The translations under genes and the position numbers were made by a program. A model generated the notes under the pieces. That model saw only the letters and a list, made by a program, of their open reading frames with translations, was not told where the DNA came from and did no database searches. A stretch of 63,039 nucleotides of DNA, the filler included. It is 16 parts of 16 records of this genome, joined end to end, with 100 filler letters (N's around TTAATTAATTAA, not from the genome) between each part and the next. Parts side by side here need not be neighbours in the genome. Positions count along the whole stretch, not along the records: positions 27,322 to 34,684 come from SRR9188676_869; 15 more parts are not named here. One strand, 5' to 3'. Positions 1 to 63,039 of this stretch are shown here, piece by piece. Each line of letters opens with the position of its first letter. Positions within the stretch are counted from its first letter, which is position 1.

Positions 1-243
1 GTTTAGCAATAGATTCTGCACTGATTTTGGCGCTTATGAGCTTTTTTTTTTAGTTTTTATTCATTCGTCTCTGTTGATAAAAAGGAAAACAGGGGCTCTA
101 TCGAACTGCGACCGAACGACAGGATATTTCTTGTGAGCGATGAGGAAATCGTTCAGAGTGAGAATGTTATGTTTAACACAACAACCTGAAATTACATCCC
201 CCGCTTCATCTAACTGTCCCCGCTCTCCCTCCCTTCCCCCTTG

Positions 244-1739
244 ATGGCAATATCTCTAGAAGACGAACTTCAGCTTCAAGTCCCCTCCCCTGAACGCCCT
301 AGCACCCCTGACCACGATACCAATTTCCTGAATGGGAACATGAAGCGCAAACGCACCAGCACATCAAATGTAACCACTACATCTAGTCAAGCCACCGTCC
401 CAGGGCCATCAGGCACTGCTCGAAGTGAGGGAATCCCCTCAAACTCTTCAGGAAAAACTACAACATCTACTACAACATCCTCTTCGCAAACGAAATCAAA
501 ACCAGACTCGCAAGCACCAGCGCATACACAGGGCTCTAAAACACAATCATCATCAGACAAAAAGTCATCGAATTCGAAATCGCAATTGTCAGGAGTGCGG
601 GTCCCCGGTTCGAACATCCGTGATATGTCTCGCCACTTCTCTTCCTTTTCCGATTCAGACTCACAGTCCGATTCGCCCCCCAGCAAACGGAATCGCTCCA
701 ATCACACACACATACACACTAATCCACAGGACCATATTCAACACAAGAAAAGAACCCAGCATGTTGCTCAGAGTGATTCAGGATCTAATCAACCCCCTCG
801 TTCCCGCAAAGTCAGCGTGCCAACTCGCCCGCGCCCTCCAACTGCCCAGCGTGTCGGCTACCCTGTACCTAAAGACCTCTTTTCTGATCATGATATGGAT
901 ATTGAGATGGATGCTGATGTGTGTGTCGAAATTGAAGATGTTGAATCCGAACCAAAATATCATTCTGTACATCCTATCACCAAATCCAAACCCACACCTA
1001 CACAAAGGCCTTTTTCCATCTCCGAATCATCTCGCCAAGCTCCCACACAGAAATCTCGTGCTTCTTCTGCATCTGCGCCTGTCTGCACCACCATCAATAC
1101 CAGCACCACATCCAATCACAGTCAAAACAACAAATTCCCAGATTCGAAAACCCAATCTCCATCTAAGCTTTCTACTACTGCATATATCTCAGACTCAACC
1201 TCGAACTCTCTCTCTCCCTCTGTGCCTCACTCTCCGCGTAAAACCAGACTCAAATTACGGGCGAATATCAAGCAAACACAACAAACACCTGCATCTCACC
1301 CTCAACAAAAACCCGACTCCCATTCCAAGCAACAAACCCAGATATCATCCCATCCCCCCTCGACTCCACCAACAACCATCACATCTACCACTACCACCGG
1401 ACCCTCTACACGAGGCCGAAAACAAGTTTCTGGATCAGCGTCAGGATCAGGATCTGAATCACAAGCAAAACCAGCATCATCATTATCATCTAGACCAGTG
1501 GTTGCAGCATCGAATGGGCATCTCTCAGATGCCTCTAGTGTGAGCGCGAATGGAGTAGCATCCACAAACCCTCTGCATACGAAACGTAGCACACGAAGCA
1601 CAGTCCCAGATTTATCCGGTCTCTCTACGACTGCCTCACCGACGGACAATCCTAATAATAATAGTCTGAATGGTACTCATGCAGAGGTGTCAAACGCGTC
1701 CCAGAGCCAATCAGATTCGATGGCCCCGCCCGCAGCCCG
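244..1739 (+). CDS. First exon of an unknown protein with a long Ser/Thr/Pro/Gln-rich disordered N-terminus (3'-partial)
   Basis: About 500 open codons with basic NLS-like patches (KRKR, SKRNR). Probable donor CG|GTACGG at 1740, after which the ORF becomes T-rich and intron-like. Confidence 0.7.
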
Positions 1740-3076
1740 GTACGGCACACGCATCTTTATCTCACATCGCATACTCTCGTTCTTTCACATGCTACTGGAA
1801 TACACCGATAGTCAAGTTTTTCTCGAAATTTTTTTCACAGTTTCGCATCATTATTCCTTCAAATTTATATTCTCTCGTCCCTCTTTTCATGAGTGCCATT
1901 TTTGGTCCATTATCATTCCCGGAACACGCGCAATATTTACGATTTTTTCACGTTTCATTTGGTGATTGATTCTATCTGATCGCACACGGCGATGTGCTGA
2001 TTTCACCCCTCCCCTCTCTCCTGCTCTTCCTGAGTTTTGTCTGTGTCTGTATGTCGATGTTCTATGCCTCCTCCACGGCGACCATTCTCTAACTCTCNNN
2101 NNNNNNNNNNNNNNNNNNNNNNNNNNNNNNNNNNNNNNNNNTTAATTAATTAANNNNNNNNNNNNNNNNNNNNNNNNNNNNNNNNNNNNNNNNNNNNAAA
2201 ACATCAAAAAACGTTGAAAAACGTTGCCTGACGCTTTTCCCCCAATGTTTTTCAGTATTTTTCAGCGCGTGCAACGTGTAAAACGTATTCAAGTCATTGA
2301 AAATGGCGATCTACTCACGGGGTTGCAAAACTCACGAAGTCTCGAGCAATCTAGGAGTGCTATGGCTAAGCCTACGGCCACATGCATTCTGATGACTTAC
2401 ATCATTGCTGTATGGCTGTAGGGGGTATCGGAGAGAGAGCGTTCATCTGCTGCTGCTGACACTTTCTCTCTCTTCCGAAATTTCCGTCAGATGCTGGATG
2501 GCTATTTGTATATAGTGACGAGAAGGTTTTACCGGTGGTTCTCCCAGGGCGGTGAGGGCAGGATGACAACTTGGGATGGACTGCCATCTGAGACTCCCGG
2601 TTGCCCACAGAATCGGAGGATTCAGTTTTTGAAATTGAAAACAAGACTGTTCTTGATTTTCAACTCTACCTGATTGTTGTTTGTTCTGGGATTTGTCGGA
2701 AATGATAGGACCCTCGGACTGCTGCAAGTGGCAGGTGATGATGCACATGAGAAGCGTTTTTCGAATTGTTTTTTCCTCGAAATTTACCTCTGATCATAGA
2801 ATTGAATGCTGATAGTGATGTATACATGTTGCAAGCCATAGACTCTGAGAGAAGCAAAGCGATGAAAGTGTGAATGTACGCGAACGCGAAGGGTCACAAC
2901 ATCTAGATGTGACATTTTCAGGCAGGGGACGCGTGGACGCGTGCACCACAAAGTCAGCTCCTCGAAAAGTCACTTTTCCAAGTTCGTAGATTCTACTCAG
3001 ATGGCACCGCAATCGCGGCGGCCGAGAGGTATCATATATTTGAGTGTTTTTGTGCATTTGTTTGAAAAAAGAAGCT

Positions 3077-6000
3077 CATTTTTATGCATGGGTAGACCGA
3101 TCGAGGAGATTCGCGAAACCTGAGACGCCCGACAGCTCCTTTTTGCAGCTAGAAGCCACAAATGTAAAGGATATTCTTATAAAAAGCCGGAAAGAGCTCA
3201 TCGACAAGGTCTTCGCCCTCAATGCAACGTCGACAAATCCCCACCTCGAAGTAGACGAGGTCCTGCAACCAATACCAGCCACGTAAGGAGCCAACATGTT
3301 TTTTTCCGTTCCTGGTACTTCTCTATCTTATATTATTATCCTGTTACTTAGATTTCCTACTGAAAGTGAATACCGCAAGTTCTTCATTCCATTGATCTTC
3401 GATGAAATCATGGCTCAAATCGAACAAGCACGAGTTGCATTGAAGAAAAGAATGATTGAGAATGCACCTCACATTGAGCTTGATCTTTTCAAATGTACGT
3501 TCTCGATAAAATGAAAGAACTAGACTCATCTTCTATGAAACTCAGCATGTGCGACAGACATCAAGATCATAGAAGAAAGCGATCGGGTTGTCACGGTATG
3601 AAATGTTATTTTTAATCCTTGAAATGGAGAAGAATAATTGTATCTGATGAAGCCTGTTTTAGATCATAGGAGAAAAGGAAGAGCTTGTTGAGGCAAAAAT
3701 CACACTCCCGACCGATCCGTATGCATTTTTTCCTCCTCAATATGATTCTATTTTTTTCTATCTACCTGTATTTTCCATATTCTGTTTGTGTTTTGGCGAG
3801 CATCTCACCGACATCTACTATAGGGGAGCTCGAAAGGGTGTTCTACCCTATGATCTGCTCCTGCTCGAACGTGTCTTCGGCAATAACAAGAGAGAAAAGA
3901 GAAGTGCCGAAGAGGAATATGGAATGGGTGGCTTTGATGACTCTGACTCGTTGAGCGAAAGTGATGACGATAGTGAATCGTTTAAGGTGTGATGATTCAA
4001 ATGTTCTCACCCCGTCAAATTTTGCATCTCCCAATCTGTTTTTCGTTTGATTGATTCCATTCTGTGTGACGTATGTTCAGCCGTACGACCAAAATTGTGT
4101 TATCGTGATTGTTAAAGAGCCCGAAACCCAAAGTGGTGCGGCCAGGTTAATTGTTCCAGACTGGAGCGTCGATTCAGGTTTATGGCGGTAAGCATTCTCC
4201 GATTCAGATTCAGCTTCAAGGTTTGATCACTTATGTCTCTCTCTAGTCCAAATCGCAAATATATTGCAGAGAGTGTTGGGTTCATCAATTACATCCGCAT
4301 GTGGCAAATCCTGCATGTTCCCTTGCGTCCCAGCAAAATCCCTTTCCTTTCCTCACTGCTTGACGGCGCTCATCAGAGTATGTTTCATTCTCTTCATTTG
4401 TTTGCCCGAATTTCAAGTCGTTCACTTTTTCTTCCTTTTTTCTTTTTTGCTGTGTTTTGTATAGAGCCACTGGTAGTGGAACCAAAGTATCGCGCAGGCA
4501 CAGAAGCGATCGTGAGAAGGTTGCAAGAATCATTAGCCAGCAATGAGATGCAAAAAAAAGTTGTAAACACTTTTCTCAATGCAGAGGAAGGGCTGTTTAT
4601 TACTCAGGTCTGTTCGTCTCCCACTTTCAATGGTTCATCTTATATTTACTATTATGTTATTTTTGCAGGGGCCACCCGGTACTGGTAAGACGACGACTAT
4701 TATTTCACTTTTGTCCCTGCTCGCTCAGCAGTCAAAGCGTCCAACTTGTCTCGTCTCTGCCCCAACCAATAAGGCCTTGCAGGTACGGACTCGATTTCGC
4801 GCTTTTTATCGCCATCATAGTTTAATAGAAAAATGAAGGGAAAAATGATTCACTGAAATTCTGGGAGATCGTTGCTGAGGCAATCCATGGGATCTTGGTG
4901 CCGCGATTGTACTCTTATCGGAGGCGAATCGGTAAAGGAAGAGATATAACAAGGGGTCACAACCCTTGCGAAAAAGAGAAGCGCCGTTCCGGCTGTTGAT
5001 TGACGTGGAAATGTACATCGAGAAATGTCTGAAGTCTCATAATTGTTAAAACAAGCAAAGGAAGTCTGAGCAATTCCTGAAATGATTGGGATTGCATTGT
5101 AAGAAAATGACCAAGAGAGTCTTCTCTTATGGATCCTCTCGCTGTAGTAGACTCGTAACAAAAACTTCAGATTTTGGTGAGTTGTCTTGGAAAGACCACG
5201 GCTGCGTGACTCATATTTTTCTTTTTGTGACATTTCGCTTTTCCCGTTTCCAGAATCTTGCCAAGAAGTTCATAGCCGAAAATCCCAACGTATGTGTCGC
5301 ACTGCAAGGTGTGGAGGAGAAGCTATTGGATCACAATCCTGACTTGGCCAAGATATTTGCTCCCAGGTTCATGGAAATTATCCTTCGTGATATCGAGAAG
5401 CTCCGTGACTTTGAAATCGGCGCTTTGCAAAAAATTGTACAAGAAATGCTGGAAGGCTCCAGTTCAAGCTGCACGTTGGAGGTACGCGATTTCATAATTT
5501 TAATCTATCCTATTGGAGCGAGTGACAAGAAGAAAAATCGAGCTCTCCTCGACCTACTACCTTCTTTCATTCTGATTCAAATCTTCAGCAACAATTCTAG
5601 AAAAATCTGGATCGTTTTCCTTTCTGTCATCGCACGTTCTCGTTGCGATTTCTTGCGAATTTGACGATTTTTGTTTTTCTCACTAACCCCTCAATGTAGC
5701 GTTCTATCTCAAGTTCTTCAATTCCTTGTCCTGTGAATGATGTAGGCTCAGACTATTGACAGACTCGTTCAATGTCTCAATCTCCATGCTTCGATTTCTC
5801 TTCGATGTTCATGGGTTCGACGGATTGACAAAGTCGTAATGCGAGGAGATGAGTTTGCTCAGCGCTACGATGCAGACTTTTTCCGGCGTGCCATATCTGT
5901 ATGTACTTTCTCGCTCTCATTCTTGATCTCTTTAATGCATCCGACAGCAAGGTTTTATGCAATTGTTTTTTTTTTTCATCAACCCTCAACCGAACTTCAT

Positions 6001-9000
6001 CTTCTCTCTCCCTCTGCCTCTCCCTCACCCTCTCCTTCTCTCTCTCCACCTTTCAATTTTCCAGGAGATCTGCAGAGAATGTGAGGACAAGGAAAAGTCG
6101 GGACAGTACCTTGCCCAAAACTGGACTCGCGAGAAGGTCGAGCACTTAAAGCGGCTATTGGACAAGTGGGACAAGTTCTTGAAAATGCAAGGAATCGCCT
6201 TCGATGAGGTATTTTGTGGGCTGTCATTCTACCATCCTTTGAACACTGGAGAAATTTCAGAGTAACATGGAAAATATTTTCCCGACTTATCAGCGATCAG
6301 AGGGTTCAAGAACAAACTCCAACTGCCATCTCACAACTCGTGCTCGATTTACGGATTCACGACTCGGAGTTGGGATGGGAAATTGGATCTGGTTGCCAAA
6401 AAAATCGGGAAAAAACTTGCGGGGTCTGGTGGAGAAAAATCGTATCTTTGACTTTGTGCATTGCTTGTCTTGTTCATTTTCACCTTTTTCCCGGAGTCTT
6501 CCAGTCAGAAGACAGCACTAACAATTGTCTAAGGTACTTGCAACTTTCCGAGAGGCCGCGCCCGGACCCCAGACTCTCCATCACCTTAATTACTGCTCAT
6601 GTCCATCTCCTCTACTGAGTCCCGACTCTAGGTTCACCTATGGAACAATCCTCTGATTAGCGAACTCAATCTACTCCACACATAATCCTTGTATTCAACA
6701 GGAATGCGCTTCCAGTTCGACTGATATCTACAATGATTTCCACACACTGAATAACCGGAACCCCTTGTTTTCACTCATGATTCTGATGCACTCGATGCCC
6801 AATTAATCCCTCCTCCCTCTCCCTTGTTGGCTGGCTCTTTCCCTCTTTTATGAAACAGATTAAGGACAAAGACGTTGAGACCGATCTTCTGAAGGACTCC
6901 TTCATTATTTTCACCTCTCTGAGTGTCTCCGCACGTGAACAAATTCGCATGATCAAGCGTAAAATTCTCATTGTGGACGAGGCAGGTCAAGCTATTGAGC
7001 CAGGTACGAACTGAGAGATTTGTCCCCTCAACGTTACCTTCATGTGATTTACCCACTTTCTAGCGATCGTTTCACATTGATTTTACGTGTCCAATGATCT
7101 GATTTTTGCTGGGACATCACTTTTCCATCCATTTGTAAAAACAACATCAGAGCTGCTGCTTGCATTCCACTGCCTGCCTAAGCGGTGCCTACTCGTCGGT
7201 GATCCGCGCCAGTTGCCAGCTTTGATCAAATCTCCGGCTTCGAAGCGTTGTAATTTGGGGAGATCCACAATGGCTCGTCTGATGGATGAATGCAAATTCC
7301 CCCACATGATGCTCAACAGGCAATTCCGAATGCATCCAGAAATTAGGTCAGTCATTTGACTTGGATACTTCAGAGACCACAATCGTGATTGTTCTAGGCA
7401 TCGTTGAATGATCATGTTTTATCTGGTAGAGTGCCATTTTTAAGTGAGATGTATCCGGTGCGTTCATTAAAGAAGTTTTATTTTGTAGAAGGCTCGAAGA
7501 ATATTTCTGTGTGGGTGTCAGGAAAGTGGTCATCATGCTTCCAAGCCCCGCAACTAACTTACGCGTACGCGTTTCAGAAGAAAGAATATATATCATTCAA
7601 AGCTATTCGAAGTATTTCATGTGATTCAGGTCTAAAGCGCTTTGCTCGCAAGCTGGAGTCTTTTCAGGCGCCCATCATTTCCCTAAAAATTCAGATTTTC
7701 TAAGTACCTTTTTTTTGCTTCTCGAAATGTTTAGTGTGAGAAAGCAGAACCGATATCCAAAAAAAAAAAAAGCAACAACATGAACAGAATTTTCCATCTT
7801 ACCATGACGTCTAAACCCTCTCTAATCTTGATTTCATTTGCACTCATTTACATTCCTCGGGTTCTTTGTCTAGTATCTTCCCTCGCCATCAGTTCTATAA
7901 TGGTGAGCTGGAAGATGCTCCGGGTATCGGGAATCGCATCTCGCCCTTTCAGAAGGCTCCCCGCCATCTTGCACCTCTTGCGTTTTTCAATGTCAAGGGC
8001 CAGGAGTCCCGCGATGCGAACTCATTCTCAATCAAGAACGACGTAGAAGCCCTTGTGGTCGCAGAGATCATCAAGTCACTCAGTGAGTCACACCTTGTTT
8101 TTCCGTTTCCGAGGAGCTGCTACATTCCGTAGTTTCTCGTATCCTTCAGGTTCGGAATTGACCCTTCACGAAAATGAATTTCATCATCTGCCTTGGTCTT
8201 TTCCAGAAAATGCTGGATTACTTACAACATTCATTTTTTAGCTTTTCGACTACTGAGTGAAGTTGGCTGCCAAAAAAATTGAAATCTCCCCCCAGCTGTC
8301 CGAACAAACCAGGTGTTTTAAATCCCACAACCGAGATACATGCACAAACTTTTTCAGAGTCAAATCTGCAGAACCATAGGTTTATTCTCCTCGTTTTTTT
8401 TTTTTACTCAGCACTTTGCTCATTCTCGAAGTTTCGTGCTCTCAACACGCCCCCTATCGCCTTTTTCCTTGTTGGAATTTTTCGAAAGTGTCACGAATGA
8501 ATAAGTTGTGAATTTGAAGGCCTTTACTCCGTTTTTGAACGAATGTGTTGCTTCGTTACATCAATCAACACTGATATTCACATCGATTATATTATTACTT
8601 CACAACTGATCGTCTTCTGGAACCGCTCATACTCTTCCGGCCGGATGTGGACCTGCTTCAATGGTCATGGAGATTTTTCGATTAGACTTGTCTTAGTCCG
8701 GCCGACGTCCGACCGCATCCGGCAGAGAGATTTACTGAACTCAGCAAAAAAAAAAAAAAAAATCGCAATCGGGATAGCCACACACAGCTGTTAGCTGACT
8801 CGACAGGGCCGGAGTCCGGCGGGTCTATCAGGAAAAAACACGCAACGTTTTGAAACATCTGAAAACGTTTTGCAACACTTGAACCGTTTTTCAACTCTTT
8901 TCAACGTTTCCGAATGTTTTTACACCCATTGAAAAAGCTGGAAAACGCCGAGAAAACGTTGAAAAGCGTTGAAGATCTGTTCAAGCATTGAAAAACGTCT

Positions 9001-10495
9001 TTTCACATTTTTACACGTTTTAAACTTTGAAAAACGTTGCGTGGTTCTTCCTGATGTCAGCCTTCAGCCTAGCTCCTATCAATATGTCGCTTCGTACCGG
9101 GAGACGTGAAGAAAATTGTTAACTGTCACAATCGCAAAGAAGGTTCTCATCACATCAAGTTGAGGTCAGATAATCCTTGACCTGGTCGTCATCATTCTGA
9201 ATAAAACCCTGAACTGAAAATGATTCAATCTTCCGATTCCATGACATCTCTCGAATCTCAGAATTTTCATCTGAGATAATTCTCATTGTCTTGATATTCT
9301 AATATGTTCTCTTCAGAGGGACATGGGCTGATCGACAGCGAAACCACGGTAGGCGTGATCACGTTCTACAAAAGTCAAGTTATCTGTATCAAGGATACGC
9401 TCGCAGTCAAAGGACTCGACAATGAAAATATTAATGTGCATACAATCGATTCATTCCAAGGTGTGTTTCTCCATCCTCTGTCCCTTGCATGTTCTCATCG
9501 ACACTCATCGCTCAATCTCACCGACACCACCGATCCAACTCACCGGGTTCAAATGCTCCTCCGTTGTTTTCGTGCTTCGGGAGTATATTGCGAGTAAGGA
9601 CCAACATTTTCTTCTCCGCCTGAGACAGAAAATTGTGACATGAGGTTTCTCATCTCCCATTATAATACACTAAGATAATTTTTCGTACGAGATGATTGAT
9701 GGACTGAGCTTCTCCATTTATTCTAGAACACAATTCTCCCTGACAAGTGAGATTTCGACCCGCTCGAGTGTACACAACTTTCTCTTTTTGATTGATTCTT
9801 CATGACAGGTCGAGAAATGGACATTATTATCATCTCGTTTGTTCGGAGCAATGAGAAGGGAAACTTGGATTTCCTTCAAGATCCTCAGCGCTTGAATGTT
9901 GCCATCACACGTGCGATACACACGCTCCTGCTCGTTGGACATAGGCCAACTCTCCAGCAAGCCAAGGGCAACGAGAACGTGATTCTTGATCTCGTCGACA
10001 ACCTCGCGAGGCGAAACCGCACGTATGAAGCGAGCAAGTTCTTTAATATTAGTATGTGTGATTTACCTTGTTTTATTACTCTTTTTCGTCCTAAAATGTG
10101 TTGCAAACCTCTCCTTAACTTCGGACCCGGTCGTTGTGGCCAATATATGTCTTCTTATCTGATATGACTCGTTTCTATATTGGCTTCCCTCTTCCCTACA
10201 CGTCGTTGAGTACAACTTGAGAACAAGCTGACAATGAATACCCTTGAATGTTCTGTTCACAATTCTGTTTCGGGCACCTTATAATATTCACGTACTTTCT
10301 TCTTCCTGACACGGCTGGCCCCCTTTCTAATCTCCAGCAATTGAAGCGAGTCCCGACGAGCAAGCACAGAAAAAACTCCGGCTCGCTCAAAAACCCCTCC
10401 AGCAATTTTTCCACGATTTCCAGAGAGAAAAGAAGCGGCTCGACCACCCATGCCGTCGAGGCCCGTACACCAATCTGACGGAGACTCACTGCTTG
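3077..10495 (+). CDS. Sen1/senataxin-like (Upf1-family) SF1 helicase, multi-exon; boundaries approximate
   Basis: Motifs in order across exons: FPTESEYRKFFIPLIFDE, QGPPGTGKT (~4669), VSAPTNKA, IVDEAGQA (~6970), LVGDPRQLP, LNRQFRMHPEI, FYNGEL, VGVITFYKSQV, TIDSFQG|RE, FVRSN, RLNVAITRA (~9890). Confidence 0.92.
8829..9053. mobile_element. MITE (225 bp) inside a helicase intron
   Basis: TIRs CAGGAAAAAACACGCAACGTTTT / AAAACGTTGCGTGGTTCTTCCTG (2 mismatches), flanked by AT on both sides. Interior is rich in AAAACGTT sub-repeats. Confidence 0.8.
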
Positions 10496-11172
10496 GTACG
10501 AATCATGACTTATTCCTAGTTCAACTTACTTTTGAGATCTCATTCTAGTTTGTTTTCGATCTGTTAGAACACTCTCTCACTAAATTTCATGCTCATTTCA
10601 GACATTTATATCCTACAATAAGTATCCATCACTCTCGCTGATTAGATGAAGCGAGAAATGAGGGTGGATGTGCTGTATATCCCAGAACGTTTTCTTAGAA
10701 GTCATCTAGAGAGAATTGCCATAGAAGAGAATTAGGACCATTTAGGTCGGGAGTATAGTCTGCACCCAATGGGATGGTTTCATATGATACGACAATCCTA
10801 AATTGAACTGTCGTATGTGTGTGGTGACTGTATTATCTATGACTGGAGTGATGAAGAGAGCATCAAGATTCTGAGCCTTGTCCGCAATGAGCTGCAGGAA
10901 GGGTACTTTGGGCAATGAGAGCGATAGAAGAGACGGTTATAGCTCGGAAGCAGAACATCAACCGTGACACGATTTTGCTAAGAATTCCTAAAATCTGGAA
11001 ATCGCGCTCTGACATTGTTTGGTAACTCTGAGAAACATATATTCTAGTGAATCGCTCACCGGCAGCACACCTGGCCGGTTATTAACTATCTGGCTGTTCT
11101 CTAATGTAAGAGTATGAATTATGTTGCATGTGTGTCTGTCCATAGCTTAAAGAGATGTGCCTATTCCTCCAG

Positions 11173-12113
11173 TTTCACCATCATCTGGACGTTGAAGACA
11201 TTGTTCTTCGCGGCCCACATGGATATCCCAGGGCTGTAATCCCGGAGGTTGTTAATGAGAATGAACTCCATCTCCTTCAGCCCGGGAAGAATCTCAAAGC
11301 AGTGCGTGTATCCCTCCAACAGTTTCCGGTTAATGTGTCGTTCACGCTCGGTATGGATACTTCCCTCGTCCCTCGCTTCCTGTTCATTTTCCCCCGCTTT
11401 CTCTATACCAATCAATGTGCTGTCTTTTTTCAATCTTATCGTCGCACTTTCCGACAATTTTTGTTCTGCGAAAACTGGCCTGTCAGTGTCAAGGGTCTCC
11501 TCGCACTTTTGCACAGACCATGCGTAGCAAGCAACCTCATCAAGTAATTCAGTGACGACGACCAGATAGAATGAAATATACAACATAACTCCGTTTCATT
11601 CAGGTGTTCGAACTTGCACTCGTCGCAACATGCATCATCATACCACTATATCGAAATTTATTAATCTCATATTTATCGCGGATTTGATCGCTCGTGCCAA
11701 TTTTCCATTTTTTGTATTGCTTCTTTTTGCTTATGCATGTTCATTTCTTTCGTCTAAATGCAGTTCATCGACCATCATTCGGTCTCGTGCTGGGTCAGGA
11801 GGAGTGCACCTACAACCTACGTTTCCCAGGGTCATACTTCATTTATTCCACTCAGCTCCCAGAAGCCTTAGAAATCGAGGTAAGAATCATACCTCGCCTC
11901 ACGCTCCCTTCCTTATAGTCTACCGTATCTTGTGTTCCTCTCATTTCAACTCGATTGATTCGTACACTTAGGGTCATGCACTCGCACATCACATTACAGT
12001 ACATCATATCACATTTTCGAGGTCATCACTTGTCCATCATTTGCGATTCTGCTGTCGATGTTCCTCTGTCTGATTTTACTTTCTCCTCTCTGTTCTGAAT
12101 ACAGGTCGAAGAG
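11173..12113 (+). CDS. Phase-compatible exons 11173-11350, 11764-11879 and 12105-12113; helicase C-terminal extension or a separate unknown gene
   Basis: Canonical AG/GT boundaries give a continuous frame FHHHLDVEDIV...SFTL-V-HRPSFG...EALEIE-VEE. Confidence 0.6.
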
Positions 12114-12566
12114 GTATGCTTTTCTTGTGTCGCTGCGATACCATTTCCTCAAATTTGTCTCTCTGCTTAAAGTTCTTCTTCACAATGACCGTCTTTCGAC
12201 CAGTGCATGCTCGCTTACTATTTCACTGTTTCCGCACGGCTAGCTCGGAAGATCACTTTCCTCGCCACTATCCTGGCACCAGATCATTTTTCTCGAAAAT
12301 AACCTCCACACCCCTTGATAGGGCATGCCCTTAATCTTGCACCGCATTCTCGAGCNNNNNNNNNNNNNNNNNNNNNNNNNNNNNNNNNNNNNNNNNNNNT
12401 TAATTAATTAANNNNNNNNNNNNNNNNNNNNNNNNNNNNNNNNNNNNNNNNNNNNAATTTATGAGCTTATTTATTTATATATGGAAACTTGTTTATTGAA
12501 TTGAAACTATTCAAGACAAACATGTTAAGAGGGAGAGTTGCAGGCGACTAGGAGTCATCATGTCTC

Positions 12567-15011
12567 TTATTTGTCAGTACAGTTGTGGCACAACCAGGCG
12601 ATATCAAGGTCCAGCTCTTCTTTGAAATCAAGACAATCGACATGATACCAGCATTTGCACTTGTCGCATTCCATCCATTGCACTATTCCATCTTCATCAT
12701 CATGGAGTGGCGGGTCCGCTTTCTTACACAGTGAGCAGATGTCGTTATTTCGCTTTTGCTTCTTGCTTCTCTTTTCTTCGAGTTCTTTCTCTCTTTGCTT
12801 CCGTTTCCGCTCTTTTTCTGCTCGCTTTTCTTCCTCCTTGGCTGCTTTTTCAAGTCGCTTTTCTTCCCTTTCCTTCTCCTTCGCTGCCTTTTCCGCCTCT
12901 TTCGCTGCTTTCTCCTCCTCCTTCTGCTTCTTCTTCTCTTGTCTTTCTTGTTCTTTGATCGCGATTCTCATCGCTTCTTTCCTGGCCTCTTTTGCTCTCT
13001 CCTTTTCGAGCTTCTCTGCTTCTTTTTGCTTTATCTGGTTTAAGAAATCATCAGCTGTGAGAATTCTCGTTGTGGTGACTGTGTTTTTGACCGTTTTCTT
13101 CTTCTTCGACACCTTCAGCACGGACAGCTGACTTCCAAATTGTTCGTAAAATCGGTTCGAAGTCGAAGTGGAAGCGGAAGTGGTTGTGGTGCTGGTGCTG
13201 GTATTGGTAGTGGTGGTGCTCGTCGTGATGGTCGTGGCAGTTGTACTGGTGCTGGGGATGCTATCTGCACTATCATGCACAACGTCGTCAGGGGTCGTGG
13301 AAGTGCTGGGACTGGCAGTAGTGGTGGTATTGACGTCATTATTCGGGATGGTTGTGGTAGTGGTTGAAGTGGTGGGAGTGGCGTCGTGTTTTTGAGTGGT
13401 AGCGGGAGTGGTGGGAGTGGCATCGCTGATAGATGAAGTAGTGGTAGTGGTTGTATTGGCGTCATTGATAGATGTGGACGTGGTGGAAGTGGTGGAAGTA
13501 GTGGAAGAAGGGGAGGCAGTGGTGTTAGTGTTGGATGAGCATTCAGGGACGACCTCTGGTGGTAATGGTCCCTGATCTTCTGGTGACTCTGATCTCGATA
13601 CAGAAGAGGTACCACCTGGCTCATCTGAGTTCGTACGAGCCGCACCAGTTGGTCCAGATACAACTTCTTCCACCTGCACACATTTAGTGAGTGTGTTCAT
13701 TCTGTAATAACTCCGATTTTATTGAGAAACGCACTTGGGAGATCTGAGTGCTGGGTTTAACTTTCTCTCTATTGAAAGGCACGATTCCTGCTCGGACAAA
13801 CCCGGCCTGTAGCCAGAATGTTTGCGTGTGTGAGAGAGAGTCCATAAAATGAAGCATTCGGAACAGAAAGAAGAAATGAGACACAGAGACTTCACATACT
13901 TTCATGTTTGCGGAGGTCATAGCACTGTTCCATGCATGGCCAAGAACCTCACAGAAGTTGCTCTTGCTGATAATTCTTGGGAGAAGCTTGAGAACCTCGT
14001 CTTGGTAGCTGGTTTTTAGAATCCCAAACGGACAAACATCGAGGGGAGAGAAAGCATTTGTGGTATGTGGTGACATAGGAGATGGACATGATTCGCACGC
14101 GCGCTCGTAATCAAGGAGGTGGTTAGATGGGTGCTATGTCCATCCATGATGAGAAGAACCCCCTGTTCTGCAGTTGCTTTTGGAATGCGTGCGAGGAAGA
14201 CAGTATCAAACCATTGCATGAATATTTCACTGTCCATCCAGCCATTTTCCTGGAACCCGAATTGTGATCCTTCGGGAGCACCTTGGGTCAGGTGTGCACG
14301 ATTCCCAGGCCGTTTCCCATCGAAGATGATCAGGGGTGGTAGTACTTGCCCCTCACCATTCCCACAAGCCAATACTGTCACAGACTTTTTCGAGCCACTA
14401 GACATAATGCGTGGAACACCAGTGGTAACGGAACATGCGATCTCGCTGGGGTTGCTGAGGTCGAGTTGGAACCCTGTCTCATCGCAAGTGTAGACTCGAA
14501 ATGGTTTATCAAGAAGATGCAAGGACGAGAGAGTAGTATGAAGAAGGTCAAAGAATTCATTAACGCAAGCTGGAGTGAGAGCGTTGGCACGTCGATAGCT
14601 GATTGGGCGAGGTTTCTTCATCCTGATCTGGTGACGGTGTCTCTTGAGGAATCCTTCAAGCCAATCACGCGAAGGAAAACCATTCTTGGTGTTAAATGAT
14701 CTTTCGTTCTTGGGATGTGTCTGAATATAGTCGTATGCCAGGCCACGGATCGCATATCGCGGACGTCCGAGACCACGATCACTCAACCATGCTAGAAATT
14801 CAGCGAGCTCATTCTCCTCACCAGGAGTCAAAATAGTAGGTCGCCCGACTGGGCCGAGATGTTTTCCATCCTTTTTATCACAGAGCGTTGACAAAGGAAC
14901 CTTGTACTCCTTAGATGCGCGATATGCCGTCATGGCAGAGGAAGAAACCGCTTCCTGCGCAGCGTTCATTTGTGCAGGTGTGTACAGCTTGTATTTAGAT
15001 CTCTTGCCCAT
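12567..15011 (-). mobile_element. pogo-family (HTH_psq + CENP-B HTH + DDE_1) transposase with C-terminal PHD finger; frameshifted copy
   Basis: YKVPLSTL, GRPTILTPGEE, SRDWLEGFLKRH, CDETGF, LIMDGHSTH, PLDVCPFGILK. Frameshift near 14070. Introns 13807-13899 and 13674-13734. C-terminal CSLC...WMECDKCKCWYHVDC...WLCHNC. TIRs are not visible because the contig ends. Confidence 0.92.
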
Positions 15012-15989
15012 CAGGTTTGGTGAGAAACTAGGCTGAAATGAGCCCAGGAAATGCAAAAGAAGCNNNNNNNNNNNNNNNNNNNNNNNNNNNNNNNNNNNNN
15101 NNNNNNNTTAATTAATTAANNNNNNNNNNNNNNNNNNNNNNNNNNNNNNNNNNNNNNNNNNNNCCTTACAGTCATTGTAAAGTACTATTGCAAAATCGAA
15201 ATCCATCTTTTTGTCCATAATAAAAATGTCTCGCAAATAGAGCTGAATATAGCAACGACAACGAAAGCATAGTCTTGGAAGTCTTTAACTTATTATTCGG
15301 AAATCAATTATTTATTATAGTGTACACCTATCCAGGAAAGTAGGAAAAACAGCAAAAAATGGAATGAAACAAACTGCAAATCAAGGACAAAAAACGAAAA
15401 CGGGAAATGAGAATGTGTCCATAAATATTTGGACAAGGATTTCTTTTTCAAAAAAGAAAAAAGAAGAGAAAAAAAACTGAAAAGATCTTTTATATTTGCC
15501 AAATGTTTATGCGTTAAACAGTTACACATATATATATGAAGGAGTTCGTATGAGGCGTAATTAATTATATACAGGTATGTAATACAAACTCAACAAGTAA
15601 CAATACCATAAAAACAAAGAATACCGATATACCAGGGAACAAAACAATGTACAAAATAAATATCAAAGTCTCGTCGATGTCATCTCGGAAGCAACGGATA
15701 TGGAATATGGGTGGCTTCGAAGAAGAGGGGTATATGTTTTTTCCAGATCGAGGTGCTTGAATGAGAGAATCAACGATTTTTCAAATCCGGATCCTATTCC
15801 GCTAAGGTTAGGGTGACTTGTTCTTAGAAATTAGGGTTGTCGCAGATCAGGCTTCTTGAACGATATCGCAGCAGTAGAGACATGCGATAACAATCAGTGC
15901 TTATAGTTTGATCAGAACATCAGGGCTGTAGGGGTGGTAGGGTGGTGGGGGTTCGGGAATCATCAGCGTGTCAATTCTCAGAAATTCGT

Positions 15990-17216
15990 TCAGAGATCAG
16001 GTTTTTTGAATGAGGTAGCCGGAGGAGAGGCATGTGATAACAGCCAGAGCTCATAATGCTGATTAGGTGTGTGCGGTATGGCCTGAGGGGGCAGGAACGG
16101 CCCAGAGGGGCGGTCGATACTAGGGAATCCATAACGAGACCTTGACTGAGATTGAGATTGAGACTCGGAGATGTGAATTTGCATGACCTTGTTGCTGCTG
16201 CTGTTGTCTGAGGAGCGGTCTGGGTATGGGTGTGGATATGAGTCAGAATGTTCCTCAGGGAAGAGCACAGGGCCGAGGAACGGGCAGCAGTATGTGCCCA
16301 CGCGCCGGTTGAAGTACACAAGATGGTCCTCAAGCGATGTAGGGAATCTGAAAATCACACACATTGTTACAAATATAAATGAGCACTTAGATCGCCAGAA
16401 CCGATAACATTAGAGTAATCAGAGGAGAGGGACAAAGACAGTTGTGGAAGGGGCCGGGTGCTGAAAAAAATAAAAAAAATGGTAACTAAGATCAGATGAT
16501 TGAGGGTCGAGCGAGAGAGCATGAAATTTGTACAGTGACTGAAGAGACCTCACAATCGATATCGAGTTCACAAATGAGTGTCAAGTCATGAATGTAGGAC
16601 TCAATTCAGGACTCAAGTTAAAATGATGCAGACTAGTATTATGAAGAATGTCTTGCCGTATCATATAGTGCACAGTGGAGTAAATATTGTAGAGTAATGT
16701 AAACATACATAAGACCTAAGGAGCAGGCAGGGTCCTCTCCCTCTGCAGTGCACATGACCGGGTCCTGGGCGTCCGTCATGTCATTGAAGTACCATGCCTC
16801 CTCGCTAGGGTGGTGAGGGCATGTCTGAGAGTGGTCACACACCGCACCCCAGATGCTAGAGGGAAATACAGAACTCGATAAATCAGTGGAGGTATGAATG
16901 GCGATGAACGAGGACTGATGTAACAAGCAACAAAAATATATGTGCAAATGGAACTGTGAGAAAAGGACGATGTGAATGTGGTTATTCTGTTCATGCAAGT
17001 GATAGGCACCGAACGATCGTCATGCCCGAGTGATCTTATATTGTTCAGATGTCGAATGGGGCGAACGCTATGACACATACATACGCAGTGGGAGATGGAG
17101 AGAGAGGGAGTATTCATGCAAATGTGTGTATGCAGTGATAGTTGACCAGGCCTACCCGAAACAGCACTTAGGCAAGTGAGGCACCATATCACGCGAATGC
17201 ACAATGCGGTAAGCCT
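15990..17216 (-). CDS. Class 3 (fungal-type) triacylglycerol lipase, C-terminal exons 17156-17216, 16709-16855 and 15990-16347
   Basis: YRIVHSRDMVPHLP (catalytic Asp), HHPSEEAWY, C..EGEDPACS and SLEDHLVYF (catalytic His). Exon phases are compatible. Confidence 0.88.
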
Positions 17217-17921
17217 CTGTACACAGAGATTTCAGAGAGAGGGAACAAGAGATGAGCTTCTCTCTTGCAAAAAATGTCTACTTAAATAATGTTGTGTGTA
17301 TATATACTATCGTGCTTTCAATGAAGACCACGGAAAATGATCAATATTTGTCATTTCCATAACGGGCAAAAAGGCACGCGCTTGCTCCAAAAATAATGAT
17401 CCAGGAGAGAACAGCGAAATCGATTCCCTATCTTCTCCCAGGATTACTCATGTTATCCTTTCTCTCTGACGACAATATAACCCGATGGTCTGCTACAGAG
17501 AGCGCGGATTTTGAGAACTGAAATTTTCAATGAAAGTTTGAATGAAAATACAAGAACGGAAACAAAATGGCACAAAGCCTATCATGAATTCCTAAAATCC
17601 TAATTAGTCTACCAGAATCATTGCATAATCCATTGCTAANNNNNNNNNNNNNNNNNNNNNNNNNNNNNNNNNNNNNNNNNNNNTTAATTAATTAANNNNN
17701 NNNNNNNNNNNNNNNNNNNNNNNNNNNNNNNNNNNNNNNTGTTTGGTCCAGTGAAAGTAAAAATCAGAAAGGGGAAGGAATCAGAAAAAAAATCCCCAGT
17801 TTGCAACATGTCTATTTTTAGAAGAAGCTTTTTCTTCCTTGGAGGATATCAATACTTTTTTTTCCAGGGGGTTTCCAGGTTTGATTCAAACTGTGTCAGT
17901 TTCAAAGTCAAACAATATATT

Positions 17922-18042
17922 TTTTCACCTACCCCAGTCATCGGGCTTATTACCATGAGCCAGACCGAGACACCATCCCCGATGGAAAGGCGCCCATGGT
18001 CGGACATCTGGTACTAAGCCCCATGACTGGGGTAGGTGAAAA
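17922..18042. mobile_element. Mini-MITE / fold-back element (121 bp)
   Basis: 34-nt terminal inverted repeat TTTTCACCTACCCCAGTCAT(C/G)GGGCTTA(T/G)TACCA with 2 mismatches. Confidence 0.75.
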
Positions 18043-18497
18043 GTTGCCTTTGAAATATTCTTATTCTTATTTTAGTTTGGTGTTCTGTTTTAATTTATCC
18101 GTTCAGGTTTAGCATAGCCTCGACTCGCCTATTCAAGCTTGAGTCTCCATATCAATCGGCTTCTTGTTACATCTGAAGTTCGGAAGCTTGTGATGTCTGT
18201 TCACCGAGTTCAATTGGAGGTTTCATGTGATGTTCTGACGATGTGTGACACGAATATATAGTAAAGCCACAAATAGATTCGATATTATTGGTAAGATGGT
18301 ATGCCATATTATCATCAAATATGGCTATCGGGGGATACGGCCCAAATACAAAGCACACAGAAAAAATCACAGACTTATGCAAGGAGTGAATGAAATTTCC
18401 AACATCATATCGAGTCGGTACGAGTGCAAAGGTTCTGCTGTCAGATGGGGAAACACAAGAATCGGATGGTGAAGTGCTCAGGAAATCGGTCACATAC

Positions 18498-19482
18498 CTC
18501 GAGGCTTATTGATTTCATAATGCAAGTGCTTGGTGAAGTTTCCAATATCATATCGAATCGGTGCGGTTGCACGGGTCTTGATGTCAAAGATCAGGGGTCG
18601 TCCATTCCATGACGAACCATCCAGCTGAGACCGGAACAGGATCCCACCATGTTCAGAGAAGTGGTACACGTCCTGTGGCGTGATGGGTTCTGGGTTATTC
18701 TTCTTCAGCAACATTTTGCAGAACTGGTCATGAGTAGTGGTCATCTGGGTTTCGAGAATGCGCCCGAGTTGTGACAAAATGTAGTTCTGTTTGGGCCAGG
18801 GGGGCCTATACGCATCTACTGAATAATAACCTTTCATACCAGTTCGAGGGCGTAGCATTACCACAGCAGGTTTGACAGCAGATGGACTGAAAAGATTTGG
18901 TTGATTTTGAAAATCGGCACTAAAGGCGCTCATGTTAATGGGTCGGAATCGTGAGATAAGGTAGTAAATTTGCGAGAGAAGCGATGTAGAGGACGAAGAA
19001 GATGCAGAAAAAGGCCTTTGTCGCTTCTCCTGCAGATTTGCGAGAGTTGAATCTCGCGATGAGGTAGTAAATCCAGGGAGTTTGTCCAGAGCAATTTCGT
19101 CCAGGTTAAAAATTCGTTTCAAAGTGATAGGAAAATTGTAGTGAGTGGAATCTTGAACCCAGCGGGTTCCATTCCTAATAAAAGGATGCATGGGGTAGAT
19201 TCCCGCCTGACCACCAATCACGCTGTCAAGACCGTGCTCGAGGCGAGGCACCTTGCTTCGATTGTTTTGTCCCACGCGGATTGAATCTGTCTTGAGGGAT
19301 ATGGGGGTGTATTCTGTGGCATCTTTGCGCAAACTCGAGCGGATGTTGATGCCGCCGGAGAGCTTGCCATTAGGGTATGGTGCCATAGGGCAGTCCTCGA
19401 TACGCTGCAGATATCGGAAAGATTTGAGCCCATCTTCATGGGATTTGCGTGGCTTGAAATGAAAATGCCGAAGGAATCGCAT
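18498..19482 (-). CDS. PET127: Pet127 mitochondrial 5'-3' exoribonuclease, first exon (3'-partial)
   Basis: VPRLEHGLD, YNF, TSSRD, SSSTSLLSQIYYLIS.FRP, LSQLGRILE, FRSQLD, FDIKTRA..IRYD. Basic presequence-like N-terminus. Donor G|GTATGT at 18497. Confidence 0.88.
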
Positions 19483-20238
19483 TCCTATCGAAGGAAGATT
19501 TCGACTAAACTTACTCCGGATTTGTATTTGTTTTTTTTTTGTTGCTTTTCCTCTATGTTATCTACCTGATACAAATTTTCTTTTCTTGAGAATCTGTTTT
19601 ATATTCAACTGGGCTGGTCATTTCAAGATCATCTGATCCCTGTTGGTTCCTATTTTCTCTTTGTTTGGCTCGATGTATCAAAATGAAGTTGCTCCGATTT
19701 TTCCAGTGATGTCTCGTTCTTCGAACCATGTATTCAGCTTGTGTAGTGCTCAATCATGACGAATCTGAATCCAATCAATCCAATGATTCAGATTCCGAAC
19801 GAAAGAGGAATTACTGGATGATGATGACAGTGTGATGATTTTGAGAATAATAATGTTATTCTCGTCCATAAGCGTTGCTTTCAGTCACTCGGTACCCTCT
19901 TGAAGCGAACAAATCAGGATCGACAGGTATTAAGTGAAATAATATGGGATAAGCAGATGAGGAGGTATTTATTGAGCGATGGAGAATCAGAATCGTGGAA
20001 TCGTAAATTGTAGTAGGAAGTTCGTAAACAGCGCGCCAAACACGGACCCATGAGTAAGACCACTAGTCAGGAAAAAATCAGACAAATCTCAATCAGCATT
20101 CTTGGATCTGAGCTTCAGTTTGTCTCTTTGTCTGAGTACATTCTTTGGGAGAAATCAATCAAGTAATCAACTATAATCAACAATGTATACATTGGTATAC
20201 ATCGCCATTCAGATTCAGGGAAACAAGGAGCGAGATCA

Positions 20239-20418
20239 CTAGATCCAAGAGGGCTTCCTGCGCTCGAGGAAAGCAGACAAGCCCTCCACACCCTCCTTGG
20301 ACCCACGCTGTACAGCCAACCTGCGGGCTGTGTCATGGATGAGGTCAGAGGTGATTGACTTGCCAGCCACAGCACTGATCAGGTCCTTGGTAGCGCGCAC
20401 CGCACTCGGCCCGGCAAT
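20239..20418 (-). CDS. Last exon of an enoyl-CoA hydratase/crotonase (methylglutaconyl-CoA hydratase-like)
   Basis: GPSAVRATKDLI...R.SKEGVEGLSAFLERRKPSW is the typical crotonase C-terminus. Confidence 0.85.
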   Translation of the reverse strand: MAGPSAVRATKDLISAVAGKSITSDLIHDTARRLAVQRGSKEGVEGLSAFLERRKPSWI

Positions 20419-20650
20419 CTGATTGAGATGAGAACAAATAAGCCCAGAATGGTGCATAATAAATAAATCAGCATAATTTGCAGAATCTATNNNNNNNNNN
20501 NNNNNNNNNNNNNNNNNNNNNNNNNNNNNNNNNNTTAATTAATTAANNNNNNNNNNNNNNNNNNNNNNNNNNNNNNNNNNNNNNNNNNNNGTGTTTGCCA
20601 TCCCCGTTCGGGAAGAAAAATATAAATATCATACGCTCGAGAGAACATAC

Positions 20651-22418
20651 CATCGATTTTCCTGAGCTTCTCAAGGCAGTTTTTCGTAGCATCCTTGTCA
20701 AAGAAGTGCACGAAAGCGAACGAACGCACGCGCCTGAGCGTTTTGACAGTCCCAAACTCGCCGCACGCCGCGCGAATTTTTTCGTCGGTAACCTCAGCTG
20801 GGATGTTGCGGATGTGAACAGCTCGAATCTGAAAGGACACATGCATAATTGAGTATTCAATCACACAAATGTCATCGGCATCCGAGAGTGAAAGAAAGAG
20901 AATGGAAGTGTGGCTTTGTGAAATGTAAGGATTAGAAATGTGACGTGTGAGTCACTGCTATATTTGGTTGTGTACTTGACGCATTAATGATGTCACTTAA
21001 TAGTGCAAACACGTATGATGTAACATGAGAAGTGCAAAATGTAATTAAATACCAACCTTCTCGATATTTGCAGCATCAGCAACAATCATGGGTTCTGCCC
21101 ACATAGCCTGGGGCTTCAGGCCCTTATACTCCAGATAGGGAACAGAGAGCCTCTTGAGGGCTTTTTCTGCATCCACTCGCGACTCATATTCCGCAAAGAT
21201 AAAGCCGCGGTGCTTTTCAGGATTTTGATGGTGCTGTGGAATGAAAAAGAAGAAGGAGGAGGAAGGTAGGTGAAGATGAGTTCAGATCAAATGACATCGG
21301 AAGAGGGGTTGGTCATTGCAGAATTCAATGGTTGGTATGAGGAATCGAAAAACAGAAAAGTGTCAGGAGAAGAGGCCTGGTTAATCAAGTTATGAGACAA
21401 ATTGAACTCTCATGGAGGAGGAAAACGTGGCGATGTTCGAAAAATCGAGGAAGGAAGGGTGAATTTGAAGAAACCCAGAGAAAATCCGAATGGGAAAACG
21501 GAAAGAGAAAGAAGGTCTCCTGAGACCCACAAGGAAAATGGATCCGCTCATTTTCTGCCCTCGTAGATACTTCGATTCGCAAAATCAGTCTCGCGAGCCG
21601 AAAAGTGAATTGCAATGGAACAGGTTCATCGACATGATGAAAATTTGATTGAGAGCGCAGATGAGAAAGACAGACCTTGAAAAACTCGATTGTGCTGACA
21701 CCGCGGGAAAGGCTGCGGAGCCATGTCAGCAATTCGTCCTTGGTTGTGTACTTTGGTACATTTCCAATGAAAATCTTCCGGTTTGCATCGGACATACGCG
21801 CTTCCATCTTGGAGTTCTGAGAAAGATCAAATATCACAGAAAGAGGGAAAGATTCAGTCATTGATGAGCATCTCAAAATGGTCTAAAAATCGTTGCATAT
21901 CATATAAGGAATCACTCGGTGAGAGCGGAGCGAACCAAGGGCCATTAATGAAAAACATACACCAAGTTCGAAGCCATTGAGCTCTTCGGCTGCCTTCATC
22001 GCGGCATCATGAGTTTCATACACTACGAAGGCAAAGCCACGAATGTTTCCGTTGGAGTCCTTGAAAAGTTTCAGCTGCGGAGAGAAAAATGAGGCACGGA
22101 GGATTGGCATCAGACACATTCGAGCACATTGGGATGAAAGAGACGTTTGTGCACATAGTTCATGAGAAGGTATATGTGTTCGTGATCTGGACAGTGGATG
22201 AACATTCTAGCACTTACATTGCGCACACGACCGTATTTTTCGAGCACATCTTTGAACTTCGACTCCGGAACATCTCGAGGGATTCTCGAAATGTATACTT
22301 CGCAGTTTGATTCGACATTACCAAGACCTCTGATCGTATTCTTAGAGGTTGGTTGTTTCATATGCGACGCTCGCTGCCTTTCTCGGTCTTTCATTTTTTT
22401 TGTTTGTGATGTTGACAT
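20651..22418 (-). CDS. Three-RRM RNA-binding protein, hnRNP R/Q / A1CF / RBM47-like (3'-partial)
   Basis: CEVYISRIPRD, RGFAFVVY, NRKIFIGNVPK, HRGFIFAEY, WAEP, IRAVHIRNI, RVRSFAFVHF spread over 5 exons. Confidence 0.88.
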
Positions 22419-22739
22419 GAATGCACAAAATCTACACCCCCTAAGATCTCTAAGATCCAAATCTAAATCTCAGCTTTTGAAAGAAACAGAACGGGGAAAT
22501 TGACCTTCACTGTACCTGTAGTAACAGAAAGTTGCATTTGCTGTGCCGAAGCGTAATACGGAAGCCAGTCCAAACGCGCTGGCTATGGAGTGAAATGTGA
22601 ATGAATTGAATGGAGAAAAACTTCTAGAAGTTCTGTGATCTCACGTGAATTTCTGTCACATGACCAGGGGACCGCAGGAGGCGCGCAGACAGAAAGAGCG
22701 ACAGGCGACAGTCCTAAAAGATCGTCATCTCCGATTACT

Positions 22740-23127
22740 ATGACGGCCTCTGATCCTGAGATGGGGAGTCAACCCGATGGTCCTTCCAAGTTCTTGTTCT
22801 CGTGCGTCATGACCACCATTCTTGCGAATCTAGCCTTCGGATACAACACTGCCATCATCGCCGGTGCCATTCTGGATTTGGAAGATGATTTTGATTTGAC
22901 ATCTCTTGAGAAGGGTATGCTGGTATCATCTATTCTCCTGGGCGCCATGTTTGGTGCGTTTTCTTCCAGCCGTTTTGCTGAAAAATATGGGCGAAGGAAG
23001 TGCATCTTGTACAGCAATGCTTTCTATATCAGTGGTGTTGTGGGCATGACAGCTGGGCCGTCATATTGGATCATATTGGTGTGCCGCTTCATCGTGGGTC
23101 TTGGAGTGGGATTCACATCCACACTAG
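22740..23127 (+). CDS. MFS sugar porter family transporter, first exon
   Basis: FGYNTAIIAGA, LVSSILLGAMFG, EKYGRRK, RFIVGLGVG; donor at 23128. Confidence 0.92.
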
Positions 23128-24372
23128 GTAATTTTCCCCTTACTTCGGGTCTCTGTTCGACAAGGAAAACCATTTTTTCACCACTTCCTCCCCGCCCCAT
23201 CCACTTCTTTTTTCCCTACCTCTTCCGTTATTGCTTCCTGCGTTTCCTCTCCCGCAAGTATTCTGGATCTCCATCCCAGGACAGATACTAATATCTCAGT
23301 CAGTATCATCGTCGCTTTGGTTTCACCATGATTTGGCACCCATCCTGTTTTTTTCTTGTGACTGTTGTGCCTGATTTTCTTCCAGTTCTTTTCCTTCCGA
23401 GTCGCTCACAGGTATCTTTTCAGATTCCCTGGATGTTTGACGAGGTAGGAGGAAAAGATTGGCCCTCATCTATCTGCTGGTTAGTTTTGCAGGCTTGCGT
23501 AAACAAAACTTCATTTCTCAGGAAATCACTCTTGTTAACATCACTTTAGAACTTGAACACTCTATTCTCCGTTGCCGCTATCCGACTTCCATTTCGTTTT
23601 CGTCTGATCCACACTCGCACTCTTGCCCACTGTTGAAAACTGTATGATTTTTTTTTATTGTTTTCCACATGATTTATCCCTTCTCTGTAATGAGGGTGTG
23701 GATCAGGCTGTAAGCTTTCAAAATGGTCGATGAAGTCGAATAGTGGTGGCAGAGAATAAAGTGTTCAAGATAACGCGACTAGAAATAAATCTTTCTTAGA
23801 ATGACTGTAAGATGTCTCTGAATTCACAGTTCATCTTTCTTTTAGCTGTATTTTGACTCTTGACACGTCAGGCAAGAGTGAAAATAAAGAAAACAGCAAA
23901 AGCAATGATTCTGGTAATTCTGTGCGAATGTTATTTATTCACAACAAAGAGGATGGTATGTGTAGAGGCGATTTCTCATGCATGGTTCTGACTCATTCAA
24001 CGTGCAATGAACATCTGGGATAAGGGATGTAGCTTAATATGATTGATTAATATTCTCAGTCCATGAATATNNNNNNNNNNNNNNNNNNNNNNNNNNNNNN
24101 NNNNNNNNNNNNNNTTAATTAATTAANNNNNNNNNNNNNNNNNNNNNNNNNNNNNNNNNNNNNNNNNNNNAGCCACCTTCTTTTCATTTCACGCTCGAAT
24201 TAATTCTATTGGATATTCTACCTATTATGGGCTAAACTATTTATTCTATCCTCGAGAAATGTGTTAACTGAGATTTATACGTTTTCCCACCTCAATGTTG
24301 CTGCTTTACGTCTCTAATTCCTTCGACTTGTTCTGATCAATCGATAATTTCTCGTGTTACTTCTGACCGCAG

Positions 24373-27183
24373 GGATTAATGAGTGTGCATCTGGGAATGC
24401 CCAGTGCTCAGGCTCGTCTGTCTGTCAGGATCTCATGCAAGGCTATGCTTGCGTGTGCCTGCCAGGTTTTGGTGGCCCATCTTGTGAAGGTATCATCACT
24501 GGGGTTTTCGTCCGTGATCTTGATCCAATGATTTTTTGGGGGAAACTATGAGCTTCACTCTTCTTATTGTTCTGACACTTTGAACGAAAACCTCCGCTTT
24601 ATTTTTGTCCATGAATTTTGTCTCTGGATACTTGCTGTGTGTAGTTTATTCCCTTGGGGGGGGTTTCGAGAAGCGAGATGAAGGCTCGATGGTAATTACC
24701 CCAACTTCCCGAAAGTTCTCAATCTTCCTTCACTTTTATTGACCATTTCGCGCACTATCCCTATTCTACAAACAATCCTGAGAAACATTATCAAGCTTAT
24801 GAGCTGAGCATGGATAAATTCGAACGACCATCAGAAAGCTTGTAAAAATTCGAGAATCTCCGAGGCGATTTCTTCTAGAAATAATATAACTAAGCTCGAA
24901 CATTGCCAAAATCAGACATCAAAATCGCAAAAGCACGATTGGACATGCATGCGTGTATGCAAGGTCATGGGGTCAGAACCTGAAGAAAGAAGAAGTCAGT
25001 ACAGTGTCACTGGAGATATGATTCATAAATTCATCACGACCCCCTTCTACTACATATGCCCCTCGAAACACAGACTTGTATTGCACAACAGGAACAGCCC
25101 GAACCCGTTACTTTTCCGATACAGCGAGCTATAATTATACCCCTCCGTTACAGGACTTTTTGGTGATGGTTGAGCTGAATTCCCCGAATGCATCTTGTTA
25201 TTTTCTAAGGAGGACGTCCTCTCGACAAGACAAGTGAGAGATATTATTGAGGAATTTCCTTCAATCCGAGAGTCCATCAATCATACTCGCCTGTTTGCTA
25301 ATCATTAATCATTGTTTGTGGTTCCAATAAGTTATTTTGCAAATATTTCACCTCTTGAGAAATCCGGATTGTTTTTTTTTGTTTTTTTTCGATGCGGTTA
25401 TTTGAATAGCGTGGAAATGAATCCCCCCCAAATTGGATTCGAACTGACTGTTCATTCAGACATTTGTGTCGGAATGAAATGATTCACGCGTTCTCTGAAG
25501 AGACCAGGAATTGGAACCGCACCGATGCTTCTTCCTTTCTCTCAGAAATAGCTATTTTCTCACCTGGTTGCAACAGGTTGCAACACTCTCGGAATTCTCA
25601 CGTGCCGCACTCGTAGGGTACTCGAGCCTTCGTGAGCTTAGAACCCCGTGATTGTTTTCACTTTGAGCCTCCGAAAATCTCATGAAAATCTGTCAAAATC
25701 TCCCAAAGTGAATAAAAACAAATTCCTCGTATGCTAACGTGCCCATGTTTTTCCTGGGCAAGTTTTGTGGTTTGGTTTTCAAGCAGTGCATTTGTCTGAC
25801 GACGCGCACACATTCATGATCTCCGATGTTCTATGAATCAATGCAGATCTAGATGAATGTCTCCTCGAGCCTTGCTCGCCCTTTGCGGAATGCGTGAACA
25901 ATGGCGGCAGCTTCTGGTGCGAATGCCCAAGTGGTTTCTCAACCACAGATGGCGGGATTACCTGTCTAGGTATGTGATCAAAGGAGACAACGGACTCATC
26001 AAAAATCTTGGATTATGAATGTTCGCTGTAAGTATCACATAGTACAGCTCATCGGATCCGTTTGCGTGGGAGGGAATTGAATTCACGAACGAATATCGTT
26101 TTGTACCTTTCCGGTGAGATTCAAACTCCACTGCAATGAAGATAAATCAACCCTTCGATGGACTGGATGAAATTGACCATATTGTGTCTCGCTTCTGTAT
26201 AGATGATGACGAGTGTGAGGAGAGCCATCCGCTGTTTGAGCGGTGTGCGCATAGCTGTGTCAACACCCCTGGCAGCTTCGTGTGCCCGTGTCGTGCTGGA
26301 TATGTCTCTCAGGATGACGGCGTCACATGCGAAGGTCAGTCGGCCGCCTAGAAAAGAGGGGTTGTCTGGGGTGAGGTGAATGTAATTCCTTGAAATAAAG
26401 CCCACCCAAATCGCGTACAAATCCACGGCTTTATTTCAAGGAAATATGGTACCTTGTAGAACTCACGGCTGTATAATCGGAGAACTCACGGCTGTATAAT
26501 CGGCGCGTCAAAATCGACAAAGTCTCAGCCCTTATTGGGTCAAACTTTATTTATTTATTTTTGGTCTGCTGGGGTCATTTCAGGGTGAATCACTATAATT
26601 ATCGGCAAATGTTTTCTAGAGATAAGGTTGTATATTCCTTCCACGTTTGTACCGAAACGCGAAATGCGAAAATGACAGTTCCTCATCGGAAATGACGTGA
26701 GTTTGCATCAATTTCTTTGAGATAGACTACAAGAATAGTGGAGTCTCGTTCCCAAAAATCCATAGCCAGACGCCCGAAGAGAATTGAACGTGTTTTGCCA
26801 GAGATTTTTTTTTTTTTCCCAGTTGACCCCTTTTTTCGAGTCAGCCCCCCAATTTGTGCACACATTCACCCTCGCTCCCCTTCATTCCGTTACCCGTATA
26901 TCTCCTCCTGGAGTCCATCTTTTGTGCTGGAATCTTTGGCCACAGAATGGTGCATGTATGCATGATGGCCATGAATAACTGACGCTCTTTTCTGATGATG
27001 GCTGTGTAGATGAGGATGAATGCATCAAACAGCATGACAACTGCGATAGGCAGGGCGGGGTATGCACGAACACAGTGGGCAGCTTCCACTGCGCATGCAA
27101 GAATGGCTACTTTGGCACAGGCGTGCTCTGTCTGAAGCGCAACCCTCAGATCTGCTTCCTCGGGCCTGATGACATCCCTCATT
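24373..27183 (+). CDS. Calcium-binding EGF repeat extracellular protein (internal exons 24373-24489, 25847-25969, 26203-26334, 27010-27183)
   Basis: Each exon encodes one six-Cys EGF_CA module (INEC, LDEC, DDEC, EDEC ... CxNxxGSFxCxC). All introns are phase 1. Confidence 0.9.
26386..26443. repeat. Perfect 17-bp inverted repeat with 24-nt spacer (MITE-like)
   Basis: TTCCTTGAAATAAAGCC ... GGCTTTATTTCAAGGAA. Confidence 0.85.
26458..26503. repeat. Perfect 23-bp tandem duplication
   Basis: AGAACTCACGGCTGTATAATCGG x2. Confidence 0.95.
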
Positions 27184-27321
27184 GTATGTAGCCAAGGGTC
27201 AACCACTCCCGAAGTTCCGGTNNNNNNNNNNNNNNNNNNNNNNNNNNNNNNNNNNNNNNNNNNNNTTAATTAATTAANNNNNNNNNNNNNNNNNNNNNNN
27301 NNNNNNNNNNNNNNNNNNNNN

Positions 27322-28202
27322 AAGGGAGAATACAGGCTGGGACCCTGTGCATTTCCAGCCTACTGATGTGAGGAATCCTGATAAAAACTCCAATTTCCCG
27401 AGCTGAATGAAAATGATCGATGTATCCAAGAAATGAAGATCGGATATGTTTTTTTCATTTGATTTGGATCGTGTCGTCCACAAAAGCTTGATATGATCCA
27501 TACAGGAGTGAAAGACAAAGGGAGAGCAATGCGGAAGAACAAACGATCTGTGAATTTCTCGATCAAGGTTGGGTTGTGACGTACTCTAGTTTGATTTCAG
27601 CAGGTTGATAGAACTCCACACCAATAGATCTGGCGAACTGCTTCAAGAATGGGTAAACATCTGATGCTAGAAAGGATCTTTCATTCACGAGTCCAGTGAA
27701 TGAAGCAGGCAGAGAGAGAATGATAGAAGGCAGCTCGTTTAATGGATATTGTGCATCAATATAGCCATTAAGAGCACGTCCCACTAGGATCAGCGAAAGA
27801 GAGCAAGATGAGATTTGGGGGAAAAGCAAAATTTTAGGAAATGAAGAACACCTACGTAATTGATCAGAGATGCTTGATTGTTTTTCATCAGGGAGCATGC
27901 TTAATGACTCATTCCAAAATTCTCTCCAGACTGCCCGAGCTGCGCGCGGAACAGACCAATCATTCTCGTCAAGAGAGTCATTCCCTGCCAGAAAACGCTC
28001 AGAATCGAGGAGAAACCAGCAAGTATTAAATATTTACCATCCATTTCTAAAAGAAAACTAATCAAGGTCACGAAATGAATGACCAGCAAGAGGAACAAGT
28101 GTGGTGTAAATTAAGCAACCTTCAAAAATTGCCATGTGTTTCCTTTTTTGAAAAGTGTAAACCGTGGAAAGCGACAAGGTCTTTTCTCAAAGAATGATCC
28201 AT
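27322..28202 (-). CDS. N-terminal exons of a protein with a DUF4062-like (NWD1/TEP1/NPHP3-type) domain; boundaries approximate
   Basis: SFTGLVNERSFLASDVYPFLKQFARSIGVEF resembles the SSTFxDxxxERxxLxxxVYPxLxxxCxxxGxEF signature. Confidence 0.55.
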
Positions 28203-28519
28203 CGATTCATCATATTGAGTGGATTTTGTCAAAATATCTCGACTCCACCTGGAGTCATGAATGAATGAGAGTTCTAGGAAAGGGTTCCATAGATCGCCGG
28301 AGAAAGTAAAAGAACGGGGCACAAAATCTTCTTTTTGATCGGGGAGGGAAGTTTAGGAGGGAAAATCTCTTTCCTCTTTCTTTCTCGCGATTGATAGCGA
28401 CATTTCGCTGAAAAGCTTTCACATTTCTCAGCTCGAGTGCTTTGCTTTCAGTCGCGTTTCGCTGTGTCATATCCCAGTAGGCGCATTTGGCCTGATTCTG
28501 CCCTTCTGAAATCAGCACG

Positions 28520-31500
28520 ATGAGAGGCCTGAGTCGCAATTCGCTCTCTCAGCCGCGATTATTCTCTTCTGAGGGGTCTCTACGACCGTCTGGCATTCGC
28601 CTGCTTCGACAATATCTGTCGAATCCAACCTTTCGGAATGATCTTTTCTCCATCACTCGCTTGCCCTCAGCGCTATTCTCCACGCTTTCATTCGGAGGAC
28701 GGCGGCAAATCGATTCAGCCACTCGAGTGACATTTTCTCGCGCCTTGCACTCGGCTCGACCTCTTACTCACCAATGTCCTCATTGCACCTATAAGGGGAA
28801 AAGGCTCGAATCACTTGAGCAGCACATGAGCATGGCCCATGCCACTCCTGTGAACACACTGACAACGCCATTTCGTGATCCCTCTTCCCCTCCAACCAAC
28901 GCACGAGTCGAAAGCTCTGCTTCTTCACAGCACTGCATGTATTGTGACTATTCCGCTCCTGAACAAAGTCGCGTCGACAGACACATCATCGCTTGTCACA
29001 GCCATCCGGCTCCATATCGGTGTGTGTTTTGTCCATTTGAGGCATCAGAGAAGGGCGCACTCGCAACACATATTGCATCCATGCATGACCCTACGGCACG
29101 CTATGAGCCCATACACCCATGTATGTATTGCACCCATATTGCAGCCGACTTGGATGATTTGGACTTTCATGAGAGCACGGTTCACGAATTACCTCCCTTC
29201 GAGTGTGTCATCTGTGGCTTCATGACTATCTCCAAGTCCCATCTTGCCAATCACATGACCACTCTCCATGACCATGCTCATCCCTTTCGATGCTCTCAGT
29301 GCTCGTATTGTGCCTCTACAAAGCTACATCTGGATCAACATGTCATCCAGACCCACTCATCTTCCTCTTCTACGGTTCTACAACAATGTGACTTTTGTGA
29401 CTATAAATCCTCCAATCGCCACCATTTCATCAAACACATTACCAGTGCTCACAGTTTTCCCCCCTATGCCTGCGTCTATTGTGACTATTCTACGCCTCTC
29501 AAGAGGCGATTGGCGGTTCACATCAAAATGAACCACAATGATCCGGCGAACCCATATAGTTGTTATCAATGCAATTTCAAAACCTCGCAAAGAGATCTGC
29601 TGGATCAACATACCAAATCAGAGCATAATAAGCCAAAACCTGCTGGCGACACGATATCTTCATCAGCACTTGAATCAGTTGAGTCACTTCCGCTTTCCAC
29701 ACCTGCCCCTGCAGTTATCGCTATCATGGATGCTTTGATTGGACCGATCCAGTTCCCACCGGTTCCAATGTGTATCGATCCATCACCGCTTTTCAAACCC
29801 ATTCCCATATTTATTCATGCCAGACTTGAACAATCAAACAGTCAAGAACACTCGCATCCTTCATTAAATATGGACACACCTCCCACATCCATTGATGATA
29901 CCCAGGATCACTTCCATTTCCACCCTCCATCCCCTTATACACCTCACCCTCTTTTACCACTCTACTCGAAACCTCCAGTGTTACTTTTATCCGACACGAA
30001 ACCCGAGCAAATTTTACTTTTGCAACCTTTACATGTTCCCCCACCGCCTGCTCCTCCTGCCACTACCACTCCCATTGATGATGAGGTCTTTTGCAACCAT
30101 CGTCGTCAGGCATTTGCCACTGGCCCTTCCACACAATTATGGAGCCAAAAGCAGCCCTTCCAATGCCCGCTCTGCTCATACAAGAACACTAGTTTCCTCG
30201 TGATGGATACACACATGTCGGAAACACATCACCTCAGAAGATGCTACATGTGCCTGTATTGTAACCATATTGAAGCGTTGGAACAGGATCTTGAAAACCA
30301 CGTGCAAAGCACCCATACCTCTGCACCCTACACATGCTTCCTTTGCAATTACACTGCACCCGATCGAGACCATCTCATGCATCACATGATGTTCATCCAT
30401 GATCGATCTCAGCCGTATCAATGTACACAGCCCGGATGCGATTTCAAATCCCAGTTCCGAGAGGGACTCGATAACCATGTGGTATATATGGAGCGAACTC
30501 ATCAGAAATTACTGAATTCTCGGCCTGACAATCCATCATCTTCCTCATCATCATCATGTTCTTGTCCATATTGCGACTATACAGTCACTGATCAAGCTGA
30601 GAACTCCACATCCCTGACTGATCATATCACAAGCGCACATCACACTCCGCCCTTTCAATGTGTTTATTGTGATTTTGTTAGCACCCAGAGCCGAGAAGAA
30701 CTTGGTCACCACATTGCATCCTTACATCACCCTACAGAACCATACACATGCTTCCAATGCGATTTCCGAAGCCCGGATCGCGCCAAACTCACCGCACATC
30801 TCAACTCCAAGCATCGCGCGATTTTCACATGCGCATACTGCAGCCAGCGTTTCCTAAACCAGAACGATCTAGATCAGCATGTCACCGCTGCACATGGTGC
30901 TTCAGCTCCCTATCGATGCTCCCATTGCCCCGAGCAGAGCAGTACTCTCGATGCACTCGCGTTCCATATGACCAGCGCGCACGCCCAGATGTATCGCATT
31001 CTCAAGTGCCCTCTGTGTGACTTCTCCACCAGGAGGCGCTACGAGTACAAGGCACATATCTTTGAGAAACACTCAAACACGCGCTCCCTCCTGCGAGTAA
31101 GACGTTGTGTCCTGTTTGAATATCTGGACCTTCTATTCGTTTATAATAATTATTGTTTTTGTCTTTATTTTCAGTGAGCACTTTTTTCAGTGAGAACCTC
31201 ACCGGGAGTGGGGGTGGGGGGAATATTTTGGCTTGATTTTCCCTTCCTTGACATCCTCTTCATTCAAAAGATGGAGATGGTGTGTCGCGGGTTGTCGTGA
31301 TGATTGTGGATGATGGGACCGTGATATTTGCTTGTTGCATTTCTTGTATTTCAGCCTGTCAACAAAGAAGATGTTTTTTTTTGTTGATTTCTCCTTTTTT
31401 GCTTCTTTGCTTTTTGTTTTATTTCTAGAGTATGGAAGTTCTTTTTTCCACTCTTCTTTCATTGAATCTTCGTTTTTTCTCCGTTCGAGGCACTTACCGC

Positions 31501-33318
31501 TTCTGTCCATCTCTCTTCCATCCTTCTCTTTCTTTTCTCTCTGAACCCTAGGGTGCGCCTGTGATCTCCGGTTCTCTTGCCTCAGGTGTTGTCACATTGA
31601 ATCCGTCACCCCAGAAATCGCCCAAGATAGCATCCTCAACATCCACCTCAACCGCTGTGCCCACACCTCCTCCCCTCCATCCCCCCGATCTTCTCTCTTC
31701 TTCCCGGCCACCTTCATCATCATCATCATCACGACCGGTAGGGACCTCTAGCAGTAAGAAAAAGCCATCACCTGCTCATCAGCACCATCATCCGAACCAG
31801 CATCATGTGACCCACCGACCTCCAGCACGAAGCATCCCCAAGGTTTGGCACTGCGACCACTGCGACCTGAAGTTCACTGATGGCCCTGAGCTGACCAAGC
31901 ACATGCTCTCGGTCTATGAAACCTACTTGAACGACGTGCATCATCAGTACTACCAGGACATTCAGAAGCAGAAGCACAACTATCAGATATTGCAGCGCCA
32001 GTATCAGGATCATGAACAACAAAAGCAACAGCAAGAACATGATATTGATCCTCGCACGGCTAAATCGAGCGCTCCTACCAACGTTTCCTCCTCCTTTTTC
32101 TCACCTTCATTCCCACCACTCCCACCCACTGTCCCGCCGCCACCTCTCATTGTGATCCGCACGGATGCTAGCGATAAGGGTTGGGGTGCGACGCTGAGCT
32201 ATTCTGGCACGCAAATGCTGGAAATATGGGGTGCATTGCCGCCCATTGCAGACTGCTCTGTGACTGCCGAGCTCTTTGCGATCAAGATGGCCTTGCTGAG
32301 TTTCCAGCCCTTCCTTTCGCATCGCAATGCTCTGCTTCTGACCGATGCCATGGGTGCGGGGCAGTGCATTTTCCGAGGCGCAAGCAAATCGGCCAATGTG
32401 GATGTAGAGCAGTTGGCCAGGGAAATCCGCTGGATGATTCAGCGCGATAACCTCGATTTGACCATCAAGTGGATCCCGAGAGAGATGAACACGGTGGCTG
32501 ACCGCTTGTCACGTGCCAAGGACATGAGTAATGCTGCATCTGTGCACTGGTGTGAGCGGCTGGAATCCGCCTGGGGGGAGTGGACATTTGCCAGATTGGC
32601 CGATAATGACTCCATTATATCACAGCGCTGGTTCAAAACCGTGGATACCATGTTTGGGCCTCACACCAAGCACCGTTTGTGGGAATTTGTAGGCGAGGAA
32701 AATTCATCAGTGAACAATACCACCCAGAAATCATACACTACAGACTTGAACTTGAATCCTACAGACATTAGTAGTAACTCCCCGACCGCAACAATACCAA
32801 AGAATGAACTTGGGGAGAAGGATACAATGAATAATAACACCAGTCCTAGTCAGAACACTACTGCACCGGATTCGGACTTGAATGAGAGCTGGGCGGGCGA
32901 GAACAACTACATCCACACGGACCTCACTCGCATGGACGCCATCTTGCGGCACGTTATTACATGCAAGGCCGAGGCCACCATCATCGTGCCTGCCATGCCG
33001 GACCAGAAATGGTGGGAGCTACTCGTGCAACTTGATGGGAAACATCTTTATGGTAGCGGTGAGGGTAGTGTGGGTGGTCAGCAGTGGCGAGAGTGGGTAG
33101 TGGAAGCAGTCGAGCTGCCCTATGAACCTGAGATGCACCTTCGTGGGTTTGGCAAATGCAACAATCTTGCGGGAGATGGGCAAGCACAACAATCTGATCA
33201 GTCACACTCTGATCCCCCGCTCAGACTATTTGCTCTGAAATTGCGAGGTGATAAGTTTGATAACTCCGTCCCAGCCAAGCGTTCCTTCTCATCTGTATTT
33301 TTCAACTGGTTCTGGTGA
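28520..33318 (+). CDS. Two-exon gene (28520-31096 + 31552-33318, ~1447 aa): presequence-like N-terminus, ~19 C2H2 zinc fingers, DIRS-type RNase H, degenerate DIRS MT-like domain
   Basis: 19 CxxC...HxxxxH repeats in exon 1. Phase-0 donor CGA|GTAAGA and polypyrimidine-CCCTAG|GGT acceptor join the two ORFs in frame. RNase H motifs TDASDKGWG, AELFAI, LLTDA, WIPREMNTVADRLSR. Confidence 0.8.
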
Positions 33319-35096
33319 GATTTGTGAGAGGGAGATTCTATCTATATACACTCCCGATTCATTGCACATATCGAACACCTGCATCCCAATATCGATCTAT
33401 CGAGGCCAATACCTGTCATGTCAAGAACTCATATATCCCCATATTCCATCTCTTAAACACATGATACCCAAATACCCATACCCATCTCTCCATGCATCGA
33501 CATATCCACTCTTATTTTTCTCATCAAGATGATGCCATCAGATTGTATCAGTTTCAGATATTTATAGACCCACCTACAGAATCAAACATCCACATCCACC
33601 CCAGCTTCCTCCAATCTCGCAGTCCTCGTTTCACCACATAATTATTTATGATATCCCCTTTCGCATTTCTTACACACCTGTCTGCGATTAAGGATCATGT
33701 TTTTCTCTGTTTTCCCTCATAAATGCTGTATTTTCACACATTTGGTTCACCGTAAATCAAAACCGACCTTAGTTGAAACTCTCCCTCGGGTGGTCGGGTT
33801 TGATTTGCGGAGATTCATTCTCCTTTTCTTGTGCAAGCTGTCTTTATTGCTTGTTTGTGTCCCTGTATTTTCGATTTTTTGTTCTGTTTTGTTTGCGCGA
33901 GTATTTTTTATTTTCTCGTGAGATTTTTCATATTTTTTCTTGTTCATTTGTCGTTTTCTTCATCGACGCCTGTCACATCACATCTTGCACCGCCTACCCG
34001 CTCCTATTTCCTCTAATTTTTCCCTGGATTTTCTTGCTCATTCTCCGGACTCTTTTTTTTTTCCTTTCTGGACCTACGGACCTTGACATTTCTCTTGTCT
34101 TTTCTTTCTGAATATGATTCCATATATGGACAGTGAGAGAGGGGGCCGCAATCACACTAAAACGCCTGAAATGGGGAGGTTCTTAACCTGAGAAGGGTCT
34201 TAAAACCGCTTCACGCAGAAGTGTCAGTAAACCCTCTATTTTGTGTGCAGCCGTATCATTTTTTGTTTTGTGTTGTTCGATTTTTGTTTTTTCCACCCTC
34301 ATATTTCGACCGTGTCTTTGTTCATAACCAAATAAATCTGAACCTCTTTTCATCCATCATGCTCTTTCCATCGATTGTTTCTATTCGTTTGCTATTCTAG
34401 TTATTTTCTTCCCTGCTTAATTCATAATATCGACGGTCGTAGAATCGGATTGTTTCTGATTTCCAGTTTTTTTTGATAACATGGATGTGTTCTGTCTCGG
34501 ATAGTTCTGGTTCAGAACTCGTTGGTGAATCGCAACGCTAGAGTGCTAAACATGAAAGTACGAAAGTATGTAGCAAATTGTGGAGAAGTCATCGAGGGTC
34601 TGCATCCCCTGTCTCGATCACGAATGATAATGAGTGATAAAGAGCTGATAAAGAAGTAGTATAGGGGGGCACTTGGGGCAGTCTNNNNNNNNNNNNNNNN
34701 NNNNNNNNNNNNNNNNNNNNNNNNNNNNTTAATTAATTAANNNNNNNNNNNNNNNNNNNNNNNNNNNNNNNNNNNNNNNNNNNNATTCTTATTTCATTGC
34801 GGCTGAACGAACGAAATGAGTGAAAAGAGAAGAGAAAACCAAAGGACCTCCCACCAAATTAAACCGGGGTTTAACGCTCAGCTCGCCCTGATTTTCTCTA
34901 TTTTTTTCTTCCCCTCAACGAGTTCTTAGTTCATCCGTCTGCCTTTCCATCCTGTCTTTCGTAATCTACCATTTGGTTTCCCTCCGAATAACCACCTATT
35001 TTAGTATGTATGGGTTCTATCTGTGTAACATACTAACGCTGGCTTTGTATTTTTCTGTTTTCCCGCTCTTTTTCTTCTCAGTGGCTGTCGCACATC

Positions 35097-37147
35097 ATGC
35101 TGCACTGCCCAGCGGAATTGATTCGCAAAATATTTTCGCACTTTCTCGACGCTACTATTGGGTGCATCCAACCCGAAAACGAGGATGTATTGAATCTCGA
35201 GGCCGACGCGTTCCTTGCCACCCGTGCGCGCTTCAGCACTAGTCTTGGCAATGACAGTGCAGACACAGTGATGGCTAGTGATAACGAGTCCAGTTCTGGT
35301 GTGGACTTTGACGACATCGGGGACCGCATGTCTGTAAGCAGCGATGGCGAAAACGTTGCGAGCGATATCGAGATGCAGAATCCAGCCGAAGAACCCCGTG
35401 GTAGTAATAATAATATTGACACCTTGCAACAACAGCAGGGGATGCCGACAGTTCCCGCACCGCACAACACACCCACTGAAAGAGATGATAAGGGCAGAAG
35501 AAGATCATCGCCTGACACTGCCTTTGATGATGATGACGCGCCAGCGAGTAGCAGAAAGCAGGCCGCCGCTAGAAGGTATCTGTTCATGATGTGCCTTTGT
35601 ATTTGTTCGTAGGACCTTCTCACATTCCTCCGAAGATGAAGAGATAAGCAGAATGACCATTTATTCCATCTTCCATCTTCGAGAACAATTTACACAATGT
35701 GAGGAGAGAACATGAGGGCAAGCAAGTCCTCCCTTCGTTTTGTGATGTCATTGTCTTACGTCTTTTTTTCTATTCATTTTCCCATGGACCTCTCGTTCGC
35801 CTATGTATCTATCCACCTTTTATGCACAATCCCTGCGTCTTTTGTTTTTGACTGAAATTGTCTATCTGCCCTGCTCTCTTTTCTCTCTCTCTCCCGCCCT
35901 CTCTCTCTCTCTCCTCCTCCTCTCTATTTACCTCCTTTCCTGTGTACTCAGAGCGCGCAGACATTCCACAGTGTCCAACACCGTGCTGGGCCGCTTTTTG
36001 GATGTGTATCTGCATGCCTTACCAGATTCCATACCGTACCTGCGCTTTGCCCAACAATACTTTGAGATGCTGCGCATGATGGCTTCGCGGAGTACTGCCA
36101 TCCGGAAATTCCTCATTGCCCGGAATGTAAGCGTCGAGAGAGGAAAATGGGTTTAAAATAGTCTTATTATTGCCTTTCTTGTTGGTTTTTCGTGATTATC
36201 TCGAAAAGATTCAACCTAACACACTTCGCTTCAGATCGAACGGGAGGCAACTCAATACCGCGAGTAGTATTCTGTCATATTTTTTTTATAAAAAAAACAT
36301 TACATGCATGAACTTTCTTCCATCCGTCGCGTGGGTGTGGCTTGGGAATTTGGAGAGAATATACTCTTGTTATGCATGTGCGCAATCGATGATCAACATT
36401 TCTATTCTTGGTGCCGTTTCTGTTATTGTTCAGTCACTCATCATTTTTATTTATTTATTTGTTTTTCCTCTAGATTCTTCCTTCGCTGGTTGAGCTGTAT
36501 CTCGGCGAGGATCTATCCAGCCGGGCCGTGAGGTCCCAGCCCAAGAAGAAGACCAAGCTTGGGGACAAGGAAAAAGCCGCCCTGCCGAATTTCTCGAGCA
36601 TGTTCTCGCTGCTATCCATACTGCTCCGATACGCCCGCTTCCCGGACTCGGACTCGGACATCGAAACTCAGGCCCATTTCGGCCAACCAGAATCAGTACG
36701 GACTATACATAGTATCCATTTGTTTCCTCCCGCTGTGCAGCAACGCAGAAAGCCGTTCATATTCTTCGCAGTTGTTTGAGATGAAATACAAGCTCAAATT
36801 CAGTAAATTGTCTGTTTGGATTCTTCAGGCGGGGTGGGCTGGGCTGTAGGGGTGTCTGTGTAATTTTCATTTTTCCCCCTCTCATATTCTTCTCCATGGA
36901 TACGACGTTGCTCTTATATTTGGAATATTTTTTGTCCGCAATGTTTGTTTGTTGTTTGCAGGAGCTTAGAGAGTACACGCTGAGCGCCGAGGACACTGTA
37001 CTCATGCACAGCCGGTTCTTGCAACGCATGCTCATAGATGGAGTCAATGCCGAAGCGAACGCCGAGATTCTATCATACTGCTGCAGAGATAATCCGCAGA
37101 ATAACAACAAAGTGCTCATCGCCCTGCAGACCTGTCTCAAGAATGAG
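35097..37147 (+). CDS. Internal exons of a large helical protein, possibly the C-terminal region of a USP9X/24/34-like deubiquitinase
   Basis: Spliced exons including FAQQYFEMLRMMA...LVELYLGED...PNFSSMFSLLSILLR and AEILSYCCRDN. Family resemblance is recalled, not searched. Confidence 0.4.
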
Positions 37148-39704
37148 GTATCCACTTCTGTGTGTGTTTGTGTCATTCCTCAGAGGCTAATCCTTTTCGA
37201 GCGTTTAACTAGCATATCAACGACGCCAATAGGACATGCTACCCTGGAAGGAATGAGATTCTCCGAGGCCATGCCGTTCCACTCGAACCATAATTCTCAT
37301 ACACCCCTTTTTATAATAATCCTAATTATAATAAGAATAAAACCTTTCGGTCTTTCTCTCCATTTTGTGTTTGTTACTACCTATTCTTCATTAATTCATT
37401 CATTTCAACCTCGCATGCGTTCCCGCGATTGGACTTTTCTAACTTGGCCACGGTTTTCCTCTGTCTCTCTCTCTCTCTCTCTCGCTCGNNNNNNNNNNNN
37501 NNNNNNNNNNNNNNNNNNNNNNNNNNNNNNNNTTAATTAATTAANNNNNNNNNNNNNNNNNNNNNNNNNNNNNNNNNNNNNNNNNNNNGGGGGGGGAGGT
37601 TGGATAGATAAAAGAATGGAATATTGAAGTGTGGGTGAGGATAGGTGGCCGTGATTGTGGTTCTGGGACTTGGGGTGAATATGGATACTCCAATATCTGA
37701 TGAAATTTTGCCTAGGATGACATGATGAGTGTTAGGGTCTACGATGAGCACCCGCTGCGAGCTATTTTCTCCAAGGGTATCATCAACGATGGTCCGGATG
37801 AACTTGGCGGATGATCCGCTTCCGGATTTCATTGAATCGACTGGCGCATGTCTTCGTCATTCTTGAGGAGAGAAGTAAGACGTTTCATGTTGAGTTTCAG
37901 GGTACAGGGTTCGAGTCTAACGGGCGGTCAGCGTAGTCGAGAAATTGTAAAGGGATACTGAGACTTCCCGCGCAGATCGGAGGAGGCGGCCTGGTACGCC
38001 GGGGGGAAGGTACCCCTCCTATCGAACACGACGTATGGCCACGAGAGAGCCGAGGTCCGCATACGAGATCGAGAAGATAAAATGGTAGAATTACCTTCGA
38101 GGGTCTTAGTCTTGAGACCAGTAGACTCCGACGCCATCCTGCCAGATGAACCAAGAGGCAAGCTAGAATTAGGCTTGAAAGGACTTTGCTGGTGCTATCA
38201 GTGGTATTATGAATGACGTTTAAAGTGTGTCTTTCATACGACTATGGAGAGCTTTCACAAGCGTATGAATAACGACGAAGGAAATCCACGTAAGCGATTT
38301 TATATTCAGGAAGAAGGTGAAGAGCGATGAGTTTGATTTTACCTTCGACGAAAGTGACGATACATTGTTTTTTTATCTAAAATAAAATCAGTTCATTTCC
38401 TGTACTCGGTTTGCTTTCCGCTCGTGGTTTGCAATTTCTCATCTTTTTTCACGCGTTTTGATATTCATAATACATCACATTCATTATCTCAGATCCTGGC
38501 TGAAACCCTTTTCGAATGTTTCAATGACGATTGAATCTCATTTACACTGCTCAGTTTCCATACTTCCTCAACAGTTAGCTTTCGAGGAATTTCTCGTATT
38601 GGTAGAGTCCACGATAAAATATCTGGTCTAACTATATCGTTCTCTTTTGATATGTTGTAGTTTCCAATCCCCGGGCCCTCATCCGATCAAATTGGGTCAC
38701 CTTAACGAATGCTCACTCTTCACCCCCCTACAATACAAAATAACAGTCAATTTCCGTTCAAAGGGGGAGAATTTCAATTATAGCAGGGGAATGAGATGAA
38801 TGTGATTCGATGACGTACCAAAAATGTGAAATCGCGGATGTAGAGATGCTCGCCGCCCGGTGCCTGCTGTCAAATGAATGCGACAGGGATAAGTTCGAGT
38901 GGCCGGCGCGCTACTCGGCAGAAGCCCGCTCAATTTCGCATTCGCGCTTTCGAGCCACAGTATCAAGACTACGGTTAAAGTCGCGACCCAGGGAAGCAAC
39001 GCTCCAGCCAGACATTTCAAAAGTCATGGTGATAAGAGTTTTTCCTCGCTTTCGAATGAAAAAAAAAATAGTAAGAGACGATAACGGGGTTGAAAATCCG
39101 GCCTTGTGTCTTTTGCGTAGCAGATTTTGAGCATGAGAATATTCATGGAGGTCTCCGATAGAAGTGATGTGGATGGACTCGATACTGCTGCTCTAGGATC
39201 TGTCTTCGAAAGGGATCCGGAAATGTCGCAAAGCGTTCGTGAGGAGAGAAAAATATTCGTCTGGATAATGGCCATTGAGGCTGTTGAGGAACAGAGAAGT
39301 AGCTGCACCATCTGAAATACTTCAAAAAGGATTCGTAACCCGGAGCATCATATCACATCTCTCTCAAGGAGTAGCAGAGGAATCATATACAGTTCTTGTT
39401 GTGCGAACAAACCTTGTTGCTGAAAAGTTGAGAAATGAGGGGGAAGACAGACTATTCTAAACATTCTCAAGAAAGAAACACTAATTTCTACAAAACGAAG
39501 GCGTCTGGTAGCACTAAAATGTCCCCATCCTCTCGATGGGGCACAAGCATCGGGTTTCTTGAGTCAGGAGATGGTTTCCCGCCGAACCTATCATAATCGT
39601 TTTACTTCACGTGAACTCCGAAGTAAAACTTAGATAAAAGACCTCTACTGACATTCGATTCGAGATGATTGGAGAATACAAAGAGAGGGGAGCAGTTCGC
39701 TGCA

Positions 39705-40079
39705 TCAACCGAAGGGAGAAGACAGGAAATCGGGCTGTAGGAATGGATTTGACTGCCTCTCAGCCGCAAGTGTGGTGGGATCATTGTGACCCGGGAAGAC
39801 CACGGTGTTATCCGGGAGAGTCAGGATGCGCTTGAGTGATGTAACCATGTCTCTGGGGTCCGAGTGTGGGAAGTCCGTTCGGCCGATTGATCCCATGAAG
39901 AGCAGGTCGCCGCCAAACATGAGGTCGTGGGCTTTCTCGTAGAAGCACACGTGGCCCGGGCAGTGGCCTGGCGTGTGCAGTACAGTGAACGACAACTTAC
40001 CCACTTGCACTAACATGTTGTCGGACAGCTCCAAGTCAACCTTGGGGAGAGACCGGCACGGGATACCGTACGCTTTGCC
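39705..40079 (-). CDS. Last exon of a metallo-beta-lactamase-fold hydrolase (GloC/YcbL-like)
   Basis: HTPGHCPGHVCF, GDLLF.GSIGRTD, VFPGH, TT...E..SNPFL. Confidence 0.9.
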   Translation of the reverse strand, partial: GKAYGIPCRSLPKVDLELSDNMLVQVGKLSFTVLHTPGHCPGHVCFYEKAHDLMFGGDLLFMGSIGRTDFPHSDPRDMVTSLKRILTLPDNTVVFPGHNDPTTLAAERQSNPFLQPDFLSSPFG

Positions 40080-41051
40080 CTGAATACGACGATTGATAGA
40101 AAATGACAAAATTGGGATTGAGGTCAGAGAGCCAAAAATGCATGGGTCATGGTCTATGTGGTGATCCGTAGTTAGAAGTAAACAAAATAAAATAAACTCA
40201 TAATTCCCAGAATCNNNNNNNNNNNNNNNNNNNNNNNNNNNNNNNNNNNNNNNNNNNNTTAATTAATTAANNNNNNNNNNNNNNNNNNNNNNNNNNNNNN
40301 NNNNNNNNNNNNNNTTATTCATGCTTGACAGATCATATCTAAGAAACAACATCGCTGGTCGAACTCTTACTCTTCTGTTTTTAAGCTGTACTATGTCTGC
40401 AACCGGGTGATCATGTTCCGCGAACACAAAGTTTCATCATAATGACGAGCCGTATTCCATCTAACCGGAAGGGTTGTAACGAGAGACGGCGAGAAAGGGA
40501 TCTGGCGAAGTCGGTTTCAAACATGTGGTATCAGTCAGTGTTTTTTGGAGGATCAGATCCTTCAATCCCTGAACCTATTGGACACTGATAATTGACAATT
40601 TTGAAGTTGCAAATTCCGTTGTGAATTTTGTTTTGTGAGTGAGGACGTGAGGAACGAAGATTAGTCTAAATATGCATGTAGCGGCTGGCACGGCTGGGTC
40701 GAGTCTTGTTCCAAGAAATGAACACATAATAGTGAAAAAGACATAGCCATCTGGAGGAAAGTACAAGAGGATGGGATCCTGGTTCGAGTTTTTCACCGCA
40801 GATCGCTGGCACATGCACAGATCTGAGGTGCGAACAATATTTGTTCACAGGAGAATTATGCGATCATCTCGTAAAAACAATAGATATGGCAATTCATATC
40901 AGTGTACCTGTGAGGTCAGAGAATCTGGCCAAGTTCAAAGATCAGAAAGAAGAAAGAAGTCGCGAAAAAAAAAAAAAAAGAGAAGGTGACATGACGTGTG
41001 GATTGGGAATCTGACAAATCTCATCCAAACGACTCAACTTTCTTTGGGATC

Positions 41052-44000
41052 ATGTCCTCACTTTCAGAGGTTCAAGACCCTCTTGATGATGAAGAAGATG
41101 TATGTAGGATCTGTCGCCTCGAAGCTACACCCGAAAATCCTTTGTTTTATCCGTGCCGATGTTCGGGATCGATCAAATACGTTCATCAGGTACCTGCTCA
41201 CCTGCTTGCTTGCAAAGAACGAATGCTCATGATCATATGCACTTCATTCTACTCTTCTTACATCCAGGTTTGCCTCCAAGAGTGGCTTCAGCATACGAAA
41301 GCCGAACGATGTGAACTGTGTGGGCTGTCATTCCAATTCACACCTGTCTATGTGGAGGGAACGCCTCAATCCTTGTCTCCTCGAGAAGTCCTATGGGGAA
41401 TTGCAGAGAAAATGTGGTCTAGACTTCTTTATGCTTTTCGGTTTCTGCTTGCTTTGATCCATTGGTGTCTGATTATCCCACTAGTGACCTTTTATATGTT
41501 TCGGGTTTCCTTTTTGCGGCCCTTTGGCGATGGGGGATCATCAACATCCATTCTTCCTACTACCATCAGAGCTGCATCATATGATTGTATATCTGGCATA
41601 GTTCTCTCTATCGCGATCCTGCTCCTCTTCCTTGGATTAGCTTCCCTGAAAGAACATTTGGATGCTCGCCAACCTGCACCCCAAAGGGAAAGAGAAAATA
41701 ATAATAACAATGATGGTAATGACAATGACAATAATATTCATTTCGATGATGGGATCCCTGTGGTCCAAGATTTACGTGATGATCACGATGCTGTCCCTCT
41801 CGATCGGAATGATGACATCCTTGCTGCACTCCTCCACAATGAAGATGCAGATATCCCAGTGGAGGATTTGTTGGGTCTCACTGGTCCTGTATGGCGCCTA
41901 GCATCTATTGCCATGCAAGTTATTACATCCAATTTGGTGTGCTTGGCATTGTTCATTTTCATCCCCTTTCACTTGGGTCGCATCGCACTCTTTTTATACC
42001 GCCTTGCATTCCATTCCCTGCTGTATAGCGTTGGGCCCATTGTTGTTGTTGCTCCTATCATCGCCACCACAAATGACACCGCATTAAGTAATCACACATC
42101 ATCCTGGGCTTTAGTGCTGGCCTCCGAGGACTGGACCGTTCATGGTCTGAACCATATTCAAGCAGACTGTTTCACCATTGCTTTCGGGTACCTGGCAATC
42201 AGCTTATGGATTGTTCTCGAAACTACATTCCAAGTTCAATCGCCCATGACCTCCTATGTTCGCCCTGTCTTTGTTGCGCTCTATACCTTGATTCGAGCGG
42301 TGATTATTCTCTGTACTGAATTGTTCATTTTCCCACTGCTGTGTGGTGTTTCCCTGGACTTGTACACACTCGAACTCACCAACGGCACCTTTGAAAAGAA
42401 GTTCGAAACCGCTCGAAACTTTCCTGGATTTTCCTGCTTTTATCACTGGATTGCTGGTGTGTGCTACATGACTCATATTGCTGTGATCATTTCCAGCTTG
42501 CGCGAAATTGTCAAGCCCATATTTTTGCGCTATTTCCGCAACTACAAAGATCCGGACTTCCATCCTTTTCTCGATGCCATAGACGCCCCATTTTACAAGC
42601 ATGTGCGCAGGTTGCTCGGCTCTGCCCTCATTTACCTTTTCCTGATTCTTATGACTGTTCGGCTGCCTGTGGTTTTGGCAGTTCGCAATTTCCCGAGCAT
42701 GTTCCCCTTAGACCTCTCAGCCACTGATCCCTTGTCCATTTTCACGTACCTGGAATTTACACTGTTGTACTTCCTTGTGCCCATGATTATTGAACCTGAG
42801 CGCGCGCACAATTTCACCAAGTCTGTGCTTTCGTTTTGGATTGTGAATGCATCAAAGCTGCTGGGTGTTTCGCAGTGCATTCTGCGCACTGAGGATGATC
42901 TGGAACTGTTTGAAGTTGCGAATGCGAATGAGGATGGTGATGTGGGTTTGGGTGTGGAGCGGGATGGCGAAGAGACCAGGGAGGGAGAGGGTCAGGGGCA
43001 GGGAGAGTTTGAGGGGCAGTTGTTCGATGAAATCCCACAAGGACCATTGCCCCATGAGCACACGGCGACTCAGTATCATACACACCCGCAAATTTTCCAT
43101 GCAGATCATATGCCCAGCACTTCACATGACCATTCTGAACACCAGCATGACTATTCCCATCATTACCAGCCTCAAGATTATCATCAGCAATATCATCATT
43201 CCAACCTTGAGGACGCTTACACTCAGCAGCACACTGGATATGTGGGAGCATATCATGCGAATTCCGGCATCCCTGACAATTATGATACTAACAATGATGG
43301 CATTGCTGAGCATGATATCTATCCGGGAGGGGAACGGGAACTGGAAATTGAATCTGATATAGCACGCGAGGTGCCGATCCAGCCTCAGCATGAACACTAT
43401 GCACATGACTACTCATACCATTTCATTCCTGCACACTCACATTCTCACTCACACACCCATCAGCATCAGCAGCAGACATCCCACCCTGAATACTGCTCTC
43501 ACCATGGTACGTTCTCTCAATGGAATTCCTTGACTTCGTCCTTTTTTTCTTCTTTTTTTCACGATCACAGTTGATAGACCTACTCCTGTGCGAATTTGTT
43601 GATGCTCCATTCCAGACTATTTTCTTCATGCTCATTTCTTTGTGATCGAGGATTTTGAGGTATTCAGACGGTGGACTTCATTCGTGCTAAAAATATATCT
43701 AGTCTCATGAAAAAAAAATTATCCGCCCGCCGAGGCACACCCTCTGTCCTTTCCCCCGCGCATACGTATTCACTCACGCTCACTCCAACATATATCTGTA
43801 CATACGCTCATCTTTCTCCCTCTCCCTCTCCCTCTCCCGCACCTCTTTTTGTTTCGCTCTCTTTTTCAGCATACGACGATGATATCCAGTCGCCTGCTTA
43901 CCAGCCTGAATCTTCAAGTGGATCAGTGTCCTCTAACAACCACACCCTGCCTGACCCATCTTGCTCTGTCCTACCGCATTTATCCCTGCCCCCATCATCC

Positions 44001-46071
44001 TTGCCCACTTCAACGCCCGCAGATAATCAAAGTCATCAGAACAGTCGCACTCCCATGTTGCTCTCCCATTCATCTCAATCATTATCACAGCCAAGTTCCA
44101 TCCCCGATTTCTCCCCTGATGACAGCTCCCCTCGCCTGCCTGAACAGTCTTCATCTTTGCCTGCAATGCATTCCCAATCATTAAGTTCATTCTGCTCAGA
44201 ACAAGACATCTCATTTATTCACATTGTAACGGATTCTCAGAATGATGCACAACTTGCTCAAGTGTCCATTGTGCAAGGGGAAACACCTATCTCAATCATG
44301 CAGCATGCAAGTGTCAATAGCGAGCACGATATCAACCCAATTGTAGACTTACCACTTCATACTTCATCTGAGCTCTCCTCTCCATCACCATTTCCATCAT
44401 CCCTGTCCTCCGAAGTTCGCTCTTACGCTGTCCATCCCCTCTCTCACTCTCACACTCTTGCCTCCCCCACTCCCAGCCACAATCATTATATTCAAGCTCC
44501 CCTTCCCATGCCCGCTTCCGATTTTGATTTTTCTCAGGATTCTGAAATTCATACTACTCATTCCACTTCCCCTCATCATGCACACCCTGCATTCCCCGAC
44601 CTCACGGTATCTTCCCCCTATCCTGCCAGCCCCCCTACCAATATCTCGCATACCCAAGACGTTGCCTCTATTCCACTCTCATCTGACACTCTAGAGTCTC
44701 ACACTCACGAATCCTCACATGTCCAGTCATCTCCAGTTTCTCTAGATCATACCCCTATCATTGCACAATTCCCTTTGAAATATAATTCCCACTCGGACTT
44801 CCAACTCCAGGACACCCAACCGGTCATGACACATGACCCATGTCCCTCAGATTCTTCCGGCACTGATCCTCGCGACCTCATTTCCCTCTGTCAACATTAC
44901 CCCTTGGATCAATACAATCATCCCACTCCCACTACAGACCCGATTCTGAATGATTCTGACAGCACCTTCGCGTCTTTCACTGCCTTCCCGAATGCTCCAT
45001 CTATCTCTGAAATTGTACACTCCACCTCTCAGAATTCCACCCAAAATCCGTGTTATGAATCCCACAATGACTCCACTCCACGACACACGGAGACTAAGTT
45101 ATTTAGCAAAATTGATATTGAGAAAGACGCCACCCAACATGATCCAGCTACAGACCACCTGCAAGATGTCTCTCATTCTCATAATCCACATCATCCTGAA
45201 CATGAACCTGAACACGAACACAAACACACTCACGATGCCAGTGCTGATCAGGGAGATGCCTATGCTTATGATCCTCATCACGGTGAAGAGGCTGCGCAAT
45301 CCGCTCAACTACCCGACACTAGTACTTATGAATATGAACATGCTCCTGATGCTGACCATAGTCATGATGATGATGCTCACAATCATGGCCCTAATGAGGG
45401 TGACGACGAGAGTGCACAGTCGGCTGAACCACTTCCCACTGGTTCTCAAATCGTACGTCGTTGTGCAACACTCATTATCTTTTTATTTTCCCCCCTCGAG
45501 TCATGAACACCTGGGTTCTTCTCTTCCATGTGCTAGTCTATCAGTTATTGCTTTCCGCGGTCTCTCGACTCGAATCCAGTTCTTTGCCGCCGCCCAGGAC
45601 ACTGTTTGAGATGCTCTCCCTCTTTTTTCTTGTGTCATTGCTTCCTGATCCTACCCACAGGCTAGTCATCAAAATTCATCATACCTATGATCTCAGGTTA
45701 TTCTGTTTCATGTCATCTCTCTACCTCCGTACCTCCCTCTCGACATGTCGACCTCTCCTTTGCACTCATCTGATTTCCACTTCCAATTGGTGATTCATGA
45801 GCTCTTGATTGATCTATATCTTCTTCCTCCGTCGGCATGATCCATGCAAATAGGTCTACCCTCGGTTTTACGTTCCGCGTTTGACTCTGCTTGTGATCCT
45901 TGCCTTCGTTGCCACGGTGCTCGCGTACACATCGCTCCTCGTAGTCCCCTCCTATGTCGGGCGGCAGTTCTATTCACTGGTCAACTGGCACGGGGTCAGC
46001 ACAATGTACCAGTTTGCTACTGGCGTGTACCTCATCTGGGGATTATTGATCTTCTCGCAGCAGATCAGGCC
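41052..46071 (+). CDS. MARCHF6: MARCH6/Doa10-type RING-CH membrane E3 ligase (3'-partial); introns 41190-41267, 43507-43869, 45453-45853
   Basis: CRICR...LFYPCRCSGSIKYVHQ|CLQEW..CELC, EDLLGL.GP, ELFIFPLLCG..LD, HW..G, DPDFHP, and multiple TM segments. Confidence 0.92.
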
Positions 46072-46410
46072 GTAAGTATCTCAGTCTGAAATTCATCAAA
46101 CGAATCTTCCTGGGATAATTATTTAAGATGGAGAATCATGTTGGTATTGCACATCAAGTTTTGTCTTCTCATCGATTCGGCTCTACGTTCTATCTCATTT
46201 GTTCCAAAGTGATGCTGCCATTGTGGAAAACTCAATCAGCCGGTCACCTACCCTACCCTACCCTACCCTACCCNNNNNNNNNNNNNNNNNNNNNNNNNNN
46301 NNNNNNNNNNNNNNNNNTTAATTAATTAANNNNNNNNNNNNNNNNNNNNNNNNNNNNNNNNNNNNNNNNNNNNATATATATATATATATATATATAATAT
46401 TATTAAATAC

Positions 46411-48288
46411 CTCAGCAACAGCGGCTTGAAGTTTTGCAGGGTCGGAATGGCTCTTCCGATGGCGTGTTGTGATGGGTACAGGGAGGGTATCCACAAAACT
46501 GAGGCGACCGGGGGTAGCCGTGGTACCCCCCCCTACTCCTGGCAATGACGTGGAGGCCGAGCTCGACCCCCCGGGTAGAGATAATATGTTATTTGTAAGG
46601 TTACTGACGTTACTATTATTATTAATAATAGTTGACGTGTTATTGTTCAGGTTAGTGGGGTCGAAACTGATACTGGCGTGGTGGCTGTGGTGGACAATGG
46701 GGGTACGGGACTGGGAGGGCGAGGGGGGGGGTAAGGCTGACGTCACGATGTGCATGTTCATATGGGGGGTAGTTGATGTTAGGGAGGGTGAAGAGGATAG
46801 GTGTTCGTTGGAAGGATTGGGGGAAGGATGAAGCGTCGGAGATGATGAGGGGAAGGATGATGATGTGGCATTGGTTGAGTTCATAGGGGGGGTAGGGGAG
46901 TGTGAGTGCGATAGGGGGGGTAAATTTGAGGATGGGGAACTAGATACCACTACGGACGGAACTGGTTTGAACCCTGATCCCCCCCTGACATGTGAAGTGT
47001 TACCCCCCTCCATATGCACTGGGGATGTGAGGCGGGTTGAGTTCGAATTAGGGGGGGTATGGAATGATGATCTTGAGAGGGGGGGTGGAGAGGGCGCGGG
47101 AGATATAGGGGGTCTACTTGAGCTAGCATCCGTTACAGAAATAAGGGGGGTATGCGCGCGGTGTGGACCTAGGGGGGTAGAGGGCGTATGGGGGGTAGGA
47201 GATTGAGAAGGGGATGGTAGGGGGGTAGAAATACTAGACCCGATACCTCCATTAGAATCCTGGCTGATATGACGGATAATACTACTGTCCGAGTCTTGTG
47301 AAGTGATGGAAAGAGAGGCCTCTTTTACACCCCCTATATTCACATTCTCTAGACTATCATTGCTACTATAGCTGCCCGAGCTAACAAATTTGGTATTTTC
47401 GGTCCCGATTTGATGAATATCCAAATCATCTTTGCTCGACAGAGATGACTTTTTGTCCTTGGACTTTTTCTTTGCGCTGCCGCTTTTGCTGGAATTTTTA
47501 TCCTTAACTTTCTCCTGTTTGTCTGAGTCGGTTTCTTCTTTGGATTTGTCTTTCTTTCTCAGAGAAAGCCGCTTCCAAAGGGATGGGTGGGATGTGTGTT
47601 TCTGGGTGTCAGGTGTATGTAAATCTTGAGAAACAGGGGTGGAAATTAGTGAGGTTGGTGGTGTGGCTGTGGGTGTGAGGAAAGAGGGAATCTGTGTGGA
47701 AGCGTGTGGAATGGTCGGGTTGGGCGAGAGAGAAGATTGTGTACCCAATGAGGATAGGGGGGTGGTGGCGTTAGACCCGGGGTATGAGATATTGGCGTCA
47801 AAGTGTGAGCTGTTGGTAGGGTGATGAGGTGGCGTATGGATGGCCGAATGGACGGGCGTGGGAGTAGGCGTGAGACTACTATTATTAGTAACAGTGCCAG
47901 CCGTGACAGCGCTGCTATTAATAGAACTATTCGGTAACGGAGTCCTGTTACTCGGCCCACTACTAGAGGGGGGTAACGCCGAATTTGATAAAGAATGGAA
48001 ACCAGAGCTGCCGAACATAGAGGGGGTAGCTTGCAACGCAACGCTACTAGTAATAGCACTAGTGTTACTATTAGTAGAATTTCCGGTAGAGGCTGCAGTG
48101 GGAAGGTTCGGCAGGGAAGGTGAAGGGGTAGGTGCGGAGGAAGGTGTCGCCGACACGTCATGTGCCACGTCATTGATGTGGAAAAAGTATTCTTCAATGT
48201 ACTCGAAAAACTCGAAGCTGAGCGCGACACGTATGGGGCGTATGGATACCTCGAATTGGTCATACACTCGAATGCCACAAATATCACC
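46411..48288 (-). CDS. Internal exon of a BLTP2/Hobbit/FMP27/SABRE-like bridge lipid-transfer protein (Apt1 region plus low-complexity insert)
   Basis: GIRVYDQFEVSIRPIRVALSFEFFEYIEEYFF resembles the GGI.V.EHFEVNVVPLTIQLT..FF..M..FFF motif. It is followed by ~600 aa of S/P/T-rich sequence. Confidence 0.65.
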
Positions 48289-48741
48289 CTGAAATACCAG
48301 AGGTTCACATTCACAGACATAAAGACACAGACATAGATAAAGAGCAAATAAGAAGCGGCATCTGTGCGCTATCTATCTATGCACATCAAATTCAAAATCT
48401 ACAATGTGTTTCAAAATCTCGAAACTGAGTGCGAAACGAAAGGGCCGAATGGACACCTCGAATTGCCACATATCACCCTGAAATATCAGAGGTTCACATA
48501 CACAGACATAAAGATGCACACATAAGTAGACNNNNNNNNNNNNNNNNNNNNNNNNNNNNNNNNNNNNNNNNNNNNTTAATTAATTAANNNNNNNNNNNNN
48601 NNNNNNNNNNNNNNNNNNNNNNNNNNNNNNNCAAGATCTCGGGCTTGGTCACGAACCCCACAAGGGGTGCTTGCGTAAATAACTAAGCCATATTTACAAA
48701 GGCATGAATTTCAGATAGTAGAATCGTCACCGTCACCGTAC

Positions 48742-51700
48742 CTGTGAGTTTGAAGACATCATCCGCAGTGACGAGCACATTACTGGACTTGATATCGCGA
48801 TGAATTAGGGGGGGTTGTAGTGAATGCAAGTAGGTCAATGCTCGGATCGTATCACGCGCAATTTGCCAGCACAGATGCGCTGTTAGCCTCCGTGGTTCGG
48901 ACTGAATTAGGGCCTCGACACTGCCGCCTTGGCACAGCTCCATCACAATGTACAAGTTCGGGGGCTTCGTGCTCGCTCCCAAACACAAGCAGATGTTTGG
49001 ATGCCTCAGGCTCATGGTGAAATTGATTTCACGTGTAAATTCGCGAATGTCATGCTTGCTCAGACTCGGAAGGACTTTGATTGCCACAGGCGTACCCAGC
49101 CAGCTGCCTTGATACACAGTACCGAATCCACCTAGAATTTCAAAAAAAAAGTAAATAACAAGAAAAGAAGGTGTTCTGCCAGAAAATCGGAGCGAGTTGT
49201 ATTTTTAAAATTTGATCCCTTCAACATCCCAACTTCTAAATCATGACGGCCCCATAGGTATACAGTAGCTGACGGCCGGTCGTCAACAGGTCGTCACTTT
49301 TCACCTGACGAACGGTTGACGGCCGCCAGGATTGAGGTGGGATGATGATGTGAATGGGCTTTAAAGAAGTCATAATCGAACAGGGATATGCTGTGTCGCG
49401 AGAAAGATGTTGAGCTTACGAGGATGGACAAAATCAAACAGCACACTTCTATCGGAGGCAATGAGTCTCATTCTTGCCAAAAGGGTGCCATATATGGTTT
49501 TTGACTACAAAACGGATGAATAGGGGACTAGTTCGTACCATCTCGTTAGAGGACATACTAACAATGCAGATGAAATAGTTATGCTGGTCCGGAAAGTTTA
49601 GAGGGGGCTTACTGTGACGTGGAACCATTTTATAACTCTCTGCTCTACCTAATTGGGATGTTTAGCAATAGATTATACAACAATGATTCTGGTAATTATA
49701 AGTGTATCGCATTTATTATTCTACATACCTCGGCCCAGCATGGCGCCAAAATGTAGGTCCTCTGTTCGAATCTCTTGTAGTACACGGCTCTCAGGCTCCT
49801 TCACAACCGCGAATGCATTCTCCAAGGTCTAAGATTAGACAACACGAAACAAGAATGAGCGCTCATTTCAAGTAAGATCAAGATTTGATCTGAGCCGATG
49901 AACCGAAGGGATGACTCAGGATGACGACAAGAAAAATCAAGTCCGAGATGCGAATATGTTGCGAATGTGATTGCTGCGTTATGAGTGATTCCCATTAGGC
50001 ATGATGTGGGTAGCTATTGAAATAGATTTGTATTTCCATAGGGAGAGCTGAAAAAAAGATCCTTGTGCAGGACATTCTCTTTCAAAAGATCGGCGTACCT
50101 CGACTGATTCGGTTCCTTCTACCATCCCTTCAAGAATCTCCTTCACCTCTATGAAGCATGGTCTGCGCTCCGGCTCCGGGTGCCAGCATGCTTCTATCAA
50201 AAGCACCATATCCGATGCAACATTCGATGGAATCGTTGGTCGTAAGTGCTTGACTGCGACTCCGTATTGGATCTGTGGGGAAAGAGAAAGGTGAAATTGG
50301 GGAAAGCTCTCAGAAGAACGAACGATTGGAGTACGTCAAATCGACCCTGTATAATCCAAGACAACACAAAGAAAATATACACAAAGGTCGAAGACTTTGT
50401 CCATAAATATATGATAGGGTAGAATTGAATGCATGAATAACAGTGTATTTATCCAAGTACCTGCTCAGGAGTGAAGCCATCGTAAGGATATTTTGCTGTT
50501 GCAAACTCCCACAGGATGATTCCAAAGCTGTATACATCGGACTTGGTAGTGAACTCCTCATTGCGGAACGCCTCGGGCGGATACCATGGGTAGGAAATGG
50601 CACGGAGTTCGGAGTATGGGTGGCTGTGAGAATGACCAGTAGTGTGTGAGAGCGAAGGAGATTCAGAATCAGATCCTCCATCTCCTGGCTGTGAGGGAAT
50701 CTGGGGCTTCCGGCGCAGTGTCAAATCTTGAATAGTGGCAACCCCAAAGTCGGCAATCTTCACTCGCCAGTCGCTATCCACAAGCTGAAAAAAGAATAAG
50801 GAATAAACATAGGATGTATTTGGAAGAGTGAATCAGATCTAATCATCCCAAGACTCAGAGAAATACTAACTGAACATTGAAACATCAATTTATTTCAGAA
50901 AGGGTTTTCAGGGTTTCAAATTTTGTTAATCGTAATTCACTATTACACGTATACGTGAAAGGATCATAAACTTACAAGATTCGGTGATTTCAAATCGCGA
51001 TGGAGGATCACTTTTGCACCATGAGAATGCAAATACACCATGCCCAAGCACGCATCGAGGGCCATAGTGAGCTTCTGATTCCAGCGAAGGAAAATGGCAT
51101 CGGAATGCAGAATGTCATACACGGAGCCACGAGGCATGAGCTCTGTCACGAGCGCGAGGGGAGACTTCTTGTCGTCAGGGATGCACGCTCCCATGAAGAG
51201 CACAAGATTAGGATGGCGCAAGTTGGCAATGGTGCAGATTTCCTCCATGAATTGTCGCACGACTCGCTTGTCCAATGAGGCTTGCCGGTTCAGCTTTTTC
51301 ACTGCTACTAAACATCCTCTCCAGGTAGCCCGCCAGACCTCCCCAAACCCCCCATGGCCAATTAACTCATCATATACTAGCTCACTGGGATCAATTTTCC
51401 ATGGAAATTTATCCTTTCTACTTCGAGTGAAGAGTATGACAATGAAACCCAAGGTAAGAAAAAACACAATTCCCATCGGAATCAGGATGAGTTTGGAAGT
51501 GCGTGTGACTCCTTGAACTTGACCAGATTGGCACCCTTGAAGAGCTTCGGAATATGTAGTACCATGTGGGCAAACACAGATGCCTTTGGCATTGGGAACC
51601 ATGCCACCACTACATTTGACAGGATTCACATTCACGAGAAAGGGACTGGCGCTGAGTTGTTCATGGTCTGGCCCTGTGACCTCCACAAGGAATAACCCCT

Positions 51701-53133
51701 GATTCGATGTTGTCATGTTGAATTCATAGATACAGCCTTGTTTGGGCACCTCTTGCCATTGGGCACTGGGGCGGAAGTCATGTTGGGAGTGAACAGCATA
51801 ATAATATTTTGTCTCATCACTACACAAGATAGTATTCGTGATCTGATTGATGTTCTTAATGCTCACTGTCACTGGCTGTCCTTGATGTACATCCGCACAT
51901 ACATCCATCAGACTGCATGATGTTGAAGTATTGCGCTTGGGGGTGAGAGCAGTGATGGTTTGGTTGAATTGTGGAATTTCGAGGCAGAATGGGCAAATAC
52001 AATCGACTCCTTCAGGACATTCGGGTGCATCACATTCATCGAAGGCCTGTCTCGACTTCTTCATATCTGCAAGATAAATTCAAGGAAAGTATAAGAGAGT
52101 TCAATGATACGTATGCTGAGGAGGATAAACGAACGATGAAGAAGAGGAAACACCAATGCAAAACAAAAACTCGGATAAAAATCCAAGATTTGTGATTCTG
52201 ACCTGCAGGACATGTGATCGCATCAAAGTATGTTTCAGGCTTTGTTGGTTGGGCAGAACAGGGAGTTCCCATCTGAGTTTGCAAGAAATACTGATTGGTG
52301 TCTGGTGCAGGTGGGATCCATCCGGCATATTTGCCTGCCTGAGCAGCTGGATTGCTCTGGTTCACCTCGAGAAGTGCGTCTACGATGAGTGCAGTGAGGG
52401 TGCTATTCAGATCACCGATGGAGGCGAAGCTCCAGCGAGGAAAGAGTCTGGAGGAAGTTGGAAGAGGATAGTCTTTGGTCTGGTATGCATCAATCAATGT
52501 AAGATTTTTGACAGTGGCATTGTACAGACCGGTGAGGAAAACGTCGCTAACAAGACCAACATCGACGTCACCGTTGGTAACATCTTCGATGATTTTTGTC
52601 TGGTTGTAAGTGAATCGAAGTTGAAGAGGATCGGAGAAGAGATTGGTACTTTCTTCATTGGCTCTCATCCATTGGGCAGTGAAACCACACTGACTGATCA
52701 AAGCTGATCCTTCTACTATCTTGCCCTTGATATCACGGATGGATTTAATGTCCTCTCTATCCTTTTGAGTCACAAATAGGCCACCACATGTGCCGATCGG
52801 TCTTCCTGCTTTCATTTGCAGAACCGATAATACAGGAGATACTTCACTTTGAAAGCATGAGAGAATCATGGGAGAGGCAAATAAGAACTCAAGTTGCTGT
52901 GACTCAATAGATTTTGCAATAGCAGAATACTGCACAGGAACGAGCGAAAAGTTGTAGCCATGGTGGGAAAGAGCTTGATTCAAATATGTTTCGAATGTTG
53001 GTTGCCAGAAAGGGAAAAGATTGAGACCACTAAAGTCTTGGAGTCCGATTCGAACGGGAGTGGATGAGATACTGATGCAAACATGACACAACCCCAGTAG
53101 CAGCCATAAGAAGCGGCTTATCCGGTTGGCCAT
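48742..53133 (-). CDS. Single-pass receptor kinase: signal peptide, PhnD-like periplasmic-binding domain, Cys-rich/Ig-like region, TM, two tandem TKL kinase domains (3'-partial)
   Basis: Kinase 1: GHGGFG, VAVK, HRDLKSPN, DFG, WYPPE, SDVYSFG, CW...PERRP. Linker exon ~49727-49797 (LGR|GGFG). Kinase 2: VAIK, HRDIKSSN. Ectodomain: WQPTFETYL, DIKSIRDIKGK, V.NGDVDVG, FPRWSFA. Confidence 0.88.
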
Positions 53134-53583
53134 GAAGAGACGGCACGAGAGAAGCAATTTTCAATCAATTTCGAATTGAAAGAGCGAGACAATGGCGGCA
53201 ATTTTCAATGAAGACTTGGAAATCTGCCAGATCTGCCGAGAAAAAAATTCACTTCGAAAAAACGATTTGGACGCGCAAGCATATAGGGGGGTTCCGGACT
53301 CAAAGCAATCGGGCTTGCTCCCGGATGATTTTTATTATTTTTTAGCATGGGGGGTATACAGGTATATTCAAAATGTTTGGCGTGAGAAAATGAGTTCAGC
53401 AACTTTCTTTGTCTGTCCTCCTGGTGTCATTCGGTGAATCAGGAAAACATTGGCTTAATTATGAAGTCGGGGACAATATCCTTGATAGTTTTTTCAGTCG
53501 GGATTTTGGGAGCTCAGGGTTCAGGCTTCATTCCGGAATTTCTAGAACTTCCAGGGCCGTTTTTTTTTTTTTTCCTTTTTCGA

Positions 53584-54318
53584 ATGTCCAGACTTCAGCA
53601 ACATAATCGAAATCAACGCATACAGCGATCCTTGGACTACAATAAGGAAGTAGAATGGAGAGGCAATTTGCGTGCTTGGACAAAACATTTCTACGAGGAC
53701 AAAGATTTAGTCTTTGGTTCTGAATATCTCCCTTCAACAAGCGAGAAGGCATGCAATCGCACCAGCTTCCACAAAACATTCACTGACGCAACACGTACAT
53801 TCTGAAGCTATTTGAATTTATCTGATTTAAAAACTGATTTGTGATAATTGCTCAGAATCTACACCGCTTCCTCGAGAACCCAATCATCAATTTCACACCG
53901 GAGGACAAACTCTTGAACGGTTTGTCATTTATTTTCTTCCTCTTTCTTTATCCCTGTATTTATTGGTTTTCTGATGCAGAAAGGATGGAATTCCACTGAT
54001 TCGCGCGCTCCTCGAGGGCCATTACTATCAATCTAATGAGACCCAGAGAACGAAAGGAGTATCTGGGCAAAAACATGTAGCTATCAACATTCCGGATCAG
54101 GAACGAGATCAAACAAATCTGAACAAAGAAAACAAACCGAAACAAGAGAAGGACTTCATTCGTCGGAATGTCCAGAGTGCGGCCAACACCCCGAGATTGG
54201 CTCGCCCAGGTTGGACAATTGTCTTATTGGTCGATCTTTCTGAACTGTTGAGCTGATTATCTTTATGCAGATACACCTGAGGAAACACCACGGCCTCAAA
54301 CAGCTCGATCATCTAAAG
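53584..54318 (+). CDS. Unknown spliced protein, N-terminal exons
   Basis: Four short open exons with AG acceptors and GT/GC donors (MSRLQQH..., NLHRFLENP..., KDGIPLIRALL..., TPEETPRP...). Confidence 0.4.
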
Positions 54319-55197
54319 GCAAGTCTCTCGATTTTTTGCCTGAGACTACAGTGCGTGTCGTTTAAGATTTGGAAGGGAAAAAGAAAAAAAACGAAAGTGG
54401 ATTTGTCGTAGAACTCAATCATTTGAGAACTAGGGATGTTTTTCATGACCAGATTCGCCGAAATGATGAAACTGGAAAGGTTTCCCGAAATCTCAAGAAT
54501 CCTAATCACTTTTTNNNNNNNNNNNNNNNNNNNNNNNNNNNNNNNNNNNNNNNNNNNNTTAATTAATTAANNNNNNNNNNNNNNNNNNNNNNNNNNNNNN
54601 NNNNNNNNNNNNNNGGATATTTATGGGCTGAGAATATTGATCAATCCTTAATTTAGTCCCTAGGTGGTCTTGGGAACAGATAGCATGAATCGCACAGTAG
54701 AATCATTCTGGAGCTCAAAGCTTTGTGGCGTCAGGTGCACAATAATATGCCTGAGTTGAAATATTTTCACATGTTTGGTCGTTTCGTTTTGTGGAAACGT
54801 AACGTGTAAAGCACGTGCATATCGATATTGGGGGAAGATCTTGGCTTAATTTTTTACTATATTGGTGCTCTGCGGGCGGATAGATGAGGATTCTATCCAC
54901 AATGAGATCAGCACTACAGAAGCCGAGCCGGTCATGGGAATTGTATCTCATTGTCTTTGACTTGTTGAATGAAACACACTAAATTTCACAGTTGTACATC
55001 CCACTCTCAGAACCCCTACTGTAGCCACTGTACCAGGTAGATGGAATGGAAGCAATGGAATGTTGATTGCACAAAATATATCACAAATGTCAGTTCCAAA
55101 TGAGAAAAGCACAGCTTGGTTGAGTTTCTCTGCAATCGAACAAAAGTGAACATAATCTATTTCAATGAAGAAAGTGCGAAAAGAGAAAAAGACTCAC

Positions 55198-56037
55198 CAT
55201 TTCCGGGGAAAATCGATAAAATATAGGGCTTGCCATCCTTGACAGTCACGATATCATTTCCAGACTTTGCGATCTATCAAGAAATAAGAACGATGTCAGA
55301 TCATACATCGCAGATACTCGAGTGAGAACTGTAAGAGCGAACCTTGTTCCCCAGGTATTCGGCAAAAGCCGTGGAGGCGACAACAACTTGAGAATAGCGA
55401 TATCTTTCTTGAAGAGACTAAATCAAGAATATAACTTTAAGAATGGAGCATCGAATCGGAGAAAGACGGAGAATGTTATTGATGAGATCTGGTAATGGTA
55501 CCTGAGCCAGGGCAGCGACTCTCGCGGGTTGACTATTCTCATCTTCAGGGGACAATACAGTAAGAACCTACAAGAGAGATAGAGTTCAGAAACAGTTTTG
55601 TTTTTACATCCGTGAGAGAATGGATAAAGGACGCAGAATCGGTAGAAAACATAAGACAATGCATATTGTCATTGGGGGAAAATAGGCTGAATACTTGACT
55701 ACAAGTTCTTTTCGTTCCCTGCCTTATTGACTCCTGGAATCTTTGAGATTGCATCAGATGCGACCTTTCCATGGTCCCCACCAGCTAGAAGCACATTTAC
55801 ATGGCCGTATCGTTTCGCGGCAGCGATTGCGGCATAGGTGGTCGATGCAGGCTTCCCTATGGTCGCATAAGATTCAGAGGGGCACGGTTGATGCTGAAAG
55901 AAATGTATCAAACCATCAAGATGTTCAGCAATCACCAGGGATTTGCTGCTATGTACCGAGTAATGTCGAATACGAATAAAACAGACACGATAAAAAGCGC
56001 GAAAAGAGTCGATCGAGACGGAACCATGACGGTGCAT
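55198..56037 (-). CDS. Divergent electron-transfer flavoprotein alpha-like protein, N-terminal domain
   Basis: SLVIAEH, TYAAIAAAKRYG.VNVLLAG, IPGVNK|VLTV, YSQVVVASTAF and DIVTVK...FYR align with the ETF-alpha N-domain. Presequence-like N-terminus. Confidence 0.7.
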
Positions 56038-56362
56038 CGATCAACGATTCGCCGAGAACTTAGAATTTTCTGAGCTCATTTCCCCACATTTACCCTTTAT
56101 ATTAAGTTGTATTAAATACAAATATCTACCTTCCAGAAAATATGGTAACCCGTTCTGTGGCAAATCAAACTAACGATATCCTCATAAATCAATTTCTTTG
56201 GGGGGCATTACAGGACCGTACTGAACAGAAATCACGAAGAGAAAAAATCGTTTCAAGGGGGTAAGAAACGTATATAACGGGAAGTGTCAAATCAAACACA
56301 TCTCGTTTCGATTTTTGGATTTTTGGCTCTGTTTTCACTCTCTGAGTTTTCTCCAGGCAGTG

Positions 56363-56733
56363 ATGCTTCAAACCCGCTTCTCGTCATTTTTTCACAATCA
56401 TCGGATTCGAATCCTCATCTCAGCCTTGGCTTGCGTCGCATGCATTCTCGTCCTGTGGCAGACCATCGGTTCCAGCGAAATTCATTCTCATTCTGATATT
56501 GCGCAACCATCCAAACTCAGAACCTACTATCTCGGAATGCTCAATGTCTCATCAGATCCTTCATTTGATCCTGATAATCAACTTCATGCACCGTACTACT
56601 TCAAGACGTTTCATAATCACCCGGATCTGCTGAAGGAAAATATCACACAGCTCCAAACCGCTCATTTGATTCTTAGCATTGCAGTCGGGTACACTACAAA
56701 TGATCTCCGATATTTCCTCGAATCATTCTCTCA
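56363..56733 (+). CDS. Type II membrane protein, probable glycosyltransferase-like (3'-partial)
   Basis: Short basic N-tail, TM segment ILISALACVACILVLW, stem, then LILSIAVGY...LRYFLESF. Confidence 0.5.
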
Positions 56734-57196
56734 NNNNNNNNNNNNNNNNNNNNNNNNNNNNNNNNNNNNNNNNNNNNTTAATTAATTAANNNNNNNNNNN
56801 NNNNNNNNNNNNNNNNNNNNNNNNNNNNNNNNNCAGAGAGAAAAAGTTCATACACTCCTACTGCGCGATCGACCTGCAGTGAAACCATCTCGTCCCTTGG
56901 CAAAACATCTTGTAAATTATTTGACTAGCCTGATTTGAAGCAAACGAGAAACAAAGATGAGATTGAATTCGAAAATCAATAATAATAAATAAATAAAACC
57001 ATTCAAATTGCACTGCAACCTCACCAGACTGTGCAGAACATATTTCATATCCCTCTGTGCATATTTTGAAGCTTCTTTGTGCACTTCTCGAGAAATTCAG
57101 TCTCAGGACTCGATTGAACATTCTCCTGACAGATGACACATCACATTTTCGATCCTTGCGATCACATCAATCCAAATCCAGCAATTCACAGCAAGC

Positions 57197-60100
57197 ATGA
57201 GGGAACCTGGCATAATTTTCGGCCTGTTGACAATCCTCGGAGCTTTCGGATTGATTATTGCAGGAGATCCATCAGCTTCCGACGGAGTTCGAATCAGTGG
57301 CGCTGTAAAAGACATTCAATGGCTGCGTGACTCCCAGGTATTGGCCAGAACTCTCTGTTCTCTCTTGCTCTGCAACAATGAAGCTCAAACAGCTCATATC
57401 TCCGCATTTCTTGTTTCATTGTTCTGTAGAACTTTTTTCTCTTGAGCGAAAATAGCATTTTGTATAAAAGCAATGATGGAGGTCAAACCATGTACAATCA
57501 ACTCGATAGCATGGAAAATGCTCAAGTTCCCCAGGACACTCTCACTGGAGTAAAGACAGGTGTTTCGGCCATTCACATATGTGCCAAGAACCCACAAAAA
57601 GTTCGTTCACTCTCATGTTTCTTTGCGCTTTTTGAATGAGTGCATCCTCACAAATATTTGCATTCCTTGTCCAGGTTTTCTTCCAGGGTCATGGAAAGTA
57701 TCATTGGACTACCAGCAATGGTGCTGATTCTTCCCCGACTTACACTTTAGTACAACCGCGCGAGAATAACCAAGATTTGGTCTTTAATGGACAGGCATGC
57801 AGCCTTCCCCTTTATTCCTTTCTTTCTTTTCTTTGCTTTTCACTTCGAGACTAATTAGCTCTCCTATGCTCATATATGCATCTATAGTTTGAACTCCATC
57901 CGACCGAATGTGATTGGATCCTGGCTGCTGTTGATGATGATATGTGTCGATGGGATGATACCATGTGTCACAAGAATGTCTATTTGACAAAAGACTTTGG
58001 CCGAACATGGACAAAACTCTCTGGCTTTGCATCGAACTTTAAGTGGGCTCCTGCGGGTCATTCGCCGAAGGAAACAGTATGTTGTCGCAATCTTCACTTT
58101 CTCCCTCTAACATTCCATTCCTCTCGAAATATTCCCTGTGTTGATCGTCGCCGACTGCCTCTCTCATATCTCTTCTTATTTCTCTTCCGCAGATTTTCAT
58201 GACCAGATATGATGAGTCAAGATATCAAATGATGATGGAGACCGTACGTGATTCTCGACCCTTCCTTCCGATGCTCTATTCCTTTTCTTGCTCTTTGCTC
58301 ACCTCTATTTCTGCGTTACATATTCAGGGTCACTCCATGGAGATGTACACGGATTTTGTCCGCTCTGATGACTTCTTTAAGAGCAGCCGCATTGTGATCC
58401 ACAACGGGTTCGCCTTCGCTGTGGAGGGTTCCCACCTGTTCGTTGGCAAGGTCCGTGAAACATTTCAAAATATTGAGGGCAAACTTTCATGTTTTGAGGG
58501 ATGGGGAAAGGCTTCTGTTGTCTTTCAGGCAAAATTCGTATTTCGCTCAGTGGTTCGGAACCCTGTTTAGTTGAACGAACAGGCAGTCTAACGCCATTTC
58601 TTATTATTTTGAACTCGAATTTCTTTTGAGGCTAAAATTTCGTCTGTCTTGTGATTGTTACAGGTGAATGTCCAGTACCCTGACGATATCACCCTCTATG
58701 TCAGTACTAACCGTGGAGATTCCTTCCATCCTTCCGAGTTCCCTTACCGCCTCATGGAAAATGTAAGTTTCAATGATGATTCACTTGATTTTGACGACCC
58801 ATTGCTTTCGCTCCAGGCAGTGGATTTTCTGAGCGTGTCTTTAGTCGTAGATACGTTCACTAGCACCCTGCCGAGAATTACGCTCACATGTTCCATCCTC
58901 TTCTTTTGTTTTTGGACTCGCTTCGTTTTGGGTTCCCTTCATCGGTGCCCAAGTTGCGTCAGACGTTTAATCAGTTATATATTCACACACATATTGGAGC
59001 AAGGAGTCACAGCCCTGATTCTTTAGATTACATTAATATCTTTGCAATCTGCGTCACACATCCATGCACTTCACAAAATTCTAACACTTCCATTCACATA
59101 AACTCAGAATTTTTTCACACCCTTCTCATTTCTGGCATTCCCCTCGATGTATTTGTTTGATCTTCTCACAAACAGTCACGACTCGGCGCTAACTTCCATC
59201 TCATCTATTTTGGAGCCTCTCACACCTACATTGTTGCTCATTGTGGAAAACGATAACTCATCCACTGATTGGCCATCTTACGCTGATCTCTGTATTATTA
59301 TTATTGCTTTCTTCTGTTATTCAGGGCTATGTTGTACTGGACCACACTGAAGGACAAGCGTTTGTGGCTGTTCGCCACGGTTGTGGTGCCGACGAAGAGT
59401 ATGCCAACGTGTATTCTTCAGACGGCAACATGTACAGATTCGCCCTGTCCCTGCGCAAGATGATCGAGGGTGACTTCATTAAGGTGTGCCATTTTTATGG
59501 GATTGCAGGTGGGTTTTTATCAAGGCATCAGGCTCGAGTCTGGTTTGGGTAAATATAAGTGACTTCAGGGAATAATGGTCTTCTAATTCGCCATCAGTTG
59601 TGAGCGATATTTTACCGACACATGTCATTTCAACTGAATCTGGTTTCTACTGATCGTTCTTCGGATTTCTCTCCACTTTGTGACAGATCGAAGGCGTTGA
59701 CGGCGTATACATTGCGAATGTTGAGAAGGAAGGTATGTCGTTCGGCACAGACAAGCAGATCAGCACCAAGATCACATTCGATAAGGGCGGCAAGTGGCAC
59801 GATATCCGTTCCAATGCATCCCCCAAGTTCAACATCTTCCAGCGCGACCCCCTTACTGGCCGTGAGAAGCAGTGTGTGTCATGCCAGCTGCAGCTGCAGG
59901 TATGCTCTCAACTGTGGGAATGGAATGATAAGATGAGGGTGGGAGAAAAGAGAATGCGAGTGTGGAAAATATGTTTGGGTTCGGGCGAGATTGAGTGGAA
60001 GAGAGAGAGCATGGTAATACTCAGAACGATCGCATCATTTGTTCATATTCTTTCATTCCTGGTTTTTTCATCCCTCTCTCTCCCTCTCCCATATACACAT

Positions 60101-60723
60101 GCATTACTTGAAGTCCCAAATTTGAAAGCGACGATTGTCTTTCTCATCAATCGTCACAGCACCAGATTTCAGTGACAGAGGAAAGAAAATCAAGCGATCC
60201 ATCCAGGCCTTGCCATCTCTTGTTGTGGGGATCTATTCAGAATGTGTCAAGTGGGGTGAGAATCAAACACTGCCGGATCCATGTTCGACGGTTGGAAGGT
60301 TTAAAAATTCTGACGCGAAACGATACAGCTTGACTGCACTCGAGAAAGTGAAAATCGAATCGGCGTTTTGTTTTCGGACCTTTTTTTAGGAACCGACTTT
60401 GAGTCTCGAGAAGGTTTCTATCATACATGAGGTTATTGGTTGCTCAAAGAAACTACCGAGCGCCAAGTTTCTCACTTTCCTTTTTTTTTAATTCGCCGTG
60501 ATTCTGAATATTTCTAGACAACAGCGCCATTGTCTCGGGTGGGTTCAGCTGCTTAACTTCGTATTCTTTTTTTCATTCTCATTTCAGGGTCTCGCTGAGC
60601 GGATCTACGCCCCCATCTATTCCTCCTTGAACGCCACTGGCCTGATCCTTGCCTCCGGCAACATCGGTCCCTCCCTCTCTTACCGCGCTGACGAGGTCTC
60701 ACTCTGGTTCTCCCCTAATGCCG
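57197..60723 (+). CDS. Sortilin/Vps10-domain sorting receptor (3'-partial, many exons)
   Basis: Signal peptide; Asp-box repeats YKSNDGG, YLTKDFG.TW, RSDDFF, YVSTNRG..F, ITFDKGGKW; IEGVDGVYIAN; ATGLILASGNIG.SL...WFSPNAG. Confidence 0.92.
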
Positions 60724-61230
60724 GTATGTGTGTTCATTAATGAAGACATTCCTCCATAGTATAGAACACGGTGTCTTTCTTCGGGAGAGGCACAAAGCAA
60801 TGGAAAGAAATTCAAGAATGTTCGTACACTTCCATTTTCACAAAGCGACCTTCTTTTCATTTCACGCNNNNNNNNNNNNNNNNNNNNNNNNNNNNNNNNN
60901 NNNNNNNNNNNTTAATTAATTAANNNNNNNNNNNNNNNNNNNNNNNNNNNNNNNNNNNNNNNNNNNNGCGCAAGGTGTCGAAATCAAATTGAAGAACATT
61001 CCATTCCATAACACAAAGTCAATTTACCAATTTACTTGTCCTAGTTAGAGGGTCGTACAGGGGACAGTGTATCTGAATGCTTCGCAACCTCCCAGTAACG
61101 ATCATGTTCGAATTTGCTTGTTTTTGCTTCTAAATTCTGGGTTTCAAGGCTCCGAGAAGTATTTTTCAGCAGCTAAGTAATTTGTAATAGTTTAAATCGC
61201 CATGAAATGAAATAATCCTGGTCCGACAAG

Positions 61231-62961
61231 ATGAGTGCACTCAAATCACGAGCCTCTCAGGCTCAGGCCAATGGTCACCCGAGTTCCTCTCCACATGATG
61301 TCAATCAAACAAATCCAAATTTAACTCAACCCTCGCACAAGACTCGACGAAAGCTGATGGCAATCTTTGCATTCAAGAAAAAGAAAAAGACTGATGATGT
61401 ACACATTGAAACATCTGCTTATTCTCTCCAAAGCCCTCGGGATCAGGTATAGATGAGCTGGAAAATTTTCCCCTCTTCCTCAATAACTGTCTTTTTTTTC
61501 TTTCTAGATTAATCCGGATGTATCCATCCTTCAGGGGCAGCTGGATGAGATTCTTTCTCATAATAATCTGCTCTCCCTCACGATTGAGACGAAGCAAACT
61601 TCAATCGACCAGAAAACAAAGGATATATATAACCTCAAGTAAGGTTCTAGCTATTTTTTGCTTTTCTTGCTATATCTGTCTCATCTGGGAGAATTGGCGC
61701 CTTCCCCCACTCTATCACTATCACTCATCATAACTGTGTTTGCATACTCTACATTGTGTTCTTTCTGCTGTACACGGGTGTTTTTCCAGAGAGGAGAATA
61801 ACCAGCTCCGAAACCAGGTGGCCAAACTCCAACAAGACAATGATAGAATCATTGCCTCACTGGCTGCGCTGAATGCACCCACACAGGGCCGCGCCGCTGC
61901 TGGAAGTGCTGTGGGTGGCGGTGAAGGTAGTGAGGAGAGTGGTGAGGCTGGGCGGGGCGGTGTGCCTGTACATGGTGTGAGCGGGGAGGAGGCCGAAGCC
62001 ATCCTGCAGCTGCTGGCTGAGGTTCAAGACTGGCTGCTCCACATTGAAGACCTTCTGCTCGTGGAATTGGAAAATAGACAGAATAATGTATGCAACTTGT
62101 GAGCCAAAAATCAGTGAATCCGAAAACTGACCCACTCAGAGCCGGATGAAAACCCTCAGCGATCAAAATTCTGAGAAGGCTTCGAGACCGGATGAGTCGA
62201 TCGGCCGAGTATATGTTTTCCTGTAATCAGACTCATGACTCTCCTATTCATCATGGCACAAGAGCTTAGCTTCGCTTCGGTATTTAGACTTACCTATGGT
62301 CTTCCAAACCGCATTCATTCATTCACTCGATCTCTCTAGTTTTCAATTTTTCCGCAAACAAATTGCATGAGACCCCTTGTTTCTTGACCAGCCCCACCTC
62401 GTGAGTATGAGATGCTTTTCGATTGATGGCCATTAAAGGCTAGGATGCATTATCATTATTTGTATTCCGCTCCCGACAAATTTAAATTTGCGCCGGTTTT
62501 CATTGATTTGTATTGCAATGTTTCCGCAGGAGAATGGAGTGGATGATGATGATGATGTCGACCCGTGCGTTGTGGTTGGAGTGCGGCTCGGCCACGTGCA
62601 GGCGGTGCAGCTCAAGGTGCAGGAGGCCGCACACCACGTGCGCATGCTGCCCATCGCACCCATCGCCGACCCGGACCCGGACACCCACACACCCATCCAC
62701 AAGCCCCGTGCCGGAGGGGGTGACGAGAGAGGCAGGGGGGAGGGGGAGCGTGTGAGTGCGGGGCTGACACGTGATGACGTGGACCGCATTGTTGAGGAGG
62801 CGCGGTGCGTGTGGCAGGGGGAGCGCGACGGCGAGCTTGAAAGGCTGCAGGCACACCACGTGGCGGCCATGGCTGCTCTCCAGTCACAGCTGGCCGACAG
62901 CATGGCCGATAGAGACCGCGCTCTCGCTAGTGCCAAGGACAGGGCTGACGCTCTCGTGCAG
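61231..62961 (+). CDS. Unknown coiled-coil protein, spliced (3'-partial)
   Basis: Four exons with canonical splice sites and heptad-like segments (EENNQLRNQVAKLQQDN, ELERLQAHH..LQSQLA). Confidence 0.65.
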
Positions 62962-63039
62962 GTAATACACACACACGTACACAAGCGAAACATCTATCGG
63001 GTGCAAAATGGTCTCTCTCTCTCTCTTTCTTTCTTTCTT

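Follow-up and report, generated by a model that had tools for sequence, protein, structure and literature searches.

Many well-known host genes go back to the gag, protease, integrase or envelope of a retroelement, and Crypton recombinases have been co-opted too. Retroelement RNases H frequently need their reverse transcriptase (RT) to bind substrate. Among the host genes described, NYNRIN is reported as a duplicate of KHNYN joined to a piece of Ty3/Gypsy pol that contains RNase H and integrase (PMC9447858), and ZMYM2/3/4 and QRICH1, which are Crypton-derived, are reported as co-opted from tyrosine-recombinase elements (PMC13465315, PMC3212892). In the DIRS-like elements, which are tyrosine-recombinase retrotransposons, the order RT, RNase H (RH) and methyltransferase-like domain (MT) is given as the mark of the polymerase (PMC3266345, PMC13465315), and the MT downstream of RT/RH is described as absent from Ngaro-like elements (PMC13465315). 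An engineered RNase H-zinc finger fusion is described as cutting the RNA strand of a hybrid at a defined site and distance from the bound site (PMC3526281). Full-text literature searches brought up neither a host gene that descends from the pol of a DIRS element nor a natural protein in which an RNase H and a C2H2 array are combined.

The gene analysed here lies in a 63-kb window, the whole stretch of DNA under study, which consists of 16 contigs joined by N44-TTAATTAATTAA-N44 linkers. The contig that bears the gene spans 27322..34684 (7.36 kb). The window also carries a Pet127 ORF and a kinase gene in which two introns of ~190 nt were seen, and neither tRNA genes nor Rfam matches were found in its DNA. 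From the sequence we lean towards a real fused, protein-coding host gene of a eukaryote, in which C2H2 zinc fingers would be joined through a predicted splice to a co-opted DIRS pol tail. Such a gene would be like NYNRIN, as that gene is described, in pairing a host nucleic-acid-binding or nuclease gene with a retroelement pol fragment that has RNase H and no RT (PMC9447858). It would differ from NYNRIN in its donor, which is an LTR element there and not a DIRS element, and in its partners, which there are KH-like/NYN and integrase instead of C2H2 fingers and an MT-like fold; moreover, NYNRIN is described as a therian gene with orthologues, while searches for orthologues of the gene here gave none. 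The genes ZMYM2/3/4 and QRICH1 are likewise described as host genes of tyrosine-recombinase origin, but what they retain is a domain from the recombinase of a DNA transposon, whereas the gene here kept the RNase H-MT of a retrotransposon pol. The engineered fusion, in the account cited above, shares with the mechanism proposed below a finger that tethers the RNase H; it is an artificial protein with a single finger module made to design, while here ~19 natural fingers would be joined to a retrotransposon RNase H of predicted activity.

Relatives and domains of the RNase H-MT tail

DIRS-type RT-RH-MT polymerases align colinearly, in their C-terminal part, with the RNase H-MT tail, at a best identity of 35-39%. 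A phmmer search with the RH-MT part against 1.84 billion representative proteins gave 805 matches at E<=1e-3, and no close relative of the tail was found among those 1.84 billion proteins. At least two matching stretches were present in 142 of the best 150 of the 805 matches, and the relatives among the matches listed were all DIRS-type RT-RH-MT pols, with Hydractinia as the source of one cluster and no element name attached to any of them. Both the RH and the MT parts were spanned by 108 of 152 relatives. When 20 relatives were scanned, RVT_1 was found upstream in 17, and the Dam family matched 14 at E<=0.01 (2 of those above the Pfam cut-off). In the Atlas, the RH-MT part met clusters with only minor shares of RT_RNaseH or Dam, and neither the RH-MT part nor P0010 had a match in metagenome scans. 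The best match, P0003, was considered as an RT-less relative and rejected, since its first residues already belong to the YxDD motif of the RT and it is a pol cut short. Like the DIRS1/PAT-type pols, the tail has the invariant D, E, D and D together with the N..AD.LSR block in its RNase H. Its GPHT, WAGENN and ATIIVP..P...WW..L blocks are colinear with those of DIRS-like pols, and the GPHT, W.GENN and A.ATxIVP..P...WW series runs down to the natural pol C-terminus. Unlike those pols, the locus has C2H2 fingers predicted to be fused to the tail, and no RT, repeats or second ORF was found with it. Taken together, the matches point firmly to descent of the RNase H and the tail behind it from a DIRS-type RT-RH-MT pol.

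The retroelement-type RNase H lies at 32131..32520 on the + strand (Pfam RVT_3, 22.2 bits; cut-off 21.6), and the motifs TDAS, AEL, TDA and ADRLSR are all visible in it. As the original prediction stated, four acidic residues are retained: D22, E57, D82 and D134, with codons at 32164, 32269, 32344 and 32500, occupy the four RNase H columns that are invariant among DIRS-like pols in two alignments that include such pols (A1, 22 sequences; A2, 92 sequences). The RNase H blocks of an AF2 model had pLDDT values of 85-97, with one block at 69. Foldseek gave 162 matches at E<=1e-3 for the RNase H, with 3aly_A on top (E 1.4e-6, TM 0.70 on target) and with the Ty3 RT 4ol8_B (E 6.2e-6) and the CaMV RT 8r0s_A also among the top; by sequence, nothing in the PDB matched better than E 0.38, to archaeal RNases HI. 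As modelled, the RNase H of the tail has the type 1 RNase H fold and resembles solved RNases H. Cellular RNase H1, which combines a hybrid-binding domain with RNase H, is similar in having the type 1 fold, the tetrad and a separate nucleic-acid-binding module. The domain here differs from it in that PF00075 (Pfam RNase_H) does not reach E<=0.1 on it and in having retroelement pols as its closest relatives.

Downstream, a degenerate DIRS-type MT-like domain occupies 32611..33285 (+ strand). It keeps 9 of its 17 conserved columns, against 11 of 12 in the RNase H (columns at least 80% conserved in 108 relatives), a contrast based on 29 columns in all. Mean identity to the relatives was 0.293 for RH, against 0.304 among the relatives themselves, and 0.230 for MT, against 0.331. 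No Pfam family matched this part at E<=1; Dam, for which 14 of 20 relatives reach E<=0.01, was among the families without a match. A His at 32671 stands in the place of an Asp that is present in 108/108 relatives, which makes this the sole sequence without that Asp, and a Thr-Asp at 32917-32922 replaces a Pro-Pro held by 88% and 90% of the relatives. In our reading, the invariant Asp (GPHT.DRFA block) corresponds to the SAM-binding motif and the PP (NN...PPF block) to the (D/N)PP(Y/F) motif. With the Asp and PP replaced, the part lacks the N6-adenine (Dam-like) methyltransferase signature. The alignment further placed an N/S/T-rich low-complexity in-frame insert at 32683..32865 (+ strand), inside the MT-like domain, where it takes the place of a block that is conserved from GPHT to W.GENN; the insert region (residues 195-255 of the 405-aa query) had a pLDDT below 50 in the AF2 model. 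In structural comparison by VIA-align, the MT-like model (pLDDT 67.5) was best matched by 6irx_A (Z 7.2, rmsd 3.2, 119 aligned), and T4 Dam gave Z 6.3 (rmsd 3.5, 97 aligned). The fold matches listed were nearly all class I methyltransferases, all middling with Z <8, and the best Foldseek match to this model had an E of 0.11. In its loss of the invariant Asp and PP, its long insert and its modest identity, the tail departs from the DIRS-like pols. The original assignment to the RH-MT tail of a DIRS pol holds by descent, with the correction that this RH-MT is no longer intact, the MT-like part having lost residues invariant in the family.

RNase H residues kept while MT motifs decayed would be the pattern expected from selection on catalysis, and a catalytically active, finger-tethered RNase H is plausible, though a little short of probable. 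The fused gene might instead be real with an RNase H that is not a nuclease, which we regard as unlikely. In that case the domain would be a binding or scaffold module together with the MT-like fold, in a zinc-finger regulator or a non-cleaving restriction factor, and it might bind hybrids or nucleic acid ends or act as a decoy for DIRS proteins. An MT-like half already without its signature residues would fit this. So would the branch lengths: the RH part alone has the longest terminal branch of 109 sequences (1.71 vs a median of 0.76), and relaxed constraint on RH is therefore possible. NYNRIN offers a parallel, being retroelement-derived with an RNase H domain whose role is described as still unclear (PMC9447858). 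What speaks against a non-cleaving module is that the four acidic residues and nearly all conserved RH columns were kept beside a decayed domain.

Zinc-finger arrays and the predicted splice

ORF 1 (28496..31177, + strand) extends over 893 aa from stop to stop, with an in-frame TGA upstream at 28493, its first ATG at 28520 and its end at the TGA at 31175-31177. ORF 2 (31552..33318, + strand) has 588 aa, with a TGA at 33316. Both frames are open throughout, in agreement with the earlier statement that there are no stops or frameshifts. A canonical phase-0 intron had been proposed to join the two ORFs at 31097..31551 (+ strand, 455 nt), and the expected GTAAGA...pyrimidine tract...TAG is present there. 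In this gene model, predicted from sequence, exon 1 (28520..31096, + strand) comprises 859 codons from the first ATG; its product has an N-terminus rich in R, S and L, which might be an organelle presequence, along with two C2H2 arrays and a linker rich in Pro. Exon 2 (31552..33318, + strand) comprises 588 codons and the TGA. The spliced product would have 859+588 = 1447 aa, the size originally given.

With the regex C-x2-4-C-x9-16-H-x3-6-H, 18 C2H2 units were found in exon 1. Nine form finger block 1 (28775..29626, + strand; aa 86-369), and nine canonical fingers form finger block 2 (30164..31072, + strand; aa 549-851) together with one atypical unit, read from the translation as C-x4-C-x12-H-x7-H with wide His spacing. 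Five C2H2 Pfam families exceeded their cut-offs on exon 1, including zf-H2C2_5 (65.1 bits, cut-off 27), zf-C2H2 (53.1, cut-off 25.2) and zf-C2H2_4 (41, cut-off 27). Exon 2 has a degenerate C2H2-like finger at 31846..31944 (+ strand), C-x2-C-x12-H with a Tyr at the second-His position, which matched Pfam zf-C2H2 at E 0.0044 and 17.8 bits, below the cut-off. The 19 fingers and one degenerate finger counted originally are accordingly 18 canonical units and one wide-His unit in exon 1 and the degenerate unit in exon 2. Searches for exon 1 gave no orthologue, and matched 21 generic zinc-finger proteins at <=31% identity over 15-70% of the query. For exon 2, a near-length search gave just two DIRS-like pols and a longer-protein search none, which is weak evidence on orthologues.

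Several features of the junction are consistent with splicing. The donor GT (31097-98) lies within GTAAGA, and GTAAG occurs at one of the 19 GT sites in 30800-31175, the one at the proposed intron. The acceptor AG (31550-51) lies behind a long pyrimidine tract, and its TAG (31549-51) doubles as the stop that opens ORF 2, so that it is the earliest acceptor possible in the ORF 2 frame. GC content is 0.39 in the proposed intron vs 0.49-0.52 in the exons, and the donor and acceptor are similar to those of the two kinase introns in the same window. Codon usage, scored by comparison with the remaining ORFs of the window, gave values close to zero in every frame and was uninformative. Alternatively, the locus might hold two unfused genes, the first coding for the zinc fingers up to the TGA at 31175-31177 and the second for RH-MT from codon 118 of ORF 2 onwards, although we consider this distinctly unlikely. 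A total of 156 donor/acceptor pairs preserve the frame, so in-frame joining by itself is not unique and an open join is not diagnostic, and the 455-nt intron exceeds the two other introns seen in the window (~190 nt). However, 117 open codons precede the first Met of ORF 2 (codon 118), back to the acceptor, in a stretch that has 3-11 stops in the other five frames and stays open in 3.4% of shuffles. The degenerate finger-like unit starts upstream of this Met, which lies within it, and the acceptor with its long pyrimidine tract falls exactly at the first possible base of the frame; both argue for a single fused gene.

Divergence, open frame and surroundings

The tail as a whole has the longest terminal branch of 109 sequences (1.80 vs a median of 0.72). 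Since the source DIRS family is unsampled, part of this divergence may predate capture. We simulated neutral change by random substitution at 0.20 and 0.25 per base, with ~41-49% of residues changed and indels left out. The 241-codon MT part stayed open in 0/600 and 1/600 trials at the two rates, and the 405-codon RH-MT part in 0/600. Random substitution to such a degree would hardly ever spare the frame, which is nevertheless open. These results bear on whether the tail is just a fragment of a DIRS pol that was inserted beside a zinc-finger gene and is dead or decaying, open by chance or youth, unselected and unexpressed. The long branch and the lack of any orthologue in our searches would suit such a fragment, but we judge it very unlikely: the 108/108 Asp and 8 of 17 MT columns are lost, comparable random change leaves the frame open in <=1/600, two in-frame inserts are retained in the tail by alignment, no RT remnant was found in the window, and the break falls exactly at the domain border.

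The search for an RT relic was made by tblastn with 152 relatives, which matched 32149-33123 only; elsewhere in the window nothing was better than E 0.02, and Pfam found no RVT_1 on exon 2. In 27322-34684, with no more than 1.2 and 1.4 kb on either side of the gene, no inverted repeats of at least 25 nt were found, and the direct repeat pairs were just two fingers and one 72% AT-rich match, with no terminal repeats. The original finding of no RT and no terminal repeats was reproduced in these searches. That nothing else lies on the contig was true for RT and terminal repeats, but the contig is 7.36 kb and not 63 kb, and absence statements hence reach only ~1.2 kb upstream and ~1.4 kb downstream of the gene. 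No Pfam family, whether of gag, tyrosine recombinase or any other kind, was found on two ORFs of the upstream flank or on the 10 that were scanned among 14 downstream ORFs of at least 50 aa. An undescribed multicopy mobile element, made of a finger array and an RH-MT tail without RT, might be suspected from a contig as short as those often found near repeats, but is highly improbable, as the 63-kb window of 16 contigs holds no second copy of the tail, the contig has no terminal or inverted repeats, the gene is assembled unbroken, and the C2H2 motif occurs in 0/152 DIRS-like relatives. Compared with the original prediction, the loss of MT-like motifs with the insert, the longest branch with an open frame, and the 7.36-kb size of the contig are new observations.

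Proposed function of the putative fused gene

For the fused host gene that we favour, we propose that the 3' exon arose by capture of the RNase H and MT-like part from the C-terminus of a DIRS-type pol. The captured segment would have been cut exactly at the RNase H start, and a Ser/Pro/Gln-rich linker would join it to ~19 C2H2 fingers, with the two ORFs spliced into one protein. The fingers would replace the nucleic-acid binding once given by the missing RT, and the RNase H would cut the RNA strand of RNA:DNA hybrids where the fingers bind. Its targets may be locus-specific R-loops or the cDNA:RNA intermediates that retroelements form. What is left of the MT-like fold would serve solely to support the RNase H structurally, and may matter in this way even without its motifs. 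That this is the first host gene from a DIRS-type pol, and a natural zinc-finger-programmed RNase H acting as a restriction factor that targets reverse-transcribing elements or as a locus-specific R-loop remover, is a tentative and rather doubtful extension of these data.

If made and active, the protein would be the equivalent in nature of the zinc finger-RNase H enzymes that have been engineered, of which the fusion discussed here was reportedly built with a bacterial RNase H. The gene could serve as a model of how an RNase H without its reverse transcriptase regains substrate binding. An RNase H that is kept while MT-like motifs are lost also bears on the role of the MT domain in DIRS elements.

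Layout of the proposed zinc-finger and RNase H gene

The proposed gene lies on a true contig at 27322..34684 (7.36 kb), which leaves flanks of about 1.2 kb upstream and 1.4 kb downstream. The window is 16 pieces, not a single contig, and its 100-base linkers (N44-TTAATTAATTAA-N44) occupy 2098-2197, 12356-12455, 15064-15163, 17640-17739, 20491-20590, 24071-24170, 27222-27321, 34685-34784, 37489-37588, 40215-40314, 46274-46373, 48532-48631, 54515-54614, 56734-56833 and 60868-60967. Gene order over the linkers is meaningless, and ORFs reaching a linker are truncated where their contig stops.

ORF 1 (28496..31177, +) spans 893 aa from stop to stop, and its first ATG (28520) lies shortly past an in-frame TGA at 28493. 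ORF 2 (31552..33318, +) has 588 aa and terminates with the TGA at 33316. As originally predicted, the two long ORFs could be joined through a putative intron at 31097-31551, since the splice-site sequences are present: a GTAAGA donor at 31097 and an acceptor AG at 31550-51 behind a long pyrimidine tract. The exon joints fall between codons, giving a phase 0 join and a predicted spliced product of 859+588 = 1447 aa. The stop codon bounding ORF 2 on its 5' side is the TAG that contains the acceptor AG, and no earlier acceptor is permitted by that frame. A 156-aa ORF in the opposite orientation (27563-28033, -), about 490 bases upstream of the zinc-finger ATG and without a Pfam family, may be a divergently transcribed neighbour.

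A main competing structure is two separate genes, a zinc-finger gene and a gene for the RH-MT tail (the 405-aa RNase H and methyltransferase-like C-terminal part). It gains from the 156 donor/acceptor pairs that keep the frame open, and from the length of the proposed intron, 455 nt versus about 190 nt in the introns of a kinase gene in the window. However, the 117 codons between the acceptor and the first Met of ORF 2 are free of stops, whereas the same stretch contains 3-11 stops in the other five frames and stays open in 3.4% of composition-matched shuffles. That Met also falls within a finger-like unit. Further points against two genes are the GC contrast between exons (0.49-0.52) and proposed intron (0.39; flanks 0.40-0.42), the sole GTAAG at 31097 among 19 GT sites in 30800-31175, and the two homology-guided kinase-gene introns, which have GTAAGT or GTACTT donors and a pyrimidine tract with CAG. 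The kinase gene (49979-53160, -) is receptor-like: a domain of the periplasmic phosphonate-binding type (PF12974, E 1.6e-15) is followed by a Cys-rich region, a membrane span and a protein kinase domain, which the ~190-nt introns interrupt; the kinase ectodomain is unusual.

Exon 1 scored above the Pfam cut-offs for zf-H2C2_5 (65.1 bits), zf-C2H2 (53.1), zf-C2H2_4, zf-C2H2_16 and zf-C2H2_2. A regular expression found 18 complete C2H2 units, which fall into two blocks (aa 86-369 and aa 549-851) separated by a Pro-rich stretch of ~180 aa, and one additional finger with a seven-residue His spacing was read from the translation. Exon 2 runs from a Ser/Pro/His-rich start through a degenerate C-x2-C-x12-H unit, whose final His is replaced by Tyr (below the Pfam zf-C2H2 cut-off, E 0.0044), to a Gln-rich stretch. 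This agrees with the predicted total of 19 fingers and one degenerate finger. Residues 1-85 of the zinc-finger protein (28520-28774) include 13 Arg, 0 Lys, 15 Ser, 13 Leu and 3 acidic residues, and as a sequence this N-terminus looks like an organelle presequence.

Elsewhere in the window, an ORF at 18490-19557 (-) carries a Pet127 mitochondrial protein domain (E 4.2e-44) and a 383-aa ORF at 12567-13718 (-) a PHD finger. An 859-aa ORF (40995-43574, +) has a RING-variant domain at its N-terminus; a 615-aa ORF without a Pfam family follows 85 bases beyond it (43659-45506, +), and the two may be one gene. Two further long ORFs, at 214-1965 (+, 583 aa) and 46318-48372 (-, 684 aa), also have no Pfam family.

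Origin of the C-terminal tail

Exon 2 matched Pfam RVT_3 barely over the cut-off (22.2 versus 21.6 bits), and a word-indexed search returned two proteins of 630-640 aa with PF00078 at 28-29% identity. Using phmmer, we searched 1.84 billion representatives with the 405-aa RH-MT part and obtained 805 matches at E<=1e-3, 70 at E<=1e-10 and 0 at E<=1e-30; the window's own protein is therefore not in this set. Among the 150 matches listed, 142 aligned in at least two stretches. The top match, P0003 (E 2.7e-20, 35% identity), has no RVT_1 match, but was rejected as a relative without reverse transcriptase (RT) because it begins within the RT YxDD motif and is thus a truncated pol. The relatives are mostly metagenome or read-assembly proteins; the only cluster with a name, a multicopy set, comes from Hydractinia.

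RVT_1 lay upstream of RNase H in 17 of the 20 relatives scanned with Pfam, and 14 had a downstream Dam-family match (E<=0.01), two of them over the curated cut-off. The order RT-RH-MT is that of DIRS-like pol, while Ngaro-like elements are without MT, according to the accessible parts of PMC3266345 and PMC13465315. The GPHT, W.GENN and ATIIVP..P...WW blocks of the window protein were alignable with the relatives to the natural pol end. These results agree with the DIRS-type RH-MT tail of the original prediction, and derivation of the tail from DIRS pol is well supported by sequence comparison.

The four acidic residues of the RNase H, predicted to be kept, were identical at all invariant columns (D, E, D, D) in two alignments, one of 22 sequences and one of 92. 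An AlphaFold model was built from the larger alignment, and its RNase H block had pLDDT 85-97, except one block at 69. Foldseek matched the modelled RNase H to 162 solved chains at E<=1e-3, among them S. tokodaii RNase HI (E 1.4e-6, TM 0.70 on target) and the RNase H domains of two reverse transcriptases, those of Ty3 and CaMV. Exon 2 gave no Pfam match to the cellular RNase H family PF00075, and the best PDB match by sequence had only E 0.38; these results give no grouping of the domain with cellular RNase H1, and the DIRS reading is not refuted on this count. GC at third codon positions was 0.63 in the RNase H part (32101-32640), versus 0.41-0.51 in eight other long window ORFs and 0.48 in exon 1.

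Missing element parts and uneven decay

Tblastn with all 152 relatives against the window gave matches confined to 32149-33123; nothing else in the window was better than E 0.02, and thus the window contains neither an RT relic nor a second copy. The homology begins exactly at the first RNase H strand, and the alignment revealed no trace of the RT connection region in the 190 residues preceding it. C2H2 motifs are absent from all 152 relatives. In contig 27322..34684 we found no inverted repeat, credible terminal direct repeat or tandem repeat, and no Pfam family on two upstream-flank ORFs or on 10 of the 14 downstream ORFs of at least 50 aa; a decayed tyrosine recombinase relic may be present in the contig. 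The claim that the contig lacks element parts stood for RT relics and terminal repeats, but the contig it referred to shrank to 7.36 kb of a 16-piece window. An unknown multicopy element is one of the main rival explanations of the locus. Just one further mobile-element gene was seen in the window, a pogo-type transposase ORF (14016-15107, -; DDE_1 E 6.4e-17, HTH_psq), which reaches a contig end.

We compared decay in the two parts of the tail using the window protein and 108 relatives covering both, with conserved columns defined as at least 80% conserved among the 108. The window protein kept 11/12 such columns in RNase H (the miss being Leu to Val) and 9/17 in the MT-like part. Its mean identity to relatives was 0.293 in RNase H and 0.230 in the MT-like part, versus 0.304 and 0.331 among the relatives themselves. 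The terminal branch of the window protein was the longest of 109 for the whole tail (1.80 versus a median of 0.72), for RNase H (1.71; median 0.76) and for the MT-like part (1.89; median 0.65). As the RNase H branch also ranked first, constraint may be relaxed there too. A non-catalytic RNase H module is another main rival, set against the complete D, E, D, D columns.

In the MT-like part, His stands in place of an Asp found in 108/108 relatives, Thr-Asp replaces the two Pro of the NN...PPF block, and two conserved Trp are lost. In N6-adenine methyltransferases, the counterparts of the lost Asp and PP are the SAM-binding and (D/N)PP(Y/F) motifs. A low-complexity insert of 60 residues replaces the block between GPHT and W.GENN. 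The part had no Pfam match even at E<=1; modelled alone, it gave pLDDT 67.5 and a best Foldseek E of 0.11. In VIA-align nearly all listed matches were class I methyltransferases with middling scores, none at Z 8: the cap adenosine-N6 enzyme 6irx_A was best (Z 7.2, rmsd 3.2, 119 aligned), followed by T4 Dam (Z 6.3), TaqI (5.8) and E. coli Dam (5.6).

A decaying insertion, also a main rival, has the long branch of the tail on its side; against it, the MT losses imply much change, yet the frame is open. We simulated random substitution of the DNA found in the window at two rates, 0.20 and 0.25 per base, with indels left uncounted; these rates alter ~41-49% of residues, a proportion matching the loss at conserved MT columns. 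The 241-codon MT-like part was still open in 0/600 and 1/600 trials at these bracketing rates, and the 405-codon RH-MT part in 0/600. The argument presumes that the MT losses post-date capture. The Asp present in 108/108 relatives makes this timing likely, but not certain, as the organism's own DIRS families are unsampled.

A candidate host gene and its nearest known cases

The earlier observation on the locus is confirmed. Protein searches, including the 1.84 billion representatives, and a metagenome scan with the RH-MT part returned no orthologue of either exon. Full-text literature searches and the accessible parts of PMC3266345, PMC5603734, PMC13465315 and PMC9447858 contained neither a DIRS-pol-derived host gene nor a natural C2H2-RNase H protein. 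Among the nearest known cases, as far as the accessible parts of the sources describe them, are NYNRIN, in which a duplicate of KHNYN is joined to an RNase H-integrase segment from Ty3/Gypsy and the part played by the RNase H is not yet clear (PMC9447858), the Crypton-derived ZMYM genes (PMC13465315) and an engineered RNase H-zinc finger enzyme (PMC3526281). On balance we favour, with some reserve, a co-opted and fused host gene in which RNase H was kept and the MT-like domain is left only as a fold. More tentatively, its fingers might direct a catalytically active RNase H to RNA:DNA hybrids.
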